From the NCBI GenBank assembly GCA_000004985.1, contig GG738862.1: 64,000 nucleotides of DNA; one strand, given 5' to 3'. The translations under genes and the position numbers were made by a program. The notes beneath the pieces were generated by a model that saw only the letters and a program-made list of their open reading frames with translations, was not told the DNA's origin and searched no databases. Positions 1 through 64,000 of this stretch are shown piece after piece (within the stretch, counting starts at the first letter, position 1; every line of letters begins with the position of its first letter). The stretch comes from Naegleria gruberi. Its lineage: Eukaryota.

Positions 1-848
1 TTCGTAACTGTTGATAATGATATTTATGCTTGTGGTGATAATACTTATTCACAAATTACAACAAAAAAGAAGGAACTTTTCAAAAAGCCAGAAAAGATTA
101 AGATTGATGAATTGAAGGGAAAGAAAATTAAGGCAGTTTCATCTGGATGTAAGTTTTTTTTCTTTTTGAAATGGAATTATTGAACTATTAAGATCAACAC
201 ACTGTCTACTTGACAGAGGAAGGTCACATATTCTGTTTTGGTAATAATACTTTTGGTCAATTGAATATCACAATGGTTGGTATTAACAAGTCAGGTCAAG
301 GTCAATTAATTGACAGTATTTCTTGTGGAAGTTTCCACACTGTTGTCGCCACCGATAAGGGCGAAGTTTGGGCAGCTGGAAAGGTTTGTTTTTTTACTTT
401 CTTAATCAATTATTAACCTTTTTAACAGAATAGAAATGGAGAATTGGGAATTGAAAATGATGGAAGTAATGTTAAAGATGCCACCAAGATTCCATTAGGT
501 GATGCTTCTGCCAAGATTGATAATGTCAAGTGTGGGTAAGTATAAATGAAATTTATGTGATGATTAATTATTTCTCTATTTCAGTAATCACCACACTATT
601 ATGCGCTCAACTGATCAGAGAATTTTCATTTGTGGTAAAAACACTGGAGGTCAATTAGGATTAGGACATTTAGATAAGACACTGAAAGTTAATGAACCAA
701 AATTCGCATTCCCTATTCATAGAATGGCTGGTGGAGGATGTAAGTATTATCTTCAATATATATTCGAAACTAATATTTAAAAGATCACTCTATTTTCATT
801 TCTGAGGTATCGGATGATCTAGTTGAATCTAATGAAACTAATCAATAA
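1..848 (+). CDS. RCC1-repeat protein, 5'-truncated at the window edge. Exons 1-148, 193-383, 429-535, 585-739 and 784-848.
   Basis: Repeated RCC1 blade signatures appear in translation: 'YACGDNTYSQ', 'CYQHTVYLTEEGHIFCFGNNTFGQL', 'AGKNRNGELG', 'CGNHHTIMRSTDQRIFICGKNTGGQLGLG' and 'GGGYHS'. The introns are 44-49 nt with GTAAGT or GTTTGT donors and AG acceptors. These splice choices remove all in-frame stops and rebuild the conserved blades. Confidence 0.7.
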
Positions 849-1101
849 ATGTTTTTCTAAATAATTATTTCTTTATCTTCTTTCCCAATTATTTATTTAA
901 TGTTATTTGGATAAACATTTCCAAATCATCAACCACATCTAACGGAATGTAGAGTACTCAATCTCTAAAAATCCATATTTGTATTTATTTATCATTATCA
1001 ACAACAGTAAAACATCATGCTCATCCAATCAGCCCTTGTCTTTACAGCCTTTCTGCAAATCTCTTAACGGTTTTTTTTAAGATAAATTAAGGCGCGAAAA
1101 A

Positions 1102-2838
1102 ATGAGACAACATCCCTCTCAGACTCAAGCGATTAACGAATATTACGAGAATGATATGCTCATGGATGAAGATCAAAATCTCTCTGAAGATGAGCTTGAA
1201 CAACAAGATGTAGAAATACACGGAGAAAATATAATGTTTGAGGATCAAGCAGAAGATGTGGATGAACAATATATTTTGGACCATTATAATCCTCCACAAT
1301 CACCAATGAAAAGCCTCAATATTAGTAATAATTCGGGAAATGATGAAGGTACTGGATCCACAACAACTGATGATTTCGGAATCCCACATGTTTCTATCAA
1401 TTTACAAACAGCCTCTCCTTCGTCTTATAAGAAAAAACCAACTTTTGGTACTTCGGAAGGTTCTGTTAGTTCTACTAAGAATCCTTATTATTCCTCACCA
1501 AAGAAAGCCACAACAGTTAAAATTGGTACACCCCAACAACAACAACAGGATGATAAAAAGAGATCTATCCTAAAGGAAAACAATGAAGAGGAGGGATACC
1601 GTAATCCTCAAGTGATTCCCCAACCTTCAAATGTTCCAACCAAGAAGGCATCACCAAGAGTTAAGTTTGACAGTACTCAAACCTCAGTTATGGGAGTTGC
1701 AACAGCATCTTCCCAAGATATGATGTCCCATGAAGAATTCCAGAAACGTTTCATTGAGAGAGCTTCATCACCTCCTCCATTTTCTGTTATCACAGAGGAA
1801 AAGCTTGCCAAGTTAGATGATCTGGAAAAGTTGGTTTCAAATGTTGTTGAAAAGATTATCAGTGAGAAGACTGAAGAGATTAAGAACTTTTCTGAATATC
1901 TCAATACTGGAGTTTTACAAGTTATGGAAACACAATTCAACACGATGGCTAATGTAAGAAATTCTCCATCCTATACATTTGAAGAATCTCCTCAATTTAA
2001 GGAGCTTTTGGAAAAATTGGAGTTTTTGAATGCAGAAAATGAACATTTAAAGTTGCTTTTGGAAGAAAAAGAGCTTGAAGTTGATAGTCTTAGAGAAGAA
2101 GCAGAAACAATGAGACAAAGATACATAATGGATATTGATAAGTTGACTTCTGAAGTTGCAGAATCTAGGCTTCCAAGAAGAAGCCCTGAACCTGCTGATC
2201 ATGTTAAAAACAGAATAGAAAGACCTGAGGAAGAAGACGAAGAAGAACCAAGAAACTATGACAGCCCTAAGAGAAATTCTCCACCACCAAGTAGAACTCC
2301 TCCACCTACAAATGTTTCATCTAGAACTCCTGAACCAGCAATGAGAAGAAGTATTGACTTTAATTCAGCTGTAAGATCAGCTCTTCAAAGTATGTCAAAG
2401 GATCAAACCAACCCACTCTCCAAATCATTTGATTCCAAACAATTCCAAGCAGAATCTCAAGAACCACAAGATGGTGAATCATCTCCTGAACCAATGAGCG
2501 TTGACAGAACACAAAAAAAGACAAACAAAACGCTTGATTCAATCACTGAAAGAATGTTGAGATCTCTCAAAGGACCAGTTAAGGCTGAAGACAATGCTAA
2601 ACAAATCGATAAGATGGTTGGAGAAATTAGAGAACAATTCAAAGAAAGAGGTGTTATGTTACCTCTGAAGAAAGTTAAAGATTGTGTGTTTTCACTTGGG
2701 GACGGTAAAACAGCTAGGAAGGTGCATCTAAATATTATTAATGGTGTGTTGAAAGTTAAAATCGGAGGTGGATATGATGATTTTATGAAATTCCTTTCTC
2801 AGTCAGTTCGTTTACTGCAAGTTAAAAAGAAATTGTAA
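1102..2838 (+). CDS. hypothetical acidic, Ser/Pro-rich protein with a central coiled-coil
   Basis: A 578-aa ORF. It is D/E-rich at the N-terminus and has a heptad-like 'LEKLEFLNAENEHLKLLLEEKELEVDSLREEAE' segment. I recognise no domain. Confidence 0.55.
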   Translation: MRQHPSQTQAINEYYENDMLMDEDQNLSEDELEQQDVEIHGENIMFEDQAEDVDEQYILDHYNPPQSPMKSLNISNNSGNDEGTGSTTTDDFGIPHVSINLQTASPSSYKKKPTFGTSEGSVSSTKNPYYSSPKKATTVKIGTPQQQQQDDKKRSILKENNEEEGYRNPQVIPQPSNVPTKKASPRVKFDSTQTSVMGVATASSQDMMSHEEFQKRFIERASSPPPFSVITEEKLAKLDDLEKLVSNVVEKIISEKTEEIKNFSEYLNTGVLQVMETQFNTMANVRNSPSYTFEESPQFKELLEKLEFLNAENEHLKLLLEEKELEVDSLREEAETMRQRYIMDIDKLTSEVAESRLPRRSPEPADHVKNRIERPEEEDEEEPRNYDSPKRNSPPPSRTPPPTNVSSRTPEPAMRRSIDFNSAVRSALQSMSKDQTNPLSKSFDSKQFQAESQEPQDGESSPEPMSVDRTQKKTNKTLDSITERMLRSLKGPVKAEDNAKQIDKMVGEIREQFKERGVMLPLKKVKDCVFSLGDGKTARKVHLNIINGVLKVKIGGGYDDFMKFLSQSVRLLQVKKKL

Positions 2839-2879
2839 TTTTAATTGTAATAAAATACCAGCTAGGCAAATAATTATTT

Positions 2880-5195
2880 TTACATTTGATTCCAAAATCC
2901 AAACCAGTTAATTTTCATTAAGATTACAATAAATCCAATATCTAATAACAAGAAGAAGAGGTAAACAAGTGTAAATACCCATCCAGAAATAGTTCTAAAC
3001 TTGACTCTAATACACATAATGATTGGAATGAGAATAGCACAAAGGAAAGTCAGAATGATTGATACTAATGGAAGATATAACATTGCTGTCCATTGTTGCC
3101 AAATACCAAAGATTGTCAAAATATTAATTGCTTTGAGAGCTGTGAATAAGAACAATGCAAATATGTGGAAGATAAAGATTGACAGGATTATACTCCATTT
3201 CTTGGCTGCTGATTTCTTGACACCCATATCACTCTTCTTTTTCTTCTTCTTCTTGATGCTATTCTTTCTCTCCAATTGAACACGTGATGAGTATCTCTTC
3301 AGAGAAGATTCAATATTTTCATCAAGTTCTTCATCAGAGTCCTCATCACTGGATTGATAATTATTTCCACTCAACATTATGTGAGACAAATCTGCATTTG
3401 CCAAATTATTAAATCCATTCTTTGCACGATCTCTAACCTCAAAAACAAGGAAGAATAAATGAATGAATGGAGCAACGAATCCAAAAACAAATGGAGCACC
3501 AAATACGAGATAAATGATGAATGTACTGAGTCTATCATCAAATCTTTCATATCGTTGGGTATCATATGGACCAGTTAAATAAACAACATTCTCTCCTGAT
3601 TTGACACTGAAGGTCCAACTGTGATTTGATACATAATTGTCAAATGTTACCATTCCATTACTTAAATGTCCCATTCTAAATGAATCAAATCCAAACTCTT
3701 GAACAAAAATAAATTCATCTGAACCAATTGGAATAGTTCCAGTTGCAGAAGGTTGATTTGGATCAAAATTATACAATTTTGCTGTTAAATAATTACTGGA
3801 AGAGATTGGTGCATCAATACAAATCATTTCCTTCATGGTAAAGTATTTTCTGAAAGTTGAATGAGAAAATTCAGAATTAACATAACAACCAGCATAATTC
3901 TTCTTGAAACTATCAAAATATTCCTTCTTGTATAGTGGAACAATAGATGTCAAAGAGCTAGTCAATTGACATGTACCATTCGAAACAAGAACCAAATTGT
4001 CATAATCACTACATTTAGTGTTTGGCAAAATATTATATGAAAATTGTTGAATCATATCATCAGCTACTTCATAAGAACCGCCCAATCCACTAATACTCAA
4101 CACTAAATTCTCCTTTGGAAAGGTAATAATGGCAGTCAAATAATTACCAACTTTGGAAAATTGATAATAATAAACTTGATTATTATGGGTAGCGTAACTC
4201 AACAAGTTCATATCTTGAATTTCCTTCTCAGAGTACTTGCTCATAACATAGACACCTATCTTATTTAAATCAGCACATGTAGAAAACAAATTAGTGGTTA
4301 CTGGATAAATTGAATAATATTTAAAATTGGAATCTTCTGAGAGAATATCATTTTCCTTGGTTGCTTTTACAAAATTTGAGCTATCTCTAACATCTGAATT
4401 AAATAATGGATAACTTGATTGTAAATTGAATACTGTTTTAAATTGATTAGAGTAAATATAGTCCAATGATTGATTTTCACTCAACTTGTGAATTATATAA
4501 CCCATCAATGCCATTCCATCAACATCAATTCTATTTTTCAATTGATTGACTTGTCTAATACGTGGAGCCAAATGACTTTGAATATTTTGTTCAAATACTT
4601 GCATTAAACTAACACTTGACGAAGATTGTGGATTATTACTCAAGTACAAATCCAAATCATTTCTAAAATCAAATCCTGAATTTCCAATTAATAAATTTTG
4701 AAAAGTAACAAAGGCATTAGCAGGAATAATTGGCAACATTCTCGACCAACTCACATAATCACCAACAATATCTTGTGAAATTGAAATTTTAGATTGAACA
4801 GAATTTAAAATTTCATTAACTGTTAAAGTTTTCTTTTCATTTGGTACTAAATTTAATGCCACAAGTTTTGTAATAAGTTGACTAATGGTTGGACCTGACA
4901 TGTAAATTGACTGATCAACTGAAATTGGTGAATTTGGTTTATAACTATCATGGACATAGGATTTGGAAAATAGTACGCGATTATCTTGTAAATTTGAAGA
5001 ATTATAGGATGACAATTGTATGGCAATATTGGCCATTCCTAATTTTGATAATGATGAATAGTAATTATTAAAAAATGTTTCGACATTGTCACAGCTCACA
5101 CTTTGTAGAATTAATGACAAGATGATGAGTATGAATAGTTTAGAATAAATATGACCTTTCGGATAGAAAGATGAACCCATTCCTTGCTTGGTCAT
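2880..5195 (-). CDS. hypothetical secreted or membrane glycoprotein with an N-terminal signal peptide and a C-terminal multi-pass transmembrane region
   Basis: A 771-aa ORF. The hydrophobic N-terminus 'LFILIILSLILQSVSC' looks like a signal peptide. There are many NxS/T sequons. A KKKKKKK linker is followed by several C-terminal hydrophobic helices. Confidence 0.5.
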   Translation of the reverse strand: MTKQGMGSSFYPKGHIYSKLFILIILSLILQSVSCDNVETFFNNYYSSLSKLGMANIAIQLSSYNSSNLQDNRVLFSKSYVHDSYKPNSPISVDQSIYMSGPTISQLITKLVALNLVPNEKKTLTVNEILNSVQSKISISQDIVGDYVSWSRMLPIIPANAFVTFQNLLIGNSGFDFRNDLDLYLSNNPQSSSSVSLMQVFEQNIQSHLAPRIRQVNQLKNRIDVDGMALMGYIIHKLSENQSLDYIYSNQFKTVFNLQSSYPLFNSDVRDSSNFVKATKENDILSEDSNFKYYSIYPVTTNLFSTCADLNKIGVYVMSKYSEKEIQDMNLLSYATHNNQVYYYQFSKVGNYLTAIITFPKENLVLSISGLGGSYEVADDMIQQFSYNILPNTKCSDYDNLVLVSNGTCQLTSSLTSIVPLYKKEYFDSFKKNYAGCYVNSEFSHSTFRKYFTMKEMICIDAPISSSNYLTAKLYNFDPNQPSATGTIPIGSDEFIFVQEFGFDSFRMGHLSNGMVTFDNYVSNHSWTFSVKSGENVVYLTGPYDTQRYERFDDRLSTFIIYLVFGAPFVFGFVAPFIHLFFLVFEVRDRAKNGFNNLANADLSHIMLSGNNYQSSDEDSDEELDENIESSLKRYSSRVQLERKNSIKKKKKKKSDMGVKKSAAKKWSIILSIFIFHIFALFLFTALKAINILTIFGIWQQWTAMLYLPLVSIILTFLCAILIPIIMCIRVKFRTISGWVFTLVYLFFLLLDIGFIVILMKINWFGFWNQM

Positions 5196-5352
5196 CTTTC
5201 GAATATTTTTTTTAATAATTAATTTAATTATTATTTACATGTTACTCACCAAGTTTCTATTTTTCAATTAGAAACCATACAAATTGACTTTTTCAGCAAT
5301 AGATGGTTACAACAATCAACTCAGATTACAACAAAATTTAATACTAAACTCT

Positions 5353-7068
5353 TTAATGTAAAATTGTGAAAATCAATGTGAATGCAACAATCATAATCTT
5401 TGAGCAGAAAATTGAGAAAATTGTGTTAGCCATTGAAATTGAATTGTGTTTCAATACAGAAACAACGCCACCACTATTTCTAATAGAAGATGAAGCTTTG
5501 AAACCATAGGAACTGTAAGAAGGTGGGGCAGAACTCATCATACTGAAATAGGCAAATGTTGGTTGACCTAATGTTGAATTACTGTTAATTGTTATGGATT
5601 GTGAATCAATTGTGTAAGAATCCTTTGCAACCTTGATGTTGTAAGTACCAGGTGGTAATAATCTGAAAAACATTCCATTATCAAAAGTAGTAATATTCTT
5701 TGCAATACCTTCAACTGTTACATTAGCATTTGAAACTGGATTTCCTTTTGAATCTGTAACAATACCCACAATAGAATATCTCAAATATTCCATATAAGTT
5801 AAAAGAGATTCCTTATTTTGATTCCAGTAAGAATCCAATGTTGATTCACTTGGATATTTAGTATCACTGAGTTCAATGGTAATTTCGAAACAATTCTTCT
5901 TCCAATAATTGAAATCTTGCATACCACCGAAGAGAACATACCATTCAGCTCCATTAGTATAACCTCCTGGGAATTCAAGACTATTCTTCATTGTGGTATG
6001 AGCATTTGCATAACCTTTGGCAATTAACTTGAAGAAGGAATCATCAGGACTGAAACTTTCTACACTTTGTCCAGAACTTGCACCCTTGGCAGAATCGTAT
6101 GGATAACTGGCAACAGTTGCTCCTCCATGGAAATTTGCAGAGAGAACAAAATTTTCAGATTGAATCCATTTCATCATGGCTTGAGTTTCAACTTGGTAAG
6201 TTTCTGATTGAGTAGATGTCAAAAATTGGTCTGGGAAATCTCTATTCAAATCAACTCCATTTGCATTTTCTCTTTGACCGCGTTCAAATCCATCTGGATT
6301 CATAGATGGCATCAAGTAAACATCCATATAATCAATAATATTTCTAATTCTTGAATTTCCATTCATATATTCAGTTAATAAATATTCTGCAAAATATAAG
6401 ATCATTTCTCTTCCTACAGTTTCATCTCCATGCATATTGGCAATATATTTGAACTTTGGTTTTTGATATTTTGAATAATTTGGTGCTCCAACAGTTGTAT
6501 TGGAATAGATTTTCAAGACCCAAAGTTCTCTACTTTCAACTGATTGACCAACAGAAAAGAGAGATGTCATATTTGGATATTGTGATTTGAGTGAATTGAG
6601 TTTAGCTGTAAGGGCTACATAATTATGATAGGACAGTAAGTTACTAGTTTTCCTTATACTTCTCTCATTATTTCTTGAAGATTGTTTGTACAATTTTGAA
6701 ATGAAATAATTACTATCTGGTTCAACCATTTTCATTGCTTTGATAATTCCTTCCAAGACATCTACTTGCTTTTCATTGTGTAGTGATACAATCCAAGCTG
6801 AATTATTAGCTTCCGATTCCTCTCTAATATCAAATGAAGAATACAAAGATCGAAGTGGTTTTACATGCTTCTCTAGTGCACTTTTCAATTTGTCCACTGA
6901 TGAAAAGCCTCCAACTTTAACTTCAAAGGTGGATGATGTTGGTGATAAGGTCAATGCATTACTGCTCTCAGCAACGACGACTTGCATCATCATGAAGAAG
7001 GAACATAAAATCAACACCAGTGGTAACAACACTCCAAAAAGAATAGTTATATGTTGTGTTGTTTTCAT
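5353..7068 (-). CDS. M14 metallocarboxypeptidase of the carboxypeptidase D/E/N-like subfamily, with a C-terminal transthyretin-like domain
   Basis: M14B zinc-binding and catalytic motifs are present: 'HGDETVGRE', 'NPDGFE', 'NANGVDLNRDFPDQF' and 'ANFHGGATVASYPYD'. There is an N-terminal signal peptide. The tail 'IVGIVTDSKGNPVSNANVTVEG...PGTYNIKV' looks like the regulatory (transthyretin-like) domain. Confidence 0.85.
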   Translation of the reverse strand: MKTTQHITILFGVLLPLVLILCSFFMMMQVVVAESSNALTLSPTSSTFEVKVGGFSSVDKLKSALEKHVKPLRSLYSSFDIREESEANNSAWIVSLHNEKQVDVLEGIIKAMKMVEPDSNYFISKLYKQSSRNNERSIRKTSNLLSYHNYVALTAKLNSLKSQYPNMTSLFSVGQSVESRELWVLKIYSNTTVGAPNYSKYQKPKFKYIANMHGDETVGREMILYFAEYLLTEYMNGNSRIRNIIDYMDVYLMPSMNPDGFERGQRENANGVDLNRDFPDQFLTSTQSETYQVETQAMMKWIQSENFVLSANFHGGATVASYPYDSAKGASSGQSVESFSPDDSFFKLIAKGYANAHTTMKNSLEFPGGYTNGAEWYVLFGGMQDFNYWKKNCFEITIELSDTKYPSESTLDSYWNQNKESLLTYMEYLRYSIVGIVTDSKGNPVSNANVTVEGIAKNITTFDNGMFFRLLPPGTYNIKVAKDSYTIDSQSITINSNSTLGQPTFAYFSMMSSAPPSYSSYGFKASSSIRNSGGVVSVLKHNSISMANTIFSIFCSKIMIVAFTLIFTILH

Positions 7069-7259
7069 GATGTTTTTTTTTGGATTGGTAATGTTCGAGT
7101 TACGTTTCCAATGTTCGTTTCAGCCAATTAATTAAAGCGAAAGGATAACTTTCATCATAATAACAAAATTGATAATAAAATAACAAAGACATATTTGATA
7201 ATGATATTATACATGAAAATTGTTTTTAATTGTACACTTGCTATGTTGGAATAAATAAA

Positions 7260-7996
<737 letters not shown>

Positions 7997-8436
7997 TTAT
8001 GTGGTAAATATTTTTTTGATGAGGAAATTGTAAAAAGGTTTATTAATAGCTGTCTCTTCTTTTGTTCTCTCTTGTGTAAAGGCTTCTCACGAGTTCAACA
8101 CTGTGATGGCAGCAATGAAGAACTCTCGCTGTGTTGTAGTCAATTTCAAAGTTCATCCATCATAATAATATCAACAAGAGAGAAGGTACAATTGTGAATT
8201 GAATGTTATGGATGATGGTAAACTGGTTTGGATTACATTATCTGGTTATTATTACAATGTTTTAAACGAAAGTCTACAAATTATTGATTGCTAGTGTCAT
8301 TGGAAGGAGTACTCATGTCAAATGATGATGGCTCTTCCAATTTGTAAAGATTATCAAAAACTTCAAGAGTTTTGTATTGTTCTATCAATTCACTAATAAA
8401 TTAATTTCCTAAATGTGCAAATTCCTTCTCGAGTAC

Positions 8437-8775
8437 TTACGACTTTTCTTTAATTTTAATTAAATTTTCAGCATAAATTTTGGCTTGTTGTTCTTGTGTT
8501 TTATCAGCTCCTCCTAATGAATTGAGAAAATCCTCTGCATTCTTTAAAGAATCATATAAATCCTTGACAAGAAGTGTTACACTTTCTCCATTTTCACTTT
8601 TAGGTAATTCTTGTACAACACTCATCATCTTTGGAAGAAAATTAAATAATGGTTCAATTTGTTCAAATGTTAAATCATTTAATTGCATCATTAATAAATC
8701 CTGATTTGTAGCATCGAAATCCATCATTGCTTGTTCCGAAGTTGGATTAAATGTTTGATCTTGTTGTTCCGACAT
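8437..8775 (-). CDS. hypothetical small acidic protein
   Basis: A 112-aa ORF with plausible codon usage. I recognise no domain. Confidence 0.35.
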   Translation of the reverse strand: MSEQQDQTFNPTSEQAMMDFDATNQDLLMMQLNDLTFEQIEPLFNFLPKMMSVVQELPKSENGESVTLLVKDLYDSLKNAEDFLNSLGGADKTQEQQAKIYAENLIKIKEKS

Positions 8776-8859
8776 TTTTTTGAAATATAATTAAAAATTA
8801 TTAAATAAATATTAGAAATATAAGAGTTTTAAAAAGAAAATTAAGAGAAATAAATTAAT

Positions 8860-11064
8860 TTATAAGCCATCATTGTTTGTTACAGTTTCAGAAAGAGGGG
8901 ATGATTCTTTTGTTGAGGCATCCTGTTTAGGTTCAATTTCTTGTTCTTCCATTTCATCATCAAAATCTTCAAAAGGATCTTCTTCAGATTCTTCTTTCAT
9001 GTATTCTGTAACTGATTGTTGGTGTGTATTGTTGGCAGATGATGAAGAAAGAGGTACTCCACCAATCAATGCTAGGTAGGAGTCATCTGATCCCATTTGT
9101 CTACTTTCAATTGCATTTCTTTCCGTTAAAGAAGTTTCAACAAAATCTTTCCATCCTGAAATATCCTTTGTAAGAGAAGAGACAGCTTCATCTGAATTAG
9201 CTGTTGAAACAATAGTGTTAGAAATAACAGTTAAATGTCCCATATATCCCTTTCTCATCTTATTTTCAGCAATGGCTTGTTCATTAAGCTTACTTGCTTG
9301 TAAAATACGTTCAATAATTTGACAATCAACAAAGAGATTCTTCTTCAAGGCATGACTTTCACTTGCCAAAATGAAACTAATAATATTCAATAATAAATTA
9401 TGTAACATATTGTTGAATTCATATTGGAAGAATAAATTAATGACAACACCTAATACGTTACTAGAAATGAGAGCTTTTTCAACAAGCTCACATCTAATAT
9501 GATAAAGGCTTGAAAGGAATTCAACAACCTTTAATCTAGTTTCACCTAAAGGTGGTGATAAAGTACCAAATGTCAAAGTAAGAGATGGTTGAGTTGGTGG
9601 ATTTTCAAGCAACTTTACAAGTTGTGGTAATTTGGTGAGAATAACCTTAATGGCACTTGGTAATTGTTCATCAAAATCAGCGTCCATTAAATCAACACTA
9701 GTATCAATGAGTGTATGTAACAAGGCAATACCTTCATTTAAAACATCATTCTAATTTCATAAAATTTAAATTAAAATTATTAAATTAATCTAAACACTTA
9801 CATTTTCTAAAAGAGTATCCATCAATTTACACAAAACCGAGTCGGACAAAATTGAGGTAGCCAAAGGATTTAACTTTTGAATGTCTAGGTTATATTGAAG
9901 TGAACGTCTGATAATTTCACTTAAAATTTTGGTAACGTTAATATGACAATCGGATGAATGTTCAGGAGATAATTTTTCAATAAGTTTAAATGGAACACCA
10001 CTATCAGTCCACCATTGAACAGATTGTTTGATAATATTGGTAGCATCTGAATTGTCCTTAGCATCCATTAAACGGAGCTTGAGTTGTTGTTTTGCAGATC
10101 GATTAGTTTCAGCAGATATTATTAAATCATACAATTCACATGAAATCAACTTAAGTAAAAGTTCATCCATTCCAGGAACACCTATATGTTTACAAAAGTT
10201 CAATACCAAAGGTTCACCTTGTGACATTATAAACTTGTGTACTTCAATTGGTTTTCTTTGAACGAGGTAGGTAACAACTCTAATCCAATAATTGGTAAGT
10301 TGAGGATTAAGTGTTTCTTTTTCATGAGAAATAAAATCAAAAAGTGAAGTAAGTAATAACTTGTCTGAGGATATGGAGGTATAAATGGAATCAATATCAC
10401 AACACAAAATTTCAGCAGCAATTCTTGGATACTTGTAAATTCTCTTTTGTAACTTTTCTTCATTAATATGTACTTCATCATTTTGATCCGATTCTTCTGC
10501 AACCTTTTCATCCTCTTGTACAATCTTTGATTGATTCTTTAAATTTTGAAGTTGATCAAGAGGAATTTCAATTGTAATAAAGTCGATCATCTTCGTCAAG
10601 TTTTCACTCTTTCCTAAGAATTCTATCAATTTTCCATAGTGAGCCTTTGCTTCAGCAATGACATCATCCTCATCAAGTATTTGTTCTAATGTGCAATCGT
10701 CATTTTCTAAAAGCAACTCCACTGGTGATTTGTTATGAAATCCTAATTTAAAAAGCATGTTTGATTCTACTATTGACCAAAGAGAGGAAAATATCTTAGT
10801 TTTATATGTTGATAAAGCAGCTACTGTTGAGTTATCTTCCTTTCTTAAACTTTGAAGAGATTTGTTTTGGGAAGTGTCAAGACCGGAGGATGATTGAAAG
10901 GAAGTTCCAGAAGAATATGAGGATGAATTATTCTTTTGGTTCTTTTGTTTACTTTTTGTGTTGGTAGGCTTTCTTTCAATTGAACTTGTTGTTAATTTGA
11001 GAGAAGAGTTATTGTTGTTGTTGGTGTTGTTGATTTCTTCAGAAGAAGGATTTTGTTCGGACAA
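8860..11064 (-). CDS. SAPS-domain protein, a regulatory subunit of protein phosphatase 6 / SIT4-associating protein. Exons 9802-11064 and 8860-9750, with a 51-nt intron.
   Basis: The N-terminal region reads 'LLENDDCTLEQILDEDDVIAEAK...KYPRIAAEILCCDIDSIY...LVLNFCKHIGVPGMDELLLKLISCE'. It aligns to human PPP6R N-termini ('LLEREDLSLPELLDEEDVLQECK', 'KYPSVACEILTSDV'). The downstream exon continues the SAPS core ('ALHTLIDTSV...LGETRLKVVEFLSSLYH...VLGVVINLFFQYEFNNMLH'). The donor is GTAAGT just after 'LLEN' and the acceptor is TTAG, joined at phase 0. Confidence 0.8.
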
Positions 11065-12058
11065 CTTTACTCTTTGTTTTGGTTCGTAAGCTGGTTTGTG
11101 TTGGAGAAGAAGAAGCAGCTAATGTGTTCAACTTCTCTCGGTAGATGTTTTTTTTAGATATTAAACAATCTTGTTTTCTATACTATATGTTATAATACCT
11201 AATTATAATTTAGGAATTAATATATATAACTATTAAACAAGTGTTAGTTTTCAAATTGGTTCAAAATAACAATATTTAATACAATATTCCAAAAATCAAT
11301 ATTCTTTAGTAATATCCAAACCAAATCACAGTATTAGTATTCTGTTGCAAGATAATTTACGATGATGATTACCCTGCTGTATGAATGATGATAATGAATG
11401 GATGAACCAAAAGAAAGAGAATGGGCGGGTGAGAATATTTTTTGTAAATGATATTACTCATCAGTTTGTGTTGGCTGGAAAAATTTTACCTGGATTGAAA
11501 GGTTAAATGAACACTTCCCGCTCTTTCTCATCAAATACCTTTAAAGTCATCAATGTTTCTGCACCAGGAGTTGTACAACGACGAAGATAATTACTCGAAA
11601 GTAGATGCATTGGAATTTAATTTCTAATTTTCTTCTAATGGTGGTAATATCTTGGTAAAACAATGTAGAAGCGCATTTATTAAATTTAATATTTATTAAA
11701 TATTGATGACATGAGTGGGACAAAATAATTTTGACATAATTCAAAATTTTCTTCCTATTAAAAACAATTCAATGTATACTAATAACAAAATATTTAATTT
11801 AAACTGCTATTTAATTACTCTATTAGTGTGGAGTGGTATAATATTTTCTGCCACGTTGTATTACAAGTCGAAAAATTCACAATTATGGAAAAATAAAAAA
11901 TCGAAAAATTATTATTAAAAAATATAAATATTCTCTATTAAAAAATTAGAGCAATTGCTCCATCATATTCTTTAACCACCACTTTAAAGTTTGATCCAAC
12001 CAAGATTATTTACTTTTACTAAAATAGAATTTTCCAAATAGGTATCGATACTTGAATA

Positions 12059-14587
12059 ATGTCGGCCGATGATACAAATAATAATAATAATTTATCTCAT
12101 AGTTTAGTAGAAAATCCGGAACACATAAATATGCAATCTAATGATATGATTCTTGATGAAAATATAATCAGTGATACTAATAATAATTCATCAAATAATA
12201 ATAATAATAGTAATAATAGTAATAATAATATTATTACTGATAATAACGATGGTCAACAAGTAGTTGAGGATAATAACGTTGATGATTCTTTATTTATTGA
12301 AGAATCTGGCAATGAAAACCAGGAATCTGAATTGGAAAATATTATAATGGAAAATGAAATTATTAATAATATTAAATATAATAACAATCCGATATCAGAA
12401 TTTAATAGTAACCTAATGGATAACATAAAATCTATTGTTGACTTATTTGGAAATCGACCAGATTCATTAATTACAGAATTAAATAGATTTGTTCAAAAAT
12501 TTTTACAACAAAATATTGAAGAAATTCAATTTCTTAAAGTTAAAAACCATGTATTACAAGAATTAATTATAGATTTAAAATCTAAAGCTTATGAAGCTTC
12601 TTCAACACAAAATCATAGGGAAGAGACAGTAATTTTAGAATTATCCAAGATGAGAAGAGAAAAATCCAACAATCAAATATCACCACCATCTCCAGAAACA
12701 AATGAATATATGCAATCAAGCTCTGCACATACTCTTCTCACTGGAGGAGCTTCTACAAATAACCCACAGAGGAGAACAAGAAGAATCAGAAAGAAACTGA
12801 ATGAACCAGTTCATAAAGTTTCATCACACGATGCCAATGAAAGTTCTGACGAAGATGAAGATGATCATAAGATGACAGATGAACATTATAGGCCAAATAA
12901 TGATGTATACGCACGATTAAATTCAATGAGATTAAGCGAAATAGAATATCCAAGTAGTGATGTAAATCAACCTGAATCTGACGAGGACGAAACAGAAAAC
13001 GAATTTTCCACTCCTGAAAAACCAAAGAAAAAGAAGAAAAAGAATACCTCAGACGAAGATAATGATTACATTCCAAATCTTAAACCACAACCTCGCACCA
13101 ATATTATCTCCAGTCATCCTCAACCACCTAAGACAACAACACTAGTATCTCCACCAAGCTCCTCGAGTATTGCCAGCTCTGTTTCTAAACCTGTTAATAG
13201 TAGTAGGTCAGCAAATATTAAGCCTCCAATCGCTATCACAAATCCTATTACCATTATTAACAATTCTGGTCCACCGACCCAACCAACAACCAACATTCCA
13301 AAACGTAGAGGAAGACCAAGAAGAGTTAGACCAGAAGATACTGCTGCTAACTTACAACCCTCGCTTTCTGGTCCTCTTGGAGCAGTAATGACTCAACCTT
13401 TCCAAGAAACAATCAAAAATCCCCTCTCTACTACAGCTATTCAAAGAACTGCTTCTACTGGTACGGAGGATACTACAGCTCCAAATAGTGGCCCCAATAC
13501 TACTACTACTACAGCGTCATCCAGTAATAGTGGTGCTTTCCCCTCAATAACTCCTTCTGATCAAAAGATGAACCAAAGCACCAATAACAATCCAGCAGCC
13601 GACTCCTCTCAGATGCCAACAACAGAAATGTTCTCTCGTATACCTCCAAACATGTTTGAATCACCAGCTTCCTTACAACCAACTATTCAAACCACTCCTT
13701 CAAATGGTGGCGAATCTAGCTCATCAAATAGCTTTTCGGCAAATGTATATAATCAAATGATGTCACAGAGTTTATTGGCGCAACAAAAGAAAAGAGGTCC
13801 TAAACCAGGTCCAAGACGTGGTGGATCTAAGGCCATGTTTACTATTTATGATTCTAATTCTTTCAAACTTACATATGAGAAGCCTGGTGTTACAAAGATT
13901 ACAAAAGCTTCGATTTCAAATGGTCCACAAACCATCTTTGTTGACTCTGATGTTTCACAATATGCAGAATTGTCAAATGCTCTTGGCTCTATAGGTGGTA
14001 ATGTCGTGTCCCAGTTTGGAAATGCTACCGATAGCCAAACTCGTCAAATAACAACAAATGAGAATGTAAGCAGTACTAGCAGTAACAGTAAGACCACACC
14101 AATCACCACCACAACAACAACAACACAACCAAACAATATTAGCAATAATAATGTTGCAAGCAACAGTATTTCAACTGTTGTTGCTTCATCAACAGATACA
14201 GGGATAACTTCACACAACAACAGCTCATCGAAAGCATCTCGCCGTTTCACCAGCCATGCCTCCAACATGATCAACAACAACCTTAATACTGGTTCACCAA
14301 TTATTGCCTCCAACTTTACAGGAGGCAATAATGGTGGAGGTATCCTTGTGATGAATCCAACCTCCAATAATACGGCTGCAAGTCATCCATTCTTGGTGCC
14401 AAGTGCTACTAATCCAAAGAGGAATATTGAGCCTAATAGCAGCAGAGATTACTTTGCCCAAATAACGACAGAGACCAAAGACGGAACACAAGATAACAGA
14501 TTGAGTGTTGAGATGAGCTCGTTAGCGGTTGTGAAACATGAAGAAGAGGAAAGACGAAACAGCATCAAGACAAACAATGCTCAATAA
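12059..14587 (+). CDS. low-complexity Asn/Ser/Thr-rich nuclear protein with AT-hook motifs
   Basis: An 842-aa ORF. It contains 'KRRGRPRRVRP' and 'KKRGPKPGPRRG' (GRP-core AT-hooks), an acidic stretch and poly-N/poly-T tracts. Confidence 0.6.
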   Translation: MSADDTNNNNNLSHSLVENPEHINMQSNDMILDENIISDTNNNSSNNNNNSNNSNNNIITDNNDGQQVVEDNNVDDSLFIEESGNENQESELENIIMENEIINNIKYNNNPISEFNSNLMDNIKSIVDLFGNRPDSLITELNRFVQKFLQQNIEEIQFLKVKNHVLQELIIDLKSKAYEASSTQNHREETVILELSKMRREKSNNQISPPSPETNEYMQSSSAHTLLTGGASTNNPQRRTRRIRKKLNEPVHKVSSHDANESSDEDEDDHKMTDEHYRPNNDVYARLNSMRLSEIEYPSSDVNQPESDEDETENEFSTPEKPKKKKKKNTSDEDNDYIPNLKPQPRTNIISSHPQPPKTTTLVSPPSSSSIASSVSKPVNSSRSANIKPPIAITNPITIINNSGPPTQPTTNIPKRRGRPRRVRPEDTAANLQPSLSGPLGAVMTQPFQETIKNPLSTTAIQRTASTGTEDTTAPNSGPNTTTTTASSSNSGAFPSITPSDQKMNQSTNNNPAADSSQMPTTEMFSRIPPNMFESPASLQPTIQTTPSNGGESSSSNSFSANVYNQMMSQSLLAQQKKRGPKPGPRRGGSKAMFTIYDSNSFKLTYEKPGVTKITKASISNGPQTIFVDSDVSQYAELSNALGSIGGNVVSQFGNATDSQTRQITTNENVSSTSSNSKTTPITTTTTTTQPNNISNNNVASNSISTVVASSTDTGITSHNNSSSKASRRFTSHASNMINNNLNTGSPIIASNFTGGNNGGGILVMNPTSNNTAASHPFLVPSATNPKRNIEPNSSRDYFAQITTETKDGTQDNRLSVEMSSLAVVKHEEEERRNSIKTNNAQ

Positions 14588-15298
14588 CCCCACAATCGCA
14601 TCATTTAATAGTGGAGCACCTGCACAACACGACCCGCTAAACCATCCCCCACCAATTGTTCGTATAAGGTTGGCTCCTCAATTGCAAACACCAGAATCAA
14701 CCATTGCTACCTCTTCGAGTAGTAGTAGTGGAAGCAGTGGTAATTTCACAACAGGATCTTTTAACAACAATATTGGAAATAATGAAACTACAGTTGAGGA
14801 AAGAAAAAAGCTTTGTAGTAGACGTGTTAGAAAGGTGTAATATTAATACCAAACAATGTGAAGAATCAATAAAATAACTGTAATATTAGTTCTTATACAA
14901 AATTGGTTGAATTCTTCTTTTATTTCTCCTCCCAAACATAATTGCACGCTACCCGAATATTTACAACGAACCATTTATTCATCAGCATTAAAGAGCGCGC
15001 AATTGATTCTCTCTCCTCTCACAACACCACTTAATGCATTAAGGTGAGAAAGAGATTGTTTTTGTTAAGTAATTTTGGGCTTTATTTTAAAAACCGCGAA
15101 GGGACTCAATGTTGATCTTGCTTTTTTGCTCACATAAAGATGGTACAACCGCTTTTGTTATTTTGAAAAAAATAAGGTTCATTCCATACCCTTTCTTCTT
15201 CTCTCTTTTCCGTAGCCTTAAATAATATTTTACCAACAATATAGGCTTCTCTTTGTACATTCTAAACATCATCCAAACCAATTTCCACCCTCAATATT

Positions 15299-17101
15299 AT
15301 GAATCCGTTAACTCAACAGGAGTCTAAACCACTGTACAATATTACACCTGTACAACAAGAGACCATCCCATCAAAAGACGACTATCAAATGGTTCTTGTT
15401 CAAGATTCAAATACACAATATCAACACCAACAACAAATACTACCACTCTCCATGCAACAAAATTATCAATTCCACAATTTTGTCCCACTAGAAGTAAGAG
15501 CAGGTGCTTACGCTTTTGAACATAAACCTGTAATAAGAAGCTCTTCATTCTCAGGTTATGAAAACTATCCAACCCAATATACAAATGATAGAGGGTTCCA
15601 ATTTAGGACAGCCTCAAACAATAATTATATTCCACAAAATCCTCATCCATCTTTTTCAGGTTCCAGCGCTACTTCCACTAACAACAACAATACTACTACA
15701 TCGCCTGATGTATCTAATATTATGAATACAGTTACTTCTCAAAATCCAACAACTCTCCTTCATCAATCCTCCAATATTAACAGCCCTATGTCATATAGTA
15801 GTCCTCTTGAAAACACTGCAACAAGTAGAGACGGTTCAAACACTCCAACTTCTCCTAATCCCCAAATCAAACCATTTGAATCAAGTCTTATTGAACGTCT
15901 CTCACCTGCAAGAAAGAGGTCCAATTCAGAACCCACCAATTCTAGATCTGCTAAGTTGAAGAAGAAACGTTCATGTGCTAGATGGACGGAAGAAGAAAAC
16001 AAAAAGTTAATTGAAGCATATATTAAGTATGAAGGCAAGAATTGGAGTGCCATTGCAAAGACTGTTGGAAACAAAACCAGCGACCAGTGTAACCAACATT
16101 GGTGGAGAGTTTTGAATCCTGAAATTTGTAAGCAACCTTGGGGTAACGATGAGGATCAATTACTCTATGACCGTGTTCAAGAATTTGGTGAAAGCTCATG
16201 GAAGAAGGTTTCTCAAGGTTTAAGAGGAAGAACAGATCTTCAATGTAGACACAGATGGAACCAACTTAAGAAGCTTTCAAAGAAGCAACCTGGTTCTAGC
16301 TCTGGTACACCTCCTCTTGTTCTAGAGAATTCATCTGAGCTTCAAGATGTTGTTAACACCTCCTTGACTTCAACCAACTCTGGAGAATTGATTAGAGTTG
16401 CAGGCTATTACCAAATGTCACAAGGTGAAGAGCAATTAGGAAGCACAGCAGCAACCCAAGATGCTTCATCACCATCTAGGAAGTCACAAACTCAAGTTAC
16501 AACAGTCCAAGAACCTCAAGGAATTTATCAAGACTTTTACTTCCAACAACCAATGGTCTCTACACAAGTTCAATATCAACCGAACCATGTAGATTACAGA
16601 GAGACTGTTGTTGCTGAAGGTGATGTACCTTCCATGGTTGTTTATCAAACTCAACCTATTCAACACATTCAACAACTCCAACCAATGCAGCACATTCAAA
16701 CAATTCAAAGTATTCAACCTATGCAACATATTCAAAGTATTCAAGGAATGCAACCAATGCAAACAATACACTCCCTTCAACCAATTCAACACATTCAAAC
16801 AATTCAACCAGTAGGTCATCAACCTCATACAGGTATTTACCATTATTCTTTCCCTGTCTATCAACAACCAATGACAACTCAATCTTATTACCACACAACT
16901 GAGGTCCAAAGTTATCCTGAACATCCTCAAAATGGAGATGAATTTTTTGAACCTGTTCAAACTGGTGTGAATAATGGTGAGGAAAATACCCAAGTTGATA
17001 TTGACATTTTGGAAGCTGTACTTCAAAACCAGTCAAGAATGGAGAATAGAGATGAGATTTTTGAAACAACCCAAGAACAAAGAGAAGGCCATTACTACTA
17101 A
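15299..17101 (+). CDS. Myb/SANT-domain transcription factor (R2R3-type) with a Q/H/I-rich tandem repeat tail
   Basis: Two Myb repeats are present: 'RWTEEENKKLIEAYIKYEGKNWSAIAKTVGNKTSDQCNQHWWRVLNP' and 'WGNDEDQLLYDRVQEFGESSWKKVSQGLRGRTDLQCRHRWNQL'. The C-terminus carries imperfect 'QHIQTIQS/PMQ' repeats. Confidence 0.8.
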   Translation: MNPLTQQESKPLYNITPVQQETIPSKDDYQMVLVQDSNTQYQHQQQILPLSMQQNYQFHNFVPLEVRAGAYAFEHKPVIRSSSFSGYENYPTQYTNDRGFQFRTASNNNYIPQNPHPSFSGSSATSTNNNNTTTSPDVSNIMNTVTSQNPTTLLHQSSNINSPMSYSSPLENTATSRDGSNTPTSPNPQIKPFESSLIERLSPARKRSNSEPTNSRSAKLKKKRSCARWTEEENKKLIEAYIKYEGKNWSAIAKTVGNKTSDQCNQHWWRVLNPEICKQPWGNDEDQLLYDRVQEFGESSWKKVSQGLRGRTDLQCRHRWNQLKKLSKKQPGSSSGTPPLVLENSSELQDVVNTSLTSTNSGELIRVAGYYQMSQGEEQLGSTAATQDASSPSRKSQTQVTTVQEPQGIYQDFYFQQPMVSTQVQYQPNHVDYRETVVAEGDVPSMVVYQTQPIQHIQQLQPMQHIQTIQSIQPMQHIQSIQGMQPMQTIHSLQPIQHIQTIQPVGHQPHTGIYHYSFPVYQQPMTTQSYYHTTEVQSYPEHPQNGDEFFEPVQTGVNNGEENTQVDIDILEAVLQNQSRMENRDEIFETTQEQREGHYY

Positions 17102-17140
17102 GATTGTAAACTATTGTATTTATATTGATTTTATTAAGCA

Positions 17141-18229
17141 TCACCTTTTTTTCTTTGCTGACAGCGGGTCCAACGGGTTATAAATTGATTTAAGATCTTT
17201 TTTGTATTTCATTTTAAATAGTTCCGATAGATAGGGCTCCCCAGAGTGCTCTAAAACTGTTAAAATTTCTTGTTTTTCTTCTTCAGTAATAAAAGGTTCA
17301 ATGCTTAAATGATTACTTTCTTCATTCGTTTCAGGATTTTCTAAAGTGGGTGATGTTTCGTCTACCTCTGTCCTTGATTCTGTAACATCACTCACTGTAT
17401 CATCATAGTTCAGAGATGCCTGAGAATCTTTAAATCTTGAATAAAAATTGTAAAAGTTTTCCTTGTTATGTAAAATTAGCGTTACTCCAAGTTGAGATAA
17501 TTCGATTTTTCTCAGAAATTTTGAAGAGTCTCTTTCATAAGATTTAAATAAGTAAGCATCCTTAATACTTTGTCTTGCTGCATAAATATCATCGTCCATC
17601 AACAGACATTCTAATTGCTTTTCAAATATTCCACTTTGCTCATTTTTCGTTTTCTTTTGCATCTCTTCCTCCAAGAAATCGTCTACTAATTGCCTAGGTG
17701 TTGATTTGATTGTTTTTCTACTGGTGTATGATCCTGAAACTGTACTAGAGTCATCACCTTTTCTACTTTTACTTGGTGCAGATCCTTGTCTTGGTCGGAG
17801 AGTGGAAGGAAAGAATGATGGAATTGATTGTTTTTTCGGGTCATCATCCAATGCAAACGAAGCCTCACTCGCTGAAGAATTCTTCTTTTGTCCCAAATTT
17901 AATCCACCTTTCGTTCTTGCGTTAACTTTCTTAACAACCAACGTTGAGGGAGTTAATCGATGTTGCCCGTATTGATTCGGCAATACTTCCAATCTATTTA
18001 ATACTTGTTTTGATGAATTTAACGATCCCGTTACATTCGTAGAAGAGTGATAATGATGAGGTTGAAATTGATGAGTTGGACTCATAAACCCATTAAATTG
18101 TGGTTTCAGTGTAGAGATGCTCATATGTAATTGCTGTTTTCCCTCCATTTTTTTTACATTTGTTTTGATGAGAAAAAACAACATCAGTAAATGTTTTATC
18201 TCATGAATTGCTGTAACAACAACTGACAA
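17141..18229 (-). CDS. hypothetical protein
   Basis: A 362-aa ORF with a basic, Ser-rich N-terminal half. I recognise no domain. Confidence 0.4.
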   Translation of the reverse strand: MSVVVTAIHEIKHLLMLFFLIKTNVKKMEGKQQLHMSISTLKPQFNGFMSPTHQFQPHHYHSSTNVTGSLNSSKQVLNRLEVLPNQYGQHRLTPSTLVVKKVNARTKGGLNLGQKKNSSASEASFALDDDPKKQSIPSFFPSTLRPRQGSAPSKSRKGDDSSTVSGSYTSRKTIKSTPRQLVDDFLEEEMQKKTKNEQSGIFEKQLECLLMDDDIYAARQSIKDAYLFKSYERDSSKFLRKIELSQLGVTLILHNKENFYNFYSRFKDSQASLNYDDTVSDVTESRTEVDETSPTLENPETNEESNHLSIEPFITEEEKQEILTVLEHSGEPYLSELFKMKYKKDLKSIYNPLDPLSAKKKR

Positions 18230-18270
18230 TGATTTATTATTAAGGAAATATTGGATTGATATTTAAATTT

Positions 18271-19157
18271 TTAATTTTTAATTATGTCTGTATTGGAGCA
18301 GTGATGTTCCTTGAGTTGCTGTTTACGCATTCGTTGGAAAATAAGTTTCTCTAATTGTTCTAGCTCAGTTAGTGTGATAATCTTTTGATTTACAAAAATA
18401 CTCCTCAGAAAGGTAATGTATTCCATCCAAAAATCATTATTAGAAGGCTGATGAGTTTTAATAAACGTCTTGAATTCCTCAAATGTGTAAACTTTTCTAT
18501 CTGTAGTGTTGATATCAATAATGGTCTGAATTTGATTTTCTATTTCAGATAAAAACATTCAGATTAATAAATTCGAAACGTAAACATACTATTCACTTCC
18601 TCACCAATTTTCTGAACCCATGTTTTCATTTGATTCTTTTCCAAATCATTCATTTCATTAAATGAAAAATTGTAAAATAAATTAACCGATGCAAATGTTG
18701 AAATATTACTCGTTGGTAATTCCTTGAGTGTGATGGGATCAAAAAATTTGAGTCCACTCTTATTCAATTTTTTAGAAATAATCACATGAACATCACCTCT
18801 ACTACCTATCAAATCAATATTCAACACTGAAAAATCATTCACATGAAATAATTTCCAATGTTCCAATAACATGTTAAAATTATCCCACATTTTCTTACAA
18901 TGAAAACAATGAAAATCATATTGAAATTGAATTTCCTCTTTCCGTTCATTCCAAATTTTAATTGTTCTAGCTTTTGGTGTCTTGACAAAATATTCTCGGG
19001 TTAAAAGTGCACTCGGATATTTAATTCGATGTAGAATTACAATCACCTCATCAAGTGTTTTCTTTTTAATTTTACATTGTTTCTTGTATTTACAATTCCG
19101 ATGATAGAGAGAAATTTCTCTTCTTTGTGTGATATTCAAAGATTCTGGTTGAGTCAT
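18271..19157 (-). CDS. hypothetical protein with a C2H2-like zinc-finger motif. Putative exons 18590-19157 and 18271-18539, with a 50-nt GTATGT intron.
   Basis: Two adjacent ORFs are separated by only 5 nt. A GTATGT donor at 18589 and an acceptor AATAG at 18540 join them in frame at phase 1, giving '...EEVNK|NQIQTIIDINTTDRK...'. The 'FHCFHCKKMWDNFNMLLEHWKLFH' segment resembles a C2H2 finger. Confidence 0.45.
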
Positions 19158-19437
19158 TTTTTTTGATTTGATTTTTTATTTCTCAATAATTTGTATCAAT
19201 ATTTTGTGTATTTACAAGGTATGAAGAATTTGTTGTGGATAACTACTACTCAAAGTGAATGAAATATTCCATAAACTTGAGTATTTTTTCTTTGAAAGAG
19301 AGATCTTTCCTATTGAGGTGTCCTTAAAATTTTGGAAGGACAATCTCAATTAATGAGCAATGATTCATCAGATAAGTACTATCTGCTATCTGAGAATGAT
19401 ATATTTTCTATTGCTCAATATCTTTCATAAAGATATG

Positions 19438-20319
19438 TTAGACCACTTGTTGTCTTCTCAAAAGTGCATTTTCCTCTTCCAATAATTTAATTCGTTGTTC
19501 GAGATTGGCAACTTTTTCTTCCAAGGTTTGAATGTAGAGTTTCTTACGTTCTCTAGAAGCTTGTGCAGATTGTCTATTTCTAATCAATCTTCTTTCCTTC
19601 TTTTCTTTTTGTCTATCATCAGGGTCCTTTCTTTGTCTCTTCTTTTCCATATTGGAGGATGGAACATTCTCTTCATCAGTTGTTACAATTTGATTTGAAA
19701 TATCTTGAAGAGTGCTAGTAGTGGTATTTGCTGATTTCTTTTGTCTCTTCTTAATTGGAACTGAATCAATATTTGACTTGTCCAAATCAAGTTGCGGAGT
19801 AACACAATTAGCACTATTAGGACTTGAAGAGCTGGTAGAATAACCACTTTGATTCATCAATATATCAACTTGTTGATTCATATTTGTGTTCAATAAAGTA
19901 TTGGAAGTTGATGAACTGTTTGGTGATGGAAATGGTGGAATAATAAATGCAGTACTATGTGCATTTCCATTACTATTTGGAGATGGAAATGGTGGAAAGA
20001 AATAGTTTGGCTGTTTATGAATTGGAAATACTCCGCCACTACTCATAACAATTTGTTTTGGCATTTGATGACTATTATTTAAACCATTAGTGTTCTGATG
20101 ATGATTACTATTTGATTCGACATGAATAGTTTTTGATTTAGAGCTATAAATTCTCTTAACTGGCTCTGTAATAGGAGTAGTATTATTATTACTATTACTA
20201 TTATGAATATTATGAATATTATTACTATTATTTGAATTATTTTGCAATTGATTCAAGTTGTTTTGATCTTGATGATAGTTAGGAGGGGAGGTTCCCGGTA
20301 AAATTTGTCCAATATCCAT
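19438..20319 (-). CDS. bZIP transcription factor
   Basis: The C-terminal basic region 'KKERRLIRNRQSAQASRERKK' is followed by a leucine zipper with heptad leucines ('LEEKVANLEQRIKLLEEENALLRRQ'). The N-terminus is N/S/P-rich low complexity. Confidence 0.8.
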   Translation of the reverse strand: MDIGQILPGTSPPNYHQDQNNLNQLQNNSNNSNNIHNIHNSNSNNNTTPITEPVKRIYSSKSKTIHVESNSNHHQNTNGLNNSHQMPKQIVMSSGGVFPIHKQPNYFFPPFPSPNSNGNAHSTAFIIPPFPSPNSSSTSNTLLNTNMNQQVDILMNQSGYSTSSSSPNSANCVTPQLDLDKSNIDSVPIKKRQKKSANTTTSTLQDISNQIVTTDEENVPSSNMEKKRQRKDPDDRQKEKKERRLIRNRQSAQASRERKKLYIQTLEEKVANLEQRIKLLEEENALLRRQQVV

Positions 20320-20965
20320 TTTAATTGTGGCAGTTTTAAACTAATGTAACTGAAAGGGAGAATATTTGATAGGTAGATAACAATACTTTTATTCTTCTAT
20401 ATGTGATGATGAATAACAAGTGATCGTTATCTTTTTTGAAAGTGCGGAGTGTTTTTCAGACGCTGTTGTGTGATGATACCTGATGTTCAAGTATTTTTTA
20501 GTTCAGTAAAAATTGTGTTGTTTGATGATGAATTGGTGATGTGTTTGTTCCAATAGAATTGGGAGGTTTACAAAAAATTGCTATTTTTAAATATTGGCGC
20601 GATAATTCAACCAGAAATGGTGCAAAATCGAAAATACACAAAACAAACAAGCGATTTATCAAAATAATGATGATAAGAAGAAATGTTTTTGAAAAGGGAG
20701 AAAGCAAGATGTATTTTTCTCAGATTTATATGATTTGTAGTCATCATTATTTAATTTTCATTGTAATAATGTTCCTAATCAAAATGTTTTAACAGTTTTA
20801 ATGGATAACTTGTTGTTTGTTCATGGTGTACCATTACTCCGAGTGGTTTTGTTTTTGAAAAAACTTTCTGTGCATTAATTAGAAAAGAAAGTGCAAACTT
20901 TTCAGAATGAAAGAAAAAATCAACTAAACAAATGGACAAGAAAACATGATAATTTAAAATATGAA

Positions 20966-21038
20966 ACGCCCACCGTGGGGGTCGAACCCACGACCACAAG
21001 GTTAAGAGCCTTGCGCTCTACCGACTGAGCTAGACGGG
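20966..21038 (-). tRNA. tRNA-Lys (anticodon CUU)
   Basis: The reverse complement 'GCCCGTCTAGCTCAGTCGGTAGAGCGCAAGGCTCTTAACCTTGTGGTCGTGGGTTCGACCCCCACGGTGGGCG' folds as a cloverleaf. It has a 7-bp acceptor stem (two G-U pairs), a GTCGGTAGAGC D-loop, a CTCTTAA anticodon loop and a GGTTCGA T-loop. Confidence 0.9.
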
Positions 21039-21633
21039 CTACATTTGTTCTTATTAAAATATCTAAATACTTGATTCAACCTTACATAATAGGAGTAAAA
21101 ATATCCAACATTAATAAATGTGTTGAGTTTTGATTAATAGTTTCGAAACCAGTGACAAAGATACTGTAATATTGGAAGTTATTAATGCTTAACAGGACAG
21201 TAACAGCACTTAATGTTTTTTTTTGTTATAATGGAATAACTAATACGTTAATAATTATAGTGACATGGCTTCTTTAGAACTGCTATATCCACAAAACAGC
21301 AATAAGAATGTTTTACTGTAAAACTATACAATTCAATAAATTGTAACAATTTGTTAAAGTAACACAATAAGGGTATATCTTTATTATTTGACATTTAAAT
21401 AGAGGTTCTCATGAATAGTGCGACATTTACTAATCGAGAGTTGTGGAACAATTTGTTGCAAGTTTACCACAATGTGAAAGAGATGAAGCACAACAAGAAA
21501 TTGTCCACTATTCTGAAAAGATTAGTTCCTCTCCATATTTTCACAAGATTATTAACTTGGACTTGTCGAGCTCATTAGTTTCTAATCAATTGAATATTGT
21601 TAGCAAGATTTTAACCAATTTGATTAATTTACT

Positions 21634-22734
21634 ATGGAATGTTATGCATTGGATGAAGAAGCTTGTTTGAGACTTGTTACTGAAATTTGTAAATCAAAAA
21701 GTCTCAAATCAATATCTTTGCGTAATTGTAAAATGAATGTTGAATGTGGTCAAATTTTGGTCAACTCGCCATTGGTTAATCAATTAGAATCACTTTCATT
21801 AGCAAATTGCGGTTTGAAGAATGAGTGTATTCAACTCATTTGTGATTCAATGAAGAATTTGACAGAATTGGATGTTTCAGCAAGTTATTTAACATATGAA
21901 AGTGGCCTCAAGGTTATTGCTACTTCTCCAAATATGAAGAATTTGAAAACTCTTAATATTGGTTGCGTGTATGGTATTCCAAATGATGTTGCTCGTCTCT
22001 TTGAAACATTGACTCAATTGACTTCACTTGACATTAGTAAATACAAAATTGGATTGAGGGGATGTAAATCATTAAGTGAATCATTCAAGAGTTTAACAAG
22101 TTTACATGTTTGGGATTGTGAGATTGGAGTTGAGGGTGCTAAATGTTTGAGTGAAATCAAGACTTTGAAACAGTTGACTTGTCCATCAAATGATTTAGGT
22201 GTTGAAGGTTCTAAACATATTGGAACAATGACTCAATTGATCTTTCTAAATATTGGTTTAAATAATATTGGAGCTGAAGGTGCTGAACATATTTCCAAGT
22301 TGGTCAATTTGAAACAATTGTTTATAACTGCCAACTCAATTGGAGGAAAAGGTGCTAAACATATTGCAGAGATGACCAATTTAACAGAACTCCAAATTAC
22401 CTCCAATGATATCGGTGATGAAGGTGCCAAATCACTCAGCAAACTTCTTAAATTGAGAAAATTATGTTGTAATAACAATGGAGTTGGAAATGAAGGAGCC
22501 CTTGCCATTGCTAATAATTTAATTGAATTGGAAAAGATTGAATTGAATGATAATCCGAATGTTATTGATGAGGGAGCTAAGGCAATTATTGACCTGCCAT
22601 TTGTCAAATCTGTTGAACTTTCTCGTGATAATCTTAGTGAAGAAACTCAACAATATTGTTATAAGAAAATGCCACGTGGTTTACTCATGTTTGCTAAAAG
22701 AGATTGGGAATATGATGGTGAATTTGATGAGTAA
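21634..22734 (+). CDS. ribonuclease-inhibitor-like (RNI-type) leucine-rich-repeat protein
   Basis: About 24-28-residue repeats of the form 'L(T/K)xLxIxxNxIGxEGAKxLSExxxL' run throughout. An upstream ORF (21443-21670, in another frame and overlapping) may be a 5' extension reached through an unresolved frameshift or intron. Confidence 0.65.
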   Translation: MECYALDEEACLRLVTEICKSKSLKSISLRNCKMNVECGQILVNSPLVNQLESLSLANCGLKNECIQLICDSMKNLTELDVSASYLTYESGLKVIATSPNMKNLKTLNIGCVYGIPNDVARLFETLTQLTSLDISKYKIGLRGCKSLSESFKSLTSLHVWDCEIGVEGAKCLSEIKTLKQLTCPSNDLGVEGSKHIGTMTQLIFLNIGLNNIGAEGAEHISKLVNLKQLFITANSIGGKGAKHIAEMTNLTELQITSNDIGDEGAKSLSKLLKLRKLCCNNNGVGNEGALAIANNLIELEKIELNDNPNVIDEGAKAIIDLPFVKSVELSRDNLSEETQQYCYKKMPRGLLMFAKRDWEYDGEFDE

Positions 22735-22838
22735 ACAATTTCATATTCACAATAAACAAGTTGCAATTTAATATAACAAAATAGGCAACCGATATAATGA
22801 ACTTTTTACAATGAGTTCACATTTCCACACAGAAAAAA

Positions 22839-23819
22839 ATGCCAACATATCAACTAGGTGAAACCCACACACTCTCTGTCATCATTGAATACATTTTAAA
22901 TGCTACAAGTTATGTAGAACAATGTTGGGAATCAACTCTATTTAAAACAATCTTTCCTCTATTGAATATTTCAATATATTTGGGGAGTTTTTTGTTTTTT
23001 GCGAGTGTTGTGATTGTTTCTTATTCTGTTTATTATTTAATGCAGAGAAAATACAGGAGGAAATGGAATGCCTTCTTGTTTAAAGTGACATCTGATGAAT
23101 ATGAATGTAGAGAGTTGGCATTTTCAACAGCAAATTATACACATGCTGTTTTGAGTAGTTTATATGCAATTTATGTTTTTGAGAATGATTATTTTGGAAA
23201 TTACCAATTTAAGAATGATATTTTGAATTCTAAGGAATTTAATTTCTTCTTCTCATATACTGATAATATTTCTAATTTAATGTCCTTTACATTGGGATAT
23301 TTATGTGTGGATTTGATTTGTTATTTATGTTTGGTTGTGTTACAATCAAAGAATACAATGAACGCAATTTTCCATGCAATCATTGTAATGGCATTTAGTT
23401 TATATTTTGTAAATGGAACAGGTGGAATACCAGCATTGTTTGGAGAAATTTCAGAGCTTGCCTCTGTTACTCTCAATCAAGAAGAATTTATGGAGAATTT
23501 TATGGAAAATTTCAAAGCCTCAATCATGTATCTCATTCACGACATTTTGAATACCATTAATTTTGTAATCACGAGAGGATTAATGAGTGTCTACTTGACT
23601 TATGAATTAATTGTGAATTATGGAGATTTATTGGATTCAATGTTATCTATTTATGATTCAAATTTTAGAGCATTTGCAATTCTATCCATTCAAATCATTC
23701 TACTACTAGTTGTCATTGTAATGAATTATGTTTTCACATTCGATTGTTTACAATTCGCAACAGTTGCCTATGAAGAATACAGAATAGCTCACATTCAAAT
23801 TATTAAGAAAGATCAATAA
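22839..23819 (+). CDS. hypothetical multi-pass membrane protein, possibly of the TLC/TRAM-LAG1-CLN8 type
   Basis: A 326-aa ORF with 6-7 hydrophobic helices. The family assignment is only a guess. Confidence 0.35.
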   Translation: MPTYQLGETHTLSVIIEYILNATSYVEQCWESTLFKTIFPLLNISIYLGSFLFFASVVIVSYSVYYLMQRKYRRKWNAFLFKVTSDEYECRELAFSTANYTHAVLSSLYAIYVFENDYFGNYQFKNDILNSKEFNFFFSYTDNISNLMSFTLGYLCVDLICYLCLVVLQSKNTMNAIFHAIIVMAFSLYFVNGTGGIPALFGEISELASVTLNQEEFMENFMENFKASIMYLIHDILNTINFVITRGLMSVYLTYELIVNYGDLLDSMLSIYDSNFRAFAILSIQIILLLVVIVMNYVFTFDCLQFATVAYEEYRIAHIQIIKKDQ

Positions 23820-23865
23820 CTTTAATTTACAAATACAATAAGAATCTGATGTCTGCCAAACAATA

Positions 23866-25009
23866 TTAATCATCATTATCACCAAAGTACATTTTCCAAG
23901 TTGGATCTAACCAATAACAACCTGGACAATTGAGTGGAATTAATCCATAAAAAACTGGGAAGAAGATTGCAAAGTAAATAATTAATAAAACAGCAGCAAC
24001 AGCTCTAGAAGCAATAACGGTGAATTTAACCCATTTCTTTTCTAATTCTGGTTTTTGTTTTCTTGCACATAACATGATACCTGTCAAGAATCCACAAACA
24101 AAACCTCCAATATGTGCAAATTGGTCAACTGTAGGCAATAACCCAATTACAAAGAATATAAGCAATTGCATAATAACACTAAATAATGATTTGAAAGGAT
24201 TAAACACGACATCCCAATTTAAAATTAATTCTGACAGAGATGCTGAAATAATTCCAACAATACATGAAGTTGAACCAGTAGAAATTAAATCAAAACTGAA
24301 AACACTACTCAATAAACCACCTCCAATTCCAGAAATCATGTAAATGATGAACATTCTAGGTGCAGTCCAAACTCCTTCAATTTTACGAACTGTTGTTAAT
24401 AACCACATTAAATTGAAAAGTAAAATTAAAACACTCTGATGGATAAACATGAAAACTAAAAATCTCCAAAATTGAGTTCCATCACTTTTCATTAAATCAT
24501 TCTTCTTAGCTCCAAATTTAATGACAATTTCTTCCTTTGGACCAATCATTGGATTATTCTAAACTAGTTTCGAATACAAAAATTATTATAAATTATAAAC
24601 CTACCAATGGATCATCAATACCATTTCCAACAATACACATTGCAATAAATATAGTAATTTCAGCAATTGATGATAAACAAGTCCAATATGGAAATGTCAT
24701 TAATCGATGTGTCATTCCTTTTTCTTTCTTTTTCAATTGATCCTCCTCATTTGTAGCTTTTGTTTTTCCCTGACCTAAATCCATCGGATCCTCCAAATTA
24801 GGATCTTCTTTTGTATCATAATCCACAGCAACTGTTGCTCTTCTCTGTTGAACAATAGAATTTTGTGAAAATGTTTTCATTTCATAGGCATTTGTATGAT
24901 TGGTTGTTGTTGTTATGGCATCATCATCAATTTCATCAATATATCGTTCCGTAAAATTGTTTTTATCATATCCTGATCCTAATTGTTGTGGAGGTGGTGG
25001 TTGACTCAT
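23866..25009 (-). CDS. rhomboid-family intramembrane protease homolog. Exons 24605-25009 and 23866-24558, with a 46-nt intron.
   Basis: The TM2 motif 'WRFLVFMFIHQSVLILLFNLMWLL' and the TM6 motif 'FAHIGGFVCGF' are typical of rhomboids. The Ser-motif position reads 'GSTS' instead of GxSG. The donor is GTAGGT after '...DDPL' and the acceptor is TTTAG before 'NNPMIGPKEE', joined at phase 0. Confidence 0.7.
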
Positions 25010-25557
25010 TTTTTTTTATGAATTTTGATGAAGGATGACATTTACAATGTGTCAACAAGAGTTGTTTATGGCGTACTTGGAATGTGGAAGGAATTATGTT
25101 CCAATTAGAGAACTCTTTAAATTATTAAAAAAATGTTTCAAAAGCTTTAATAACAATCACTACAAATCTAGGGTGAAAAATAGCTTTTTAGCTTGGTCAA
25201 TAGAATTTTCGCTGGAGGGGCGGATCCACTCGACAAATTGTCGACCGCTCTCTATGGTTTTGAGATTGTTCTAAGTTCGCTATTTTCAAAACTCTTGCAA
25301 AATTAATTTGTAGTGTTAATACTATTATCAACTAACTTTGTTTATTAAGGTCCATTCCAATTCAAAAAAACATCCTCAATTCCATATTACTTCCAAAACA
25401 GTAAACGGAAAATTGCAAAAAATCTCTTAATGATAATACCAAAAAACCACTGAACAACAACAACAGTAAAACGATTCTTACGTACATGGAACATTAAAAT
25501 CATTTCATCATTCACTACTACATCTCTCTTCATCTCTTCATCTATTTAAAAAATATA

Positions 25558-28420
25558 ATGACAACACTCATCACAGGACTATTTTCTGGTATGAATAATG
25601 CCACGGACTTGGCAAGTGGTGCAATTGATGTTGTTGTGGTGGAACAACCTGATGGTTCCTATAAATGTACTCCTTTTCATGTTAGGTTCGGAAGATTGAA
25701 AGTTTTGAGATCAAAGGAAAAAGTGATTAGAATTATGATTAATGATAAATTAACGGAATTGTGTATGAAAATTGGAGAGGCAGGAGAAGCCTATTTTGTT
25801 CATGAAGCAAATGTTAGTTATTGAAATATTTATAATATTTAATTTAATATTTAATTAATTATTTAGGGACCAGTTGATCGTGATTTAGTTTGTAGTCCAA
25901 TTGATGATGTAGGAATAGGATCATCGATATTTAGTCCATCAGATAAATCATTAACTAGTAATACAATGAATAATGAAATTAGCCTAGTAGGAGTTGATTC
26001 TTTCACCAGCCTTGATCAATCATCATCATTACCTTCATCTTCTAGTACTTCTTCGCTATTAACTCTATCACTTCAATCTCCTAATAATAATAATATCAAC
26101 AACAACAACAATACAACTACCACATCTAATACTAGTAGTATTAATAATAATGGAGTTGCAATGACCTCTACAACAACAATGGACCAAGCCTATTTCAAAC
26201 CAATTAGACAAACATCTCCAGTTGGATCTCCAAACTTGACTGTTTCTCCAATTATGAATTCGCCATATCTGCATCCAACTGTTGGAAATACTTTTGATAT
26301 TGATGAGGAAATTATTCATGAAAAGTTCATTCCTATTATTAATGATAGTTTAATTCATGAAATGAGTGAATTAGATTTAGAAAGGGAAAAGAAGAGAATG
26401 GATGGTATTACTACGAGTGGAATGTTAAATGGTACACCTTCTCCTCCACCAGGTATTCCTTCCTCTTCTCTGAATAATAGTACTATCATTGATAGTAATA
26501 ATACGAGTGCAACTACTACAACTACTAATATTCCTACTACTTTAAATAATTTAACCACCAACGGTACAATTACAACTGCAACTGCAACAACAACAGATTT
26601 ATCATCAACTGCAACAAATAATGGCACAATTCCACCAAAAAAGAGTGGATGGGGATGGGCGTAAGTATTTAAATATTGTGAGATGAGAATACTAATACAT
26701 TATTATTAACAGAGGAATTTCAAGTTGGTTCGGATTCAAAACAGAAAATGATGAATTTCAAGGAATTAAAACAAAAGGAAATAATGAATTTGTGGAACAA
26801 CAATTTTTGGAAGTAATGGCAAAACATTACAATTATGATGCTGTCTCTGGAAGATATATTAATAGTCCTGTGAATTCTCCTATTAAATCAAAACCAACAA
26901 CTTTCCCAACAAGTGAATCCAGCAATAATTTAAATATTCCTAGAAATGACTCTTGTAAAAATCTAATCAGTGACACTACAACATCTGATGATGAAATTTC
27001 CTATGATCCATTCACAAGTTCAGAACACTTGGAAAATGTAAATTCTAATGAAAATGTAAAATTAAATGATGATACAACAGATGAAGAGGATGAAGATGAA
27101 GAACAAATGATAAATTATCACTCTGATAATGAAACTAATTTATCCTCTCTCAAACCATCACTTCCTCCTCATATGACTCAACGATCTACTCCAAGGAAAC
27201 ATTTTGAATTATCAGTACCAACTACTAATTGTTCTAAAAGTGCTCCAGGTTCAAGTAATTTTGATGAATTATTCCAAGAACATCAATTAACCAAAATGAA
27301 GAGATTAATTTCTCCTCCTTCACCTAAACCCAACAAGATTGAAACAAGTAATAATTCAGAATCAATTGTAGTAACGACACCACTTGAAGAAAATACTACC
27401 CCTCTCATAACTACTCCTAATTTAATAGCAATAACTCCCAATACTCAATCAAGTACTCATTTGGCAGATCCAAACCTTCAAAAAAAGAATGAAAATACAT
27501 ACTGGAAATGGTTTTGGTCTCGTCCAGGATCAGGTTCCACTAATTCTGTGTCTGCTGTCAACCCAACAACAACACAAATCAATAATGAGGTGAATAGAGT
27601 TAATAATCAACCACAAGTTTTTGATCCAACAGGAGAATTCAGAGTTTTGAAAAAGAGTTTAAAACCAACATCAGATGAGTTAAAGTCTTTAGGATTAAAG
27701 GACGGAAAGAATGAAATTAAATTTTTAGTGACGAGTAGAATTTTGGGGACTCAAGAGGTTAATGCATACATTTACTTTTGGAAATATTCAGATAAGATTG
27801 TCATTTCAGATGTAGATGGAACTATTACCAAATCAGATGCTCTTGGACATATTTTACCAATGCTTGGCCAAGATTGGTCACATAGTGGTATTGGTAAACT
27901 TTATTCTAAAATAGCAGAAAATGGATATAGAATTTTATACCTCACCTCTAGGTCTATTATTCAATCTGGAAGTACAAAGAGATATATTTTCACATTACAA
28001 CAAGAAGATGCCATGTTACCAGAAGGACCTGTTGTAATGTCTCCCGATAGACTTTTTGCAGCTCTTCATAGAGAAGTTATTTTAAAGAAACCTGAAGAAT
28101 TCAAAAAGGCAGCTCTTTCAGATGTTTTGGAATTATTCCCACAAGATTCAAATCCATTCTTTGCTGGATTTGGTAACAGAGTGAATGATCAAATTTCATA
28201 TTCATTCGTTGGAGTACCAGACCACAAGATTTTCACAATCAACCCAACAGGTTTAATTCAAGTTTATGGAATTAGTCATGATTCCTATTGGAATATTTAC
28301 AAACTTGTTGATGAAATGTTTCCAGATCTTAAACAAAAGGTTGATGAACCTTCTACGAGCGAATTTAACAGTTTTTCATTTTGGAGAATGCCAATACAAT
28401 CAGCAGCAGATTTTAAATAA
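25558..28420 (+). CDS. lipin/Pah1-family phosphatidate phosphatase. Exons 25558-25812, 25867-26660 and 26713-28420.
   Basis: The N-LIP domain '[61 protein letters not shown]' opens the protein. The C-LIP/LNS2 domain, with the haloacid-dehalogenase-type '[10 protein letters not shown]' motif and '...[10 protein letters not shown]', lies in the last exon. The introns are 54 and 52 nt (GTTAGT and GTAAGT donors) and keep the frame continuous. Confidence 0.9.
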
Positions 28421-28610
28421 ATAATTATCATACCATGTTACAATTTACAGAGAATGTTGCAACATGGATTGTAGAAAAATTACAATGTAACAACATTCGG
28501 ATAAATGCATTCCAGGTTGTGGATGTGACATCCTAAAAGTTTGGTTGCAAGTTAGTTAACGTTGAAACAAAGTTAAAAATCTAAACAAAAAAAATAGCAA
28601 AACATCATCA

Positions 28611-29327
28611 ATGTCTCTGCACGACGATTTCACCAAGGAATTACTAATTACTGTTGGCACTTTCTTACCACTCTCCGATTTGAATAATTTTGCCAGATGT
28701 GACACTAAATTGTTGGATTTATTCTTCAATTTAACAACTGAAAAGGTGAATGCAATTGCAAAGAGAAAGAAGGAATTGAGTAAGAAGAATATTGAAAGTA
28801 GAATTGTAGCTCTCAAGGGTGAATACAGCAAGTCTGAGGACTCTAACATTCAAAAATTAATTTGGAAACCACTTGTTCTCTTCTACTTTCCAAATTATTC
28901 AACAAGTGTGAATGTGAAAAATTGGATGCATGTCATGAGGAGGAGAATTATTCATTTGGATAACAAATTTCCCAATGAATTGCCACTTTTAAAGGAAAGA
29001 ACAACAATTGCTGGATTTAATTTATTTAGAGTTGATAAGGATCGTCAATTTATTGAAAATTGTGAATGGGAATATGAATGCCCACTGAAATCAAATGCAT
29101 TTAAAGTCGTTTCACCAAATGTTAAATATTGTAAAGTGTGTAAGGAAAATGTATATGAAGTGTTTACAATGGAAGAGTTTAAATCACACGTTGAACAAGA
29201 TCATTGTGTTTCATTCTCTGAATTTTCAAGAAAGCAACAAGCTGAATTAGGTAAAAGAAAAAGAGGAAAGATTAGAGTTGTTGAAACAAATGATGACAAC
29301 TCTACACCTTCTAAAAAATTGAAATAA
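28611..29327 (+). CDS. hypothetical protein with an F-box-like N-terminus and a Cys/His-rich C-terminus
   Basis: 'LITVGTFLPLSDLNNFARCDTKLLDLF' resembles an F-box. The C-terminal 'CEWEYECP...CKVCKEN...HVEQDHC' cluster is Cys/His-rich. Confidence 0.4.
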   Translation: MSLHDDFTKELLITVGTFLPLSDLNNFARCDTKLLDLFFNLTTEKVNAIAKRKKELSKKNIESRIVALKGEYSKSEDSNIQKLIWKPLVLFYFPNYSTSVNVKNWMHVMRRRIIHLDNKFPNELPLLKERTTIAGFNLFRVDKDRQFIENCEWEYECPLKSNAFKVVSPNVKYCKVCKENVYEVFTMEEFKSHVEQDHCVSFSEFSRKQQAELGKRKRGKIRVVETNDDNSTPSKKLK

Positions 29328-29410
29328 AGAGTTTGTTCAAACTAACTCTAAAAAAGGGGAGCTCTTCACATTGCAAAAGTGTCAAATGTCGGTTGTTGAT
29401 TTAATAAAAA

Positions 29411-30763
29411 ATGTCACAACAAGAACTTGAAACCATTTATCGGGATGAAGATGTAGCCACCAATAATTCAATTATTGATAATTCATCATCCATTATTCAA
29501 ACAATTTTAATAGACGAAACTAAACAAGTAAACGAAAAAGAATTTAAACGAAAACTCCCAACTAAACATCATTTAAGAGGTAAACTCTTTTCCATAACAA
29601 CTAGATGGGGTAAATTAGAAATAACCCTCGATAACATATTATCCTTTCTAATAATGATTCTAACAATTATTTCAATGTTATCATTGTCAATTGCTTGTTT
29701 TTATTCTTCAATTCTTGTTGCCTATAGAGGAAATGAAGTTTATTTCCACATTACTAAATCAAATATTGAATTGAATCAATTGACTAGTTTAATGAAAATT
29801 ATGGTTGAGTATAAATTTATTGTGAGTGAAAATTTTGTAAAAAAAACGAATTCTAGTTTAATTAATTTATTGACATCACTTCAAGACATTAGTCTGGATG
29901 TTCAGAGAATTAATCAATTAGGATATTTTCCAAGTGATTTATCATTAATTGATTATGCATATCATATTATTTATACTATAGATGGTCATGTTCAATTCTT
30001 TTTAAGGAGATATAATTATTGGGGAATTGGAGATGAGGAAACTTATTCGAATGTTATGAGTCTAACAAATGATACTTTGATTTTATATGAGATGGTTCTT
30101 CAACTCGGTGATAAATATATTGGAGCTAAGGATGATTATATCAATGGACTATCCATTGCTGGATTGGTGTTAACTTTGATTTTATTAATTTTCATGATTC
30201 CTTTGAGTTTTTCAATTACTTTTAAAACTTTGATGAATAATGAGAAATTAATTGAAAAGTTGAAAAGAGTTGATGCTAAGGGAGTTAAGGAAACTATTTT
30301 GGATTCACATTTTGGACCACAATTCAAAGAATATTGTAAACAAAATAGAGAATTACGATATTTTCTGTTTTTGGAAAGATCAATTCAATTTACAGAATAT
30401 TGTGAAAATATTTACAATCTTGATCATAATACAGAACTATTTCTAGAAGATCCAAATGATATTCCAAATATTGAGAATGAAATTGACAAGTGGCAGTCCA
30501 AAAAGTGTGAAATTATCTTTGAAATCAAAACAGAATTTCTAAGCTCAAAAGGTGAACATTTTCTTGGTGAAAAACAAATTGGTGGGAAGAAAGAAATTCA
30601 AAAAGTGAAATTGGAATTCAAATCCAATCCAATGAATTTATCTGACAATTTATTAGATGAAATTGAATCGAATATTTCCATACATTTATATTCGACTTTT
30701 AAATCATTTCAATCCAAGCAAAAACAGAAAAGATCATTTTACAATATTTCAATACAACAATAA
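29411..30763 (+). CDS. receptor-like two-transmembrane protein with a C-terminal RGS-like domain (tandem family member 1)
   Basis: The topology is shared by all six paralogs. A short basic N-terminus ('KRKLPTKHHLRGKLFSITTRWGKLEI') leads into TM1. A variable, glycosylated ectodomain follows, then TM2 ('IAGLVLTLILLIFMIP'), then a conserved C-terminal domain. That domain reads 'FKEYCKQNRELRYFLFLERS...KCEIIFEIKTEFLSSKGEHFLGEK' and resembles the RGS box (F..FL..E.SEENL.FW...E.F ... I...M..DSY.RFL). Confidence 0.55.
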   Translation: MSQQELETIYRDEDVATNNSIIDNSSSIIQTILIDETKQVNEKEFKRKLPTKHHLRGKLFSITTRWGKLEITLDNILSFLIMILTIISMLSLSIACFYSSILVAYRGNEVYFHITKSNIELNQLTSLMKIMVEYKFIVSENFVKKTNSSLINLLTSLQDISLDVQRINQLGYFPSDLSLIDYAYHIIYTIDGHVQFFLRRYNYWGIGDEETYSNVMSLTNDTLILYEMVLQLGDKYIGAKDDYINGLSIAGLVLTLILLIFMIPLSFSITFKTLMNNEKLIEKLKRVDAKGVKETILDSHFGPQFKEYCKQNRELRYFLFLERSIQFTEYCENIYNLDHNTELFLEDPNDIPNIENEIDKWQSKKCEIIFEIKTEFLSSKGEHFLGEKQIGGKKEIQKVKLEFKSNPMNLSDNLLDEIESNISIHLYSTFKSFQSKQKQKRSFYNISIQQ

Positions 30764-30784
30764 TTATAACAATTGTATTCTCAC

Positions 30785-31273
30785 CTACTTGTTAATGATT
30801 TTATAGTATTGTGCATAAGAAACATCAATTTGAAGGCTTGTTGCCCTCCTAGATTTTTGTTCTGAAACAAAATAAGTGTGGATATCAAATTTCCTTGGTC
30901 GGTAATGAAACATGAGTACACTATTAATTTCTTGCAAAGTTTCGGTATCAATTGGTGTATAGTCTAATTTGAAGGAAAATGAGCGTCTTCCAATCCTTGT
31001 ATGTTCTGTAATTTCCTTGTTAATCCGTTCTACAATCTTTAGAATTAGTTCTGAGTGTTGTTCGAATAAACTTTGCATAGCCATTTGATTGCAAATATCA
31101 CCTCTACAAATTGGGTTAGGTAAACCAGATATTTCCAATGGTTGTTCCGGGTCATTTTGATACCTGTTGTTAGATAGATATCCTAGTTGATAAATGATGA
31201 TAGTCAAAGACACCACCAGAATTATTTCTGTTAATTTCATTTTTTTAAATATTGAGCGAACGTTCGCTCTCAA
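30785..31273 (-). CDS. hypothetical small secreted or type-II membrane protein
   Basis: A 162-aa ORF with an N-terminal hydrophobic anchor 'IILVVSLTIIIYQL'. I recognise no domain. Confidence 0.4.
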   Translation of the reverse strand: MRANVRSIFKKMKLTEIILVVSLTIIIYQLGYLSNNRYQNDPEQPLEISGLPNPICRGDICNQMAMQSLFEQHSELILKIVERINKEITEHTRIGRRSFSFKLDYTPIDTETLQEINSVLMFHYRPRKFDIHTYFVSEQKSRRATSLQIDVSYAQYYKIINK

Positions 31274-31445
31274 TTTTTTAAAAATAGGTTTTCACAGTTC
31301 AAAGCAAAAATATATTCATATGTTGGGATTACAATTTATTGAACTTCAAATGATTTAGGGTAGAGAGAGTTTTTTGGAGCACTATTTCTTTTTGTGTTTC
31401 GTCCAGTTCTTTAAACGAAACTCTAATCAACACATCCAATAAAAA

Positions 31446-32744
31446 ATGTCAGCAGAACATCCACAAGTCCAAACATCAACAAATTCATTGATAGAGCTTG
31501 AAGAGAAAGCACTCTTTCATTCACCATCCACTCCATCTACTACATTTCATCAACAATTTACCACCGGAAAAGTTTCGAATAGAAAGAAACGAAATTTTAT
31601 CATCAATACGAAATATGGAAGCATAGAACTGAGTATTGAAAGAATATTATCTTTCATTGTCATGTTTATTGCTGTAATTTCACTTTTCATTCTTACAATC
31701 ATTACATTTTATGCATTCGTCTTGAGAGCATATGGTGAAACATATGTTTATTCCTATGGAACCGAATCATTAGTATATTCTAATAGATTTTCTACCTACT
31801 TAACAATAATTCTCAATTCTAATAATGTTACTATAGATAATGGATGGTTATTTAAAATCAATTATACATTCTCACATTATGAGGAATCGATAGGATTTAC
31901 AGCTCGTTACAATGCTGATTCCAGTAAATTTGGGAAAGAGAATTTACCTGTAATGGTTCTGTATTTACAGAATAGTGGAAGGGATTATCAATATTTGTAT
32001 AGTTTATTGGTTAGTAATAAGAGTAGAGCAGTAGAGTATTCGAATCATTTTGTTTCGAATTTGAATAACGCAACTAGAGAATATTTAGAGAAGGCACTAT
32101 ATGAAAGTGATAAGAATGATGCTATTGAGACCCTTTATATGGATTCGACAGCTATAATTGGAACCATACTATGTGGATTGGCTCTGTTAATTATACTTCC
32201 GACCGGTTTTATTGCTACTTTTGGAAGAAATAACAAATTATTGGAAAAATTACAAAAAGTCAATGCAAAGGAGGTCTTGAAGACGGTGTCTGATACATAT
32301 TTGAATACTTCCTTTAAAGAATATTGTAAAAATCATCAACAATTGAAATATTTTCTATTTTTAGAAAAATCATTACTTTATTCAGAATATTGTGAAGAAA
32401 TATTTAATTTAAATTCAATTGAAAATTACTTAAATGGTACCAATACCAATTCTATAGAAACTAGAATTGATGAATTTGAATCTAAAAAGTGTGAAATTAT
32501 CTTTGAAACCATGATTGAGTTTCTCAGCTCAAAAGGTGAATATTTTCTTGGTGAGAAACAAATTGGCGGGAAGAAATTAATTCAAAAAGTTAATAAGGAA
32601 TTCAAATCTAATCCAATGAATTTACCAGAAAATTTATTAGATGAAATTGAATCGAATATTTCAATTTGTTTAATTTCAACACTCAAGTCATTTCAATCCA
32701 CGCAAAAACAAAAGAGAACTCTTTACAATTTTTCAAAACAATAG
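31446..32744 (+). CDS. receptor-like two-transmembrane protein with a C-terminal RGS-like domain (family member 2)
   Basis: Same architecture as member 1. The C-terminal 150 aa are nearly identical to members 3 and 4 ('KLLEKLQKVNAKEVLKT...FKEYCKNHQQLKYFLFLEKSLLYSEYCEEIFNLNSIENYL...KCEIIFE'). Confidence 0.55.
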   Translation: MSAEHPQVQTSTNSLIELEEKALFHSPSTPSTTFHQQFTTGKVSNRKKRNFIINTKYGSIELSIERILSFIVMFIAVISLFILTIITFYAFVLRAYGETYVYSYGTESLVYSNRFSTYLTIILNSNNVTIDNGWLFKINYTFSHYEESIGFTARYNADSSKFGKENLPVMVLYLQNSGRDYQYLYSLLVSNKSRAVEYSNHFVSNLNNATREYLEKALYESDKNDAIETLYMDSTAIIGTILCGLALLIILPTGFIATFGRNNKLLEKLQKVNAKEVLKTVSDTYLNTSFKEYCKNHQQLKYFLFLEKSLLYSEYCEEIFNLNSIENYLNGTNTNSIETRIDEFESKKCEIIFETMIEFLSSKGEYFLGEKQIGGKKLIQKVNKEFKSNPMNLPENLLDEIESNISICLISTLKSFQSTQKQKRTLYNFSKQ

Positions 32745-32774
32745 TCAACTTGAAGAGTTTGAGGAATTCTTACT

Positions 32775-32895
32775 CTATATATATTTTGAGTAGTGAGATC
32801 ATAAAACTCTAAATGAATTCCTTGCTATTATTACGAAGATATCATTGATTGATGGAAGAGGAAACCACTTGAATCATCGTATCAGTAAACACCAA
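32775..32895. repeat. dispersed, non-coding repeat of about 120 bp (copy A)
   Basis: About 85% identical to 34455-34570: '...gagtagtgagatcataaaactctaa...attacgaagatatcattgattgatggaagaggaaaccacttgaatcatcgtatcagtaaacacc'. Confidence 0.6.
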
Positions 32896-32990
32896 GCCAT
32901 ACTGAACCATACTGATGTGGCCCGATGATTCTTTGAGGCGCTCATCGTGATATGGTTAAAAGTTTGCTGATGTGTTACTGTACAATCAGC

Positions 32991-34403
32991 TTATTTTCTT
33001 AGTGATGTTAATTGTTTCATTTCACTTAAATATTTGGCTCCTTTATCACTAATTTCATTGTTATAAATATAAAGTAATGTCAGTTGTTTCATTTCACTTA
33101 TGTATTTGGCCCCTTCATCACTAATTTCATTGTAACCAATATTAAGTGATGTTAGTTGTTTCATTTCACTTATATATTTAGCTCCTTTATCACCAATTTG
33201 ATTGTCATAAATATAAAGCGATGTTAATTGTTTCATTTCACTGATGTGTTTGGCTCCTTCATCACTAGTTTCATTGTTAGAAACATTAAGTGATGTTAAT
33301 TGTTTCATTTCACTTAAATATTTGGCTCCTTTATCACTAATTTCATTGTTATAAATACAAAGTGATGTCAATTGTTTCATTTCACTGATGAATTTAGCTC
33401 CTTCAACAGTAATTTCATTGTAACCAATATTAAGTGATGTTAGTTGTTTCATTTCATTTATATATTTGGCCCCTTCATCACTAATTCGATTGTTAGAAAT
33501 ATAAAGTGATGTCAATTGTTTCATTTCACTTATGTATTTGGCTCCTTCATCACTAATTCATTGCTACCAATATTAAGTGATGTTAATTGTTTCATTTCAC
33601 TTATATATTTGGCTCCCTCTACACCAATTCGATTGTCATAAACATTAAGTGATGTTAATTGTTTCATTTCACTGATGAATTTAGCTCCTTCATCACGAAT
33701 TTCATTGTTAGAAACATTAAGTGATGTTAATTGTTTCATTTCACTGAAATATTTGGCTCCTTCATCACCAATTTCGATTGCTACCAATATTAAGTAATAT
33801 TAATTGTTTCATTTCACTTATATATTTGGCTCCTTTATCACTAATTTGATTGTAATATATATTAAGTGATGTTAGTTGTTTCATTTCACTTATATATTTG
33901 GCTCCTTCATAACCAATTAGATTGTGAGAAATATCAAGTGATGTCAATTGTTTCATTTCACTAATGAATTTGACTCTTTCTCTCGAGCCAAGCAAATATC
34001 CAGAAAATTCAACATTAACAATACTATTCCTAAATTGACTTTTCTTGAATAATTTAATTCTTTTCTTTGTAAATTTGTTTTTAAATTGAATAACAAGTTT
34101 TGAACGTTCCTTGATCACATTAAAGAATTGTTTTGAAATTAAAGTGCAATTATTTAAAATAAACCACGAATCATCAATCATTGAAATTATTTCAAAACAA
34201 ATATCATCTGAAAATATTTCTTGTCGCTGGAGTTTCACAAATTTTTTCTTCTGTTTTGCTTTCACCATATTATTATGGTCAATTGTGAATATTTCCTCCG
34301 AATTATTCGTATGATGATTTTCAAAATCTTGACTGTTTCGTTGACCCATTTTTTTAAATTTGAATGATTTAGAGAAATTGTCTGATATTTTAACAATCGG
34401 CAT
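32991..34403 (-). pseudogene. F-box / RNI-type LRR protein gene made of 72-bp tandem repeats and interrupted by two frameshifts (either a pseudogene or assembly errors within the repeats)
   Basis: The N-terminal ORF 33765-34403 has an F-box-like 'IFSDDICFEIISMIDDSWFILNNCTLISKQF'. About 14 copies of a 24-aa unit 'ISEMKQLTSLNIGYNEISDEGAKY' follow, spread over three ORFs in different frames. A 1-nt deletion relative to sister repeats is visible near 33553 ('aattcattg' versus 'aatttcattg'). Confidence 0.55.
33000..33990. repeat. 72-bp tandem repeat array (about 14 copies) encoding 24-aa LRR units
   Basis: The unit '...gatgttaattgtttcatttcact.atatatttggctcc.tcatcactaattt.attgt...' recurs with a 72-nt period. 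Copy-to-copy identity is high, with third-position and indel variants. Confidence 0.8.
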
Positions 34404-34454
34404 TGGAAAGCACTACTGCATAACAAAGTGATCTAATTATTGAAGGAAGTTAAA

Positions 34455-34570
34455 GACACTCTATATTTGAGTGGTGGGATCATAAACTATATAGTACTAT
34501 TATTACAAAGATATCATTGATTGATGGATGAGGAAATTACTTGAATCATCGTATCAGTAAATACACCATC
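34455..34570. repeat. dispersed, non-coding repeat of about 120 bp (copy B)
   Basis: '...gagtggtgggatcataaactatat...attacaaagatatcattgattgatggatgaggaaattacttgaatcatcgtatcagtaaatacacc', a copy of the 32775-32895 element. Confidence 0.6.
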
Positions 34571-35824
34571 CCTCAATCTATTTTTCAGTTTTTCAGTCAT
34601 AGTCTTCATATTCAAAGAATGAGTAAAATAATCCTCTCTCCAATAAATTATATCAAGAAATTCAGAAGTGATGGATAATTTGGAATCTCCTTTAATATTG
34701 CTAGTTGTGTAGATGGGTGTCAGAATGAAAAACGAGTTACTAACCAAGTCATTCATTCGATAAATTGTTGAATTGTTGATAACTATGAAAAATTCTCTAC
34801 CCGAAGAATAAATTCTGCATGATTTGATAGTTTCAGGTTTCTTTCTTATTAGTTTCGTAATTTCAATCTTGTGATTTTTTGGGGAATAAATATGGAACTT
34901 GTCTAATTGAAATTCAATGTAAAAAACACATATTATTATGAGGAAACTTACTTGTTAATAGAGCTACTCCATTATATGTAGAAGCAATATCAATAACAAA
35001 TTCATTAGTATTTGAATCTGGTAGTGGAAACTCTTTCAACGAATCCCCAAATTCACTTCCACAACAAAAAACCTTTCCATCATTTGTAAGGGCCACAGTT
35101 TTATGATCTCCATTTACAACCTTTACAAAAAATGGTTTAATACTCTGCTGTTCATCTAAATTACATTCCATAATTCTTTTTTGAGAAAGGTTTGAGATTT
35201 GACTTGTTGATTGACCTGTTTCTCCAAATTTATTACATCCACTAGCCAATAGTCTTCCTTTGGATGTTAAATAAACAATAGTTGAAGATGCACATGAAAT
35301 AAATCTAACAAACTCATCCATTTCCAAACAATTTTCAAAATCCAAAATTTCATGCCAATCTCTAATGTCAAATGTTGGCGTAATTGATTTTTCAAATGAT
35401 AATTGATCAAATGATTCAGTTTCTCCACGATAAAGTTTAACATTCTCTCCAAAATAACCACTACCAGTATATATATATTGTATCCAAACACTTTCGTCTT
35501 ACATGTCACTCTATTCTGTACCAATAATAAGATATTACAATAGGAGGCACTAATTTCAATAATTGTTTCATTCCTCCGATCAGTAATAAATGGTAATTCT
35601 AATTTCCACCAAATTCCCTTCCTATACATGAATAATTCATCATCTTTGGTTACCACATAACAATAAAATAATCGGAAGAGAATAAACTTGATTGGTGCAA
35701 AACGACCAATAAAATCAGAATTTTCTATTTCACTCTTATTTCCACTCAAATTTATATCGGGATAGAATGAGACGAATCGATCGGATTTTTGTACAGTTTC
35801 AATTATTGTTGATGAATCAAACAA
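34514..35824 (-). CDS. RCC1-like repeat protein. The gene model is fragmented by unresolved introns and/or frameshifts.
   Basis: The ORF 34914-35345 contains RCC1-type blades ('LLASGCNKFGETGQ', 'VVNGDHKTVALTNDGKVFCCGSEFGDSL'). A GTAAGT donor follows '...ALLTS'. The flanking ORFs at 35267-35824 and 34514-34756 are probably additional exons. Confidence 0.4.
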
Positions 35825-36145
35825 GTAAAGGAAATTGACAGGTTGCTTGTGGAGCCATTTTTTTTTCTTCTTAGATTTTAATAATTTTAGAAATCAAAAA
35901 AGTAATGATAATATTTAATTGATGAAGATGTGTGGTTAGCAAGTTGCAGGCCAAAAAATTAAGTGAATCAAAATAGAATTAAGGTGACCACTTACGACTT
36001 TCTAAATGCAATTCGAGTAATTTTTACTTCTTTCGTTCTCGTTAATGTCATGATCTTACTATTTTACTAATTTACCTTCAAGAGCTTTCTTTTTTAGGAA
36101 GATATCATCGAGCTAATCAACTTGCGCAGCGCCACATGAAAAAAA

Positions 36146-37432
36146 ATGACTTTAAATCCATCGACGTCTACATTTGAATTATCAGTGAAGATTGAACCAC
36201 ACAATGCACCACTTCATCAATTCAACAATAACAATAACAACAATAAAGAAACAACAAATAATTACTTTTCGGAAAGAAAAAAACGAAAATACAAGATTAA
36301 TACGAAATGTGGAAGTATTGAATTTGACATTGAAAGAATATTAACTTTTCTAGTCATGTTTGTGGTTGTTGCTTCTCTTCTTGGTTTGGCTATAATGAGT
36401 GGATTTGGTTTCATTCGAAGTTATAAAGAATTAAGTGTTTACTATTATGGTGGTAAATCAACAGGTTATTCTATTGAATTATCAACATATATGAGAATAG
36501 TATTATCTTCTGATATAATAATTAATGACAGATGGCTTTTAAAAATCAATTCAACTTTTGAGAATTGGTTGTATGCTTCTGAATGGGCAATTTTTCATTC
36601 TTTCTATGTTGATTATTATGAAATTCAATTACCACAAATAGTTAAAGACATTCAGAAAGAATATGAACACTTGTACAATTCACTACTATTACAAAATATT
36701 AACAAGACAAGTCAATTTCAATATTTTCAAAATGAATTTGTGAAAAGTGTTGAAAGTTTCAATGTGGATTATCTTTTGAGTGCTTATAGATATAGTCTAG
36801 CTATTAATGAAAGAGAATCAAGTTATATTGTCATTACTTCTATAATTGGAACTATTGTTTGTGCCTTGATATTACTAATTATACTTCCAACTGGTTTTAT
36901 TGCTACTTTTGGAAGAAATAACAAATTATTGGAAAAATTACAAAAAGTCAATGCAAAGGAGGTTTTGAAAACTATAAATGATCCTTATTTGAACGATCCA
37001 TTTCGGAAATTCTGCAAAGAAAATCAAAAACTTAATTACTTTCTATTTTTGGAAAAATCATTACTATATTCAGAATATTGTGAAGAAATATTTAATTTAA
37101 ATTCAATTGAAAATTACTTGAATGATAGTAGTACCAATTCTATAGAAACTAGAATTGATGAATTTGAATCTAAAAAATGTGAAATTATCTTTGAAATCAA
37201 AACTGAATTTCTAAATTCGAAAGGTGAATATTTTCTTGGTGAAAAACAAATTGGCGGGAAGAAAGAAATTCAAAAAGTGAAATTGGAATTCAAATCCAAT
37301 CCAATGAATTTATCTGATAATTTATTAGATGAAATTGAATCGAATATTTCAATTTGTTTAATTTCAACACTCAAATCATTTCAATCAAATCTTAAAAATA
37401 AGAAATTCATCTCAACCAAGTCGTTACAATAA
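36146..37432 (+). CDS. receptor-like two-transmembrane protein with a C-terminal RGS-like domain (family member 3)
   Basis: Same architecture. The ectodomain carries 'DRWLLKINSTF', shared with members 2 and 4. The cytoplasmic tail has roughly 130-nt blocks that are near-identical to member 1 at the nucleotide level. Confidence 0.55.
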   Translation: MTLNPSTSTFELSVKIEPHNAPLHQFNNNNNNNKETTNNYFSERKKRKYKINTKCGSIEFDIERILTFLVMFVVVASLLGLAIMSGFGFIRSYKELSVYYYGGKSTGYSIELSTYMRIVLSSDIIINDRWLLKINSTFENWLYASEWAIFHSFYVDYYEIQLPQIVKDIQKEYEHLYNSLLLQNINKTSQFQYFQNEFVKSVESFNVDYLLSAYRYSLAINERESSYIVITSIIGTIVCALILLIILPTGFIATFGRNNKLLEKLQKVNAKEVLKTINDPYLNDPFRKFCKENQKLNYFLFLEKSLLYSEYCEEIFNLNSIENYLNDSSTNSIETRIDEFESKKCEIIFEIKTEFLNSKGEYFLGEKQIGGKKEIQKVKLEFKSNPMNLSDNLLDEIESNISICLISTLKSFQSNLKNKKFISTKSLQ

Positions 37433-37547
37433 ACAACATTTGTTTCAATTATTTAGTTGTAAGTATTGTCGACAGCGCTATCCATTTCCAGAATATTTTA
37501 AATTTCCGTTTTAGGAAGATATTCATCCGAAACCTGTCATAAAAAAA

Positions 37548-38831
37548 ATGTCCACACCAACAACAAGCTCTTCAACATTGGAGTTGTTAGAAGAGGATTC
37601 TTCTCCCTCTCGGAAACAACAAGATCAATTCAATAATAATAACAAAAACAACATTATTTTGCCATCATCAACATATAAACTTTCGAATAGAAAGAAACGA
37701 AAGTTTATCATTAATACTAAATGTGGCAGTATTGAAATGAGCATTGAACGAATATTAACATTCCTAATCATGTTCATTGCCATATTTTCACTTTTCATTC
37801 TTTCAATTATTACAATCTATGCATTCTTCTTGAAAAATTACAATGAACATTCAATTTACAAAACATCACATCAAACTATTCAACATTCGAATAGATTATC
37901 TACTTATTTTCATATCATTTTATCAACTAATATTACAATAGATGATAGATGGTTATTAAAAATTAATTCTACTTTTATGGAATTTAAAGAAAAAGCATTA
38001 TTTGGAGCACTTTATTATTTTGAAATTTCCAATAATGGAAATGAATATATTAGACCAATGGAAATTGTTAAAATTGAACAAGATTATAATTATTTATATG
38101 AATTATTAACTAAAAATAAGAAAGATTTGGAATTTTATAAAAATCAATTTATTTATGGAATTGAAAATTATGTACAAAATTATTTGGAAATTGCTTTGAA
38201 GAAAAGTGATAAAAATGATGAAATAGAAACTATTTTTATGTATTCTACTGCTATAATTGGAACTATAATATGTGGATTGACTTTATTAATTATTATTCCA
38301 ACTAGTTGTATTGCCTTAATTGGAAATAATAACAAAATTATGAAAAAATTACAAAAAGTGAATGCAAAAGAAGTTTTAAATTTTATTTCAGATTCTTATT
38401 TGAATATTTCCTTTAAAGAATATTGTAAAAATCATCAACAATTAAAATACTTTCTATTTTTGGAAAAATCATTACTATATTCAGAATATTGTGAAGAAAT
38501 ATTTAATTTAAATTCAATAGATAATTACATCACTAATTCCAATACTAACCTGAGTGAAATACAAATAGATAAATTTGAATCTAAAAAATGTGAAGTTGTC
38601 TTTGAAATTATTACAGAATTTCTAAATTCGAAAGGTGAATATTTTCTTGGTGAGAAACAAATTGGCGGGAAGAAATTAATTGAAAAAGTTAATAAGGAAT
38701 TCAAATACAATCCAATGAATTTATCTGAAAATTTATTTAATATTATTGAATCAAATATTTCAATTCATTTATTTCCAACACTTAAATTATTTAAATCTAA
38801 TAGAAAGACTATTCCTAATCTAACAAATTGA
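37548..38831 (+). CDS. receptor-like two-transmembrane protein with a C-terminal RGS-like domain (family member 4)
   Basis: Same architecture, with 'DDRWLLKINSTF' in the ectodomain and 'FKEYCKNHQQLKYFLFLEKSLLYSEYCEEIFNLNSI' in the tail. Confidence 0.55.
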   Translation: MSTPTTSSSTLELLEEDSSPSRKQQDQFNNNNKNNIILPSSTYKLSNRKKRKFIINTKCGSIEMSIERILTFLIMFIAIFSLFILSIITIYAFFLKNYNEHSIYKTSHQTIQHSNRLSTYFHIILSTNITIDDRWLLKINSTFMEFKEKALFGALYYFEISNNGNEYIRPMEIVKIEQDYNYLYELLTKNKKDLEFYKNQFIYGIENYVQNYLEIALKKSDKNDEIETIFMYSTAIIGTIICGLTLLIIIPTSCIALIGNNNKIMKKLQKVNAKEVLNFISDSYLNISFKEYCKNHQQLKYFLFLEKSLLYSEYCEEIFNLNSIDNYITNSNTNLSEIQIDKFESKKCEVVFEIITEFLNSKGEYFLGEKQIGGKKLIEKVNKEFKYNPMNLSENLFNIIESNISIHLFPTLKLFKSNRKTIPNLTN

Positions 38832-39186
38832 AAATATTAGTATTCTAATTAAGAAGACTCTTCTGAAGTTGATCACTAATTTAGTTTGATAGATCTTTAA
38901 TTTAACAATCAAATAGTATTTAGTCAACTCAATTACTCTTTAAGAATTTAAAATTCAACTATGAAAATTGAAAGTACATAATCATGATTACAATCCTCGT
39001 AGTTCGTAGTGTAAAACATTTTCAAGACACTTGTCTCTTTTATTCTTCAATTGTAACAACCATTAGCTATATAGAGATAGTTTCCATACCAAGGAAAAAT
39101 GACATGTTGACATTTGGTATCTTTTATAGACATTTGACCACCACATAAGCCAACAATCACGATTGCGATATCTTTCACTAAAAAAA

Positions 39187-40716
39187 ATGTCTCTTCAACA
39201 TGCTCTTCAACAACAAAGCAATTCAATTACCTTTGTTGAAATGGAGAATCTTCTCATCACCTTGAATATCGATAGTACAAATCAACTAGAACAACAAATA
39301 ACATCAACAATATTATCTTCCTTACCTTCTGCACATTTAAATAATTCAACTTCTATAACAACAACAACAGGTAGTTCACAACAGTTGTCAACTTTTAAAT
39401 ATTTTGATCAGAGTACAAGTAGTAGTACTTTGATAAAAATTATTGAGGAAGGAAATAATGATGGTGTTAATATTAATAAGAATATATCAATTCAACGAAA
39501 GAAGGAATTTATTATAAAAACTAAATGTGGTCAATTGGAATTGACATTTGACAGAATATTGGCATTTATTATCATGTTATTGGCAATTATAACATTATTA
39601 ATATTAGTAATATTATCTACTGGTACTATTTTCTTGCAAACTAATACAGAAAACAAAACTTTTAATAACTTTACAAAAGTTACAAAAAATTTAATAAGAT
39701 TGAATGCATATTATACTATTTTAATGGAAAGTAAATTAGATGAATTATTGATTGAGGAAATTAATGAAACAATGATTGATGTTAAAGTGGATTACAACAA
39801 GTTATTAATTGATATTCCTTATTATGGAAATACTGCTCAATATAGTAGGTCCAGAGTTGTTACAATTTTAAATAGAAATTTTAAATCTTTGGAGAGTAAT
39901 CATAATTATATTTATAATGAGATTATAGTAAATAATTATACAGATACTAAATTTTTCTATTCGAATTATCATCCTAGTTTAGTCAATTTCACACAAAGTT
40001 TAGACCTAGCTCTGATACTTGCTGATAAGGCTGCAAGTAATGAAGATGAATATATGAATATAAATGCAATCATTGATTTGTCTCTAGTTGGATTTGTATT
40101 GATAATCATAATTCCATCAATTGGTCTAATTTTAATCAAGTCAGCTGTCAATGACAACAAATTTATGGAAAAATTACAAAAAGCAGATGCAAGAATAGTG
40201 ATTGAAACAATTGCAGATCCTAGATATCAATCATATTTTAAAGAATTATGTAAAGAACATAATCAATTATCAAAATATCTATTTATGGAAAGAGTTCAAT
40301 TATTTAATGAAATATGTCAAAGAGTTTTCACATTACAAGATGAAATTGAAGAAGGAGTTAATCTAGAAATGAGTAAGAAAATGTTAATTGAAATTGATGA
40401 TTTAGAAGCAAAGAAATTTGAATTATCATTTGAATTAATTACAGAATATCTTGATTTAGGTAGTGATACCTTTTTAGGATTTAGATTAGTAGGTCGTAAA
40501 AGATCCATTGAGAAAATCAAAAAGATATTCGACACACAATCAATGAATTTGCCTGAAAATCTCTTCAAGAATATTCAATCAAATGTTTCATTGAATTTAC
40601 TTCCAATTTACAAATTATTTAAATCCAATCAACAACGAAAGAGAAATGAAAGAAAAATTAAAATTATTGCAAAACAACAAGACAAACATGAAATTATGAA
40701 AAATAAACAACAGTAA
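39187..40716 (+). CDS. receptor-like two-transmembrane protein with a divergent C-terminal RGS-like domain (family member 5). The likely start is the ATG at 39187.
   Basis: The sequence opens 'MSLQHALQQQSNSITFVEMENLL...', passes TM1, a roughly 190-aa ectodomain and TM2, then reads 'FKELCKEHNQLSKYLFMERVQLFNEICQRV...ELITEYLDLGSDTFLGF'. Only members 5 and 6 share the ectodomain motif 'YSNYHPSLVNFTQSLDLALILADKAASNEDEYMN'. I prefer the ATG in the AAAAAAAATGTC context over the upstream non-ATG ORF start at 39163. Confidence 0.5.
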   Translation: MSLQHALQQQSNSITFVEMENLLITLNIDSTNQLEQQITSTILSSLPSAHLNNSTSITTTTGSSQQLSTFKYFDQSTSSSTLIKIIEEGNNDGVNINKNISIQRKKEFIIKTKCGQLELTFDRILAFIIMLLAIITLLILVILSTGTIFLQTNTENKTFNNFTKVTKNLIRLNAYYTILMESKLDELLIEEINETMIDVKVDYNKLLIDIPYYGNTAQYSRSRVVTILNRNFKSLESNHNYIYNEIIVNNYTDTKFFYSNYHPSLVNFTQSLDLALILADKAASNEDEYMNINAIIDLSLVGFVLIIIIPSIGLILIKSAVNDNKFMEKLQKADARIVIETIADPRYQSYFKELCKEHNQLSKYLFMERVQLFNEICQRVFTLQDEIEEGVNLEMSKKMLIEIDDLEAKKFELSFELITEYLDLGSDTFLGFRLVGRKRSIEKIKKIFDTQSMNLPENLFKNIQSNVSLNLLPIYKLFKSNQQRKRNERKIKIIAKQQDKHEIMKNKQQ

Positions 40717-41045
40717 CTTTTCCATTATTCGACTTTTCACATTATTTCCTTTTTGAGCTCATGGTCAACTGGTTCTTTTATTAACAATTATTCCATTAAG
40801 AGAACAAATTATCAGCAATCACACAATAAGAATGTTACTTTACACAACTTACAATATCCACTAGAATCGGAATTAGAATCTTTTATTTATGCGATTCTTA
40901 TTTGAGCCAGCAAATCATTTTGGAATCTTTCACTTTACGAACTCTATTTTACCTTTTTAGATGTTTTTGGAATGTTAAACTACTATTTTCAATTTGCAAT
41001 ATTGACATCCATGAATCTTTCACACAGTCAATTAAACACAAAAAA

Positions 41046-42527
41046 ATGTCTCTTGACGAAACTGTTCGAAACAATGAAATTAATCTTGTTGAAATGGAGA
41101 ATGTTTTATATTCAATGAAGATTGATACTGAACAACAATTTTATGAATCAACTTCAACTCAACAAGATGCCTTCAATTCTTCATCTAATAATAATAACAA
41201 TATTGATAATACACAGTTGACTAGTAATAATAAACCTTTACAACAAACTAGTAATACAATAGTTAAAATTGAAGAAGGTCAACAAGAATATAACACTAGT
41301 GTAACAATACCACCTAAAATTCCAAAACAAGATCAACAATATATTATAAATACCAAATATGGACAATTACAATTATCATGTGATAGAATAATATCAGTAT
41401 TAATCATGTTATTAGCAATTATTACATTATTTATGATGGCATTTCTATCTGCATGTACTTTAATATTAGAAACTAATACTGAAAATAAAACATTTAATCA
41501 CACAACTCAATTATCAAAGAATTTAATAAGATTAAATACTTATTACAAAATTATTATGGAAAGTGAAATTGTAGAGTTGTTAGTTGAGGAAATTAATGAA
41601 ACAATGATTGATGTTACAAGTGATTATCATCTATTATTAAGAGATGTACCTTATACTGGTAACACTGATAAATATAGTAGGGCAAGTGTAATTACTAGAA
41701 TTGGAGATTATTTTAACATATTGGAAAGTAATCATTTTCATCTTTATAATCAAGTTATTGAAAATAATTATACAGATACTAAATTTTTCTATTCGAATTA
41801 TCATCCAAGCCTAGTCAATTTCACACAAAGTTTAGACCTAGCTCTGATACTTGCTGATAAAGCTGCAAGTAATGAAGACGAATATATGAATTTAAATGCA
41901 ATTATTGATCTTGTATTATCTGTATTTGTATTAATTATTATAATTCCATCAACTGCTATATTACTTATCAAGTCAGCTGTCAATGACAACAAGTTTTTAG
42001 AAAAATTAAAAAAAGCAGATGCAAGAGTAGTGATTGAAACAATTGCAGACATAAGATTACAGAATGAATTTAAAGAATTATGTAAAGAACATAATCAATT
42101 ATCAAAATATCTATTTATGGAAAGAGTTCAATCATTCAATGAAATATGTCAAAGAGTTTTCGCATTACAAGATGAAATTGAAGAAGGAGTTAATCTAGAA
42201 ATGAGTAAGAAAATGTTAATTGAAATCGATCAATTGGAATCTAAAAAATTTGAATTATCATTTGAATTAATTACAGAATATCTTGATTTAGGTAGTGATA
42301 CCTTTTTAGGATATCCTTTAATAGGTGGAAAGAAAGCAGCGGAGAAAATCAAAAAGATATTCGATACTCAATCTGTTCACTTACCTGAAAACTTGTTTAA
42401 AAATGTTCAATCAAATGTTTCTTTGAATTTACTTCCAATTTACAAATTATGTAAATCCAATCAACAACGAAAGAGAAATCAACGAATGAAATTAATGAAG
42501 AAACAACAATTAGCAACGACACAATAA
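41046..42527 (+). CDS. receptor-like two-transmembrane protein with a divergent C-terminal RGS-like domain (family member 6). The likely start is the ATG at 41046.
   Basis: A close paralog of member 5: 'MSLDETVRNNEINLVEMENVLYS...', with the same tail motifs. The ORF extends upstream to 40902, but AAAAAAATGTCTCTT at 41046 matches the start context of the other family members. Confidence 0.5.
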   Translation: MSLDETVRNNEINLVEMENVLYSMKIDTEQQFYESTSTQQDAFNSSSNNNNNIDNTQLTSNNKPLQQTSNTIVKIEEGQQEYNTSVTIPPKIPKQDQQYIINTKYGQLQLSCDRIISVLIMLLAIITLFMMAFLSACTLILETNTENKTFNHTTQLSKNLIRLNTYYKIIMESEIVELLVEEINETMIDVTSDYHLLLRDVPYTGNTDKYSRASVITRIGDYFNILESNHFHLYNQVIENNYTDTKFFYSNYHPSLVNFTQSLDLALILADKAASNEDEYMNLNAIIDLVLSVFVLIIIIPSTAILLIKSAVNDNKFLEKLKKADARVVIETIADIRLQNEFKELCKEHNQLSKYLFMERVQSFNEICQRVFALQDEIEEGVNLEMSKKMLIEIDQLESKKFELSFELITEYLDLGSDTFLGYPLIGGKKAAEKIKKIFDTQSVHLPENLFKNVQSNVSLNLLPIYKLCKSNQQRKRNQRMKLMKKQQLATTQ

Positions 42528-42744
42528 TAAACATGATCGATTCGTAGACCGTATTACAATCAACATGTTGTTAGTTGTAGGAAATAGAGACTCCATTTTC
42601 CGACTCAAAGTTTACAACAAACAACAAATTTCAGAGGTGGACATTGATGGACATTGAAGGACTTTGATAATTGTTTTAAAAGTGTGAAATGAGTGGATTC
42701 TTTTCAAGGAGTTTTAAAGAAAAAACAAACAACACTTCACACAA

Positions 42745-44181
42745 ATGGAGATTTTTGATATTTTCATAGCACTGATCGTTGCATTGGTTTTATTCATTTC
42801 CATTCGATTCTTTACCTCTCAAAAAGGAAAGAAGAATGAACCACCAAGAGTACCTAATTTCATACCTTATTTTGGATCATTTATTGGTTTTGCCAAGAAT
42901 CCAGTAAATTTCGTCATTGAAAATTCTAAAATATATGGAAACATATTCACTGCAACCATTTTAGGTAAAGAAATGACATTTATTAATCATCCAACATTAT
43001 TAGATACAGTATTCAAAGCAACAGATAATGAATTATCATTGAGAGATATTTACAAATTTATGAAACCTGTATTTGGTAATGGAGTTGTTTATGACGCCGA
43101 GTCAACTGAAAGAATGATGGAACAAGTTAAATTTGTTAGTTCTGGTTTAACAACTAGTCGTTTCAGAGTCTTTGTTGATATTATTGAAGATGAAGTTAAA
43201 CAAAGAGTTGAACAATTGGGAAATGAAGGAACTTTTAATTTACTTGACTTGTTAAGTGATTTGATAATTTTCACAGCATCACGTTGTCTATTAGGAGATC
43301 AAGTCAGAGAATATTTGAGTGAGAAACAATTAGGTAAATTATATCATGATATAGATGAGGGAATTAGTGCGTTATCATTCTTTTATCCTTCATTACCTGC
43401 TAATAGACGTGATGTTGCTAGAAAGGCAATTGGTGAAATATTTCAAGAATTATTGAATAAGAGAAGAGAAGAACATGTAAAGAATCCAGAACGTTTATTA
43501 GATGAATCTAAAATGGATATAGTTGATCATTTACTTTTACAAAAATATAAAGATGGTCAAGAATTAACAGATGAACATCGAATTGGAATTTTAATTGCTG
43601 GTTTATTTGCTGGTCAACATACTTCATCCATTACAAGTACTTGGACTTTATTGAATATCATTTCTAATAAGAGAATTGAACAACAATTTAGAAATGAACA
43701 ATTATTACTTGAAAAGGAAAAGATGAATTATGAAACTATTATGAAAATGGAATATTTAGAAGCATGTATGAAAGAAGCACTTAGAATGTATCCACCACTT
43801 ATTATGGTAATGAGAATGGCTAGAAAACCAAGACAATGTGAAGAATTCATAATTCCTAAAGGTAATATTATTGTAGTTTCACCTTCGGCTGCTGGTAGAT
43901 GTAAAGATGTTTATTCTAATCCAGACGAATTCAATCCTGAACGTTTTACTGAATTGAAAGAACATGAAAAGTTTAAATATGGTTCAATTCCGTTTGGTGC
44001 AGGACGTCACAAATGTATTGGTGAAAATTTTGCACTTTTACAAGTGAAAAGTGTAATTTCCATTCTATTGAGATATTATGATATGGAATATAGTGGTGAA
44101 ATGCCATCTCCTTCATATACTTCAATGGTTGTTGGTCCTGATAAACCAATTATTGTAAAATATAAAAGAAGATTACAATAA
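42745..44181 (+). CDS. CYP51: sterol 14-alpha demethylase, cytochrome P450 family 51 (CYP51)
   Basis: There is an N-terminal membrane anchor. The heme-binding loop is 'FGAGRHKCIGENFA'. CYP51-typical motifs are present: 'GQHTSSITSTWT' in helix I, 'YDAESTERMMEQVKFVSSGL' in the B' region and 'EALRMYPPLIMVMR'. Confidence 0.85.
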   Translation: MEIFDIFIALIVALVLFISIRFFTSQKGKKNEPPRVPNFIPYFGSFIGFAKNPVNFVIENSKIYGNIFTATILGKEMTFINHPTLLDTVFKATDNELSLRDIYKFMKPVFGNGVVYDAESTERMMEQVKFVSSGLTTSRFRVFVDIIEDEVKQRVEQLGNEGTFNLLDLLSDLIIFTASRCLLGDQVREYLSEKQLGKLYHDIDEGISALSFFYPSLPANRRDVARKAIGEIFQELLNKRREEHVKNPERLLDESKMDIVDHLLLQKYKDGQELTDEHRIGILIAGLFAGQHTSSITSTWTLLNIISNKRIEQQFRNEQLLLEKEKMNYETIMKMEYLEACMKEALRMYPPLIMVMRMARKPRQCEEFIIPKGNIIVVSPSAAGRCKDVYSNPDEFNPERFTELKEHEKFKYGSIPFGAGRHKCIGENFALLQVKSVISILLRYYDMEYSGEMPSPSYTSMVVGPDKPIIVKYKRRLQ

Positions 44182-44502
44182 AATATTTAATTTGTTAATT
44201 GACTATATTTAATCAGCTAATCTTCTACAGGACTAAAATGGACTCTAATAGAGAGAATCATCCTACATTTTTTTGATTGGATTGTTCAACTTCAAATGTC
44301 ATTTGTCCTGTCTCTTTACAAAACAAAAAATTTAGTTCTCTCGTGTTGAGTGGCAAATTCAACCACCATCAAACACAACAAACAAAAAAAAATAACAACA
44401 AAATGCCCATCAAAACAAACAACAATCAAAACAAACAAGACAAGATAGAGAAAAAAACTGCCAAATGTCCAGTTTGTTTATTCAACAATTTAACATGTCA
44501 CC

Positions 44503-45264
44503 ATGCTGATAATATTAAATACAAGATATCCAACACTCCCTTCATCGGATGTTATAATAGAATATATATATTATGTATACAGATATGACTATCTACCAAT
44601 ACCTCCACAACAACAATTTTCCTATGATAATTTAATTTATGAACAAATAAGTAAATTTGCTGACATGTTAAATTATAATGAAAATTATTCTGATAAGGCC
44701 TATAGAGGAATGTTGTTGGAATATTTTTATAAACCTCTTCATACATATGCGAAGGGAGAAGGTTGGATAGATGAGAGTGCAACACTTTCAATCAAAGAGG
44801 AAACGAATAAGAATACTAAAGAAGGAAATGTCTTGAGTGATGATGATAGTGTAGATTTGGGAGCTAATTTACAAGATGAACAACATCTTCCCTCATCTAT
44901 TCAACTAAATTATGGGAATACATCCTGCCTATTTAAACCTAAAAAGATTACAAAAAAGTCAAAACGCAAGCAAAAAGCTCCATCAACAACAAATATTCCA
45001 CCAATTAAGAGAACTGCCATAATTAGTAATAGAGCAAATAATGAATCTAGAATGATGTATTTAGAAGAGAAGGATCTCAATAGCACAGAAACATTATTAA
45101 CTGCTATAAGAAATAATTTAGAAATCACTCGTTTAAATAATTTACAATTTAAACATAAGAATATTTATGTTACTGTTAAGGAGAATGAAGTTTCAATAAT
45201 TAAAGATCTAATGAAGGAGAATGATGATACTTTGAAATTTTGTTATGGAACTAAAGCTCAATAA
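44503..45264 (+). CDS. hypothetical protein. It may start further upstream, in the ORF 44277-44588, through a frameshift or intron.
   Basis: A 253-aa ORF with a basic central segment 'KKITKKSKRKQK'. The overlapping upstream ORF carries a 'CPVCLFNNLTCHH' Cys/His motif. I recognise no domain. Confidence 0.35.
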   Translation: MLIILNTRYPTLPSSDVIIEYIYYVYRYDYLPIPPQQQFSYDNLIYEQISKFADMLNYNENYSDKAYRGMLLEYFYKPLHTYAKGEGWIDESATLSIKEETNKNTKEGNVLSDDDSVDLGANLQDEQHLPSSIQLNYGNTSCLFKPKKITKKSKRKQKAPSTTNIPPIKRTAIISNRANNESRMMYLEEKDLNSTETLLTAIRNNLEITRLNNLQFKHKNIYVTVKENEVSIIKDLMKENDDTLKFCYGTKAQ

Positions 45265-45939
45265 TAATAATAAATATCAAATCATTATTTTAGGAATACA
45301 CATTATCAACAATCCAATAAGAGCTCCACATTCACAACTTGTTCCTCCTTACAATAATCAAAAAAAAACAAATAAAAAAAAAACAAATAATGACTGAAAA
45401 TCTATTACGTGCTATAGTGTTGCTTCCAACACATAATTATAGTGATGAAGAATTAAAGGAACAACTCGGTTCTCTTGCAAATTTATTAGCTGCTGTTCCA
45501 TTTGAGGAAATGAAAGATAAAGAATCTAATAGTGTATCTCTATTGACATTGTTGGTAAAGTTATTGAACTTCCATTTCGTTTGGCTGGAATGTGATTGAC
45601 AGAAGGAAATTTGTGAAGTTTGTATTTCAGTGAGTGGTAAGGCAAATGAAAGCAACTTAATTACTTCTTCCAGAAAATCTTCAAACACCTGCCAATACTA
45701 GAATGATGAAACCAGCTAAAAAACAAGTTTCATCCAAAGAATGGATTATTGACTGATAACACCATTCAGGAAGGTGTTACAAAATTCAAAACTCAATTAT
45801 ATGATGCAGTAGATCTCACTAAGGAAACAGCAAAGAATATGCTCATCCTTACCAGAAACATGTCTCACAAATAAGGAGGTTATCAATATTAGTTGTATAA
45901 TAATTTATTATAAAACAACAATGCAATTTGTAAATAAAA

Positions 45940-46712
45940 ATGATTAATCAATCTTCTTCATCAGCATCACCTCCAATAATACAAACATCTTCATCATCGA
46001 CAAGTAGCCATCATCATTATCAACATGAAAATATTCCTCGAGTAGCCTCTTCTTCATCATCATGTGATTTAAATAGAATGAATAGTTCGGAGAGTAATTT
46101 AGATGATATTCTCTCTTCATCACTATCATCAACAGGTTCTATTAAGGAACATCGTTCAATGAGACAATCTTTATCTATTCAACAACAACAATATTATAAT
46201 CAATCATCTGATTATACTTCTAATTCATTATTATTTGAGCCTAAAACTTTATTCTTTCCATGTATGTAATATTTAAATTCATCAATCATTATACAACAAT
46301 TTAATTAATTTAATTCATGAACAACAATATAATAGTACCTAACAAGTATAAAACAAAATTTAGTCTCTATCTATTTAATGATAGTTCAACTGATTTCATA
46401 GCCTTCACTATTAAGAATCCAAATACAAAATATTTTGAAATTTCATCCGAAGCCTATTTTCCATCACTGAATAGTAATTCATCATCATCGTCATCATCTT
46501 CATGTTCATGTAATAATAATTGTTATGGATGTAGTAATAGTCTATTATCAAGTCAAGTTATATTTCCAAAATCTCAAATAGTATTAAATATTACATTACA
46601 TTGTAATCAAGTATTAACAAATGATGATAATTTAATATTTGAATTTAATTATAAAAAATCAGAAGATCCACATGATTTAATTAGAAAAACTGTATGTTTT
46701 AATTTTATTTAA
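45940..46712 (+). CDS. Ser-rich protein with a major-sperm-protein (MSP/VAP)-like domain. Exons 45940-46261 and 46336-46712.
   Basis: A GTATGT donor at 46262 and a TAATAG acceptor at 46335, joined at phase 1, give '...LLFEPKTLFFP-L-PNKYKTKFSLYLFNDSSTDFIAFTIKNPNTKYFEISSEAYFP...'. This fits the MSP-domain pattern (L.i.P..L.F ... l.l.N.s...vAFKvKTt.P..Y.v.P). Confidence 0.45.
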
Positions 46713-46822
46713 TTATTTAATTTTATTTAATTTTACTATAATTTAATTATTTTTTATATAATTATTTATTTAATTATTTAATTAATTAAAAGAATATACC
46801 AAAAATAACATTTACACATAAA

Positions 46823-48585
46823 ATGGAAGTTAAATTTTCATATCCATCAGATGATAATATAAATGTAAAATTTGGAGATAATATATTATTATTAACACCT
46901 AAAAAATTAAATTTTCATTCCCTAATTAGACCTGATCTTTCCATAAATGTAAAATATAGTACTTTACAAAATTATAAAAAATTATATTCATTAAATGAAT
47001 TATATTTAAATCATTTAATGAATATAATAGAAAAAGATGAAATTCAAGAAGAAATTCAAAGTTATTATTGTCCATCATGTTTAACTGAATTTGCTAAAAG
47101 TGAAGCAATGTTTAACAAGATGAAATGTCAATTTTGTTTTTCATGTCCATCATGTCAATGTAATTTAAATTTAGTTACAAGAAATTTACAAACATTTTTA
47201 TCATGTCCATATTGTTATTATGATACTTTGGATATTAATTTAAAAACAAATGATTCATTTAATCAATTATTTGAAATTGTAAAGGAAAATGATAATAGAT
47301 TACAATCAGATTTTAATTTACAATTAAGAAAATATGCTGATCATGTTAAAAAATTAAATTCAAATTCAAATTCAAATCAACAATATAGAAAATTTTCAAT
47401 AGTTTTAGATTCTTATGTAACTGTGACTACTAATAGTAATTCATCATCTAATAATAGTAATAATAATAGAATTGGTAATAGTAATACTTCTAATTATGGA
47501 AATGGAATTGAACCATTAACTCATTCATCAAATGAAAGTTTAGATTCCTATTTAAAAAAAAGTGATCAAAGAGTTCAATACATGACATCAAGTGAATATT
47601 CATATAATAATTTAATATCATTTGAAAGTAAATTACAAAATAATAATAATAATACATTTAATTCTAATAATTCTAATAATAATAATAATGACATTTCAAT
47701 GTTGTATCCACAGAGAAAAACACTTTGTATTAAAAAGATTAAAAAATATGGAGAGGAAATTATTGTTAAAAGAGATTCAAAAAATCATTCAACTAATTTT
47801 GATATTAATTATAATGCAATGTATGTTTTTTAATTTTTTAATTTTAATTTTAATATTTTTAAAGTAAATTTTTACCTAAATTTTCAATACTTAATGTACC
47901 AGTATTAAATGTAAATAGAGAATCAGATATATATTTATTAATTACAAATCCAAATGAGGAATGTAGATTATATTTAAATTTAGAATCATTTGATAATAAT
48001 GTTAAATTAAATTTACCTAAAAAGACAATAGTATTAAAAGAAAATAATGGATTAGAATCATATTCAGCTGATGTTCAACAATTAGGAATTGAAGATGAAA
48101 AATTGAGGGAATTAGATCATGAAATTGAACACATAATTGAAAGGAGAAATAATCAATTAAAAATTAGAATTGGAGTTTTACCATTTGAATCCAATGTTAA
48201 ATTTAAAATAAGAGTTAAATTGAGTGGACTATCTTTGAGTGCTGCATTTTCATCTTCTCCAAATTCTGTTACATCACCTAATAATAATTCAAGTTCTGCT
48301 ATCACTAATTCAAATAGTAATATCAATAACAATAGTAATAATAACTCATCAACAAATGCTACTAATAATAATGGATTGACTGTTTCATCAAGTTTAACAA
48401 ATTCAATGATGGAATCAATAGCACTAAACTCACCCAAAAAGAAGGAAATGTATGAAAAACAAGAAAACAAACAAGTGGAATATCTTGTACATTTTCAACT
48501 TCCAAGTGCTGTTTATACTGAAGATGATTTGAATGAGCACCAAGAAAGTTCTACACCAAAAGTTGACTGGATTAAAGTTTATTGA
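46823..48585 (+). CDS. DCTN4: dynactin subunit 4 (p62/DCTN4) homolog. There are two exons with a short intron near 47821-47900, plus a 1-nt frameshift near 47940.
   Basis: 'SYYCPSCLTEFAKSEAMFNKMKCQFCFSCPSCQCNL' matches DCTN4 '[36 protein letters not shown]'. Downstream, 'ISILNVPVLNVNRESDIYLL' and 'ITNPNEECRLYLNLE' match '[25 protein letters not shown]'. These two segments lie in different frames, separated by a single extra A. The exact intron boundaries are not resolved. Confidence 0.65.
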
Positions 48586-48734
48586 GTTGTGCTTATCAAT
48601 AAATTTCTTAAAGTTCTTAATTTTATAAGAATAATTTTATTAATGGTTAGTTACAATGGAGTAGAATAATTACGAATAACAAATTGTTCTTCTTCTTGCT
48701 AATTATCCCAATTGTTGAGTTGGTCCAAGTGTTA

Positions 48735-51698
48735 TTAGACATTTTCTTGATTAACTCCTCTTCCATTATTATCTGTGTTATTATCACCAGCAATTGGACC
48801 ATCATTGGATAATGTAGTACTATTATTAGTTGTATCATTACCAATTCCATATTGTCTTCTCAATGCATCCAAATCAAAAGGTAAAGTTAATTGAATTTGT
48901 AAATTTGGTCTCTTTGCATTTTCTCTTCTCAATTTTTCTAATTCTTCTTCATCAATAATCCACATTTCATCATCATCATAACGTTGACCAAAACATAATA
49001 AATTTGATTTGATAAAATCTAAAGCCTTCATAAAATTATTACCATATTTTGAATTATTAAAATTATTTAAAAATCTACGTTTAGATTCAACCTGTTCAAC
49101 ACGTGCAGTACCAGTTGTTGTATCAAATGGAAGTGGAATTTCCTTAGTTGCTCTATAATTTTCTATATTTGCAATATTTTCATGTTCAATACGGAAAATA
49201 TTCCAAATAAATCTTCTTAAAATTTCCAAAAATACAAACAAGTATAAAATCCATTCCAATGTTTCCTTTTCAATTTTAACAAATGATTTAACAAATAAAA
49301 ATGGTAACCAAACCCATCTTAGTATAATATTACTAAACATGGCCATATAATAATATTGAGGTGAAAATATTAATTTAGATCTTAATCCCCAATATTTAGT
49401 TTTCTTTTCAAATAAACCCATATCAACACGTAAATCCCAATATAATTTTAAACATGTTGAAATAATATTTATAATAATATATATAATACGTAATATTGTA
49501 AATGATCCAATTAATATATTATTAGAATTATCCAATGTTAATTTATCAATAAATGCAATAATAATGACTAAACATGATGAAAAATATTTTAATGCATTTA
49601 ATAAATGCATTTTTTGTCTAGTATCATAATATTTTCTTAAACATTGCATTAATCTAACATGATATGGAATGTAATTTAAAATTGGAATTCCTAAACTTTT
49701 AGTTGAAGAACAAAATAAAGAAATTGTTGAAAATTTTGAAGTTGCAGGATAAATACAACCAATAAATTGTAATTCAAATAAAACATCAGATAAAGAAGTT
49801 AATTGATCTGCAATAAAAAAGTCAGAAAATCTAACTACTGTAAAAGGAGATGCTAACATTCTTAAAATACATTTTAATAACCAATATCTAAATTCAAAAT
49901 TTAAAATTTTAAAAGGATTAATTAAATATAAAATAAAAATAATCCATAATATAATTGGATGCCAATATGCATATTGTCCTATTAATAGAATATTACTTAA
50001 ATAGGAAATTACATTCATCATGTAAATTAATTGACTTGTAAAAATTATATTTAAAATTAATAATGAAATTGATAAAAATTTCCAAGTTGATAAACACATT
50101 AATGGATTTAATCCTAATATGTAAATATAATTAATATTATATTTACTCCAAATTCTAATATTTATACTTATAAAAAATGTTAATAATGTTGGAAATAATA
50201 ATAATCTATATAAAGAAAAACTTTGATCATCATATTCTATATTTTCCTTATTTGTAAATTCATATGTATAAAAATAATAAAATAAATTTATAATTATTAA
50301 TATAAATAAACTTCCTAATAAAATACCACTTGTAAATATATCTTTTAAATTATTTACTTCTAAAATACCAATATCTCCTATTTTTAATTTACTTAATTGT
50401 TCACTTGCTAATTTTATATCATTTTCACAATAATATTCTGCATAATAATAAATTGTATCTTTAATATGTTTATCAATTAAATTAGAATTTTTAAAATATT
50501 GATATTTTATAAATTTTATATTTTCAAATATTTCTGTAAAATTAATATTTCCATATATAGTATCATAATAATTATTATATTATTATTATTTAGAATTATT
50601 ATTATTATTAGAATTATTATTAAAATTATTATTAATAATAATAGGAGTATTAATTGAATTATTTTTAGAATTATAATTAATTGCATCATTTAATTCATTA
50701 AAAGTAAATTTAATTTTTCTTTTTGTAATTTCATTTAATTTTGTTGTAATATGAATTAAAGCATTATAATTAACTAATCTATAATTAAATAATAAATTTA
50801 AATTATAATAATGTTCTTCAATTCCTTCTTTTAATTTTTGTTTTTGATTAAATGTTAAAATTTCTAATTTTGATGATTTACTATCTTTAGAAATTAATGA
50901 TCTTGCATATTTATTATCATTATACATTTCATTAATTTTATTAATTTGTTCTAATAATCTATTATGTTCATCATTAATAGAAATTTCATTTTCTAAATAA
51001 AAATTATTAATCTTATTAATTTCCTTATATAGTAAATATTTAAAATCTTCAATTAAATTATTATTTATATCATTATTATTATTATTATTTCTTCTATTTG
51101 TTAAATTAATAGATGAAGATATAATATTTTTAATATTAAAATCAGAATGTTTAAATTCATCTTTTAAATCATTTAATTTATCAAGTAAATATTTATAATC
51201 TAAATATTTAACTTGCCATTCTGTTACCATATTTGCATAAAATTGTTGTTGTAATGTTTTTTCATCATATGAAGATGATATTATTATAGATTCAGATGAT
51301 TCACTACTACTACTACTATCATCTGATTCTACACTTTCAATACTATTTCTATTTTCATTATCTTCATTAGATCTCAATAATATATTATTAGTATTATTAT
51401 TGCTGTTATTATTATTATTAATAGATTTAAAAGAGTGATGATGATGATGACGGTGATGATCACCATATTCTATTGGATCATCAATATATTTATGATGATG
51501 ATCTAATAATTCTAATTCATCTTCTTGATTTAATGGAATATCTTCTTCTATACGTTCATCATCATCATTAATTGTTGAGGAATGTATCATCATCATTGGT
51601 GGAGGAGGTGTTGAAAAACTTCCTACCCCACTACCAATGGGTGATGAAAATGATGACAAGTTTGGTGGAGTCTTGTTAATTATACTTGTTCTTCTCAT
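48735..51698 (-). CDS. SPX-EXS protein (XPR1/SYG1/PHO1-like phosphate exporter homolog). Two in-frame stop codons (TAATAA at 50583-50588) lie between the SPX and EXS parts.
   Basis: The upstream ORF 50586-51698 has an SPX domain: 'FYANMVTEWQVKYLDYKYLLDKLNDLKDEF', 'DFKYLLYKEINKINNFYLENE...' and '...YNALIHITTKLNEITKRKIKF'. The downstream frame is open without any ATG from 50582 to 50099. It encodes transmembrane helices and the EXS signature 'RFIWNIFRIEHENIANIENYRATKEIPLPF'. Both parts are in the same frame. Confidence 0.7.
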
Positions 51699-51772
51699 AT
51701 TGTAAATACACTTGTTGTTGTTGTTCTATGAGTAGTTTCAATAGGTATTAGATGATAATAATATGATGCTAT

Positions 51773-54133
51773 TTGGATATAGAAATGGATGAATTTATAG
51801 TAAATACAGTTACAGATACTATTGAAAATGTAATAGTATCATTTAAATGTAAAAGTTATTGGTTTATTTCATTTGATGGTGTTGCAACTAAATCTAAAAG
51901 ACTTTTACAAAGAGATAATAGAGCTAAAACTTCACGTAAATCAAATAAACAGTTATTTAATAATAATAATAATAATATAGATGATAATAATAATATAGAT
52001 GATAATATAGATGATAATAATATAGATGATGAACAAGTTGATAAAGAAGATCTCATTGAAGATAAAGAAGATTTCATTGAACAAGATGATAATAATATTA
52101 TTATTATTGAAAAAGAACAAGATGAATTAAATGATGATGAACAAGATGAAAATCCAAAAAAAAGAAAATTAAATGATGATATCAATGAAGAGAATGATAA
52201 TAATATTAATAATAATAATACTACTCCTATAACAAATATATCTAATAATAATACAAATACTAATAATAATAATATAAATAATAATAATAATATAAATATA
52301 GATAATGTAGAATGTAAAAGATCATTAAGTGTAGAAATATCACCTGGTACAAATTTAAGTAAATTAATGTATGAATCAATAACTAAATTAACATACCAAA
52401 TATGTAAAAAATTAAAAATAGATATATATGTATCATCTACTAATAGATCAGGTGAAGGTGAAACTAAAATAATTGAACATTTAAGACAATATTCTAAAAA
52501 TAATACATTACCTAAATCAGTATTAATTATATCACAAGATTCAGATATGATTTTAATACCATTAATTAATTCAGATATTAATTGTTCTTTTTATATTTTA
52601 ATACCAAATTCAATACAACATTTTAAATCTGGTAATTTTATTGATGTTACAAGTTTTAAATTATTTTTATATAATTTTATTTCTAAAAATAAATTTAAAA
52701 AAATAGATAATTCTAATATAAATAGTAATTATTCTATAAATAATTATAAAAATATTCATCAATTATGTTTAGATTTTGTTAGTATTACATTATTAGCAGG
52801 TGGATGTGATTATTTTAGATATTTTCAAAAAGGATTTATAAGAAATTGGAGAAATTATTTTAAATTAATTGAAAATTCATCTAATTTTAATATTTTTGAA
52901 TTAAATATTTTAAATAATTCAGAAATTGAATTTACAATTAATTGTAATAATTTTATATCTGTATTTGGAAGTAGAGTACCATATACACAAATGGAAATGA
53001 AAAGTGATCCAAATAATGCAATTTTATTTTTTAAACAATTATGTGCATGTATTTTACAATTTAAAGGAATAATTCCAATTATGGAATATTTTAATAATCA
53101 TTTAAAAATGATTGATGTTTTACATTTATTTTCTTTAAATAATAATTTTTATGAACAAGTTGAATTTACAAATAATAATAATATTACTAAATTTAGAAAA
53201 GTAATTACAAAAACATTTAAAGATAAAATTAAAATTTTAACAACAATTGAAGAATTAACAGATAAAACAAATTTAACTCCACTTGAAGGTTTAATTTCAA
53301 TGATTAATAATTTAAATTATCATGCATTACCAAATCAAAATTTAATTGAAATTTTTAAACATGAAGAATTATCTTTTATTTTAAATATAAATACAAAAAT
53401 GGAAAAAAAATATTGGACTTTAAATGATCCTTATTTAAAAATTAGAAATTTTATTAATGAATGGAAAATTAAATATTCAAATATTAATGATAATGAAATT
53501 AATAATATTAATACTGGTACTTTATATTTAAAATATAATGATTATAATAATATATTGACTTTTATGGAAGGTAATAGACCATTTATGGAATTTAATAATA
53601 TTGATTTAAATTTAAATTTAAATAATAATTATCATAAATATTTAAATATTTCAAATATAATTACTGCTCCTTCTATTGATCAAATTAATTTATTAAAATT
53701 ATTTGATGAAACTGATCCACATAAAAATTTAACTAAATTAGTTTATAAAAGACAAAGACGTCCTAATAATAATAATAGAAATAGAAATAATAGAAATAAT
53801 AATAATAGAAATAGAAATTATGATAGAAATGATAATTATGATAGAAATAGAAATGATAATAATAGAAGTAGAAATTATGATAGAAATTATGATAGAAATG
53901 ATAATAGAAATACTACTATTGAAGATAAGAATAATGATAAAAGTAGTTATGATAATAGAAGAGATGATAGAGATAATAATTATAGAAATTATGATAGAAA
54001 TTATGATAGAAATAGAAGTTATAATGATAATAGAAATGATAATAGAAATTATAATAATAATAATTATAAAAGAAGAGATAATAGAGGAAATACTTTTTAT
54101 AATGAAAGAAAAGATAATGATAGAAATAAATAA
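51773..54133 (+). CDS. XRN-family 5'-3' exoribonuclease-like protein with an Asn-rich insert and an Arg/Asn/Tyr/Asp-rich C-terminal tail. The N-terminus appears truncated.
   Basis: Conserved XRN motifs are present. 'FISFDGVATKSKRLLQRDNRAK' corresponds to 'IAIDGVAPRAKMNQQRSRRF'. 'SGEGETKIIEHLRQ' corresponds to 'PGEGEHKI'. 'LIISQDSDMILIPLI' corresponds to 'GLDADLIMLGL'. The roughly 60 aa normally upstream, including the 'DMNGIIH' motif, are absent from this ORF. Confidence 0.55.
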   Translation: MDIEMDEFIVNTVTDTIENVIVSFKCKSYWFISFDGVATKSKRLLQRDNRAKTSRKSNKQLFNNNNNNIDDNNNIDDNIDDNNIDDEQVDKEDLIEDKEDFIEQDDNNIIIIEKEQDELNDDEQDENPKKRKLNDDINEENDNNINNNNTTPITNISNNNTNTNNNNINNNNNINIDNVECKRSLSVEISPGTNLSKLMYESITKLTYQICKKLKIDIYVSSTNRSGEGETKIIEHLRQYSKNNTLPKSVLIISQDSDMILIPLINSDINCSFYILIPNSIQHFKSGNFIDVTSFKLFLYNFISKNKFKKIDNSNINSNYSINNYKNIHQLCLDFVSITLLAGGCDYFRYFQKGFIRNWRNYFKLIENSSNFNIFELNILNNSEIEFTINCNNFISVFGSRVPYTQMEMKSDPNNAILFFKQLCACILQFKGIIPIMEYFNNHLKMIDVLHLFSLNNNFYEQVEFTNNNNITKFRKVITKTFKDKIKILTTIEELTDKTNLTPLEGLISMINNLNYHALPNQNLIEIFKHEELSFILNINTKMEKKYWTLNDPYLKIRNFINEWKIKYSNINDNEINNINTGTLYLKYNDYNNILTFMEGNRPFMEFNNIDLNLNLNNNYHKYLNISNIITAPSIDQINLLKLFDETDPHKNLTKLVYKRQRRPNNNNRNRNNRNNNNRNRNYDRNDNYDRNRNDNNRSRNYDRNYDRNDNRNTTIEDKNNDKSSYDNRRDDRDNNYRNYDRNYDRNRSYNDNRNDNRNYNNNNYKRRDNRGNTFYNERKDNDRNK
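53760..54120 (+). repeat. coding low-complexity repeat (RN/YD-rich, 'RNYDRN'-type) at the C-terminus of the XRN-like gene
   Basis: Iterated 'agaaat(agaaat)...tatgatagaaat' units translate to 'NRNRNNRNNNNRNRNYDRNDNYDRNRNDNNRSRNYDRNYDRNDNRN...'. Confidence 0.7.
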
Positions 54134-54401
54134 TTATTAAATATGGAGGTAAAGCAATTTATTTAATAAATTTTATCTAAAAATTCTTTGATTAAAGGAT
54201 TTGGAGAATAAAACACAAGTTTCATGATATCAAATTGGTTTAGCATTACAATTTGCACCTACAATACCATTGTTGTTGATTTAGCAATTAGATCAGACAA
54301 TATTCACTACTTGTGAAATGATAATAATTAAATTAAAATTAAATATACTTAAATATAAATATAATTAAATATAAAAATTTCAATTAAATATAAAAATCAT
54401 C

Positions 54402-55774
54402 TCAATTAAATAATTCATAAATAGGTCTAAATGATTTTTGTTGAATAACTTGTGGTATTTCTAATAAACCTCTCAATGCTTTTAAAATATCAATACCTAA
54501 TAAAACACCTAACATTCCAGCTAAATCTCCTAATAATTGTAACATTGTTTTACCTGCAATTTCACTAACTTGATGAATATTTAAAGTAGAATAAGCAAAT
54601 GAAACAACAACAATTGAATCTTCTTTAAAAGTTAATTGTACATTTGAAATACGTGAATCCCAATGTATTGAATGTAATGGATATTCTTCAGTTGATTTTA
54701 ATCTATTAGTTTCAATTTTAGTTAAAGTAAAGAAATTATCAACGTATGGTATTGCAAAATTAGTTTCAGCAAAAACTAGTGGAATTGAACCAATTTCATG
54801 AAATGATGCTTGTAATCCAAATCTTGAATCTCTATCAGATTTTACAGGTGGTAATGTAAAATACATTGAAATACTACCACCATATCCTGTTGTTTTAACT
54901 GCTAATGGTTTACTTGTATCATTATTAAATACATAACATTGAAATACTTGTCCATTTTGTTCAATTACTGTTTCACTTAATTTAAATGGACATTCATATA
55001 TTGTACCATCTGTATCATTCACCATTGTACATGTTTTTAATGTTAAATTACAATAATCACAATAATATTCTGCATTCCAATTACATATTGTTACTATTTA
55101 ATTATATTATTATATTTTAATTATATTATTATATTTTTAAATTATTATGTATTTATATTATTAATTATTTTAATATTTTAATATTAATTATTATATTTTA
55201 ATAATAAAAATAACATACCAGCAGGATAATTTAAAGGTACTTGTTCAATATAAGAAATAGAAGTGGATGGATTTGTTTGTGCATCTAAATAACCATTTAT
55301 AGAAGAATATAAATAAAATAAATAAACACCAATACATATTAACCATCCAATTGATGTTATAATTTCAGATATTCTTACACCTGTTCTTATTTGTAAACAA
55401 TCTGCATGATCATTTTGTGATTCTAAATCATCTCCATCTCCATCTTCATATTTATGTATATTTTTAACTCTAGGTGTTAATACTTTTGAAAGTGTATCTA
55501 ATGTTGTTGAGTGATGTTGTTGATGTTGTATTTCCTTATTAAATGATTGATTATTATTTGTATTTTTCATTAAATTATTATTTTGTTGTTGTTGAGATTC
55601 AGGATAATCAATACAACAATTATTATCCATTTCAACTTGTATCGGAGGTTGTGGTTCAAAATCATCTAATGTTGGAAGCCTACTTGATGCTACATGTGAT
55701 GTTTGAGCCTTATATCCATCTTGATTTGTTGTTGTTGTAGATGTTACTGAGGTATTAAGATTATTATTCTTCAT
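54402..55774 (-). CDS. DEG/ENaC/ASIC-family cation channel homolog. Exons 55219-55774 and 54402-55093, with a 125-nt AT-rich intron and a GTATGT donor.
   Basis: TM1 is 'IITSIGWLICIGVYLFYLY'. Splicing recreates the family hallmark 'YPA|VTICNWN' (FPAVTICN in ENaC/ASIC). TM2 'LLGDLAGMLGVLLGIDILKAL' aligns with ASIC '[23 protein letters not shown]'. The two-transmembrane, large-ectodomain topology fits. Confidence 0.8.
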
Positions 55775-57353
55775 TTATTGTTGATGTTAATGTTGGATGT
55801 AGTAGTTGTTGTATATATATATTAATTGATTATTTCATGAATTGGATGTTGTGTTGTTTTTTTCATTTTATGAAATATACAGGTTTTGGCGCCATGCAAC
55901 TACAAGTTCACGGTTTAGCTAATTTTGGGTTGTTTAACTGCGCACCTGTTTGAGGGAATCAAGGCTAACTGTAGAAATATATCTAGAACTGGTTGATCAT
56001 CCTTTGAATTCATTTTACATCTCCAATAATTCAAAATAATAACCTTCTTTCCAAGCAATTATTTAATACATCATCAATTACAACAAATGAGTCAGTTATG
56101 GAAATATTATCATTTATTGTGGAAGCAAAGTTAAACAAAACTCAATCACAAAGTTTGATTTAAATCAACTTCACAAGTTATTACCTCCTTGTAATCTTCC
56201 AAATCATACTTCAAGAGTTTACTTTTGTGAAGAATCAGTTTCAAAACATTCTCAAACAATTTGTGAAATATTTGATATTAACAAATTCTAGACCCCTAGA
56301 AAGACATGAAAAGGAAGTAATTTCAGATTTATTGTGCCTTGACAATGAATATTAGATTCGTACTAACAGAAGATTCAAGCTAGGACAACTCCAGTATTTG
56401 GACATGAGCCGAATAATTTAACAGATTGAAATAATGAAAGTTGCTTCAAGCTAACACCAAGGTGAAAAGTCCTTTGTTTAAAATTGATATTATTACTTAT
56501 AATAAGTTGATACAACTATATTGTTACCATTATCTGGTGTCATGTTTGGGACGGTATAAGAGGATGTCCAAAACTAAAATACACTTTAAAACTAGAAGGC
56601 TGCAGATTACAATAGGTTTACATGCATTTTGCGCTGAATGTTTGACAGGCGATAAAATAAGTAGATGATATCTAGATACACATTATACTGTTGTATTTCA
56701 ACATACATATACATACATTCAACAACTGTTGATTACCGTACAATCTAGTGATAATTACAAGTATCAACTAGGATAAACACTACCGCGACATAGATACCAT
56801 GTACTTCACAAGAAAATGATTTATCACTGAATATTGGTGCCGTAAGCGAGTGTATGCATATTTAGTGTATGTCCAACTTAGAGTGTATCTTATATAACAT
56901 ACTATATCTAATACAGTTATGGTATTGGAATAGCCATTCTTCTCGGGTTGACAATATTAGCTCAAGGTTTACTCTAGGGTGCACCAAAATTAAGTTTTCA
57001 GGATATGAGATGTTTGCTTTGAACTACTAGTACAAAACAACCCTATCAGTTGTTTTACTCTCTAGTTTGGAATACTTGTATTACAGGAATCTTCGAAGAG
57101 TATTTGGCAATTTTTTGTTATATATACTATTTCTTGTATTCAGAGAACCTGCCACTAACGAATTCTTGTCAATTAATAACCACAATATTTCAATCACTTC
57201 TTTTCACCTACGACCACAAAGGAAGATTGGTTAATAGCATTCTCTAGAAACATTTCTTGTGGTCAGCTTGTGTCGTTCTTTGCCAAAGAAGGTTACATCA
57301 ATTCCTAAATTGCGCTATTAGGATAAATTCCATTCTGAAAAGTTTTAAAAAAC

Positions 57354-59918
57354 ATGTCATTACACGATGATCAATTATCCTCCTCTATTACAACTCCCCA
57401 ACAAGATGATGATATTAATAATAAAGATATTGTTGATGAATTGAATAAATATGATATTAATAATAATAATATATTTGGTTATAATAAACAAATAAATAAA
57501 AAACAAATTATATATGGATGTGGTGATGGATTTTGGAAGAAACAAACCGATATAATATCAATTACTAAATTAACAAATTTTGATAAAATAGATTATTTAC
57601 AAAATTATATATTAAATGATAAAATAATTAAATTTAAATGTAAAGATCAATTATGTATATTTCTTACTAGTAATGGAAATGTATATAAAATGGGACAATG
57701 TACATTTATAAATAATTGTACAAATATTCCAACATTAATTAATAATTTTAAAAATGATAAAATTATTGATTTTTCNNNNNNNNNNNNNNNNNNNNNNNNN
57801 NNNNNNNNNNNNNNNNNNNNNNNNNNNNNNNNNNNNNNNNNNNNNNNNNNNNNNNNNNNNNNNNNNNNNNNNNNNNNNNNNNNNNNNNNNNNNNNNNNNN
57901 NNNNNNNNNNNNNNNNNNNNNNNNNNNNNNNNNNNNNNNNNNNNNNNNNNNNNNNNNNNNNNNNNNNNNNNNNNNNNNNNNNNNNNNNNNNNNNNNNNNN
58001 NNNNNNNNNNNNNNNNNNNNNNNNNNCTTTTATAGAATATAAAAAAAATGGTAAATATCAAGTTGACTATTTTTATACTTTAAATTTTACAAATATTACT
58101 AAAATAGTAAAAGAATGTAATAAAAATAAAAATATATTTATTAATAATAATAAAATACAAGATATTAAAGATATTCAATGTAATGGTATTAATACTATAA
58201 TTATTTATAATGATAATACAAATATATTATCTCCTTTATTTAATGATTATTATAATCCAATTAAAAATGAAATTATTTTAAATAAAGTTTATAATAATTT
58301 TATTTTTGAAAATGTATATCAAAAATTAATTTTAAATGAATATCAAATTTTATATTTAAATAATAATAATGAATGTAAATTTATTGATTATAATGGTAAT
58401 TTATTTAAAATGGATAATATTATAAATATGGAAAGTGGTACATTTCATAGTTTTTTACAAACTATTGATAATAAATTTTATTCATTTGGATCTAATGAAT
58501 TTGGTGAATTAGGATATAATAAGAAATTTAATGAATTAAAACAAGTTGAATTACCATTTACTATTAAGGAAGGTGATAATGTTCAAATTTGTTGTGGTAA
58601 AAATTTTACTATTTTAATACATGAAACAGATAATGATGAAATATTTAAAATTAATAATTTAATTGTAACTGATAATTTTAATTTTAATTATGAAATTAAT
58701 TCAAATTTTTATTTAAATTTAAATTTATTAAAAAATATTTCCAATGATTTTTATAATTTAATTACAAATAATAATATAATTGAATATTTAAATGAAAATG
58801 ATCAAAAAGCATTATATTATTTAATTAAAAATGCATTAATTAATTTAAATAATTTAACTAATTTAGATGAATTATTTATTAATTATGATAAATTTATAAA
58901 ATTAATTTCCTTTAATGAAATTGAATTAAATTTAGTAACATGTCTATTTATATTAAATGATATAAATGATATTAATAATGAAATTAAATTATTATTATTT
59001 AATGATCTATCAAATAGAATTAATATTGATAATATTATGAATATTTTACAAAAAGTTAATAATTATCTTTCTTTAAATATTTTAAAACAATCTAAAAATA
59101 GTATTTTATTATTATTAGCAAATAAATGTTTAGCATTTATTAAAGAAAATGAAAAATTATTAAAATCAGAAAAATTATTTGAAATTATTAAAGATAAATT
59201 ATTAAATATTAAAAAATCATTTAAACAAATTATTTATAAAATTGATAATATTACTACTATAAATGGAATTGATAATAATATTAAAAATATAAATGAATCA
59301 TTAAAATTATTATATAATAATAATGAAAATAATGATATTAAAATTATAATTGATGAAAATTCAAATGAAATATTATATTTACATAAAAGTATATTATCTA
59401 TTCATAGTCCAGTTTTAAATATTTTATTTAAAAATTTAAATATTAATGAAATTAATTTATATGAATTTATTGAAATGATGATATCAGATGAATGGATAAT
59501 TAATTTATTTAAATATTCAAATAAAATTAATGAAATATTAAAAATAATATTTAAATTATGTTATGGATATAAATTAAATAATTTAAATTTAAATAATTTA
59601 ATTGGTATTTTAATTATTTCACAACAATTAGATATTACATGGTTAATTAAATATACATGTAATTTAATTATTGAAAAATTTAATGAAATTAATGATACTG
59701 AATTTATTTTATTACTAAATTTAGTATCAATTTCACAAAATAATAATAATTGTAAAGAATTTGTTGAATATTTTAAAATATTTTGTTCAAATAATTTATC
59801 ATTTGATTATTTACAAAAAATACAATCAGTTTGTAAAGATAATCAATCATGTGATAATTTTATTAAAATTATTATTGATTATTATTTAAGAGTACATACT
59901 ATAAATAGAAAATATTAA
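57354..59918 (+). CDS. RCC1-repeat + BTB/POZ-domain protein (RCBTB-like). It contains an assembly gap.
   Basis: The N-terminal part has RCC1-like blades ('IIYGCGDGFW', 'FGSNEFGELGYN', 'VQICCGKNFTILI'). The C-terminal part has a BTB domain ('DIKIIIDENSNEILYLHKSILSIHSPVLNILFKN...INLYEFIEMM'). An N-run at 57776-58026 lies inside the CDS. Confidence 0.55.
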   Translation: MSLHDDQLSSSITTPQQDDDINNKDIVDELNKYDINNNNIFGYNKQINKKQIIYGCGDGFWKKQTDIISITKLTNFDKIDYLQNYILNDKIIKFKCKDQLCIFLTSNGNVYKMGQCTFINNCTNIPTLINNFKNDKIIDFXXXXXXXXXXXXXXXXXXXXXXXXXXXXXXXXXXXXXXXXXXXXXXXXXXXXXXXXXXXXXXXXXXXXXXXXXXXXXXXXXXXXXFIEYKKNGKYQVDYFYTLNFTNITKIVKECNKNKNIFINNNKIQDIKDIQCNGINTIIIYNDNTNILSPLFNDYYNPIKNEIILNKVYNNFIFENVYQKLILNEYQILYLNNNNECKFIDYNGNLFKMDNIINMESGTFHSFLQTIDNKFYSFGSNEFGELGYNKKFNELKQVELPFTIKEGDNVQICCGKNFTILIHETDNDEIFKINNLIVTDNFNFNYEINSNFYLNLNLLKNISNDFYNLITNNNIIEYLNENDQKALYYLIKNALINLNNLTNLDELFINYDKFIKLISFNEIELNLVTCLFILNDINDINNEIKLLLFNDLSNRINIDNIMNILQKVNNYLSLNILKQSKNSILLLLANKCLAFIKENEKLLKSEKLFEIIKDKLLNIKKSFKQIIYKIDNITTINGIDNNIKNINESLKLLYNNNENNDIKIIIDENSNEILYLHKSILSIHSPVLNILFKNLNINEINLYEFIEMMISDEWIINLFKYSNKINEILKIIFKLCYGYKLNNLNLNNLIGILIISQQLDITWLIKYTCNLIIEKFNEINDTEFILLLNLVSISQNNNNCKEFVEYFKIFCSNNLSFDYLQKIQSVCKDNQSCDNFIKIIIDYYLRVHTINRKY
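57776..58026. other. assembly gap (251 N)
   Basis: A run of N characters in the sequence. Confidence 1.
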
Positions 59919-60746
59919 ATTTGATTACCAATCAGATTTATTAGAATTATTTAGTTATTTATTTTTTATTAGAAATTTATATATTGTGTAATGAAATAAA
60001 ATTATGTTGTGTATTTAAAATTCATAAATTATTTTATTACATCTCGGCAGCCATGAAGAATTGAAATTGTATTATATTGAAGATTCATCAATAATATGGA
60101 ATGATGATGATCCATAGTAAATCATATGGATGACATTCAGTAGTGAATCTTGTGACTTGTCATTATATTATCCAATAAATTTAGATATAAATAATCCCTG
60201 AAATGAACTAATTACAATATCGCCAATAATAGATCAATCCCTTCCAAAAAGAATACATTCAATAGGTGATTGTTATCCATTGTATTATAAGTAAACACTT
60301 TCAATCAATGTATTCTTCACCTCAATGAACCACATATCACCTCAGAGACTAGTAAGTTATCCAATTGATCTGGTTATTGTAATAATAATAGTTGTATTAA
60401 TGTGTATATATTGACATTTGTGGATGTAGGTAATTGAGGTAATAGTTTCGCCACAACCTTACTCAAGACCTAATAAAACAACAATCAATTGTAATATTTT
60501 CAATGACAAATTCATCATTCCATATCAATTATGAACAATTCTGCATCTTTTTACAATAGGTGGTCTTTATTAAAACCAAAATAGGACCTAACAAGATTTC
60601 CCAATTGGTATCGTCAGTGCTCAAAATGGATTCCAGCACAAATATTCGCTATTTTCTTCAACTACAAAGGGACATTTTTTATGATTCAATTTAAAAAAAA
60701 ATACAACAATAATAACTGCAAAGATTTCATTTAATAATAACAAAAA

Positions 60747-63647
60747 ATGTCATCCAATCCAAGTAAATTTTGTTACTTTTTTGGTATTGATCCAAAAAGT
60801 GGTCAAAATTTAACAGAAGGTAATCGTAATATGAAAGATTTATTAGGTGGTAAAGGAGCTAATTTAAGTGAAATGTGTAATTTAGGTGTTCCTGTTCCAC
60901 CTGGTTTTACAATTTCAACTGAAGCCAATGTTTTATTTAACAAACATAATAATTATGCTTCTAATATTGAATTGGAAGGTGAAACTAAAGTTACTAAAGA
61001 TCAACTTCCACAACAAATTATTGATGAAGTTAATCAATATTTAACTAAATTAGAACAAGTTGCTGCTAAGAAATTTGGTTCTCTTCAACAAGAAGGTGAT
61101 AGAGTTTTACTAGTTTCTGTTAGAAGGTTTGTTTTTCATCATTCCGATCATTTAATTTTATATTACTTTTTTAATACAATGATTGTATCATACTCACAAT
61201 CAACACTCATCCATACAATCCATACCCAATCCAATATATAATAATATAATATAATAATATAATAATATAAAAAAAACAGTGGTGCAGCAGCATCAATGCC
61301 AGGTATGATGGATACAATTTTAAATTTAGGATTGTGTGATGATAATTTACAATTAATGATTTCCAATTTTGGTGGTAATGAAAGATTTGTATGGGATTCA
61401 TATCGTAATTTAATTCAAATGTTTGGTGATGTAGTGATGGGAGTCAAGTATGAAAAATTTGAAGAAAATATTCAAAAACAAAAAAAGAAGAGAGGTATTT
61501 CATTAGATATTGATTTAACATTGGAAGAAATTAAAGAAATTGTTCAAGATCATAAAGAAACAATTAGAGAAATGACAGGTGAAGAATTTCCACAAGATAC
61601 AAGACAACAAATGTTTAAAGCAATAATAGCAGTATTTCAATCATGGTCAAATAAGAGAGCAATTCATTATAGAAGAATTCATAATATTAGAGGATTGAAA
61701 GGTACAGCTGTTAATATTCAAACAATGGTATTTGGTAATATTGATAAGAGATCATGTTCAGGTGTTTCATTTTCTAGAAATCCATCAACTGGTGAAAATA
61801 AGTTTTATGGTGAATATTTAACACAAGCACAAGGTGAAGATGTTGTTTCAGGTGTTAGAACTCCTGAAAAGATTGAAAATTTATCAATTGAATTTCCACA
61901 ATGTTATAATGAATTAATTAATATTTCACACAAATTAGAAAAACATTATAAGGATATTCAAGATATGGAATTTACAATTGAAATGAATCAATTATACATG
62001 TTACAATGTAGAAATGGTAAAAAATCAGCTGCTGCTGCATTACAAATTTATTGTGACATGTTAGATGAAAATTTAATTACAGAACAAGAATCAATTTTAA
62101 AAATTGATGCATCACAATTAGATCAATTACTTCATAAATATTTAACAGATGAAGAAATTCAAAAACATGAACCATTAGCAAGAGGATTAGCAGCATCACC
62201 TGGTGTTGCAGTTGGTAGAATTGCCTTTACATCTGAACAAGCAATTGAAATGGCAAAAGAAAGAAAAATCAGAGGTGATGTTATTTTAGTGAGAACTGAA
62301 ACTTCACCTGAAGATTTAGCTGGTATGCAAATGTCACAAGGTTTTTTTACAACAAATGGTGGTATTACTAGTCATGCAGCAGTTGTTGCTAGACAGAATG
62401 GTAAATGTTGTGTTAGTGGTTGTTCTGCATTAATTGTAAATGAACATGAAAAGACTTGTACAATTAATGGTATTGATTTTAAAGAGGGTGATATTATTAC
62501 AATTTCAGGTTCAACTGGTTTAGTTTTTAATGGTGCATTGAAAATGAGTGAACCAACAGTTACAGGTGGTAATTTTGGTAGAATTATGGAAATTGAAAAA
62601 AAGTATCGTACAATGGGAGTTTATGCTAATGCAGATACAACATCAGATGCAAAGAGAGCATTAGAATTTGGTGCTGAAGGTATTGGTTTATGTAGAACTG
62701 AACACATGTTCTTTGAAAAGACTCGTATTATGGATATGAGAAGAATGATTTGTGCTACATGTGATGAAAAGAGACAAGATGCAATTACAAAATTGAAACA
62801 ATATCAAAAACAAGATTTTATTGGTTTATTTAATGTAATGGGTGATAGAAAAGTTACTATTCGTTTATTAGATCCACCACTTCATGAATTTTTACCACAT
62901 GAAGAACATGAAATTGAAGAATTAGCTAATTTATTGAATGAAGATATTCATATTATTAAGAGAAGAATTGAAGAATTAACTGAAAAGAATCCAATGTTAG
63001 GTCATCGTGGTTGTAGATTAGGTATTACTTTACCTAAAATTACACAAATGCAAGCAGAAGCAATATTTGAAGCTGCAATTGAAAGTGAAAGTGAAATTGT
63101 TCATGTTGAAATTATGATTCCATTAATTTCATCCATTCAAGAATTGAGACATCAAAAGGAAATTATTGATCGTATTGCACAACGTATTATTTCATCCTCA
63201 TCTTCTCTATCCAATAAGGTTAAATATAGAGTTGGATGTATGATTGAAACACCACGTGCTGCTTTATTAGCAGATGAAATTGCATCCATTTCAGATTTCT
63301 TTAGTGTTGGATCAAATGATTTAACACAAATGACATTTGGTTTTTCAAGAGATGATGCTGAAAAATTCTTAAAAGATTATATTGAAATGGAATTGACTCA
63401 AAATGATCCATTCCAAATATTAGATAATGAAGGTGTTGGTCAATTAATTAAAATGGCAGTACAAAAAGGTAGAAGTGTTAAACCTGAATTAACAGTTGGT
63501 TTATGTGGTGAACATGGTGGTGAAATGAATTCTGTTCAATTCCTTCATACTTGTGGTTTAACTTATGTTAGTTGTTCACCTTTTAGAATTCCAATTGCTA
63601 GAATTGCTGCATGTCAACAATCTATTTTATCTGCTCAAAAGAAGTAA
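60747..63647 (+). CDS. PPDK: pyruvate, phosphate dikinase (PPDK). Exons 60747-61126 and 61280-63647, with a 153-nt intron.
   Basis: The N-terminus reads '[29 protein letters not shown]'. The splice, with a GTTTGT donor after 'LLVSVR' and a CAG acceptor at phase 2, gives '[25 protein letters not shown]', which is a conserved PPDK block. The phospho-His region '[22 protein letters not shown]' and the C-terminal PEP-utilising domain 'GLCRTEHMF...GCRLGI...[14 protein letters not shown]' are present. Confidence 0.9.
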
Positions 63648-63790
63648 CAATTTTTATTATTATGATAATAAATTTAAATTTATAATTCTTAATCATTTTA
63701 CTTGTTATTAGAAGAAAGAGCTTTAAATTAAAATTTTTCTCTGGAACTGAGTTCGATCAACAATCAAATCTGTCAAACTTCACATTAAAA

Positions 63791-64000
63791 AATGTCTAAC
63801 TTTATGGTACAAGCCACCAAGGACGATTGGAAAACAAGAGACTACGTTGAAGATGTGTCCTTGTGTATTCTTCAAGTAACAGAATTTTTAAATAAATTCG
63901 GTAAGTTTCCACCACTAGAGACTAAACCTAACTTTTTATCATCATTACATAATTTATTCATCATCAAATCATCATCACATCATCAATCATATAATTTATA
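63791..64000 (+). CDS. start of an unidentified gene. The first exon runs into a GTAAGT intron at about 63900.
   Basis: ATG in an AAAAATGTC context, then 'MSNFMVQATKDDWKTRDYVEDVSLCILQVTEFLNKF' followed by gtaagt. The gene is truncated by the window end. Confidence 0.3.

What the first reader, a model, noticed from the sequence alone, without database searches (positions are those of the whole stretch)
29411..42527. Tandem array of six receptor-like proteins: TM1, hypervariable glycosylated ectodomain, TM2, cytoplasmic RGS-like domain
Six same-strand paralogs lie at 29411-30763, 31446-32744, 36146-37432, 37548-38831, 39187-40716 and 41046-42527. They share one architecture. A short basic N-terminus ('NRKKRKFIINTKCGSIE...') leads into TM1. 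An ectodomain of roughly 150-250 aa follows, full of NxS/T sequons and highly diverged between copies. Only short islands are kept, such as 'DDRWLLKINSTF' or 'YSNYHPSLVNFTQSLDLALILADKAASNEDEYMN'. TM2 comes next. A roughly 150-aa cytoplasmic tail follows, which is well conserved. The tail reads 'F(K/R)E(Y/L)CK.(H/N).QL.(Y)(F/L)LF(L/M)E(K/R)...EYCEEIF' and later 'KKCEIIFE..EFL.SKGEYFLG'. This matches the RGS-box pattern (F..FL..EFSEENL.FW...E.F ... I...M..DSY.RFL). The family may therefore couple an extracellular sensing domain to a GAP for G-alpha subunits. The contrast between a fast-diversifying ectodomain and a conserved signalling tail is what a ligand- or self/non-self-sensing receptor family would show. 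F-box/LRR genes sit on the opposite strand inside the cluster. If the RGS assignment holds, this is a lineage-specific expansion of a receptor-RGS sensory system. I do not recognise it as a described family.
Basis: partly seen in the sequence, partly recalled or inferred. Interest (0 to 1): 0.85.

Follow-up and report, generated by a model that had tools for sequence, protein, structure and literature searches.

The report
Two-pass membrane proteins with degenerate RGS tails
Six neighbouring Naegleria gruberi genes encode receptor-shaped membrane proteins whose intracellular tail has the fold of a G-protein "off-switch" (RGS) domain but has lost the residues that normally make that switch work.

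The parts
29411..30763 (+). W1, paralog 1 (450 aa): hairpin motif 29594-29620, TM1 29636-29692, ectodomain 29693-30148, TM2 30149-30205, RGS-fold tail 30245-30715
   Evidence: ORF; TM segments; domain coordinates. The public gene model is truncated to 369 aa (P0004).
31446..32744 (+). W2, paralog 2 (432 aa; identical to P0001, an NCBI 'predicted protein'): hairpin 31602-31628, TM1 31644-31700, ectodomain 31701-32165, TM2 32166-32222, RGS-fold tail 32235-32699
36146..37432 (+). W3, paralog 3 (428 aa; NAEGRDRAFT_66405): hairpin 36296-36322, TM1 36338-36394, ectodomain 36395-36826, TM2 36827-36883, RGS-fold tail 36923-37387
37548..38831 (+). W4, paralog 4 (427 aa; no exact public protein model found): hairpin 37710-37736, TM1 37761-37817, ectodomain 37818-38264, TM2 38265-38321, RGS-fold tail 38334-38798
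   Evidence: The tail of P0002 (ENA, 364 aa) is nearly identical to the W4 tail.
39187..40716 (+). W5, paralog 5 (509 aa; NAEGRDRAFT_66406): hairpin 39514-39540, TM1 39556-39612, ectodomain 39613-40080, TM2 40081-40137, RGS-fold tail 40159-40626
41046..42527 (+). W6, paralog 6 (493 aa; NAEGRDRAFT_66407): hairpin 41346-41372, TM1 41388-41444, ectodomain 41445-41912, TM2 41913-41969, RGS-fold tail 41991-42458
30500..30678 (+). Gene-conversion tract in W1, matching W3 at 37172-37350: 8 mismatches in 179 nt, and a single mismatch in 30584-30678. The two genes are only 31-52% identical across the ectodomain.
   Evidence: Sliding-window identity and 62-nt exact tract; mismatch list; tail dS far below ectodomain dS

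Best explanation
These are six tandem paralogs of a family found only in heterolobosean amoebae. The family's layout is a receptor-shaped two-pass membrane protein. A disordered cytoplasmic N-terminus leads to a short conserved beta-hairpin motif and TM1. An extracytoplasmic antiparallel four-helix bundle of about 150 aa follows. Its last helix continues without a break through TM2 into a cytoplasmic linker, which ends in an RGS-fold domain. In most family members the RGS domain keeps the canonical G-alpha contact residues. Those members most likely work as ligand-regulated membrane GAPs for Naegleria's self-activating G-alpha subunits, by analogy with 7TM-RGS proteins (inferred). The six window genes belong to a derived clade in which all those contacts were replaced once, in the clade's ancestor. 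The tail nevertheless stays under purifying selection. I therefore read them as pseudo-GAP receptors: the RGS-homology domain has been repurposed as a non-catalytic binding or scaffold module, or as a regulatory partner of canonical family members. The precedents are the RGS-homology domains of axin, GRK and SNX proteins. The array evolves by recombination between copies. TM and cytoplasmic parts are repeatedly homogenised by gene conversion, while the ectodomains stay outside the conversion tracts and are free to diverge. Shown here: the six genes, the topology signals, the RGS fold and homology, the loss of contact residues, the clade structure, the four-helix-bundle prediction and the conversion tracts. 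Inferred: ligand sensing, signalling through the TM2 helix, non-GAP function, and dimerisation.
Against: No experiment bears on these proteins, and a divergent interface could still bind a lineage-specific G-alpha. The four-helix-bundle match is fold-level only: talin rod and de novo designed bundles score equally well, and Pfam finds no sensor family in any ectodomain. The ectodomains of the window clade and of canonical members are barely alignable (hhalign 20%, 9% identity). Localisation at the plasma membrane rather than an internal membrane is not known. The contact-residue mapping rests on sequence alignment and on a predicted structure, not a solved one.
Confidence: 0.6

Rival explanations
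1. One reading: the six proteins are active receptor-GAPs. The tail still accelerates GTP hydrolysis on a G-alpha subunit through a remodelled interface that co-evolved with one of Naegleria's lineage-specific G-alpha paralogs.
For: The RGS fold and homology are solid. The tail is under purifying selection, with new invariant motifs on the same helices. N. gruberi has a lineage-specific G-alpha diversification (PMC3971589). Canonical relatives with the same architecture keep all contacts.
Against: All three critical contacts are lost in all six copies: Asn128 to Gly, Asn88 to Tyr or Lys, Asp163 to Ser or Pro. Ser85, Glu87 and Arg167 are lost as well. The former contact positions vary between copies and are no more conserved than the rest of the domain. 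That is not what a co-evolved replacement interface would show. RGS-fold domains known to lack these residues (axin, GRK) are not G-alpha GAPs (PMC3971589).
Confidence: 0.2
2. These are not receptors at all. They are membrane-anchored RGS-homology proteins of an internal compartment such as the ER, an endosome or the contractile vacuole. The inter-TM helical bundle would be a lumenal structural or oligomerisation domain rather than a ligand sensor, loosely comparable to the membrane-anchored SNX-RGS proteins.
Against: The inter-TM domain diverges very fast while keeping its length: 138-175 aa in 51 of 54 proteins. It is skipped by gene conversion. Both fit a diversifying recognition surface better than a structural spacer. 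The continuous ectodomain-helix to TM2 to linker geometry is the signature of transmembrane signalling modules. One ectodomain sequon is invariant in all six copies.
Confidence: 0.15
3. The array consists of decaying, functionless duplicates, that is, young pseudogenes that happen to retain open reading frames.
For: The RGS contact residues are lost. One copy (W4) has no exact public gene model and another (W1) has a truncated one.
Against: All six frames are intact over 427-509 codons in AT-rich DNA, where stop codons arise easily. dN/dS is well below 1 in the tail, the TM segments and the pre-TM1 motif. The clade also includes a dispersed N. gruberi copy (P0006) and two environmental sequences (P0007, P0008) with the same substitutions, so the state is old and maintained.
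Confidence: 0.05

Closest known systems
7TM-RGS proteins (Arabidopsis AtRGS1; Naegleria fowleri Nf 7TM RGS1-4)
   Same: Both are membrane receptor-like proteins with a C-terminal cytoplasmic RGS-fold domain. They occur in an organism whose G-alpha subunits self-activate, so regulation falls on the GAP step (PMC9283941). Both belong to large lineage-specific expansions.
   Different: The window proteins have two TM helices flanking a four-helix bundle, not seven TM helices. The window clade also lacks the G-alpha contact residues. The Nf 7TM-RGS domains, in contrast, are experimentally active GAPs and are sensitive to the switch-I G-to-S mutation.
Bacterial four-helix-bundle transmembrane sensors (Tar/Tsr chemoreceptors, NarX/NarQ, QseE, TorS)
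   Different: There is no detectable sequence homology (Pfam finds nothing), and generic helical bundles score as high. The host is eukaryotic. The output is an RGS-fold domain rather than HAMP plus a kinase or methyl-accepting domain. Dimerisation was not tested.
Non-catalytic RGS-homology (RH) domains: axin, GRK2, SNX13/14/25, p115RhoGEF
   Different: They are not related as a subfamily. The window tails derive from a heterolobosean RGS clade whose other members are canonical. The domain context and the partners are entirely different and, for the window proteins, unknown.
Canonical 2-TM RGS relatives in Naegleria and Willaertia (e.g. XP_002669195 'RGS domain-containing protein', FDP41_008207/8, C9374_009018)
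   Same: The whole architecture is shared, including the hairpin motif before TM1 (TCCGxxE in relatives, TKCG/TKYG here) and the inter-TM length. They are homologous over the tail at E 3e-22.
   Different: The relatives keep 5-6 of 6 G-alpha contacts and match Pfam RGS. The window copies keep none and fall below Pfam detection. The relatives have a long low-complexity insert in the RGS domain that is short in the window clade.

Membership tests
RGS-fold superfamily (Pfam PF00615 / RGS box) | Significant sequence-profile match to the RGS family | tested here: inconclusive
   A direct hmmscan of the six proteins gives no PF00615 hit even at E <= 10, and the window-tail profile gives no PDB hit. 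Transitively the link is strong. The tail profile finds 54 relatives, 42 of 51 of these match PF00615 with best E 7.8e-12, and hhalign of window against canonical tails gives 99.5% and E 3e-22.
RGS-fold superfamily (Pfam PF00615 / RGS box) | All-helical RGS-box fold superposable on solved RGS domains | tested here: met
Catalytically competent RGS GAPs (R4-like, as in RGS4) | Asn128-equivalent that orients the G-alpha catalytic Gln (switch II) | tested here: not met
   It is Gly in all six copies and in P0006-8 (invariant 'FLG'). It is Asn in 33 of the 47 relatives. Its role is taken from PMC8252600.
Catalytically competent RGS GAPs (R4-like, as in RGS4) | Asn88- and Asp163-equivalents that hold switch-I Thr182, plus Ser85, Glu87 and Arg167 | tested here: not met
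   N88 is Tyr or Lys, D163 is Ser or Pro, S85 is Gln, Glu or Lys, E87 is Lys, Arg, Asn or Ser, and R167 is Ser or Leu. That is 0 of 6 retained in every window copy. There is no excess conservation at these positions.
Catalytically competent RGS GAPs (R4-like, as in RGS4) | Measured GAP activity or AlF4-dependent G-alpha binding | not testable with these tools
   This needs recombinant tail domains and Naegleria G-alpha subunits, as was done for Nf 7TM-RGS proteins in PMC9283941.
7TM-RGS receptors (AtRGS1 type) | Seven transmembrane helices N-terminal to the RGS domain | tested here: not met
   There are two hydrophobic segments per protein, and most of the 54 relatives also have two. The AlphaFold model shows two membrane helices and a soluble bundle between them.
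Bacterial 4HB sensor domains (4HB_MCP / TarH / NarX-type) | Sequence-family membership | tested here: not met
   No Pfam sensor family matches any window copy at E <= 10, or any of 51 relatives at E <= 0.01.
Bacterial 4HB sensor domains (4HB_MCP / TarH / NarX-type) | An up-down four-helix bundle of about 150 aa between two TM helices, with helix 4 continuous with TM2 | tested here: met
Heterolobosean 2-TM RGS family (defined here) | Pre-TM1 hairpin motif, TM1, about 150-aa bundle, TM2, C-terminal RGS-fold tail; restricted to Naegleria and Willaertia | tested here: met
   All 20 named relatives among the 30 looked up are from N. gruberi, N. fowleri, N. lovaniensis or Willaertia magna.

The most novel reading that the evidence does not exclude
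Heterolobosean amoebae have a second class of receptor-GAPs that is not 7TM. In it a bacterial-chemoreceptor-like module (TM1, four-helix bundle, TM2) directly controls an RGS domain acting on self-activating G-alpha subunits. The window array would be a pseudo-GAP offshoot of that class. Its ectodomains diversify while its cytoplasmic parts are kept uniform by gene conversion. It might act as decoy or heteromeric modulators of the active receptors, or as a recognition-receptor repertoire signalling through a partner that is not a G-alpha.
Probability: 0.3. Interest if true: 0.7.

Novelty: new variant of a known kind. Interest (0 to 1): 0.5.

Why it matters
Naegleria G-alpha subunits exchange nucleotide spontaneously, so signalling is thought to be controlled at the GTP-hydrolysis step by membrane-bound RGS proteins. 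Only the 7TM-RGS class has been studied so far (PMC9283941). A family that joins a chemoreceptor-like four-helix-bundle sensor to an RGS domain would be a different way of wiring an extracellular input to a heterotrimeric G protein. It would give a simple and tractable input-output module. The window clade adds a natural experiment: the same receptor chassis with the GAP surface erased but still under selection, which points to an unknown partner. Relatives occur in the pathogen N. fowleri, and they are absent from animals as far as these searches reach, so they are also of some interest as parasite-specific surface proteins. For annotation, four of these six genes are currently 'predicted protein', one model is truncated and one copy appears to be unannotated.

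Tried and rejected
1. Direct Pfam scan of the six full-length proteins gave no RGS hit even at E <= 10, only noise such as TXNDC16_N, TMEM9 and STE3.
2. A profile of the six tails against PDB sequences gave zero hits at E <= 10. A local hmmsearch of the same profile against RGS4 aligned in the wrong register.
3. A full-length family profile (A3) against the PDB gave only a spurious opioid-receptor/lysozyme hit through the TM region.
It was useless for a census, so the family size comes from the exhaustive representative search.
5. The look-up of encoding contigs for P0001 found nothing on record.
6. The afdb50 fold library was unavailable.
7. Anantharaman et al. 2011 (PMC3396428) is the paper most likely to have catalogued TM-RGS architectures. 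It is not held, and the supplement of PMC3971589 with TM counts is not held either. Prior description of the 2-TM class therefore cannot be excluded.
8. The first Biopython NJ bootstrap timed out, and the second had a distance overflow. The corrected run is.
9. I considered positive selection on the ectodomain and did not claim it. Ectodomain dS is 1.1-2.0 in most pairs, which is saturated, and dN/dS of 0.3-0.9 shows no excess.
10. I considered glycosylation as topology evidence and rejected it as weak, because sequons are nearly as frequent in the tail.
11. I considered the very low GC at 58-60 kb as a foreign insertion and rejected it. It is largely a 251-base run of N plus AT-rich coding sequence of ordinary genes.
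Full report
WHAT IS THERE. The window is Naegleria gruberi nuclear DNA. The ORF at 31446-32744 is 100% identical to an NCBI 'predicted protein' of N. gruberi on a 502-kb scaffold. I call them W1 to W6: 29411-30763, 31446-32744, 36146-37432, 37548-38831, 39187-40716 and 41046-42527. Each starts at the first in-frame ATG after an upstream stop. tblastn with three of the proteins and two foreign tails finds these six copies and nothing else in the 64 kb. The array is interrupted between W2 and W3 by opposite-strand genes. These are two LRR ORFs and RCC1-like fragments, and no F-box reached significance. The array is flanked by a lipin/LNS2 gene and a cytochrome P450.

ARCHITECTURE AND TOPOLOGY. 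Every copy has two strong hydrophobic segments (Kyte-Doolittle peaks 2.4-3.5) with 151-159 residues between them by those peak boundaries. The stretch before TM1 is rich in Lys and Arg (for example NRKKRKFIINTK, +6/0), and so is the stretch after TM2 (+4 to +5). The ends of the inter-TM domain are neutral or acidic. By the positive-inside rule this gives N-in/C-in, with the conserved tail in the cytoplasm. That is also where an RGS domain is expected. The ectodomain has 2.19 sequons per 100 aa, against 1.57 in the tail and 1.14 in other ORFs of this Asn-rich genome. One ectodomain sequon is invariant, and so is one in the tail.

IS THE TAIL AN RGS DOMAIN? Direct tests fail. Pfam gives no RGS hit for any copy at E <= 10, and a profile of the six tails finds nothing in the PDB. 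Indirect tests are decisive.
- An exhaustive hmmsearch of the tail profile against 1.84 billion representatives finds 54 proteins at E < 1e-3. 42 of the 51 that are not window copies match Pfam RGS on their own, with best E 7.8e-12.
- hhalign of the window tails against 17 canonical-type tails gives 99.5% probability and E 3e-22 over 154 columns.
- That canonical profile hits RGS10, RGS3, RGS8, RGS4, RGS7, RGS12 and RGS5 in the PDB in the expected motif register.
- A canonical Willaertia tail hits all six window genes by plain tblastn at 1e-9 to 6e-19.
The fold assignment stands.

IS IT A GAP? I mapped RGS4 residues onto the family alignment. The register was checked three ways. At S85, E87, N88, N128, D163 and R167, 31 of 47 relatives keep five or six residues. 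All six window copies keep none: the patterns are QKYGSS, ERYGSS, KNYGSS, QKYGPL and QSKGPL. Asn128, Asn88 and Asp163 are the three contacts described as critical for stabilising the G-alpha transition state (PMC8252600). Here they are Gly, Tyr or Lys, and Ser or Pro. In a neighbour-joining tree of the tails, W1-W6 group with P0006 and two environmental sequences (P0007, P0008) at 98% bootstrap. P0006 is another N. gruberi gene, on a different scaffold. All members of this clade share the losses, so the contacts were lost once, before the array expanded. In canonical members the contact positions are far more conserved than the rest of the box (entropy 0.73 against 1.55). In the window clade they are not (1.39 against 1.28), so the specific constraint on the G-alpha face has gone. 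The tail is still under purifying selection (dN/dS 0.23-0.51), and it has its own invariant motifs. I conclude that it is an RGS-homology domain that very probably no longer acts as a canonical GAP. That some RGS domains have lost GAP activity and become scaffolds is established (PMC3971589).

HOW THE ARRAY EVOLVES. For the same gene pairs, synonymous divergence is two to five times lower in the tail than in the ectodomain. Examples are W2-W3 at 0.42 against 2.0 and W2-W4 at 0.56 against 1.63. Protein-level constraint cannot explain this. Sliding-window nucleotide identity shows mosaics.
- W1 and W3 are 31-52% identical across the ectodomain but 91-99% identical over the last 60 or so codons of the RGS box.
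- W1 30500-30678 has 8 mismatches in 179 nt against W3, and only one mismatch in its last 95 nt.
- W2, W3 and W4 are 75-95% identical from TM2 onward, and W2 and W4 are about 81% identical around TM1, yet all are 40-60% identical in the ectodomain.
The conserved tail is thus partly a product of gene conversion between tandem copies, and conversion tracts largely stop at the ectodomain. This may reflect selection for ectodomain diversity, or simply too much divergence for conversion to occur. The data cannot tell, because ectodomain dS is saturated and dN/dS there (0.3-0.9) shows no excess.

CONTEXT AND NOVELTY. All 20 named relatives among the 30 looked up come from N. gruberi, N. fowleri, N. 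lovaniensis or Willaertia magna. Several already carry the automatic label 'RGS domain-containing protein', and two N. fowleri members are adjacent genes. Published work reports several related facts. N. gruberi has 229 RGS proteins, and RGS-TM fusions occur in most eukaryotic lineages (PMC3971589). N. fowleri has 28 7TM-RGS proteins plus 79 other RGS proteins, self-activating G-alpha subunits and active 7TM-RGS GAP domains (PMC9283941). I found no paper describing a 2-TM four-helix-bundle RGS class or its degenerate clade. The most relevant catalogue, Anantharaman et al. 2011, could not be read. W2, W3, W5 and W6 are annotated only as predicted proteins. The W1 model is truncated (369 of 450 aa). 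W4 has no exact public model, and the consecutive locus tags 66405 and 66406 skip it.

VERDICT. The proposed mechanism, a G-alpha GAP, is contradicted by the loss of every canonical contact residue checked in these particular genes. The most likely reading is a pseudo-GAP offshoot of a heterolobosean 2-TM receptor-RGS family that evolves by gene conversion with ectodomain divergence. It is a new variant of a known kind (transmembrane RGS proteins), of moderate interest. The broader family would be the better experimental target.

Noticed in passing
window 37548-38831: W4 is an intact 427-codon paralog under purifying selection, but it has no exact protein model in the public collection. The neighbouring genes carry consecutive locus tags (NAEGRDRAFT_66405 = W3, 66406 = W5), so W4 seems to be unannotated in the reference. 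The tail of an ENA protein (P0002, 364 aa) is nearly identical to its tail.
   Followed up: partly
window 29411-30763: The public model for W1 (P0004) is 369 aa and lies wholly inside the 450-aa ORF, so it omits the cytoplasmic N-terminus with the pre-TM1 motif. It is probably a mis-called start.
   Followed up: partly
window 29594-29620, 31602-31628, 36296-36322, 37710-37736, 39514-39540, 41346-41372: A conserved short motif lies immediately before TM1. It reads I(N/K)TK(C/Y)G..E in five of the six window copies (ITTRWGKLE in W1) and TCCGxxE in canonical relatives. It is modelled as a beta hairpin with pLDDT about 86. Its function is unknown. The paired cysteines next to the membrane could be acylation sites, but that is speculation.
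   Followed up: partly
window 32991-34403, minus strand: Two LRR ORFs (177 and 212 aa) are separated by about 240 bp and share the repeat 'ISEMKQLTSLNI'. They are probably one gene with an intron or a frameshift.
   Followed up: partly
window 34914-35824, minus strand: Two overlapping ORFs lie in different frames. The downstream one has RCC1-like repeats. This is either an intron-containing gene or a disrupted one.
   Followed up: no
window 57776-58026: A 251-base run of N (an assembly gap) lies inside an 854-codon RCC1-BTB ORF. It explains most of the apparent 12% GC at 58-60 kb. The remaining AT-rich stretch (46-60 kb) encodes ordinary genes: dynactin p62-like, SPX and EXS halves of a PHO1/XPR1-like protein, an XRN exonuclease, and pyruvate phosphate dikinase at 61296-63647.
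   Followed up: yes
window 40414-40480 / 42246-42312 and 39613-40080 / 41445-41912: W5 and W6 are 94% identical at the nucleotide level over the C-terminal third of the ectodomain (the 'YSNYHPSLVNFTQSLDLALILADKAASNEDEYMN' island) but 63-78% identical in the rest of it. So conversion or very recent exchange is not strictly confined to the tails.
   Followed up: partly
relatives P0015/P0067 (N. fowleri FDP41_008207 and FDP41_008208): Two canonical family members are adjacent genes in N. fowleri, and one alternative annotation fuses them into a 1236-aa product. Tandem arrangement therefore recurs in the family and can mislead gene callers.
   Followed up: no

What the first reader, a model, noticed from the sequence alone, without database searches (positions are those of the whole stretch)
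30540..37330. Gene-conversion-like tracts: near-identical nucleotide blocks only in the cytoplasmic-tail exon region of diverged paralogs
Paralog 1 (30541-30670) and paralog 3 (37201-37330) are almost base-for-base identical over about 130 nt. The shared block is 'aggtgaa.attttcttggtgaaaaacaaattgg.gggaagaaagaaattcaaaaagtgaaattggaattcaaatccaatccaatgaatttatctga.aatttattagatgaaattgaatcgaatatttc'. Paralog 2 (32221-32280) equals paralog 3 (36907-36961) over 'ggaagaaataacaaattattggaaaaattacaaaaagtcaatgcaaaggagg'. The block 'ttcagaatattgtgaagaaatatttaatttaaattcaat' occurs at 32381, 37072 and 38472. The N-terminal and ectodomain halves of the same genes are far more divergent, down to amino-acid unalignable stretches. 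Such mosaic identity points to ongoing gene conversion or unequal crossing-over that homogenises the signalling tail while the ectodomains diversify. This is the pattern seen in contingency and receptor families.
Basis: seen in the sequence. Interest (0 to 1): 0.7.

Follow-up and report, generated by a model that had tools for sequence, protein, structure and literature searches.

The report
Gene conversion among tandem amoeba RGS-receptor genes
Six neighbouring genes of the amoeba Naegleria gruberi, which encode two-pass membrane proteins with a G-protein-regulator (RGS-like) tail, have repeatedly copied short stretches of that tail into one another; this is real gene conversion, but it is an ordinary and well-known way for gene families to evolve.

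Summary

The window is Naegleria gruberi. It holds six intronless, same-strand paralogs, P1-P6. Each has an N-terminal cytoplasmic part, TM1, a roughly 165-aa helical-bundle loop, TM2, and a roughly 170-aa divergent RGS-like domain.

High-identity tracts of 70-550 nt lie in TM2 and the RGS part. They are 90-100% identical, against about 40-65% elsewhere.

These tracts are not just protein conservation:
- **Synonymous sites.** P1-P3 pS is 0.19 inside the tract and 0.75 in the RGS region just upstream.
- **Tree conflict.** Adjacent segments give conflicting trees: P2+P3+P4 at 100% bootstrap, then P1+P3 at 95%.
- **Runs of sites.** P2=P3 and P2=P4 sites alternate in runs of 11-17. The maximum was 8 in 1000 no-recombination simulations.
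- **Permutation tests.** GENECONV-type and PHI tests are significant.
- **Second haplotype.** An independent metagenome contig, 98.6% identical, confirms the P3-P4 junction. In it, 10 of 14 tail SNPs carry a paralog's base against 15% expected.

- There are no exons.
- Tracts also cover TM2 and, in P5-P6, the last ectodomain helix.
- Ectodomain positive selection is not shown.
- Contingency-locus features are absent.

Verdict: interlocus gene conversion, a new example of a known process. Interest is modest.

The parts
29411..30763 (+). P1: a 450-aa paralog, the most divergent of the P1-P4 group. Layout: N-terminal cytoplasmic part, TM1, helical loop, TM2, RGS-like tail.
   Evidence: Single ORF. 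Aligned with the other paralogs. A truncated model of it is annotated as a N. gruberi predicted protein, P0004.
31446..32744 (+). P2: a 432-aa paralog.
   Evidence: Single ORF. Identical to P0002, a N. gruberi predicted protein.
36146..37432 (+). P3: a 428-aa paralog. It is the hub of the mosaic, sharing tracts with P1, P2 and P4.
   Evidence: ORF. 100% identical to P0001, N. gruberi. Tracts listed.
37548..38831 (+). P4: a 427-aa paralog.
   Evidence: ORF. A variant 98.6% identical in DNA lies on an independent metagenome contig, L001.
39187..40716 (+). P5: a 509-aa paralog. The ATG is at 39187; the ORF is open from 39163.
   Evidence: ORF. Identical to P0072, N. gruberi.
41046..42527 (+). P6: a 493-aa paralog. 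The ATG is at 41046; the ORF is open from 40902.
   Evidence: ORF. Identical to P0005, NAEGRDRAFT_66407.
30506..30678 (+). P1 copy of the P1-P3 conversion tract, 166/173 identical. It lies inside the RGS-like domain and ends about 85 nt before the stop codon.
   Evidence: Tract coordinates. GENECONV-type global p<0.0005. pS is 0.19 inside against 0.75 just upstream. P1+P3 bootstrap 95%.
37178..37350 (+). P3 copy of the P1-P3 conversion tract.
   Evidence: Also covered by the independent contig L001, which carries a P4-like patch at 37265-37271.
32188..32275 (+). P2 copy of P2-P3 tract 1 (86/88 identical), covering the end of TM2 and the juxtamembrane helix.
   Evidence: Tract coordinates. P2+P3 bootstrap 99%. 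Run of 16 or more P2=P3 sites.
36876..36963 (+). P3 copy of P2-P3 tract 1.
32352..32698 (+). P2 copy of the long composite P2-P3 tract (318/347 identical), spanning most of the RGS-like domain.
   Evidence: Tract coordinates. Identical codons among same-aa positions 39/42 for codons 443-490. pS 0.24 against 0.67 elsewhere.
37040..37386 (+). P3 copy of the long P2-P3 tract.
32298..32419 (+). P2 copy of P2-P4 tract 1 (117/122 identical).
   Evidence: Tract coordinates. Run of 17 P2=P4 sites. GENECONV-type global p=0.0005.
38397..38518 (+). P4 copy of P2-P4 tract 1. Positions 38448-38518 are also 71/71 identical to P3 37037-37107.
32532..32638 (+). P2 copy of P2-P4 tract 2 (102/107 identical).
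38631..38737 (+). P4 copy of P2-P4 tract 2.
39930..40480 (+). P5 copy of the P5-P6 tract (498/551 identical; 94-97% in its core). It runs from the last ectodomain helix, through TM2, into the first half of the RGS-like domain.
   Evidence: Tract coordinates. Synonymous codon identity is 0.94 here against 0.4-0.7 upstream. pS 0.15 against 0.52.
41762..42312 (+). P6 copy of the P5-P6 tract.

Best explanation
The six genes are a tandem family in Naegleria gruberi. They encode two-pass membrane proteins with an external helical-bundle loop and a cytoplasmic, divergent RGS-like domain.

**What is shown.** Short internal stretches of 70-550 nt, lying in TM2 and the RGS-like part, are near-identical between particular pairs of copies. 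The pairs are P1-P3, P2-P3, P2-P4, P3-P4 and P5-P6. The partner changes every 70-170 nt along the gene. Silent sites are homogenised as well. A second haplotype differs from this one mainly at positions where it carries another paralog's base.

**What is inferred.** These tracts are products of repeated non-crossover interlocus (ectopic) gene conversion. A break in one copy is repaired by homologous recombination using a paralog a few kb away as template, and this overwrites a short patch.

A feedback then operates. The RGS-like part is conserved at the protein level, so it keeps enough nucleotide identity to be used as a repair template, and so it is homogenised further. The loop and N-terminus have fallen to about 40-60% identity. 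They no longer support strand invasion and drift apart.

For the P1-P3 tract, P1 is probably the acceptor. Only in that tract does P1 become similar to the whole P2-P4 clade.
For: - **Mosaic.** Sliding identity runs from 40-60% up to 90-98%. The alignment is and the tract list.
- **Silent sites, codon identity.** For P1-P3, identical codons among same-aa positions are 50/54 inside the tract and 62/105 outside. The random-usage expectation is 0.53-0.57. Fisher p=3.5e-6.
- **Silent sites, pS.** pS is 0.19 inside against 0.75 in the adjacent RGS region. P2-P3, P2-P4, P3-P4 and P5-P6 show similar drops.
- **Tree conflict.** In the N-terminus plus loop, P2+P3+P4 has 100% bootstrap with P1 outside. 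At cols 1141-1237, P2+P3 has 99%. At 1260-1384, P2+P4 has 75%. At 1385-1457, P2+P3 has 95%. At 1458-1630, P1+P3 has 95% and P1+P2+P3 has 98%.
- **Runs of sites.** In the P2/P3/P4 tail there are 51 runs against 92.5 expected, and the longest run is 17 against 6.1. The result holds for third codon positions alone. In 1000 simulations with rate heterogeneity and no recombination, the longest non-sister run was at most 8.
- **Permutation tests.** GENECONV-type global p is at most 0.0005 for P1-P3, P2-P3, P2-P4 and P5-P6. PHI on all six genes gives p<0.0005, also on third positions alone.
- **Second haplotype.** Contig L001 is 98.6% identical to 37136-39002. In it, 10 of 14 tail SNPs carry a close paralog's base against 15% expected, p=3e-6. 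Eight of 14 are polymorphisms shared with paralogs, p=3.5e-5, or p=5e-4 when the clustered sites are merged. In the N-terminus and loop only 2 of 5 match, against 33% expected.
- **Boundaries.** The tracts are bounded on both sides. The P1-P3 tract ends about 85 nt before the stop, and beyond it P1 groups with P2.
Against: - The PHI test restricted to P1-P4 is not significant, probably because the saturated 5' halves add noise.
- There is no rise in GC3 in the converted region, so the GC bias often seen with conversion is absent.
- The evidence that the process is recent or ongoing rests on one short-read metagenome contig of unknown strain.
- Some paralog-matching SNPs could be retained ancestral states rather than conversions. 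Two of the ten are singleton changes in the reference.
- No reads were available to check the reference assembly itself.
- The direction of transfer, and the feedback between conservation and conversion, are inferred and not shown.
Confidence: 0.85

Rival explanations
1. Purifying selection only. The RGS-like tail is simply the most conserved part of the protein, perhaps reinforced by codon bias in an AT-rich genome. On this view divergence is uniform in time and there has been no sequence exchange.
For: The tail is the most conserved part at the protein level in all pairs, including P1-4 against P5-6, where no tracts are found. Codon usage is strongly biased, so random identical-codon matches are already 0.53-0.6.
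Against: - Synonymous differences collapse inside tracts: pS 0.07-0.24 against 0.52-0.75 outside.
- The nearest relative of a copy changes from segment to segment with 95-100% bootstrap.
- Long alternating runs of P2=P3 and P2=P4 sites never arose in rate-heterogeneous simulations without recombination.
- P1-4 against P5-6 in the same domain stay near saturation.
Confidence: 0.03
2. Unequal crossing-over or chimeric duplication. On this view the mosaic boundaries are breakpoints of the duplications that built the array, producing hybrid genes, rather than later patch-wise conversion.
For: The array was certainly built by tandem duplication. The copies are 1.3-6.7 kb apart on one strand. P5-P6 share one long block of 551 nt. 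A 103-113-nt duplicated fragment flanks the inserted LRR gene, which shows that local rearrangement occurs here.
Against: - Crossing-over would make everything downstream of the breakpoint alike, including the 3' flank. Instead the tracts end inside the CDS and the flanks are dissimilar.
- At least five partner switches occur within 600 nt.
- The P1-P3 tract links non-adjacent genes, with P2 and three unrelated genes lying between them.
- The second haplotype differs by small paralog-like patches, with no change in structure.
Confidence: 0.08
3. Assembly artefact. On this view paralogous reads were merged, so the near-identical blocks are consensus chimeras and not real sequence.
For: Tandem paralogs are a classic source of collapse. 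I had no reads to inspect.
Against: - An independent metagenome assembly (L001, k=127) reproduces the P3 tail, the P3-P4 intergenic region, all of P4 and its 3' flank at 98.6% identity, with the same structure. This includes the P1-like tract in P3.
- Exact shared strings are at most 71 nt, shorter than any read type likely to have been used.
- Every tract is embedded in copy-specific sequence.
- All six ORFs are intact.
Confidence: 0.04

Closest known systems
Interlocus (ectopic, non-allelic) gene conversion in tandem multigene families. Examples from general knowledge are primate opsin and globin genes, MHC/KIR genes and plant receptor-like genes. The N. gruberi flagellar alpha-tubulin family is listed in the paper search as exceptionally similar copies (PMC2115128).
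   Same: Both show short patchy tracts between nearby paralogs, homogenised silent sites, segment-wise tree conflict, polymorphisms shared between paralogs, and restriction to the part of the gene that keeps enough identity.
   Different: No GC bias is detectable. The family involved has not been described in this respect as far as my searches show. Events are inferred from two haplotypes only.
Seven-transmembrane RGS proteins (AtRGS1; the 28 Nf 7TM RGS proteins of Naegleria fowleri; PMC9283941)
   Same: Both are membrane-anchored proteins with a C-terminal cytoplasmic RGS-type domain, found in a Naegleria genome with a very large RGS repertoire. The plausible logic is the same: a receptor-like regulator of self-activating G-alpha subunits.
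   Different: These proteins have two TM helices and a helical-bundle loop, not seven TM helices. The six window proteins do not reach the Pfam RGS threshold. They also lack the 'ENF' and 'VNI'-type motifs kept by more distant relatives. GAP activity is untested.
Bacterial four-helix-bundle sensor domains flanked by two TM helices (Tar, NarX/NarQ, TorS)
   Different: The fold is generic. Designed bundles, talin and vinculin score equally well. Sequence identity is 5-12%. The full-length model has only moderate confidence (pLDDT 64.8). Homology is not established.
Contingency loci and antigenic-variation families
   Same: Both are multicopy families with a variable exposed part and exchange of sequence between copies.
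   Different: There are no simple-sequence hypermutable tracts in these genes. There is no archive of pseudogene donors, since all six ORFs are intact. Conversion acts on the conserved tail, not on the variable part. No positive selection is shown.

Membership tests
Interlocus gene conversion between paralogs | High-identity tracts bounded on both sides by much more divergent paralogous sequence | tested here: met
   Tracts of 71-551 nt at 90-100% identity sit within genes that are otherwise 40-65% identical. The P1-P3 tract ends about 85 nt before the stop.
Interlocus gene conversion between paralogs | Synonymous sites homogenised inside tracts, not only amino-acid conservation | tested here: met
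   pS is 0.07-0.24 inside against 0.52-0.75 outside. Identical-codon fraction is 0.93 against 0.59 for P1-P3, p=3.5e-6.
Interlocus gene conversion between paralogs | Phylogenetic incongruence between adjacent segments | tested here: met
   Conflicting splits at 95-100% bootstrap. Runs test: 51 runs against 92.5 expected. A null simulation never reached the observed run lengths.
Interlocus gene conversion between paralogs | Significance in permutation tests for recombination (GENECONV-type, PHI) | tested here: met
   My own implementation of a GENECONV-type test gives global p of 0.0005 or less for four pairs. PHI on six genes gives p<0.0005. PHI on P1-P4 alone is not significant.
Interlocus gene conversion between paralogs | Polymorphisms within one copy that match the fixed state of another copy (SNP/paralog-variant sharing) | tested here: met
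   In one second haplotype (L001), 10 of 14 tail SNPs match a paralog against 15% expected, and 8 of 14 are shared polymorphisms. Only one contig was available.
Interlocus gene conversion between paralogs | GC-biased outcome (frequent but not defining) | tested here: not met
   GC3 of the tail is 0.15-0.21, no higher than the 0.13-0.25 of the N-terminus plus loop.
Interlocus gene conversion between paralogs | Direct observation of conversion events, or read-level support for each copy | not testable with these tools
   No reads or pedigrees were available. Exact-protein look-ups of the reference copies found no other assembly.
RGS domain (Pfam PF00615) | Match to the family profile above the curated threshold | tested here: not met
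   None of the six window proteins gives any RGS hit at E up to 1. Sixteen of 25 aligned family members match at E of 0.01 or less, best 2.2e-10. Several are above the 23.9-bit cut-off. The window profile reaches those relatives at E=1e-20 to 1e-32 over the full length.
RGS domain (Pfam PF00615) | All-helical RGS fold | tested here: met
   The AlphaFold2 model of the P3 tail has pLDDT 88.7 and pTM 0.83. The top PDB hits are the SNX13 RGS domain (prob 0.99, TM 0.68) and RGS16 (prob 0.96, TM 0.62), with RGS2, RGS18 and RGS10 further down. Foldseek E-values are weak, at 0.4 or above. The sequence-profile search of PDB found no RGS.
RGS domain (Pfam PF00615) | Conserved G-alpha contact motifs: the 'E-N' before the first conserved Phe, and the Asn of the 'xVNI/L' loop. 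The mapping to RGS4 E87/N88/N128 is from my own knowledge. | tested here: not met
   Distant relatives keep 'S(L/T)ENF' and 'SVNI/SVNL'. P1-P6 and P0006 have 'QKLNYF'/'QLSKYL' and 'FLGEKQIGGKK' instead.
RGS domain (Pfam PF00615) | GTPase-accelerating activity on a G-alpha subunit | not testable with these tools
   This needs biochemistry.
7TM-RGS receptors (AtRGS1 type) | Seven transmembrane helices N-terminal to the RGS domain | tested here: not met
   There are two hydrophobic helices only, flanking a roughly 165-aa helical loop.
Contingency / antigenic-variation loci | Hypermutable simple repeats or silent donor cassettes that drive switching of the variable part | tested here: not met
   There are no tandem repeats in the six genes. 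All six ORFs are intact. Exchange affects the conserved tail, not the variable loop.

The most novel reading that the evidence does not exclude
The array could be a previously undescribed class of eukaryotic receptor. In this reading, a chemoreceptor-like module (two TM helices plus an extracellular four-helix bundle) is fused to an RGS-type output domain that has lost the canonical G-alpha contact residues. Gene conversion would then act as a maintenance device: it keeps all copies coupled to one downstream partner while the ligand-binding bundles are free to diverge. If so, domain-restricted conversion would be functionally selected rather than a by-product of retained homology.
Probability: 0.2. 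Interest if true: 0.55.

Novelty: new member of a known kind. Interest (0 to 1): 0.33.

Why it matters
The finding is a clean, statistically well-supported example of domain-restricted concerted evolution in a free-living heterolobosean amoeba, a lineage where recombination is little documented.

It has a practical consequence. Trees built from the RGS part of these genes will be misleading. Copy-specific probes or primers must target the loop or the N-terminus.

It also flags a Naegleria/Willaertia family of two-TM RGS-like membrane proteins whose closest members escape Pfam detection. That is relevant to the unusually large and partly receptor-like RGS repertoire described for Naegleria (PMC9283941).

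It does not reveal a new mechanism.

Tried and rejected
- **Metagenome scans.** Two exact-pattern scans of JGI metagenome contigs for conserved tract sequence found nothing. No further haplotypes came from that collection.
- **Exact look-ups.** Exact-protein look-ups for P3/P0001 found no other assembly.
- **Second homology search.** A search with P5 returned only the reference P5 and P6, so the P5-P6 tract could not be tested in a second haplotype.
- **Related metagenome loci.** P0007 (loci L002 and L003) is a single-copy, distant relative flanked by unrelated genes. It is not an orthologous array, so it was no use for a test of concerted evolution.
- **PDB sequence search.** A profile search of PDB sequences with the 25-member tail alignment gave no RGS hit. 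The RGS assignment therefore rests on Pfam hits in relatives and on the fold.
- **AlphaFold database.** The afdb50 library was unavailable.
- **PHI on P1-P4.** The test restricted to P1-P4 was not significant.
- **GC bias.** GC-biased conversion was looked for and not seen.
- **Topology from sequons.** N-glycosylation sequon counts do not distinguish loop from tail in this Asn-rich proteome. The topology rests on basic residues flanking the TM helices and on the premise, from general knowledge, that RGS domains act in the cytoplasm.
- **Positive selection.** Positive selection on the loop was considered. dN/dS is about 0.3 for the unsaturated pairs (P2-P4, P5-P6) and uninterpretable for the saturated ones.
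- **P2-P4 N-terminal similarity.** The similarity at 31569-31725 / 37677-37833 (84%) was considered as another tract. Its synonymous identity is no higher than background (0.70 against 0.69). It is better explained by P2 and P4 being true sisters plus constraint on TM1.

Full report
**What is in the window.**
The region is AT-rich, with 23-30% GC. ORF listing shows six same-strand, uninterrupted ORFs:
- P1 29411-30763
- P2 31446-32744
- P3 36146-37432
- P4 37548-38831
- P5 39187-40716
- P6 41046-42527

A tblastn of P3 against the whole window finds exactly these six copies. P3 is 100% identical to a 'predicted protein' of Naegleria gruberi on a 502-kb scaffold. P1, P2, P5 and P6 are also annotated there.

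Unrelated genes lie between the copies:
- a small ORF on the minus strand between P1 and P2;
- a frame-shifted leucine-rich-repeat gene between P2 and P3;
- an RCC1-like gene, also between P2 and P3.

**Check of the observation.**
The three quoted blocks are present. The 129-nt block occurs at 30550 and 37222 and is 126/129 identical. The 52-mer occurs at 32223 and 36911. The 39-mer occurs at 32381, 37069 and 38480.

The P1/P3 ranges as written are out of register; the true offset is 6672.

Longest exact matches are 62-71 nt for P1-P3, P2-P3, P3-P4 and P5-P6. They are 13-18 nt for any P1-4 against P5-6 pair.

On a codon alignment, nucleotide identity in 30-codon windows is about 40-60% in the N-terminus and loop. 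It rises to 90-98% in parts of TM2 and the tail. The maximal-scoring tracts are listed and in the parts table.

**Is it exchange or only conservation?**
Four independent lines say exchange.

1. *Silent sites.*
   - Inside the P1-P3 tract pS is 0.19. In the RGS region immediately upstream it is 0.75, which is saturation.
   - Among positions with the same amino acid, the codon is identical in 50/54 cases inside and 62/105 outside. Random codon usage predicts 0.53-0.57. Fisher p=3.5e-6.
   - P2-P3, P2-P4, P3-P4 and P5-P6 behave alike.
2. *Tree conflict.* NJ bootstraps per segment:

   | Segment (alignment columns) | Supported split | Bootstrap |
   |---|---|---|
   | N-terminus + loop | P2+P3+P4, P1 outside | 100% |
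   | 1141-1237 | P2+P3 | 99% |
   | 1260-1384 | P2+P4 | 75% |
   | 1385-1457 | P2+P3 | 95% |
   | 1458-1630 | P1+P3 | 95% |
   | 1458-1630 | P1+P2+P3 | 98% |

3. *Order of informative sites.*
   - In the tail, sites where P2=P3 and sites where P2=P4 form alternating runs of 11-17. There are 51 runs against 92.5 expected, and the longest is 17 against 6.1. The result is also significant on third positions alone.
   - In 1000 simulations on the background tree, with regional and codon-position rate heterogeneity but no recombination, the longest run of a non-sister pattern was at most 8.
4. *Permutation tests.*
   - A GENECONV-type test that permutes the order of polymorphic sites gives global p of 0.0005 or less for P1-P3, P2-P3, P2-P4 and P5-P6.
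   - PHI on six genes gives p<0.0005. PHI on P1-P4 alone is not significant.

**A second haplotype.**
P0003 is a P4 variant from an ENA metagenome. Its 1901-bp contig (L001) aligns to window 37136-39067 at 98.6% identity over the 1867-nt main block (37136-39002). It covers the P3 tail (including the P1-like tract), the intergenic region, all of P4 and its 3' flank. This is independent support for the local structure.

The 21 differences are not random. In TM2 plus the tail, 10 of 14 carry the base of a close paralog at the aligned position. The expectation is 15%, giving p=3e-6. They include a 7-nt patch in P3 (37265-37271) that matches P4 and P2 at three of its four changed sites.

Some of these could be retained ancestral states. 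Counting only sites where both alleles occur among the other paralogs leaves 8 of 14, with p=3.5e-5, or p=5e-4 when the patch is merged into one event.

In the N-terminus and loop, 2 of 5 match against 33% expected. This suggests exchange continued after the two haplotypes separated, but it rests on one contig.

**Mechanism.**
The tracts are short and internal, and they link non-adjacent copies. P1 and P3 are 6.7 kb apart, with P2 and three other genes between them. Similarity does not extend into the 3' flanks. This fits non-crossover ectopic conversion better than unequal crossing-over.

In the P1-P3 tract, P1 becomes 89-96% identical to all of P2-P4, although it is the outgroup elsewhere. 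P1 was therefore probably the recipient.

There is no GC3 excess in the converted part.

The restriction to TM2 and the tail is most simply explained by homology dependence. Only the selectively conserved part keeps enough identity to serve as a template. That step is inference.

The loop shows dN/dS of about 0.3 where it is not saturated. 'Diversifying' therefore means fast divergence, not demonstrated positive selection.

**What the genes encode.**
Each protein has the same layout:
- a variable N-terminus ending in a basic KKRK-type stretch;
- TM1;
- a roughly 165-aa loop;
- TM2, followed by basic residues;
- a roughly 170-aa tail.

Pfam finds nothing significant in the six proteins. A profile of the six finds 68 cluster representatives in an exhaustive search. 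The named ones are from N. gruberi, N. lovaniensis and Willaertia magna, and several are called RGS-domain proteins.

Pfam RGS matches 16 of 25 aligned tails, with best E=2.2e-10.

An AlphaFold2 model of the P3 tail is confident, with pLDDT 88.7. Its best PDB matches are the SNX13 RGS domain and RGS16, although the E-values are weak.

The window subfamily lacks the 'ENF' and 'VNI'-type motifs that distant relatives keep. Canonical GAP activity is therefore uncertain.

Published work describes a very large RGS repertoire in N. fowleri: 28 7TM-RGS proteins plus 79 other RGS proteins. It also describes self-activating G-alpha subunits (PMC9283941). TM-fused RGS proteins are reported in most eukaryotic lineages (PMC3971589). 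A two-TM RGS family is therefore a variant within a known theme.

**Verdict.**
The gene-conversion interpretation is supported, with corrections:
- there are no exons;
- the tracts are not strictly limited to the tail;
- conversion fits better than crossing-over;
- no contingency-locus features are present.

This is a new example of a well-known evolutionary process in an uncharacterised protist gene family. Interest is modest.

Noticed in passing
window 32991-34403 (minus strand): A leucine-rich-repeat gene built from 13-14 near-identical 72-nt (24-aa) units is split into three ORFs in different frames: 32991-33524, 33530-33787 and 33765-34403. Unit spacings of 71 and 73 nt mark two indels. 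It is either a pseudogene or contains sequencing errors.
   Followed up: partly
window 32780-32892 and 34462-34564: A 103-113-nt direct repeat (81-93% identical) brackets the LRR gene. The right copy contains the 3' end of the minus-strand RCC1-like gene. The left copy is therefore a gene fragment sitting just after the P2 stop codon. This suggests the LRR gene arrived by a local duplication or insertion.
   Followed up: partly
window 37548-38831 (P4): The reference P4 protein was not returned by the homology search that found P1, P2 and P3. Only a metagenome variant was returned. P4 may therefore be missing from the public N. gruberi protein set, even though its ORF is intact.
   Followed up: no
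window 29411-30763 (P1): The public model of P1 (P0004, 369 aa) starts at an internal Met inside TM1. The ORF extends 81 codons further upstream, to a start that aligns with the other paralogs. The annotation is probably truncated.
   Followed up: no
window 30300-30700 and the equivalent parts of P2-P6: The six window proteins and their nearest relative P0006 replace the 'S(L/T)ENF' and 'SVNI/L' motifs of more distant family members. They have 'QKLNYF'-type and 'FLGEKQIGGKK'-type sequences instead, the latter with a 4-residue insertion. This is possibly a non-GAP RGS subfamily.
   Followed up: partly
window 50000-60000: There are extremely AT-rich stretches, with GC 12-18% in 2-kb windows and a minimum of 12.1% at 58001-60000. 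Several low-complexity tandem repeats lie around 52.0, 53.8-54.1 and 55.1 kb.
   Followed up: no
window 23866-24549 (-), 26792-28420 (+), 42745-44181 (+): The flanking genes are ordinary housekeeping types: a rhomboid protease, a lipin/LNS2 phosphatidate phosphatase and a cytochrome P450. The array is embedded in normal chromosomal context.
   Followed up: partly

What the first reader, a model, noticed from the sequence alone, without database searches (positions are those of the whole stretch)
50560..50600. In-frame TAATAA separates the SPX and EXS halves of an XPR1/SYG1-like gene
The SPX-domain ORF (51698 to 50589, minus strand) ends in '...NNNSNNNNNSK' followed by TAA TAA. The same frame then continues open for about 160 codons without any ATG (50582 to 50100). 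This stretch encodes the expected SPX-to-membrane linker and the first transmembrane helices. It then runs into the EXS-domain ORF (to 48735). In other eukaryotes SPX-EXS is a single polypeptide. No GT...AG intron can remove the stops, because the local sequence contains no G. The options are a recent nonsense mutation (pseudogene or gene fission), programmed stop-codon readthrough, a strain polymorphism, or a base-calling error in a low-complexity AAT/AAC run.
Basis: seen in the sequence. Interest (0 to 1): 0.6.

Follow-up and report, generated by a model that had tools for sequence, protein, structure and literature searches.

The report
Triple stop inside Naegleria phosphate-exporter gene
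In the Naegleria gruberi reference assembly, an otherwise intact XPR1/SYG1-type phosphate-exporter gene is cut by three adjacent TAA stop codons inside an AAT repeat, which is most likely a very recent knockout mutation or a sequencing error and not a new biological mechanism.

Summary
The window is Naegleria gruberi. On the minus strand a 370-codon SPX reading frame ends in three tandem in-frame TAA (50588-50580), not two. The same frame then stays open for 614 codons to 48735.

The stops do not lie between SPX and EXS. They lie in a Naegleria-specific, Asn-rich, hypervariable loop inside the SPX domain, before its C-terminal part (human XPR1 residues 179-212).

The N. fowleri orthologue is one uninterrupted 1143-codon exon. 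Two other relatives are also open through this loop.

No intron can remove the stops without deleting conserved codons. There is a 119-nt G-free run, the nearest upstream GT is 186 nt away, and there are no U12 motifs.

The downstream half shows no decay. It keeps 41 of 44 family-conserved residues, and the 3 differences are shared by all Naegleria. dN/dS is 0.13-0.23. If the frame is now neutral, at most about 2% neutral divergence has passed.

The first in-frame ATG/GTG/TTG is 160 conserved codons downstream, after TM2, so a functional fission is unlikely.

Best reading: a very young lesion from an out-of-register (AAT)4 block, giving a null allele of strain NEG-M. A consensus error is a serious rival. 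No reads were available to decide between them. Interest is low.

The parts
50580..50588 (-). Three tandem in-frame TAA codons, reading TCT AAA TAA TAA TAA TAT. They form an (AAT)4 block that is one base out of register with the AAT (Asn) codons on both sides.
50589..51698 (-). Upstream ORF of 370 codons. It holds an N-terminal low-complexity extension and the first part of the SPX domain, up to the helix that matches KILKKFDK in canonical SPX proteins (here HITTKLNEITKRK). It is not annotated in the N. gruberi protein set.
50520..50683 (-). Asn-rich hypervariable loop of about 55 codons at about 10% GC. It contains the 119-nt G-free run 50565-50683. The loop is specific to Naegleria, it cannot be aligned between species, and it is open in frame in all three relatives.
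50100..50579 (-). 160 open codons with no ATG, GTG or TTG. They encode the C-terminal part of SPX (matching XPR1 179-212), the linker, TM1 and TM2. They are conserved with the orthologues (61% amino-acid identity, dN/dS about 0.22).
48735..50099 (-). ORF from the first in-frame ATG (MCLSTWKF), 454 codons. It covers TM3 to the end of the EXS domain and the C-terminal tail, and ends with the TAA stop at 48737-48735.
48735..49859 (-). The only part covered by a public N. gruberi protein model. P0003 is 374 aa, starts at MLASPF and is 100% identical to the window.
51773..54133 (+). Divergently oriented XRN_N exonuclease gene. The same neighbour sits beside the N. fowleri and N. lovaniensis orthologues, which supports orthology by synteny.

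Best explanation
The locus is the N. gruberi orthologue of the intronless Naegleria SPX-EXS gene, which encodes an XPR1/SYG1/PHO1-type phosphate exporter with an inositol-pyrophosphate-sensing SPX domain.

In the sequenced NEG-M haplotype, an Asn-codon microsatellite in a hypervariable SPX loop carries an (AAT)4 block one base out of register. That block reads as TAA TAA TAA. Two origins fit. One is a 3-bp duplication (AAATAT to AAATAATAT) that created one TAA, followed by slippage expansion. The other is a single 9-bp insertion.

As sequenced, translation ends after 370 residues. The product would be an SPX fragment without its C-terminal part and without the transporter. This makes the sequenced copy a null or severely truncated allele.

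The lesion is very young. It may be allele-specific in this heterozygous, probably polyploid lab strain, or newly fixed. Everything else in the 2.9-kb gene is still intact.

What is shown: the stops, the orthology, the openness of the relatives, the absence of an intron solution, the absence of decay, and the age bound. What is inferred: that the sequence is real and not a consensus error, the way the repeat block arose, and the null phenotype.
For: - Three tandem TAA sit in frame.
- They lie inside an AAT-repeat tract whose flanking units are in the Asn register.
- The N. fowleri orthologue is a single 1143-codon exon that is open through the loop. ENA contig L001 (69% identity) and N. lovaniensis are also open through the loop.
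- The neighbouring XRN_N gene is syntenic.
- The downstream 614 codons are open, with P about 7e-29 by chance.
- dN/dS against relatives is 0.13-0.23, and the N. gruberi branch shows no consistent acceleration.
- 41 of 44 family-wide conserved residues are kept, and the 3 differences are shared by all Naegleria.
- The nonsense target of 135.7 site-equivalents means at most about 2.2% neutral substitutions per site since inactivation, at 95%.
- It is the only split of this kind in the window, so TAA is not generally read as sense here.
- NEG-M is reported to be heterozygous (PMC9928731, citing Fritz-Laylin 2010).
Against: - No reads, traces, ESTs or a second N. gruberi assembly could be examined, so a consensus error cannot be excluded.
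- The simplest description of the difference from a plain (AAT)7 tract is one inserted A and one deleted A 12 nt apart. That looks more like a local base-calling shift than a single mutation.
- I found no other close SPX-EXS paralogue from Naegleria among the best 150 representatives. If the gene is single-copy and important, a homozygous null would be surprising.
Confidence: 0.5

Rival explanations
1. Consensus or base-calling error in the Sanger NEG-M assembly. The true sequence would be TCT (AAT)7 TAT TAT, coding S N7 Y Y. A 12-nt stretch is displaced by one base through one extra A call and one missing A call. The gene would then be a normal single-exon SPX-EXS gene.
For: - The observed 24 nt have the same length as TCT(AAT)7 and differ only by moving one A (sequence).
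- The region is about 10% GC and low-complexity. Shotgun cloning coverage and read quality tend to be poor in such sequence (general knowledge).
- The assembly is Sanger-only, in 1,977 scaffolds (PMC9928731 Table 1), with a gap 7 kb away.
- Every other feature of the gene is intact.
Against: - Two compensating errors would have to survive in a multi-read consensus.
- No other split of this kind occurs in the 64-kb window, despite 24 runs of four or more AAT/ATT units.
- Nothing in the window marks this stretch as low quality. There are no Ns and no case masking.
Confidence: 0.27
2. Genuine functional gene fission. A stand-alone truncated SPX protein is made from 51698-50589. A separate EXS transporter starts at ATG 50099, or at a later Met as in the 374-aa annotated model.
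For: - The public annotation models only a C-terminal EXS protein.
- Starting at M(50099) removes exactly two TM helices, TM1 and TM2 by alignment to XPR1, so membrane topology parity would be kept.
- EXS-only and SPX-only proteins exist elsewhere (established knowledge: yeast ERD1, plant SPX1-4).
Against: - The 160 codons between the stops and the ATG have no ATG, GTG or TTG, yet they are open (P about 4.5e-8) and conserved. They include 5 family-conserved residues and the C-terminal part of SPX. An old fission would have let them decay.
- The SPX fragment would lack part of its fold.
- No relative shows a split at this position.
Confidence: 0.08
3. The stops are bypassed and a full-length protein is made. 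This could happen by unconventional RNA excision, for example an exitron using 50881 GTAAAT ... TTTTACAG 50534, or a non-GT-AG intron. It could also happen by translational readthrough or hopping.
For: - The complete lack of decay downstream is what a still-expressed gene would show.
- One frame-preserving GT-AG pair with plausible-looking sites exists, 50881-50534, 348 nt.
Against: - All 19 frame-preserving GT/GC-AG candidates delete conserved codons. The 348-nt candidate would remove the conserved helix region LEILTFNQKQKLKEGIEEHYYNLNLL...KRKIKFTFNE.
- Its 5' site GTAAAT differs from the GTATGT seen at the one intron in this window that I reconstructed by frame continuity, and at a second possible 5' site whose intron I did not confirm.
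- There are no U12-type motifs.
- Three tandem UAA form a fail-safe terminator, not a leaky context (established knowledge).
- No suppressor tRNA was found in the window.
- No literature links Naegleria with readthrough of this kind.
Confidence: 0.07

Closest known systems
XPR1 / SLC53A1 (human), SYG1 (yeast), PHO1 (plants): SPX-EXS phosphate exporters
   Same: The domain order is the same: SPX, then a linker, then a 10-TM EXS-containing transporter. The EXS Pfam score is 258 bits. The match to XPR1 cryo-EM chains has E about 5e-50, and PHO1;H1 and SYG1 structures also hit. The segment just after the stops matches XPR1 179-252 with E about 1e-18. 41 of 44 family-conserved residues are kept.
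   Different: As assembled, the gene is not one polypeptide. The Naegleria clade has an N-terminal extension in place of the canonical MKF start. Its Lys-helix motif is degenerate (TKLNEITKRK instead of KILKKFDK). It also has a long low-complexity insertion inside SPX. The SPX Pfam score is weak, 29.5-35 bits.
N. fowleri FDP41_010357 (P0001), the orthologue
   Same: It is 67% identical over the transporter half. It has the same XRN_N neighbour and the same clade-specific SPX features. It has no intron.
   Different: It is a continuous 1143-codon ORF with a longer T/N/Q-rich loop where N. gruberi has the stops. Its GC is 34%, against 20% in N. gruberi (GC3 7%).
Premature stop created by trinucleotide-repeat change in a coding microsatellite (young pseudogene or null allele)
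   Same: A disabling lesion is confined to a repeat tract in a low-complexity loop, and the rest of the gene is intact.
   Different: Slippage in a coding trinucleotide repeat normally keeps register and only changes the length of the homopolymeric amino-acid run. Here the block is out of register, which needs an unusual first step or two indels.
Programmed stop-codon readthrough genes
   Same: An in-frame stop is followed by a long conserved open frame.
   Different: Known cases use a single leaky stop, usually UGA or UAG, with a specific 3' context or structure. Here there are three tandem UAA in an unstructured A/T tract.

Membership tests
SPX-EXS phosphate exporter (XPR1/SYG1/PHO1) | EXS domain with the conserved transmembrane core residues | tested here: met
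   The Pfam EXS score is 258 bits. XPR1, PHO1 and SYG1 structures hit at E values from 5e-50 to 3e-25. 41 of 44 conserved columns are kept.
SPX-EXS phosphate exporter (XPR1/SYG1/PHO1) | N-terminal SPX domain | tested here: met
   The Pfam SPX score is 29.5 bits against a cutoff of 27.8 for the upstream ORF. The C-terminal SPX part lies after the stops and matches XPR1 179-212 and the 5IJH SPX construct. The Lys-cluster motif is degenerate in all Naegleria.
SPX-EXS phosphate exporter (XPR1/SYG1/PHO1) | SPX and EXS encoded in one continuous polypeptide | tested here: not met
   Three in-frame TAA lie at 50588-50580. The feature is met in N. fowleri.
Spliceosomal intron (U2- or U12-type) that removes the stops | GT/GC-AG or AT-AC boundaries flank the stops, preserve the frame and spare conserved codons | tested here: not met
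   There is a 119-nt G-free run. All 19 frame-preserving candidates delete conserved sequence. No U12 5' splice-site or branch-point motifs are present. A reconstructed intron in the window shows GTATGT...AAAG over 44 nt.
Programmed stop-codon readthrough | A single leaky stop with a known stimulatory context or downstream structure | tested here: not met
   There are three tandem UAA followed by U in an A/T-only tract. I did not search for a downstream RNA structure beyond reading the sequence.
Pseudogene (old) | Multiple lesions and relaxed constraint (dN/dS near 1, loss of conserved residues) | tested here: not met
   There is one lesion cluster only. dN/dS is 0.13-0.23. No lineage-specific loss of conserved residues is seen. 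The age bound is at most about 2% neutral divergence.
Young null allele or unitary pseudogene | The disabling lesion is present in the organism's DNA, not only in the assembly | not testable with these tools
   No N. gruberi reads or second assembly were reachable. Exact-product look-ups and two metagenome scans were empty.
Gene fission | An independent start codon for the downstream half that covers its conserved N-terminal part | tested here: not met
   There is no in-frame ATG, GTG or TTG for 160 conserved codons.

The most novel reading that the evidence does not exclude
N. gruberi still makes the full-length SPX-EXS exporter from this locus. It would do so by removing or bypassing three tandem UAA codons through an unconventional route. 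One option is a non-GT-AG excision of part of the A/T-only loop, comparable to the nonconventional introns of euglenids, which also belong to Discoba. Another is exitron-type splicing that yields a transporter with a deliberately shortened SPX sensor. The intact state of the 614 downstream codons does not exclude this.
Probability: 0.04. Interest if true: 0.75.

Novelty: new member of a known kind. Interest (0 to 1): 0.2.

Why it matters
If the lesion is real, the reference strain NEG-M carries a null allele of what appears to be its only close XPR1/SYG1-type phosphate exporter. If the lesion is homozygous, the strain lacks the exporter altogether. That would matter for work on phosphate and polyphosphate homeostasis in this model amoeba, and for pangenome presence/absence calls.

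Either way, the public annotation needs correcting. The current 374-aa EXS-only model leaves out the SPX half and the codons for TM1 to about TM4.

If the lesion is an assembly error, this is only a correction to the reference. No new mechanism is implied by any evidence obtained here.

Tried and rejected
- My first guess of a dictyostelid origin, from the AT-rich, Asn-rich sequence, was wrong. A 100% match to an N. gruberi protein settled the organism.
- The first homology search used the whole concatenated protein. Low-complexity words swamped it and it returned one hit.
- The search with the SPX half found only a metagenome fragment, P0018/L004. That contig stops at an intron and a scaffold gap before the loop.
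- Exact-product look-ups for P0003, the 370-aa ORF and the 454-aa ORF found no other contigs.
- Two metagenome scans with alignments A1 and A2 found no relatives.
- A GC-AG intron from 50684 to 50534 was rejected. It is 151 nt and breaks the frame (sequence; one search lists only frame-preserving pairs).
- A U12-type intron was rejected because there are no motifs.
- A double ribosomal frameshift (+1, then -1, through the open +1 frame of the loop) was considered and dismissed. It has no slippery or stimulatory features.
- A statistical test of loop openness was uninformative. P(3 stops or fewer) is 0.11 on shuffles, and the repeat structure violates independence.
- Literature searches for Naegleria with XPR1, SPX, EXS or readthrough found nothing relevant. 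The N. gruberi genome paper is not held.

Full report
**What is in the sequence.**
On the minus strand, the frame that starts at ATG 51698 runs for 370 codons and ends ...NNNSNNNNNSK. It is followed by three consecutive TAA codons, not two, at 50588-50580. The same frame then stays open for 614 more codons, to a TAA at 48737-48735.

The first in-frame ATG, GTG or TTG after the stops is ATG 50099, which is 160 codons downstream.

Pfam places SPX in the upstream ORF (29.5 bits; cutoff 27.8). It places EXS (258 bits) in the downstream stretch, starting 40 codons before that ATG.

At the composition of this segment, 614 open codons have a chance probability of about 7e-29. The other two frames carry 62 and 84 stops.

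A scan of all six frames shows this is the only place in the 64-kb window where two open segments of at least 100 codons in one frame are separated by 5 codons or fewer. TAA is therefore not being used as a sense codon in general.

**Organism and orthologues.**
The C-terminal 374 residues are 100% identical to a 'predicted protein [Naegleria gruberi]' (P0003). This is the only public N. gruberi protein model at the locus. The SPX half and the stretch from the stops to MLASPF are unannotated.

The N. fowleri orthologue (P0001, FDP41_010357) carries both SPX and EXS. It is encoded by one uninterrupted 1143-codon exon (L002 3001-6432).

An uncultured relative (ENA contig L001, 69% identity) reads straight from the SPX helix region through the loop into the transporter.

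N. lovaniensis is also open through the loop.

A divergently oriented XRN_N gene flanks the locus in N. gruberi, N. fowleri and N. lovaniensis. These genes are therefore orthologues by synteny.

**Where the stops fall.**
In the alignment with Naegleria and other heterolobosean SPX-EXS proteins, the stops lie in a clade-specific, low-complexity insertion. This insertion has a different length and sequence in every species. It sits between the helix that corresponds to KILKKFDK of canonical SPX domains and the motif F..S......E.....f..GdRkkAm..LR.

A profile of the roughly 85 residues that follow the stops matches human XPR1 residues 179-252 (E about 1e-18). Its first part matches residues 179-212 of the isolated XPR1 SPX-domain crystal construct 5IJH (E 0.002).

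Residue 79 after the stops aligns to XPR1 224, the approach to TM1. The first ATG aligns near XPR1 300, after TM2.

The stops therefore interrupt the SPX domain itself. They do not mark a boundary between SPX and EXS.

**Can an intron remove them?**
The minus strand has no G from 50683 to 50565, a run of 119 nt. The nearest upstream GTs are at 50774, 50881 and 50925.

I enumerated every GT/GC...AG pair that spans the stops, preserves the frame and yields an open product. There are 19, and each deletes conserved coding sequence.

The best-looking pair is 50881 GTAAAT ... TTTTACAG 50534, 348 nt. It would remove the strongly conserved LEILTFNQKQKLKEGIEEHYYNLNLL...KRKIKFTFNE region.

No U12-type 5' splice-site or branch-point motifs are present.

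For comparison, I reconstructed an intron in the neighbouring dynactin-p62-like gene from frame continuity. It is 44 nt long and bounded by GTATGT...AAAG (47821-47864).

**Is the gene decaying?**
It is not.
- Nei-Gojobori dN/dS against L001 and N. fowleri is 0.13-0.21 for ATG-to-end. It is about 0.22 for the 139 aligned codons between the conserved KFIKYQYF motif and the ATG.
- The N. gruberi branch is shorter than that of L001 in one segment and longer in the other, so there is no consistent acceleration.
- Among 125 non-Naegleria relatives, 44 columns that are at least 85% conserved fall in the post-stop segment. N. gruberi keeps 41 of them. The three differences (F to L, R to K, W to M) are shared with N. 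fowleri and L001.
- 267 of the 614 downstream codons are one substitution away from a stop, which gives a target of 135.7 site-equivalents. If the frame has been neutral since the stops arose, no more than about 2.2% neutral substitutions per site can have accumulated (95% bound). This does not count indels.

**How the stops could have arisen.**
The local sequence is TCT (AAT)5 TCT A(AAT)4 AT (AAT)2 TAT TAT. The flanking AAT units are in the Asn register, and the middle four are shifted by one base.

Three routes fit:
- (a) A 3-bp duplication, AAATAT to AAATAATAT, creates one TAA, and slippage then expands it.
- (b) A single 9-bp insertion.
- (c) The true sequence is TCT(AAT)7. It has the same length as the observed sequence, and one A is displaced by 12 nt. 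That would be a pair of compensating one-base errors, which fits a local base-calling shift better than two independent mutations.

NEG-M was sequenced by Sanger only (PMC9928731 Table 1). The tract is about 10% GC. I could not reach reads, ESTs or a second N. gruberi assembly. Exact-product look-ups and two metagenome scans returned nothing.

**Weighing the explanations.**
- Real, very young lesion giving a null allele, or a just-fixed unitary pseudogene, in a heterozygous lab strain (heterozygosity noted in PMC9928731): about 0.5.
- Consensus error: about 0.27.
- Functional fission: about 0.08. It is disfavoured because the 160 codons after the stops have no start codon, yet they are open (P about 4.5e-8) and conserved.
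- Bypass by unconventional splicing or translation: about 0.07. It is disfavoured by the intron analysis and by three tandem UAA forming a fail-safe terminator (established knowledge).

No evidence gathered here points to a new mechanism.

**Comparison with known systems.**
By domain content and conserved residues, the locus is an XPR1/SYG1/PHO1-type SPX-EXS gene. As assembled, it fails the single-polypeptide criterion.

The Naegleria clade as a whole departs from canonical SPX in three ways: an N-terminal extension in place of the MKF start, a degenerate Lys-helix motif, and a long insertion loop. These departures are shared by the intact N. fowleri gene and are unrelated to the stops.

**Verdict.**
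It is most likely an ordinary young nonsense lesion or a sequencing artefact in a coding microsatellite. Interest is low (0.2). Read-level data would settle it in minutes.

Noticed in passing
L003 (N. lovaniensis PYSW02000036.1) about 4418-4470 and about 5284-5315: The N. lovaniensis orthologue has two frameshifts relative to N. fowleri and is annotated as two genes (C9374_008915 SPX, C9374_008914 EXS). The assembly is PacBio-based, so these may be indel errors. Still, both non-pathogenic species have a broken copy in their assemblies, while N. fowleri is intact.
   Followed up: partly
window 48735-51698 (minus): The gene is extremely AT-rich, with GC 19.9% and GC3 7%. Its orthologues are at about 33-34% GC. 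The window as a whole is 28% GC, and the reported genome value is 35%.
   Followed up: partly
L001 1-141; L004 about 700-720: Two uncultured relatives have a spliceosomal intron next to the KLKE/GIEEHYY codons of the SPX domain. N. gruberi and N. fowleri lack it, so intron presence varies within the clade.
   Followed up: partly
window 48735-49859 (minus): The only public N. gruberi model for this locus (P0003, 374 aa) starts at an internal Met (MLASPF). It omits the SPX half and the codons for TM1 to about TM4, so it is an annotation truncation caused by the stops.
   Followed up: yes
window 47821-47864 (plus): A 44-nt intron (GTATGT...AAAG, phase 2) joins ORF 46823-47820 to 47865-48585 in a dynactin-p62-like gene. 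It serves as a local example of N. gruberi splice sites.
   Followed up: partly
window 50700-50790 (minus) and the alignment: In all Naegleria orthologues, the SPX helix that normally carries the inositol-pyrophosphate-binding Lys cluster (KILKKFDK) reads TKLNEITKRK or TKLEEIIKRR. The canonical N-terminal MKF is replaced by a long extension. The ligand sensing of this SPX domain may differ from that of XPR1.
   Followed up: no
window 57776-58026: A 251-N assembly gap lies 7 kb from the finding.
   Followed up: no
window 51699-51772: Only 74 nt separate the divergent start codons of the SPX-EXS gene and the XRN_N gene, so the shared promoter region is very compact.
   Followed up: no

What the first reader, a model, noticed from the sequence alone, without database searches (positions are those of the whole stretch)
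51699..51990. XRN-like exonuclease appears to lack the N-terminal catalytic segment
The ORF starts only about 25 residues before the conserved 'ISFDGVATKSKRLLQRDNRAK' block. In XRN1/XRN2 about 85 residues precede this block. They include the 'DMNGIIH' motif, which carries one of the seven catalytic acidic residues. The GEGE and DxD motifs are retained. Only 74 nt lie between this start and the divergently transcribed SPX gene. A sequence 'ATGAGTAGTTTCAATAG|GTATTA' at 51729-51751 could be a tiny first exon, but it would not supply the missing motif. Either this is a divergent or inactive XRN paralog, perhaps a regulatory one like decapping-scavenger XRN relatives, or the 5' exon lies elsewhere.
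Basis: partly seen in the sequence, partly recalled or inferred. Interest (0 to 1): 0.5.

Follow-up and report, generated by a model that had tools for sequence, protein, structure and literature searches.

The report
N-terminally truncated XRN-like nuclease gene
This Naegleria gruberi gene is a divergent, amoeba-specific relative of the XRN RNA-degrading enzymes whose first ~135 codons, present in three related amoebae, are missing here, so the protein probably cannot degrade RNA on its own; this is a lineage-specific truncation, not a new kind of enzyme.

Summary
The window is Naegleria gruberi. ORF 51785-54133(+) hits Pfam XRN_N only from profile position 66 of 241. It starts 27 residues before ISFDGVATKSKR. 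It keeps the equivalents of D86, E176/E178, D206/D208 and D291. It lacks the MGVP helix, the first catalytic Asp and the stacking His.

It belongs to a rare XRN-like family found only in Heterolobosea, with 5 hits among 1.84 billion representative proteins. Orthologues in N. fowleri, N. lovaniensis and Willaertia all start MG(V/I)P and carry (I/F)ID(I/A)N..(I/L)H. So the missing N-terminus is specific to N. gruberi, not a family trait.

In all three Naegleria species the gene sits head-to-head with an SPX-EXS gene. N. gruberi has about 800 nt less DNA between the two genes. No N-terminal exon exists anywhere in the 64 kb. The proposed tiny exon is out of frame.

The remaining ORF is intact and shows no faster change than its N. 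fowleri orthologue. That fits a recent or compensated 5' deletion better than an old pseudo-enzyme. An assembly error or a separately encoded N-terminal module cannot be excluded. Canonical XRN1/2 homologues of N. gruberi are listed in the literature. Interest is modest.

The parts
51785..54133 (+). XRN-like ORF, 782 aa from the first ATG. It is the orthologue of N. fowleri FDP41_010358 but lacks the first ~135 residues.
   Evidence: stop-free by chance P~1e-42
51785..51865 (+). First 27 residues (MDEFIVNTVTDTIENVIVSFKCKSYWF). They align to the helix and strand just before the second catalytic Asp (human XRN1 about residues 57-82, N. fowleri 137-164).
51866..51928 (+). ISFDGVATKSKRLLQRDNRAK block. 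D31 corresponds to XRN1 D86. K38, Q42 and R46 correspond to the 5'-phosphate pocket residues K93, Q97 and R101. The R100 position is Asn.
51929..52315 (+). Asn/Asp/Glu-rich low-complexity insert inside the nuclease domain. It is present but not conserved in the orthologues.
52451..52462 (+). GEGE motif (E224 and E226 correspond to XRN1 E176 and E178).
52538..52546 (+). DSD motif (D252 and D254 correspond to XRN1 D206 and D208).
52799..52816 (+). GGCDYF. It aligns with GNDY(V/L)P of the related sequences P0003 and P0005. D342 is taken as the equivalent of the seventh XRN acidic residue by analogy with the XRN GNDFLP motif, from prior knowledge; the PDB alignments do not reach this position.
52754..53530 (+). 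Conserved C-terminal module specific to this family (residues 324-582). Apart from its first few residues it has no Pfam match.
53747..54130 (+). Arg/Asn/Asp/Tyr-rich repetitive tail, not shared with the orthologues.
51699..51784 (.). 86-nt AT-rich spacer between the SPX ORF start and the XRN-like ATG. The corresponding intergenic spacer is 580 nt in N. fowleri.
51728..51751 (+). It cannot be spliced in frame.
   Evidence: (sequence read directly)
50586..51698 (-). Divergently oriented SPX half of the SPX-EXS gene. It is the conserved head-to-head neighbour of the XRN-like gene in three Naegleria species.
48735..50537 (-). EXS half of the same gene, 100% identical to a N. gruberi predicted protein. 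This identifies the organism.

Best explanation
The ORF is the N. gruberi orthologue of an uncharacterised XRN-like nuclease family found only in Heterolobosea. In N. fowleri, N. lovaniensis and Willaertia the protein has a full XRN catalytic core. It starts with an MG(V/I)P helix, then a strand with the first catalytic Asp and the base-stacking His ((I/F)ID(I/A)N..(I/L)H). The Naegleria proteins then have a 35-65 residue low-complexity linker; Willaertia has only about 5 residues there. The rest of the domain follows. At the N. gruberi locus the DNA for that first module and linker (about 135 codons) is gone, together with most of the spacer to the SPX-EXS gene. This looks like a lineage-specific 5' deletion ending in the variable linker. 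Translation can now start only at the ATG at 51785, right at the next helix. What is shown: orthology, conserved gene order, the missing DNA, the retained residues and the intact ORF. What is inferred: the product lacks one of the seven metal-binding acidic residues, the stacking His, the N-terminal helix and the strand that carries that Asp, so it should not work alone as a processive 5'-3' exoribonuclease. All other catalytic residues are kept and its rate of change is not raised. The loss is therefore most likely recent, or compensated in some way, rather than marking an old non-catalytic paralogue.
For: Organism: the EXS ORF is 100% identical to a N. gruberi protein. Family: an exhaustive HMMER search found 5 hits in 1.84e9 representatives. 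The best were N. fowleri at 3e-80 and Willaertia at 2e-14. The family profile hits XRN1/XRN2 structures at 1e-19 to 5e-12, and its first positions align to XRN1 residues 1-41. Orthologue N-termini. Gene order: SPX-EXS(-)/XRN-like(+) in N. fowleri L001 and N. lovaniensis L002. Colinear DNA anchors are 1210 nt apart in N. fowleri and 545 nt apart in N. gruberi. No N-terminal coding sequence in the window. ORF integrity: P(no stop)~1e-42 in the ORF frame, against 66 and 239 stops in the other two + frames. Invariant residues are retained. Tajima relative-rate counts are 33 (N. gruberi) against 39 (N. fowleri), with Willaertia as outgroup. On the role of the seven acidic residues, the His/Trp stack and the N-terminal helix: deleting just 4 N-terminal residues lowers XRN activity (PMC9512700).
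Against: There is no transcript or read-level evidence, so a collapsed assembly, a deletion on one haplotype, or an N-terminal module encoded on another scaffold cannot be ruled out. Full retention of six catalytic residues with no rate increase is unexpected for a dead enzyme. The neighbouring SPX-EXS gene also carries an odd lesion in this assembly, three in-frame TAA codons. This could point to local sequence-quality problems. The AlphaFold model was too poor (pLDDT 40) to judge whether the truncated domain can fold.
Confidence: 0.55

Rival explanations
1. The N-terminal module still exists in N. gruberi but not at this place. Either the draft assembly collapsed or deleted about 0.7-0.8 kb here (or captured a deletion haplotype), or the gene split at the flexible linker and the roughly 105-residue N-terminal module is encoded elsewhere and joins the rest as a second subunit.
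For: All six remaining catalytic residues and the family-invariant blocks are intact, and the rate of change is not raised. This is what an enzyme that is still active would show. The break falls exactly in a low-complexity linker that differs even between N. fowleri and N. lovaniensis, a natural place for a split. The region is rich in short repeats and has extreme composition (GC3 2.9%). The adjacent gene also shows an unexpected triple stop. The window is a draft sequence with a gap 6 kb away.
Against: There is no N-run or other sign of a join at the locus. Gene order on both sides of the junction matches the other Naegleria species, so a chimeric join is unlikely. Both flanking ORFs read cleanly up to the spacer. 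No N-terminal module lies within 51 kb upstream or 10 kb downstream. To my knowledge (not checked here), XRN enzymes made of two separately encoded parts have not been described.
Confidence: 0.25
2. An old, stably kept non-catalytic (regulatory or RNA-binding) XRN paralogue.
For: The ORF is long and intact. Three of the four 5'-phosphate pocket residues are kept, so it could still bind 5'-monophosphate RNA ends without cutting them. Canonical XRN1/2 homologues cover the essential functions.
Against: The truncation is confined to N. gruberi, and its orthologues look like complete enzymes. Pseudo-enzymes normally lose catalytic residues over time, yet here D31, E224, E226, D252, D254 and D342 are all kept. 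There is no lineage-specific acceleration.
Confidence: 0.15
3. A missed upstream exon within this window supplies the N-terminus. This includes the reader's tiny exon at about 51728-51744.
For: A short ATG-initiated ORF followed by GT lies in the spacer.
Against: The only downstream AG (51781-82) gives a 38-nt intron and a frame that runs into TGA. The exon would add 5 residues and no catalytic motif. Profile and tblastn searches of all six frames of the 64 kb find nothing. Any upstream exon would need an intron containing the whole 3-kb SPX-EXS gene. The N. fowleri orthologue has no introns.
Confidence: 0.03

Closest known systems
N. fowleri FDP41_010358 (A0A6A5BYS7, 'Xrn1 N-terminal domain-containing protein'), its N. 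lovaniensis orthologue, and Willaertia magna ABK040_013189/001947
   Same: These are orthologues. They share 46% identity over 451 aligned columns and identical blocks such as RSLSVEISPGTNLSK, SGEGETKIIEHLR and LLAGGCDYF. They share the same family-specific C-terminal module. The Naegleria ones share the same head-to-head SPX-EXS neighbour.
   Different: They have about 135 extra N-terminal residues (about 65 in Willaertia), with MG(V/I)P, the first catalytic Asp and the stacking His. The N. gruberi copy has none of this, and it has a different repetitive C-terminal tail. None of these proteins has been studied experimentally as far as the searched literature shows.
XRN1/Pacman and XRN2/Rat1 5'-3' exoribonucleases (e.g. 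PDB 9e70, 3pie, 2y35, 3fqd, 5fir)
   Same: The conserved region 1 nuclease fold is shared at the sequence level (Pfam XRN_N; family profile E=1e-19 to 1e-12). Shared residues are the Asp of (F/V)DGVA, GEGE(H/T)K, D(S/A)D, and K, Q and R of the 5'-phosphate pocket. The Asp of G(N/C)D(F/Y) is matched by analogy only.
   Different: The match is very distant: a single-sequence search does not reach XRN1/2. No conserved region 2 or other XRN middle or C-terminal domains are detected. A large low-complexity insert sits inside the domain. In N. gruberi, XRN1 residues about 1-56 have no counterpart.
Divergent kinetoplastid XRN paralogues (XRNB, XRNC, XRNE; PMC3854532, PMC5862402)
   Same: They are extra, highly diverged XRN-family genes in another Discoba lineage, present alongside canonical XRN1/2-type enzymes.
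   Different: No kinetoplastid protein was recovered by the exhaustive search with the core region, so there is no evidence of orthology. Their sequences were not compared directly.
XRN-like exonuclease genes of giant viruses (GVMAG contigs in IMG/VR)
   Same: They share 19-37% identity over the catalytic core only.
   Different: They show no match to the family-specific C-terminal module and are no closer than cellular XRNs. There is no sign that the Naegleria gene is viral.

Membership tests
XRN 5'-3' exoribonuclease superfamily (Pfam XRN_N, PF03159) | Significant match to the XRN_N profile | tested here: met
   55 bits against a cut-off of 22.9, E=1e-14, but only profile positions 66-233 of 241. 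The family profile hits XRN1/2 structures at 1e-19 to 5e-12.
XRN 5'-3' exoribonuclease superfamily | All seven conserved acidic residues that bind two Mg2+ ions (XRN1 D35, D86, E176, E178, D206, D208, D291/292) | tested here: not met
   Six of seven are present (D31, E224, E226, D252, D254, D342). The D35 equivalent has no counterpart because the segment is missing. The orthologues have all seven.
XRN 5'-3' exoribonuclease superfamily | N-terminal MGVP helix and the stacking His (XRN1 H41) | tested here: not met
   Absent from the ORF and from all six frames of the window. Present in N. fowleri, N. lovaniensis and Willaertia.
XRN 5'-3' exoribonuclease superfamily | Basic 5'-phosphate pocket (K93, Q97, R100, R101) | tested here: inconclusive
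   K38, Q42 and R46 are kept. The R100 position is Asn here and His, Asn or Thr in the orthologues.
XRN 5'-3' exoribonuclease superfamily | Conserved region 2 with the stacking Trp, and the overall XRN core fold | tested here: inconclusive
   No Pfam or PDB sequence match beyond conserved region 1. The AlphaFold model has pLDDT 40 and is unusable.
XRN 5'-3' exoribonuclease superfamily | 5'-monophosphate-dependent processive exonuclease activity | not testable with these tools
   Needs a biochemical assay.
Heterolobosean XRN-like family (N. fowleri FDP41_010358 group) | Colinear similarity across the catalytic core and the family-specific C-terminal module | tested here: met
   3e-80 to N. fowleri; 46% identity over 451 columns; about 95 columns invariant in all four sequences.
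Heterolobosean XRN-like family (N. fowleri FDP41_010358 group) | Same genomic position (head-to-head with SPX-EXS) within Naegleria | tested here: met
   This pairing is not seen in Willaertia.

The most novel reading that the evidence does not exclude
The truncated N. gruberi protein is still a working nuclease. Either the roughly 105-residue N-terminal module (helix, first catalytic Asp, stacking His) is now encoded by a separate gene and assembles with it, which would be a naturally split XRN enzyme. Or the six-residue core acts without that module, with a changed and non-processive activity. The conserved head-to-head pairing with a phosphate-sensing SPX-EXS gene might then point to a role in phosphate salvage from RNA.
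Probability: 0.1. Interest if true: 0.55.

Novelty: new variant of a known kind. Interest (0 to 1): 0.3.

Why it matters
The finding identifies an unstudied third type of XRN-like nuclease restricted to Naegleria and its relatives, including the pathogen N. fowleri. It also shows that the model species N. gruberi carries a copy without the N-terminal catalytic module. If the truncation is real, N. gruberi is a natural deletion variant. It could be used to ask what that module (helix, first metal-binding Asp, stacking His) contributes to XRN-type enzymes, and whether the gene is dispensable. It is also a caution against transferring function between Naegleria species. In practice the N. gruberi gene seems to have no protein model in the databases searched, so it is also an annotation gap.

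Tried and rejected
1. Tiny first exon (ATG at 51728). Rejected because the intron would be 38 nt and the frame hits TGA.
2. N-terminus encoded antisense to the SPX N-terminal extension. The + frame at 51431-51568 reads 'LDHQYIYDDDLIILIH', which looks vaguely like the Asp/His motif. Rejected because the HMM score is -1.8, E~990.
3. The tblastn hit at 38142-38219 (E=0.29). It lies inside one of four tandem paralogous membrane-protein genes and is a chance match.
4. A 31-nt, 90% DNA match between N. fowleri intergenic DNA and the N. gruberi SPX His-rich run. It is a GAT-repeat coincidence and is not in an ORF in N. fowleri.
5. Independent N. gruberi contigs or transcripts by exact-protein look-up. 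None are on record for the XRN-like ORF (two start choices), the SPX ORF or the annotated EXS protein.
6. The word-index protein search with the core region returned nothing, not even N. fowleri, so that index is lossy.
7. AlphaFold2 on an 8-sequence alignment gave pLDDT 40. No fold search was run on it.
8. dN/dS. N. gruberi against N. fowleri gives about 0.5. Synonymous sites are saturated or compositionally constrained (GC3 3%), so the value is not informative.
9. The metagenome scan gave one distant, end-of-contig TARA hit. The viral scan gave only generic giant-virus XRN cores.
10. Weak Exuperantia match (E=0.003). It was not reproduced with the family profile.

Full report
**What is there**

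The window is AT-rich (28% GC) with one N-run at 57776-58026. It comes from Naegleria gruberi: the EXS ORF at 48735-50099(-) is 100% identical to a 'predicted protein [Naegleria gruberi]'.

The finding concerns the ORF that is open from 51767. It has a TTG at 51773, its first ATG at 51785, and a stop ending at 54133, giving 782 aa from the ATG. Pfam XRN_N matches at E=1e-14 (55 bits, cut-off 22.9), but only profile positions 66-233 of 241 are covered. 'ISFDGVATKSKRLLQRDNRAK' starts 27 residues after the ATG. GEGE (52451-52462) and DSD (52538-52546) are present.

The oppositely oriented SPX ORF starts at 51698. That leaves 74 nt to the TTG and 86 nt to the ATG.

**What it belongs to**

A single-sequence search against PDB sequences barely reaches XRN2 (E=0.06). 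An exhaustive HMMER search with the core (residues 178-582) against 1.84 billion representative proteins returned only five hits:

- N. fowleri FDP41_010358 (3e-80)
- two Willaertia magna proteins
- one anonymous Logan protein
- one metagenomic '5'-3' exonuclease'

So this is not XRN1 or XRN2. It is a rare, divergent XRN-like family seen so far only in Heterolobosea.

A profile of four family members hits XRN1/XRN2 structures at 1e-19 to 5e-12. Its first positions align to XRN1 residues 1-41. According to table S6 of PMC5862402, N. gruberi has canonical homologues elsewhere: XP_002671758 and XP_002679108 (Xrn1-type) and XP_002679109 (Rat1-type). The literature search found no study of the divergent family.

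**The key comparison**

The N. fowleri protein (1138 aa) begins MGVPSFMSQLNS..., carries FDCIYIDINPIIH, and then has a Ser/Lys/Thr-rich linker. Only at residue 137 does it reach WDDKIVRGVIKSLEEVMTSF..HWFISFDGVATKSKR. This aligns with MDEFIVNTVTDTIENVIVSF..YWFISFDGVATKSKR at the very start of the N. gruberi ORF.

N. lovaniensis has the same N-terminus with a longer linker. Willaertia has MGIPRF... and FIDANQLLH. The missing N-terminus is therefore specific to N. gruberi and is not a property of the family.

**Gene order**

In N. fowleri the gene has no introns. It lies head-to-head with a single 1143-aa SPX-EXS gene, 580 nt away. N. lovaniensis has the same arrangement. The genes further out differ from those in N. 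gruberi, and Willaertia has other neighbours.

DNA anchors on either side (the SPX core and the ISFDGV region) are 1210 nt apart in N. fowleri and 545 nt apart in N. gruberi. The distance from the N. fowleri SPX start codon to the 'DDKIV' helix is 989 nt. In N. gruberi the corresponding distance is 86 nt from the ORF's first ATG, or about 195 nt from an internal 'MIH' that resembles the N. fowleri start.

So N. gruberi lacks about 0.7-0.8 kb here. That is enough to account for the roughly 400 nt of N-terminal coding sequence plus much of the intergenic DNA.

**Is the N-terminus elsewhere in the window?**

No.

- tblastn with the N. fowleri and yeast N-termini found only chance hits.
- An HMM built from seven XRN N-termini and searched with all filters off against every stop-to-stop fragment in six frames gave a best E of 0.34, inside the P450 gene. 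Nothing near the locus scored.
- The upstream + strand genes are a dynactin-p62-like gene and a P450.
After the GT at 51745, the only acceptor before the ORF is AG at 51781-82. This gives a 38-nt intron and a junction frame that reads ...AGA AAT GGA TGA.

**State of the remaining gene**

The 782-codon frame has no stop. Composition alone predicts a stop every 9 codons or so (P~1e-42). The other two + frames have 66 and 239 stops.

All family-invariant residues are kept, including D31, E224, E226, D252, D254 and D342. K38, Q42 and R46 of the 5'-phosphate pocket are also kept.

With Willaertia as outgroup, N. gruberi has 33 unique changes and N. fowleri 39. There is thus no sign of relaxed constraint in N. 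gruberi. dN/dS values are not informative because synonymous sites are nearly all A/T (GC3 2.9%).

**Mechanistic reading**

In XRN enzymes, seven acidic residues hold two Mg2+ ions. A His and a Trp stack on the first bases of the substrate. The N-terminal helix moves during translocation, and removing just its first four residues lowers activity (PMC9512700).

The N. gruberi product lacks that helix, the first Asp and the His. I infer that it cannot act alone as a processive 5'-3' exoribonuclease. Its orthologues have all seven acidic residues and the His, and are probably active.

The rest of the catalytic site is untouched. The most economical reading is therefore a fairly recent 5' deletion ending in the variable linker (confidence about 0.55). 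The rivals are:

- an assembly or haplotype artefact, or an N-terminal module encoded elsewhere (about 0.25)
- an old non-catalytic paralogue (about 0.15)
- a missed exon within the window (about 0.03)

One caution applies. In this assembly the neighbouring SPX-EXS gene also carries an unexpected lesion. Three consecutive in-frame TAA codons at 50580-50588 sit in an (AAT)n run. They are followed by 146 conserved codons with no ATG, and no in-frame GT-AG intron could remove the stops. This suggests either real degenerative change in a region under extreme AT pressure or local sequence errors. The second possibility keeps the artefact rival alive.

**Verdict**

It is wrong in treating the truncation as a family feature and in the tiny-exon idea. 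In novelty terms this is a truncated variant within an uncharacterised branch of a well-known enzyme family. Interest is modest (0.3). It would rise only if the truncated protein proves to be functional or to be one part of a split enzyme.

Noticed in passing
window 50580-50588 (-), context 50099-50760: The SPX and EXS halves of the neighbouring gene are in the same frame but separated by three consecutive TAA codons inside an (AAT)n run. After the stops come 146 conserved codons, including transmembrane segments, with no ATG until 50099. No in-frame GT-AG intron can remove the stops. N. fowleri has one uninterrupted 1143-aa ORF, and a related Naegleria protein (P0020) reads through the same region.
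   Followed up: partly
whole window (ORF-by-ORF GC3): There is a strong compositional gradient. GC3 of ORFs falls from about 25% (1-25 kb) to about 17% (26-44 kb) and to 3-10% (46-64 kb). The XRN-like ORF is the extreme, with GC3 2.9% and overall GC 17%.
   Followed up: no
window 48735-54133; L001 5989-13417; L002 4653-11446: The head-to-head pairing of SPX-EXS (a phosphate sensor/exporter type protein) with the XRN-like nuclease gene is kept in three Naegleria species, although the flanking genes differ. It is not seen in Willaertia. Co-regulation is possible but untested.
   Followed up: partly
window 36146-42527 (+): A tandem array of four paralogous genes (428, 427, 517 and 541 aa; 27-67% pairwise identity). 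They have a predicted membrane segment and a conserved C-terminal region, and no Pfam match.
   Followed up: partly
window 53198-53524 (+), residues 472-580 of the XRN-like protein: Weak single-sequence similarity to the exonuclease-like domain of Drosophila Exuperantia (PDB 5l80, E=0.003). It was not recovered with the family profile, so it is probably chance.
   Followed up: partly
L002 4653-8088 (-): The N. lovaniensis orthologue is annotated as two genes (277 aa and 759 aa). The reading frame changes twice inside low-complexity runs, through indel errors or short introns.
   Followed up: partly
Willaertia proteins P0004 and P0009 (contig JBEGDK010000167.1): A 313-aa protein consisting only of the family's C-terminal module is annotated three genes away from the full-length Willaertia gene. 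It may be a partial duplicate or a fragmentary gene model.
   Followed up: no
window 57776-58026, inside ORF 57354-59918 (+): The only assembly gap in the window (251 N) interrupts a long ORF without breaking its frame.
   Followed up: no
window 51597-51698 (-): The N. gruberi SPX ORF extends 34-36 codons upstream of the 'MIH' that resembles the N. fowleri and N. lovaniensis start. This stretch is noticeably more GC-rich than the 86-nt spacer, so it is probably coding. If it is, the shared spacer is only 86 nt, the shortest divergent gap among the large ORFs of the window (the others are roughly 170-1580 nt).
   Followed up: partly

What the first reader, a model, noticed from the sequence alone, without database searches (positions are those of the whole stretch)
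54402..55774. DEG/ENaC/ASIC-type channel in a unicellular, non-metazoan genome
The spliced product has the family-defining 'YPAVTICN' motif right after TM1. Its TM2 'LLGDLAGMLGVLLGIDIL' closely resembles the ASIC/ENaC pore helix. It also has the two-transmembrane, large-ectodomain topology, although it is compact at roughly 415 aa. DEG/ENaC channels are overwhelmingly metazoan. Only a few have been reported in protists, Naegleria among them. The selectivity-filter position (GAS in ENaC, here 'GMLG') and the absence of a long cysteine-rich thumb make the gating and selectivity of this homolog worth examining.
Basis: partly seen in the sequence, partly recalled or inferred. Interest (0 to 1): 0.6.

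Follow-up and report, generated by a model that had tools for sequence, protein, structure and literature searches.

The report
Compact Naegleria DEG/ENaC-type channel gene
This is a real two-exon gene of the amoeboflagellate Naegleria gruberi that encodes a stripped-down relative of animal ENaC/ASIC sodium channels; its presence in Naegleria is already on record, but nobody has tested what it does, and its minimal build resembles the proton-activated chloride channel PAC.

Summary
On the minus strand, exon 1 (55774-55219), a 125-nt GT..AG intron and exon 2 (55093-54402) give a 415-aa protein with two transmembrane helices. YPAVTICN spans the splice junction.

The window is Naegleria gruberi. 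The gene is NAEGRDRAFT_66414 (XP_002678414, UniProt D2VC18), which already carries PF00858.

New details:
- The public model removes a false 51-nt intron, deleting 17 residues of TM1.
- The GAS filter aligns with G385-I386-D387, not with 'GMLG'.
- There is no HG motif and no finger, thumb or knuckle, only the beta core plus two helices.
- N. gruberi has at least 9 paralogs.
- About 100 clusters of similar compact proteins exist in other protists and metagenomes, almost all with G-x-D-x-x-K.
- A profile of this compact family also detects PAC/TMEM206 (E 1e-7 to 1e-11).

Ion selectivity and gating stimulus remain unknown.

The parts
55219..55774 (-). Exon 1. It encodes residues 1-185 plus the first base of codon 186: a low-complexity cytoplasmic N-terminus, TM1 and the start of beta1.
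   Evidence: ORF list and splice reconstruction. tblastn of the spliced protein back to the window gives 100% identity. An in-frame TAA lies directly upstream of the ATG.
55094..55218 (-). Intron, 125 nt, GTATGT...AAATAG, very AT-rich.
   Evidence: Removing it restores the frame and the YPAVTICN motif, which is uninterrupted in all homologs. The public model XP_002678414 uses the same intron.
54402..55093 (-). Exon 2. It encodes the rest of codon 186 through residue 415 plus the stop codon (54402-54404): the ectodomain beta core, TM2 and the conserved C-terminal tail ...RPIYELFN.
55295..55372 (-). TM1 (about residues 135-160, ISEIITSIGWLICIGVYLFYLYSSIN).
   Evidence: Kyte-Doolittle scan. It aligns to ASIC5/ASIC2 TM1. 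A long helix sits at the equivalent place in the AlphaFold model of the N. lovaniensis ortholog.
55285..55335 (-). A 51-nt GT..AG stretch that the public gene model splices out. It is most likely coding sequence (17 residues of TM1, CIGVYLFYLYSSINGYL).
   Evidence: Deleting it reproduces XP_002678414 exactly. All Naegleria and Willaertia homologs keep these residues, including an invariant Tyr.
55080..55228 (-). Post-TM1 family motif Y183-P-A-V-T-I-C189-N190. Codon V186 is split by the intron, so the range includes the intron.
   Evidence: It aligns to 'FPAVTxCN' of ASIC5, ASIC2 and ASIC1. The Cys column is invariant across 47 compact family members.
54459..54545 (-). TM2, the putative pore helix (residues 369-397, MLQLLGDLAGMLGVLLGIDILKALRGLLE).
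   Evidence: Hydropathy. It aligns to ASIC1, ASIC2 and ASIC5 TM2. It is a helix in both models.
54489..54497 (-). G385-I386-D387, the equivalent of the G-A-S selectivity-filter belt of ASIC/ENaC. K390 follows three residues later.
   Evidence: Residue-by-residue alignments to ASIC2 and ASIC5. A motif census shows G-(I/L/V)-D in nearly all compact relatives against G-x-S in long canonical ones.

Best explanation
The locus is NAEGRDRAFT_66414 of Naegleria gruberi. It is a two-exon gene for a 415-aa subunit of a DEG/ENaC-superfamily channel in its most reduced form.

Shown:
- The protein has a disordered cytoplasmic N-terminus and then TM1.
- A ~208-aa extracellular domain follows. It consists only of the roughly 12-stranded palm/beta-ball core, with the family's conserved Cys pair (C189 in VTICN, C238 in CYVFNN).
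- A Gly-rich TM2 and a short conserved C-terminal tail complete the protein.

Inferred:
- Like all solved relatives (ASIC, ENaC, FaNaC, PAC), it assembles as a homo- or heterotrimer with some of the 8 or more paralogs. TM2 lines a central pore.
- It is opened by rearrangement of the palm strands beta1 and beta12, which run directly into TM1 and TM2.
- The finger/thumb acidic pocket and the HG re-entrant loop are absent. The sensor must therefore sit in the beta core or wrist, as it does in PAC.
- The degenerin-site Gly (G374), the following Asp (D375) and the Gly at the amiloride-block position (G381) are kept. These assignments use ASIC/ENaC numbering from my own knowledge.
- The filter Ser is an Asp (D387), followed by a family-wide Lys (K390). 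The acidic residues of lower ASIC TM2 are replaced by R393 and L396.

My best guess is a non-voltage-gated channel that is cation-permeable but poorly Na+-selective, and possibly Ca2+-permeable. It would sit in the plasma membrane of a freshwater amoeba and be gated or modulated by extracellular pH, ionic conditions or membrane tension. Selectivity and stimulus are guesses, not results.
For: - Gene structure and protein.
- Identity with XP_002678414 / D2VC18 of N. gruberi.
- Pfam ASC at 32.9 bits against a 23.6 cut-off, E 4.8e-8, in three stretches.
- PDB sequence hits are ASIC5, ASIC2, ASIC1, BRTNaC1, ENaC and (weakly) PAC among channels; the only other rows are two carotenoid 9,10-dioxygenase chains at E 1.8.
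- A family profile reaches ASIC5 at E 3e-19 and ENaC alpha at 1e-14.
- AlphaFold models with pLDDT 80-82 show TM1, 11-12 strands and TM2, with no helical subdomains.
- In Foldseek, ASIC and PAC are all at about E 1e-11.
- The gene is conserved in N. fowleri, N. lovaniensis and Willaertia magna at 43-64% identity. There are multiple N. gruberi paralogs, some adjacent.
- Positive-inside charge distribution, three glycosylation sequons and six Cys in the loop.
Against: - No functional, expression or localisation data were found. A literature search for the locus tag returned nothing.
- Trimer formation was not modelled.
- The hallmarks tied to Na+ selectivity and gating in animal channels are missing: the G-x-S filter, the HG motif, and the lower-TM2 Glu/Asp.
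- The lower pore carries K390 and R393, so cation selectivity is not secure.
Confidence: 0.85

Rival explanations
1. It is a PAC-like anion channel. It would have the same minimal trimeric beta-core architecture, but basic residues in lower TM2 (K390, R393) would make the pore anion-selective, as K319 does in PAC.
For: - Foldseek ranks PAC/ASOR structures level with ASIC. It covers PAC more completely (target TM-score about 0.6 against 0.4).
- The compact-family profile hits PAC sequences at E 9e-12 to 4e-6.
- hhalign to a 15-species PAC profile gives 88% probability over 259 colinear columns.
- K at filter +3 is conserved across the whole family.
- In one alignment D387 falls on PAC K319.
Against: - There is no Pfam TMEM206 hit even at E 10, whereas ASC passes its cut-off.
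- Identity to PAC in structural alignment is 8%, against 15-18% for ENaC/ASIC.
- The TM2 register against PAC differs by two residues between HMMER and hhalign, so the D387/K319 match is unreliable.
- The conserved pore residue is acidic (Asp).
- The PAC pH-sensor His98 position is Asn here.
Confidence: 0.15
2. It has the channel fold but is not a channel. It could be an auxiliary or sensor subunit, an adhesion or receptor protein, or a decaying paralog in a multigene family.
For: - No experimental data exist.
- The canonical gating and selectivity motifs (HG, G-x-S) are absent.
- The many paralogs leave room for sub- or non-functionalisation.
Against: - The reading frame is intact and the splice sites are canonical.
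- Conservation of TM2 and the beta core is strong across genera and across about 100 sequence clusters. This argues for purifying selection on the pore helix.
- The Gly-rich TM2 pattern is that of pore-forming subunits.
Confidence: 0.1
3. It belongs to an unrelated two-TM trimeric family (P2X), or it is contaminating or recently transferred animal DNA.
For: P2X shares the two-TM, large-loop topology.
Against: - P2X does not appear in the Pfam scan at E up to 10, in the PDB sequence searches or in the fold searches.
- The gene sits in AT-rich Naegleria sequence with a Naegleria-type intron.
- It lies on a 502-kb N. gruberi scaffold.
- It has orthologs in three other heteroloboseans.
- It groups away from the long animal-type channels, whose clade has 100/100 support.
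Confidence: 0.01

Closest known systems
Acid-sensing ion channels and ENaC (DEG/ENaC superfamily, Pfam ASC PF00858; e.g. chicken ASIC1 6AVE, human ENaC 6WTH)
   Same: - The two-TM topology.
- The FPAVTxCN motif after TM1, with its Cys partnered by C-Y-x-F-N.
- The 12-strand palm/beta-ball core.
- The Gly-rich TM2 LLGDxxGxxGxxxGxx.
- The degenerin-site Gly.
   Different: - The ectodomain is about 208 aa instead of about 370-500. No finger, thumb or knuckle helices are present, and there are only 6 ectodomain Cys.
- There is no HG motif before TM1.
- The filter is G-I-D instead of G-A/S-S.
- The lower-TM2 acidic residues (ASIC1 E451, D454) are replaced by Arg and Leu.
- The protein has a conserved C-terminal ...FN tail.
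Proton-activated chloride channel PAC / TMEM206 / ASOR (e.g. 7JNA, 8H8D, 7JI3)
   Same: - Same size class (about 290 core residues) and the same minimal build: a beta core flanked by two TM helices with almost no peripheral domains.
- Foldseek E about 1e-11 with TM-score about 0.6 in both directions.
- A profile of the compact protist family detects PAC sequences at E 1e-7 to 1e-11.
   Different: - No match to the Pfam TMEM206 model.
- Only 8% identity in structural alignment.
- PAC lacks the FPAVTxCN and CYxFN motifs and the Gly-rich TM2.
- PAC's His98 sensor and Lys319 selectivity residue are not conserved in a reliable register.
- PAC is reported only from deuterostomes (bioRxiv 10.1101/2022.06.28.497943).
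Other non-animal DEG/ENaC homologs reported in Cafeteria (heterokont), Symbiodinium and Tunicaraptor (PMC10507113)
   Same: They are uncharacterised DEG/ENaC-family genes in unicellular eukaryotes, identified only by sequence.
   Different: Those were reported to cluster with the animal ASIC/ENaC superclusters. The Naegleria protein belongs to a separate set of compact sequences with G-x-D-x-x-K. I did not compare it directly with those published sequences.

Membership tests
DEG/ENaC (Pfam ASC, PF00858) | Significant match to the family profile above the curated gathering score | tested here: met
   32.9 bits against a 23.6 cut-off, E 4.8e-8, in three stretches. All 47 compact relatives also match.
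DEG/ENaC (Pfam ASC, PF00858) | Two transmembrane helices, cytoplasmic termini and a large extracellular loop | tested here: met
   Two hydrophobic segments at 135-160 and 369-397. The glycosylation sequons and Cys lie in the loop, and basic residues flank the cytoplasmic sides. Helices sit at both ends of the models. The orientation is inferred, not measured.
DEG/ENaC (Pfam ASC, PF00858) | Post-TM1 FPAVTxCN motif and its conserved Cys partner in C-Y-x-F-N | tested here: met
   YPAVTIC189N and QC238YVFNN. Both Cys columns are invariant in the 47-sequence alignment. Disulfide pairing itself was not examined.
DEG/ENaC (Pfam ASC, PF00858) | Palm plus beta-ball beta-sheet core fold | tested here: met
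DEG/ENaC (Pfam ASC, PF00858) | G-x-S selectivity filter in TM2 | tested here: not met
   G-A-S of ASIC aligns to G385-I386-D387. Compact relatives have G-(I/L/V)-D and long canonical ones have G-x-S.
DEG/ENaC (Pfam ASC, PF00858) | HG motif in the cytoplasmic pre-TM1 segment | tested here: not met
   There is no 'HG' anywhere in the protein. It is present at positions 17-60 in most, though not all, of the long canonical hits.
DEG/ENaC (Pfam ASC, PF00858) | Cys-rich thumb, finger and knuckle helical subdomains | tested here: not met
   The models contain no ectodomain helix longer than 4 residues. The ectodomain is about 208 aa with 6 Cys.
DEG/ENaC (Pfam ASC, PF00858) | Trimeric assembly and an amiloride-sensitive cation current | not testable with these tools
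   No multimer prediction or electrophysiology is available.
PAC / TMEM206 (Pfam PF15122) | Match to the TMEM206 family profile | tested here: not met
   No TMEM206 hit at E up to 10 for the window protein or for 10 distant relatives.
PAC / TMEM206 (Pfam PF15122) | Minimal beta core plus two-TM fold | tested here: met
PAC / TMEM206 (Pfam PF15122) | TM2 Lys (K319) for anion selectivity and His98 as pH sensor | tested here: inconclusive
   The His98 position aligns to Asn. The K319 register differs by 2 residues between the two alignments. K390 lies nearby but cannot be equated with K319.
P2X receptors (Pfam PF00864) | Profile match or fold match | tested here: not met
   P2X is absent from the Pfam scan at E up to 10, from the PDB sequence searches and from both fold searches.

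The most novel reading that the evidence does not exclude
The Naegleria protein represents a widespread, pre-metazoan 'minimal' clade of DEG/ENaC channels: the beta core plus two helices, a G-x-D-x-x-K pore motif, and no HG, finger, thumb or knuckle. This clade would link ASIC/ENaC and the proton-activated chloride channel PAC at the sequence level. If so, PAC and DEG/ENaC are divergent members of one ancient eukaryotic superfamily rather than convergent folds, and the animal channels are elaborations of this core.
Probability: 0.45. Interest if true: 0.7.

Novelty: already known. Interest (0 to 1): 0.4.

Why it matters
The headline, a DEG/ENaC gene in a protist, is not news. The gene is a deposited N. 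gruberi protein that already carries the ASC domain. From my own knowledge, ENaC homologs in N. gruberi were reported by Studer et al. 2011 (PMID 21558422). That paper is not held in the library, so I could not check its content.

What could matter is the form of the protein. It shows how small a DEG/ENaC subunit can be, so it is a natural minimal system for asking which parts of the animal channels are needed for gating and selectivity.

Recent phylogenetic papers name only heterokonts and filasterean relatives as non-animal holders (PMC9822975, PMC10507113). They state that PAC has no discernible sequence relation to DEG/ENaC (PMC7904269, bioRxiv 10.1101/2022.06.28.497943). The compact family found here includes a malawimonad and many environmental sequences, and its profile reaches PAC. 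That makes the convergence-or-common-descent question testable.

N. fowleri, the brain-eating amoeba, has an ortholog.

Tried and rejected
I used the public model's core (same ectodomain and TM2, truncated TM1) and the N. lovaniensis ortholog instead.
- There is no second copy of the gene in the window (tblastn).
- P2X and other two-TM families are rejected.
- Pattern scans of viral contigs and of bacterial/archaeal genomes found no relative. These scans are low in sensitivity, and the wider alignment had no stretch conserved enough to scan with.
- The AlphaFold-database fold library was not available, so I could not get named organisms for structural neighbours.
- The second word-indexed homolog search with the 47-sequence profile returned only 17 proteins because of the candidate cap.
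- Literature: no open paper holds the locus tag. Only three open papers contain both 'Naegleria' and 'ENaC', and none of the passages I read in them discusses this gene. Studer 2011 and Hanukoglu 2016 are not held.
- The reciprocal search (vertebrate PAC profile against family members) is weak, at most 18 bits. The PAC link therefore rests on the forward profile search, its controls and profile-profile comparison.
- Equating D387 with PAC K319 is dropped as unreliable, because the two alignments disagree by two residues.
- The NJ tree supports the canonical clade (100/100) but supports compact-clade monophyly only weakly (48/100).

Full report
**What is in the sequence**

The region 54402-55774 holds two minus-strand ORFs. 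Joining them at G|GTATGT...AAATAG|TA removes a 125-nt, very AT-rich intron (55218-55094). This gives a 1248-nt reading frame for a 415-aa protein. The splice creates the string YPAVTICN, with codon V186 split by the intron. An in-frame TAA lies immediately upstream of the ATG at 55774, and the stop codon is at 54404-54402. A tblastn of the spliced protein against the whole window finds only these two exons, so there is no second copy here.

Hydropathy shows exactly two membrane-length segments, at about residues 135-160 and 369-397. Between them is a ~208-residue loop with six Cys and three N-x-S/T sequons. Basic residues flank the sides that would face the cytoplasm.

**What family it belongs to**

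- The protein passes the curated threshold of Pfam ASC (PF00858): 32.9 bits against 23.6, E 4.8e-8, in three stretches. No other family scores better than E 0.14.
- Against the sequences of all solved structures, the significant hits are ASIC5 and ASIC2. ASIC1, a centipede DEG/ENaC, ENaC-beta and, very weakly, PAC follow at E 0.04-1.5. The only rows outside these families are two carotenoid dioxygenase chains at E 1.8.
- A profile of the six Naegleria/Willaertia proteins gives the same picture at E about 1e-5.
- The matched stretches are TM1 plus 'FPAVTxCN', the 'CYxFN' strand, and the last palm strand plus TM2.
- In these alignments LLGDLAGMLGVLLGIDIL lies on [18 protein letters not shown] of ASIC.

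**Predicted structure**

I modelled two substitutes:

- the core of the public protein model, which has an identical ectodomain and TM2 (pLDDT 79.8);
- the core of the N. lovaniensis ortholog, which has an intact TM1 (pLDDT 81.7).

Both show a long TM1 helix, eleven to twelve beta strands, a long TM2 helix and a short C-terminal helix. No ectodomain helix is longer than four residues.

The protein is thus a DEG/ENaC-superfamily subunit reduced to the palm/beta-ball core and the two helices. It lacks the finger, thumb and knuckle.

**Which organism, and is this known**

The best database hit is 'predicted protein [Naegleria gruberi]': XP_002678414.1 / EFC45670.1 / UniProt D2VC18, locus NAEGRDRAFT_66414, on a 502-kb scaffold. 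It is identical apart from a 17-residue gap and already carries PF00858 in precomputed annotation.

From my own knowledge, Studer et al. 2011 (Physiol Genomics 43:844, PMID 21558422) reported ENaC/degenerin homologs in N. gruberi. The citation exists in reference lists, but the paper is not held and I could not check its content. No open-access paper holds the locus tag. Only three contain both 'Naegleria' and 'ENaC' as whole words, and none of the passages I read in them discusses the gene. Existence and family assignment are already known. Function is untested.

**A correction to the public gene model**

Deleting window 55335-55285 (51 nt, GT..AG) from my coding sequence reproduces XP_002678414 exactly. 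That deletion removes CIGVYLFYLYSSINGYL, the second half of TM1. All homologs from Naegleria, Willaertia and environmental samples keep this segment, including an invariant Tyr. The 398-aa database model is wrong at this point.

**The wider family**

N. gruberi has at least eight further copies:

- 64560 (two copies fused into one model);
- 64420 and 64421 (consecutive locus numbers on one 665-kb scaffold);
- 64710 and 64711 (consecutive locus numbers on one 613-kb scaffold);
- 62132 and 69903;
- a partial sequence.

N. fowleri, N. lovaniensis and Willaertia magna have orthologs.

An exhaustive profile search of 1.8 billion cluster representatives found 204 hits at E below 1e-3, 94 below 1e-10 and 49 below 1e-30.

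- The top hundred or so are either 290-400 aa long and match the whole profile in one piece, or are shorter fragments.
- Long (450-740 aa), animal-type channels appear only at E above 1e-9. They match in two or three pieces.
- Most compact hits are unnamed metagenome or metatranscriptome sequences, including TARA Oceans sequences.
- One is from the malawimonad Gefionella okellyi, and one is from an unidentified EukProt transcriptome.
- All 47 compact sequences I examined match Pfam ASC.

A motif census shows a clean split. The compact proteins nearly all have G-(I/L/V)-D at the filter position, followed by Lys three residues later, and they have no HG motif. The long ones have G-x-S and mostly an N-terminal HG. 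In a rough neighbour-joining tree rooted on PAC, the long channels form a clade in 100 of 100 bootstraps. The compact ones form a clade in only 48 of 100. The window protein sits with two environmental sequences inside the heterolobosean cluster.

**How it probably works**

Shown: the fold, the topology and the motifs.

Inferred from the solved relatives:

- It forms a trimer, with TM2 lining the pore.
- Gating is transmitted through palm strands beta1 and beta12, which continue into TM1 and TM2.
- The acidic pocket of ASIC is built from finger and thumb, which are absent here. Any pH or ligand sensor must therefore lie in the beta core or wrist, as in PAC.

In TM2, using ASIC/ENaC numbering from my own knowledge:

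- The degenerin-site Gly (G374), the following Asp (D375) and the Gly at the amiloride-block position six residues before the filter (G381) are retained.
- The filter Ser is Asp (D387).
- The lower-TM2 Glu/Asp of ASIC1 (E451, D454) correspond to R393 and L396.
- K390 is conserved throughout the compact family.

From memory, mutating the equivalent Ser of alpha-ENaC (S589) lets larger and divalent cations through (Kellenberger et al. 1999, unverified here). On that basis I guess a poorly selective, possibly Ca2+-permeable cation channel. The Lys and Arg below the Asp keep an anion-selective pore possible. The stimulus is unknown. For a freshwater amoeba whose differentiation responds to ionic conditions, the obvious candidates are pH, ionic strength or membrane tension.

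**The PAC connection (a side result)**

A profile of the 47 compact sequences, searched against all PDB sequences, hits the following:

- ASIC5 (3e-19), FaNaC (3e-18), ASIC1/2 (about 1e-17) and ENaC alpha/gamma/beta (1e-14 to 5e-11);
- the proton-activated chloride channel: Xenopus 8.7e-12, bovine 1.3e-7, human 2.5e-7, pufferfish 3.8e-6;
- the first unrelated protein only at E 0.3.

I confirmed my recalled human PAC sequence as 350/350 identical to 7JNA. The match consists of two colinear stretches at structurally equivalent places: TM1 with 'HPVMSVSY' on 'nPstsvsy', and the last strands with TM2.

Controls:

- Removing the low-complexity N-terminal columns leaves 31 bits (E 1e-6).
- Reversed PAC scores -1.3 bits.
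- 500 block-shuffles that keep the hydrophobic segments reach at most 5.7 bits.
- Three of the four sub-clades alone detect PAC weakly (E 0.005 to 3e-5); the fourth does not (E about 3).

Profile-profile comparison gives 66% probability against two PAC sequences. It gives 88% (E 3e-6, 259 colinear columns from TM1 to the C-terminus) against 15 vertebrate PACs.

The reciprocal search is weak: 18 bits at best, although compact proteins and not long channels top the list. The TM2 register differs by two residues between methods.

Published work calls the PAC/ASIC resemblance 'structural convergence' with no discernible sequence homology (PMC7904269). It also says PAC does not resemble DEG/ENaC in alignments (bioRxiv 10.1101/2022.06.28.497943). 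The compact protist family may be the missing intermediate. I rate this as likelier than not to be real homology, but not established.

**Verdict**

The finding is nevertheless the already-recorded Naegleria case, so its headline novelty is low.

The parts worth carrying forward are:

- the corrected gene model;
- the correct filter alignment (G-I-D with a conserved Lys, and no HG);
- the recognition that this is one member of a large compact clade outside animals;
- the statistically supported but still one-directional sequence link from that clade to PAC.

Noticed in passing
window 55285-55335 (minus strand): The public model XP_002678414 / D2VC18 splices out this 51-nt GT..AG stretch. That deletes 17 residues of TM1, which every homolog retains. 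It is very probably a gene-model error.
   Followed up: yes
not in the window; alignment A3 of compact relatives against PDB PAC/TMEM206 chains: A profile of the compact protist ASC-family proteins detects the proton-activated chloride channel PAC at E 1e-7 to 9e-12. hhalign gives 88% probability over 259 colinear columns. The literature describes PAC and DEG/ENaC as unrelated in sequence.
   Followed up: partly
N. gruberi scaffolds outside the window (proteins P0002, P0008, P0021, P0018, P0159, P0013, P0041, P0179): N. gruberi carries at least eight more copies of this gene family. They include two pairs with consecutive locus numbers on the same scaffolds (64420/64421 and 64710/64711) and one public model (64560) that fuses two tandem copies.
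   Followed up: partly
protein P0078 (EukProt, Gefionella okellyi) and P0094 cluster (TARA Oceans and other marine samples): Compact family members occur in a malawimonad and in marine plankton data. These lie beyond the heterokont and filasterean cases named in recent DEG/ENaC phylogenies.
   Followed up: partly
window 51773-54133 (+): The convergent neighbour is a 786-aa ORF with an XRN 5'-3' exonuclease N-terminal domain (E 1e-14). It has a long Asn/Arg/Asp-rich repetitive tail (NRNYDRN-type repeats) that ends about 270 nt from the channel gene's stop codon.
   Followed up: partly
window about 57780-58020: A run of N (an assembly gap) interrupts an 854-aa ORF (57354-59918, +). It contributes to the very low GC values reported for 58-60 kb.
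   Followed up: no
window 20967-21039 (-): A single tRNA-Lys (CTT) gene. It is the only Rfam match at gathering threshold in the whole window.
   Followed up: no
window 55860-55970: A short stretch upstream of the channel gene's start is noticeably more GC-rich than its surroundings. It has no Rfam match at gathering threshold and was not examined further.
   Followed up: no
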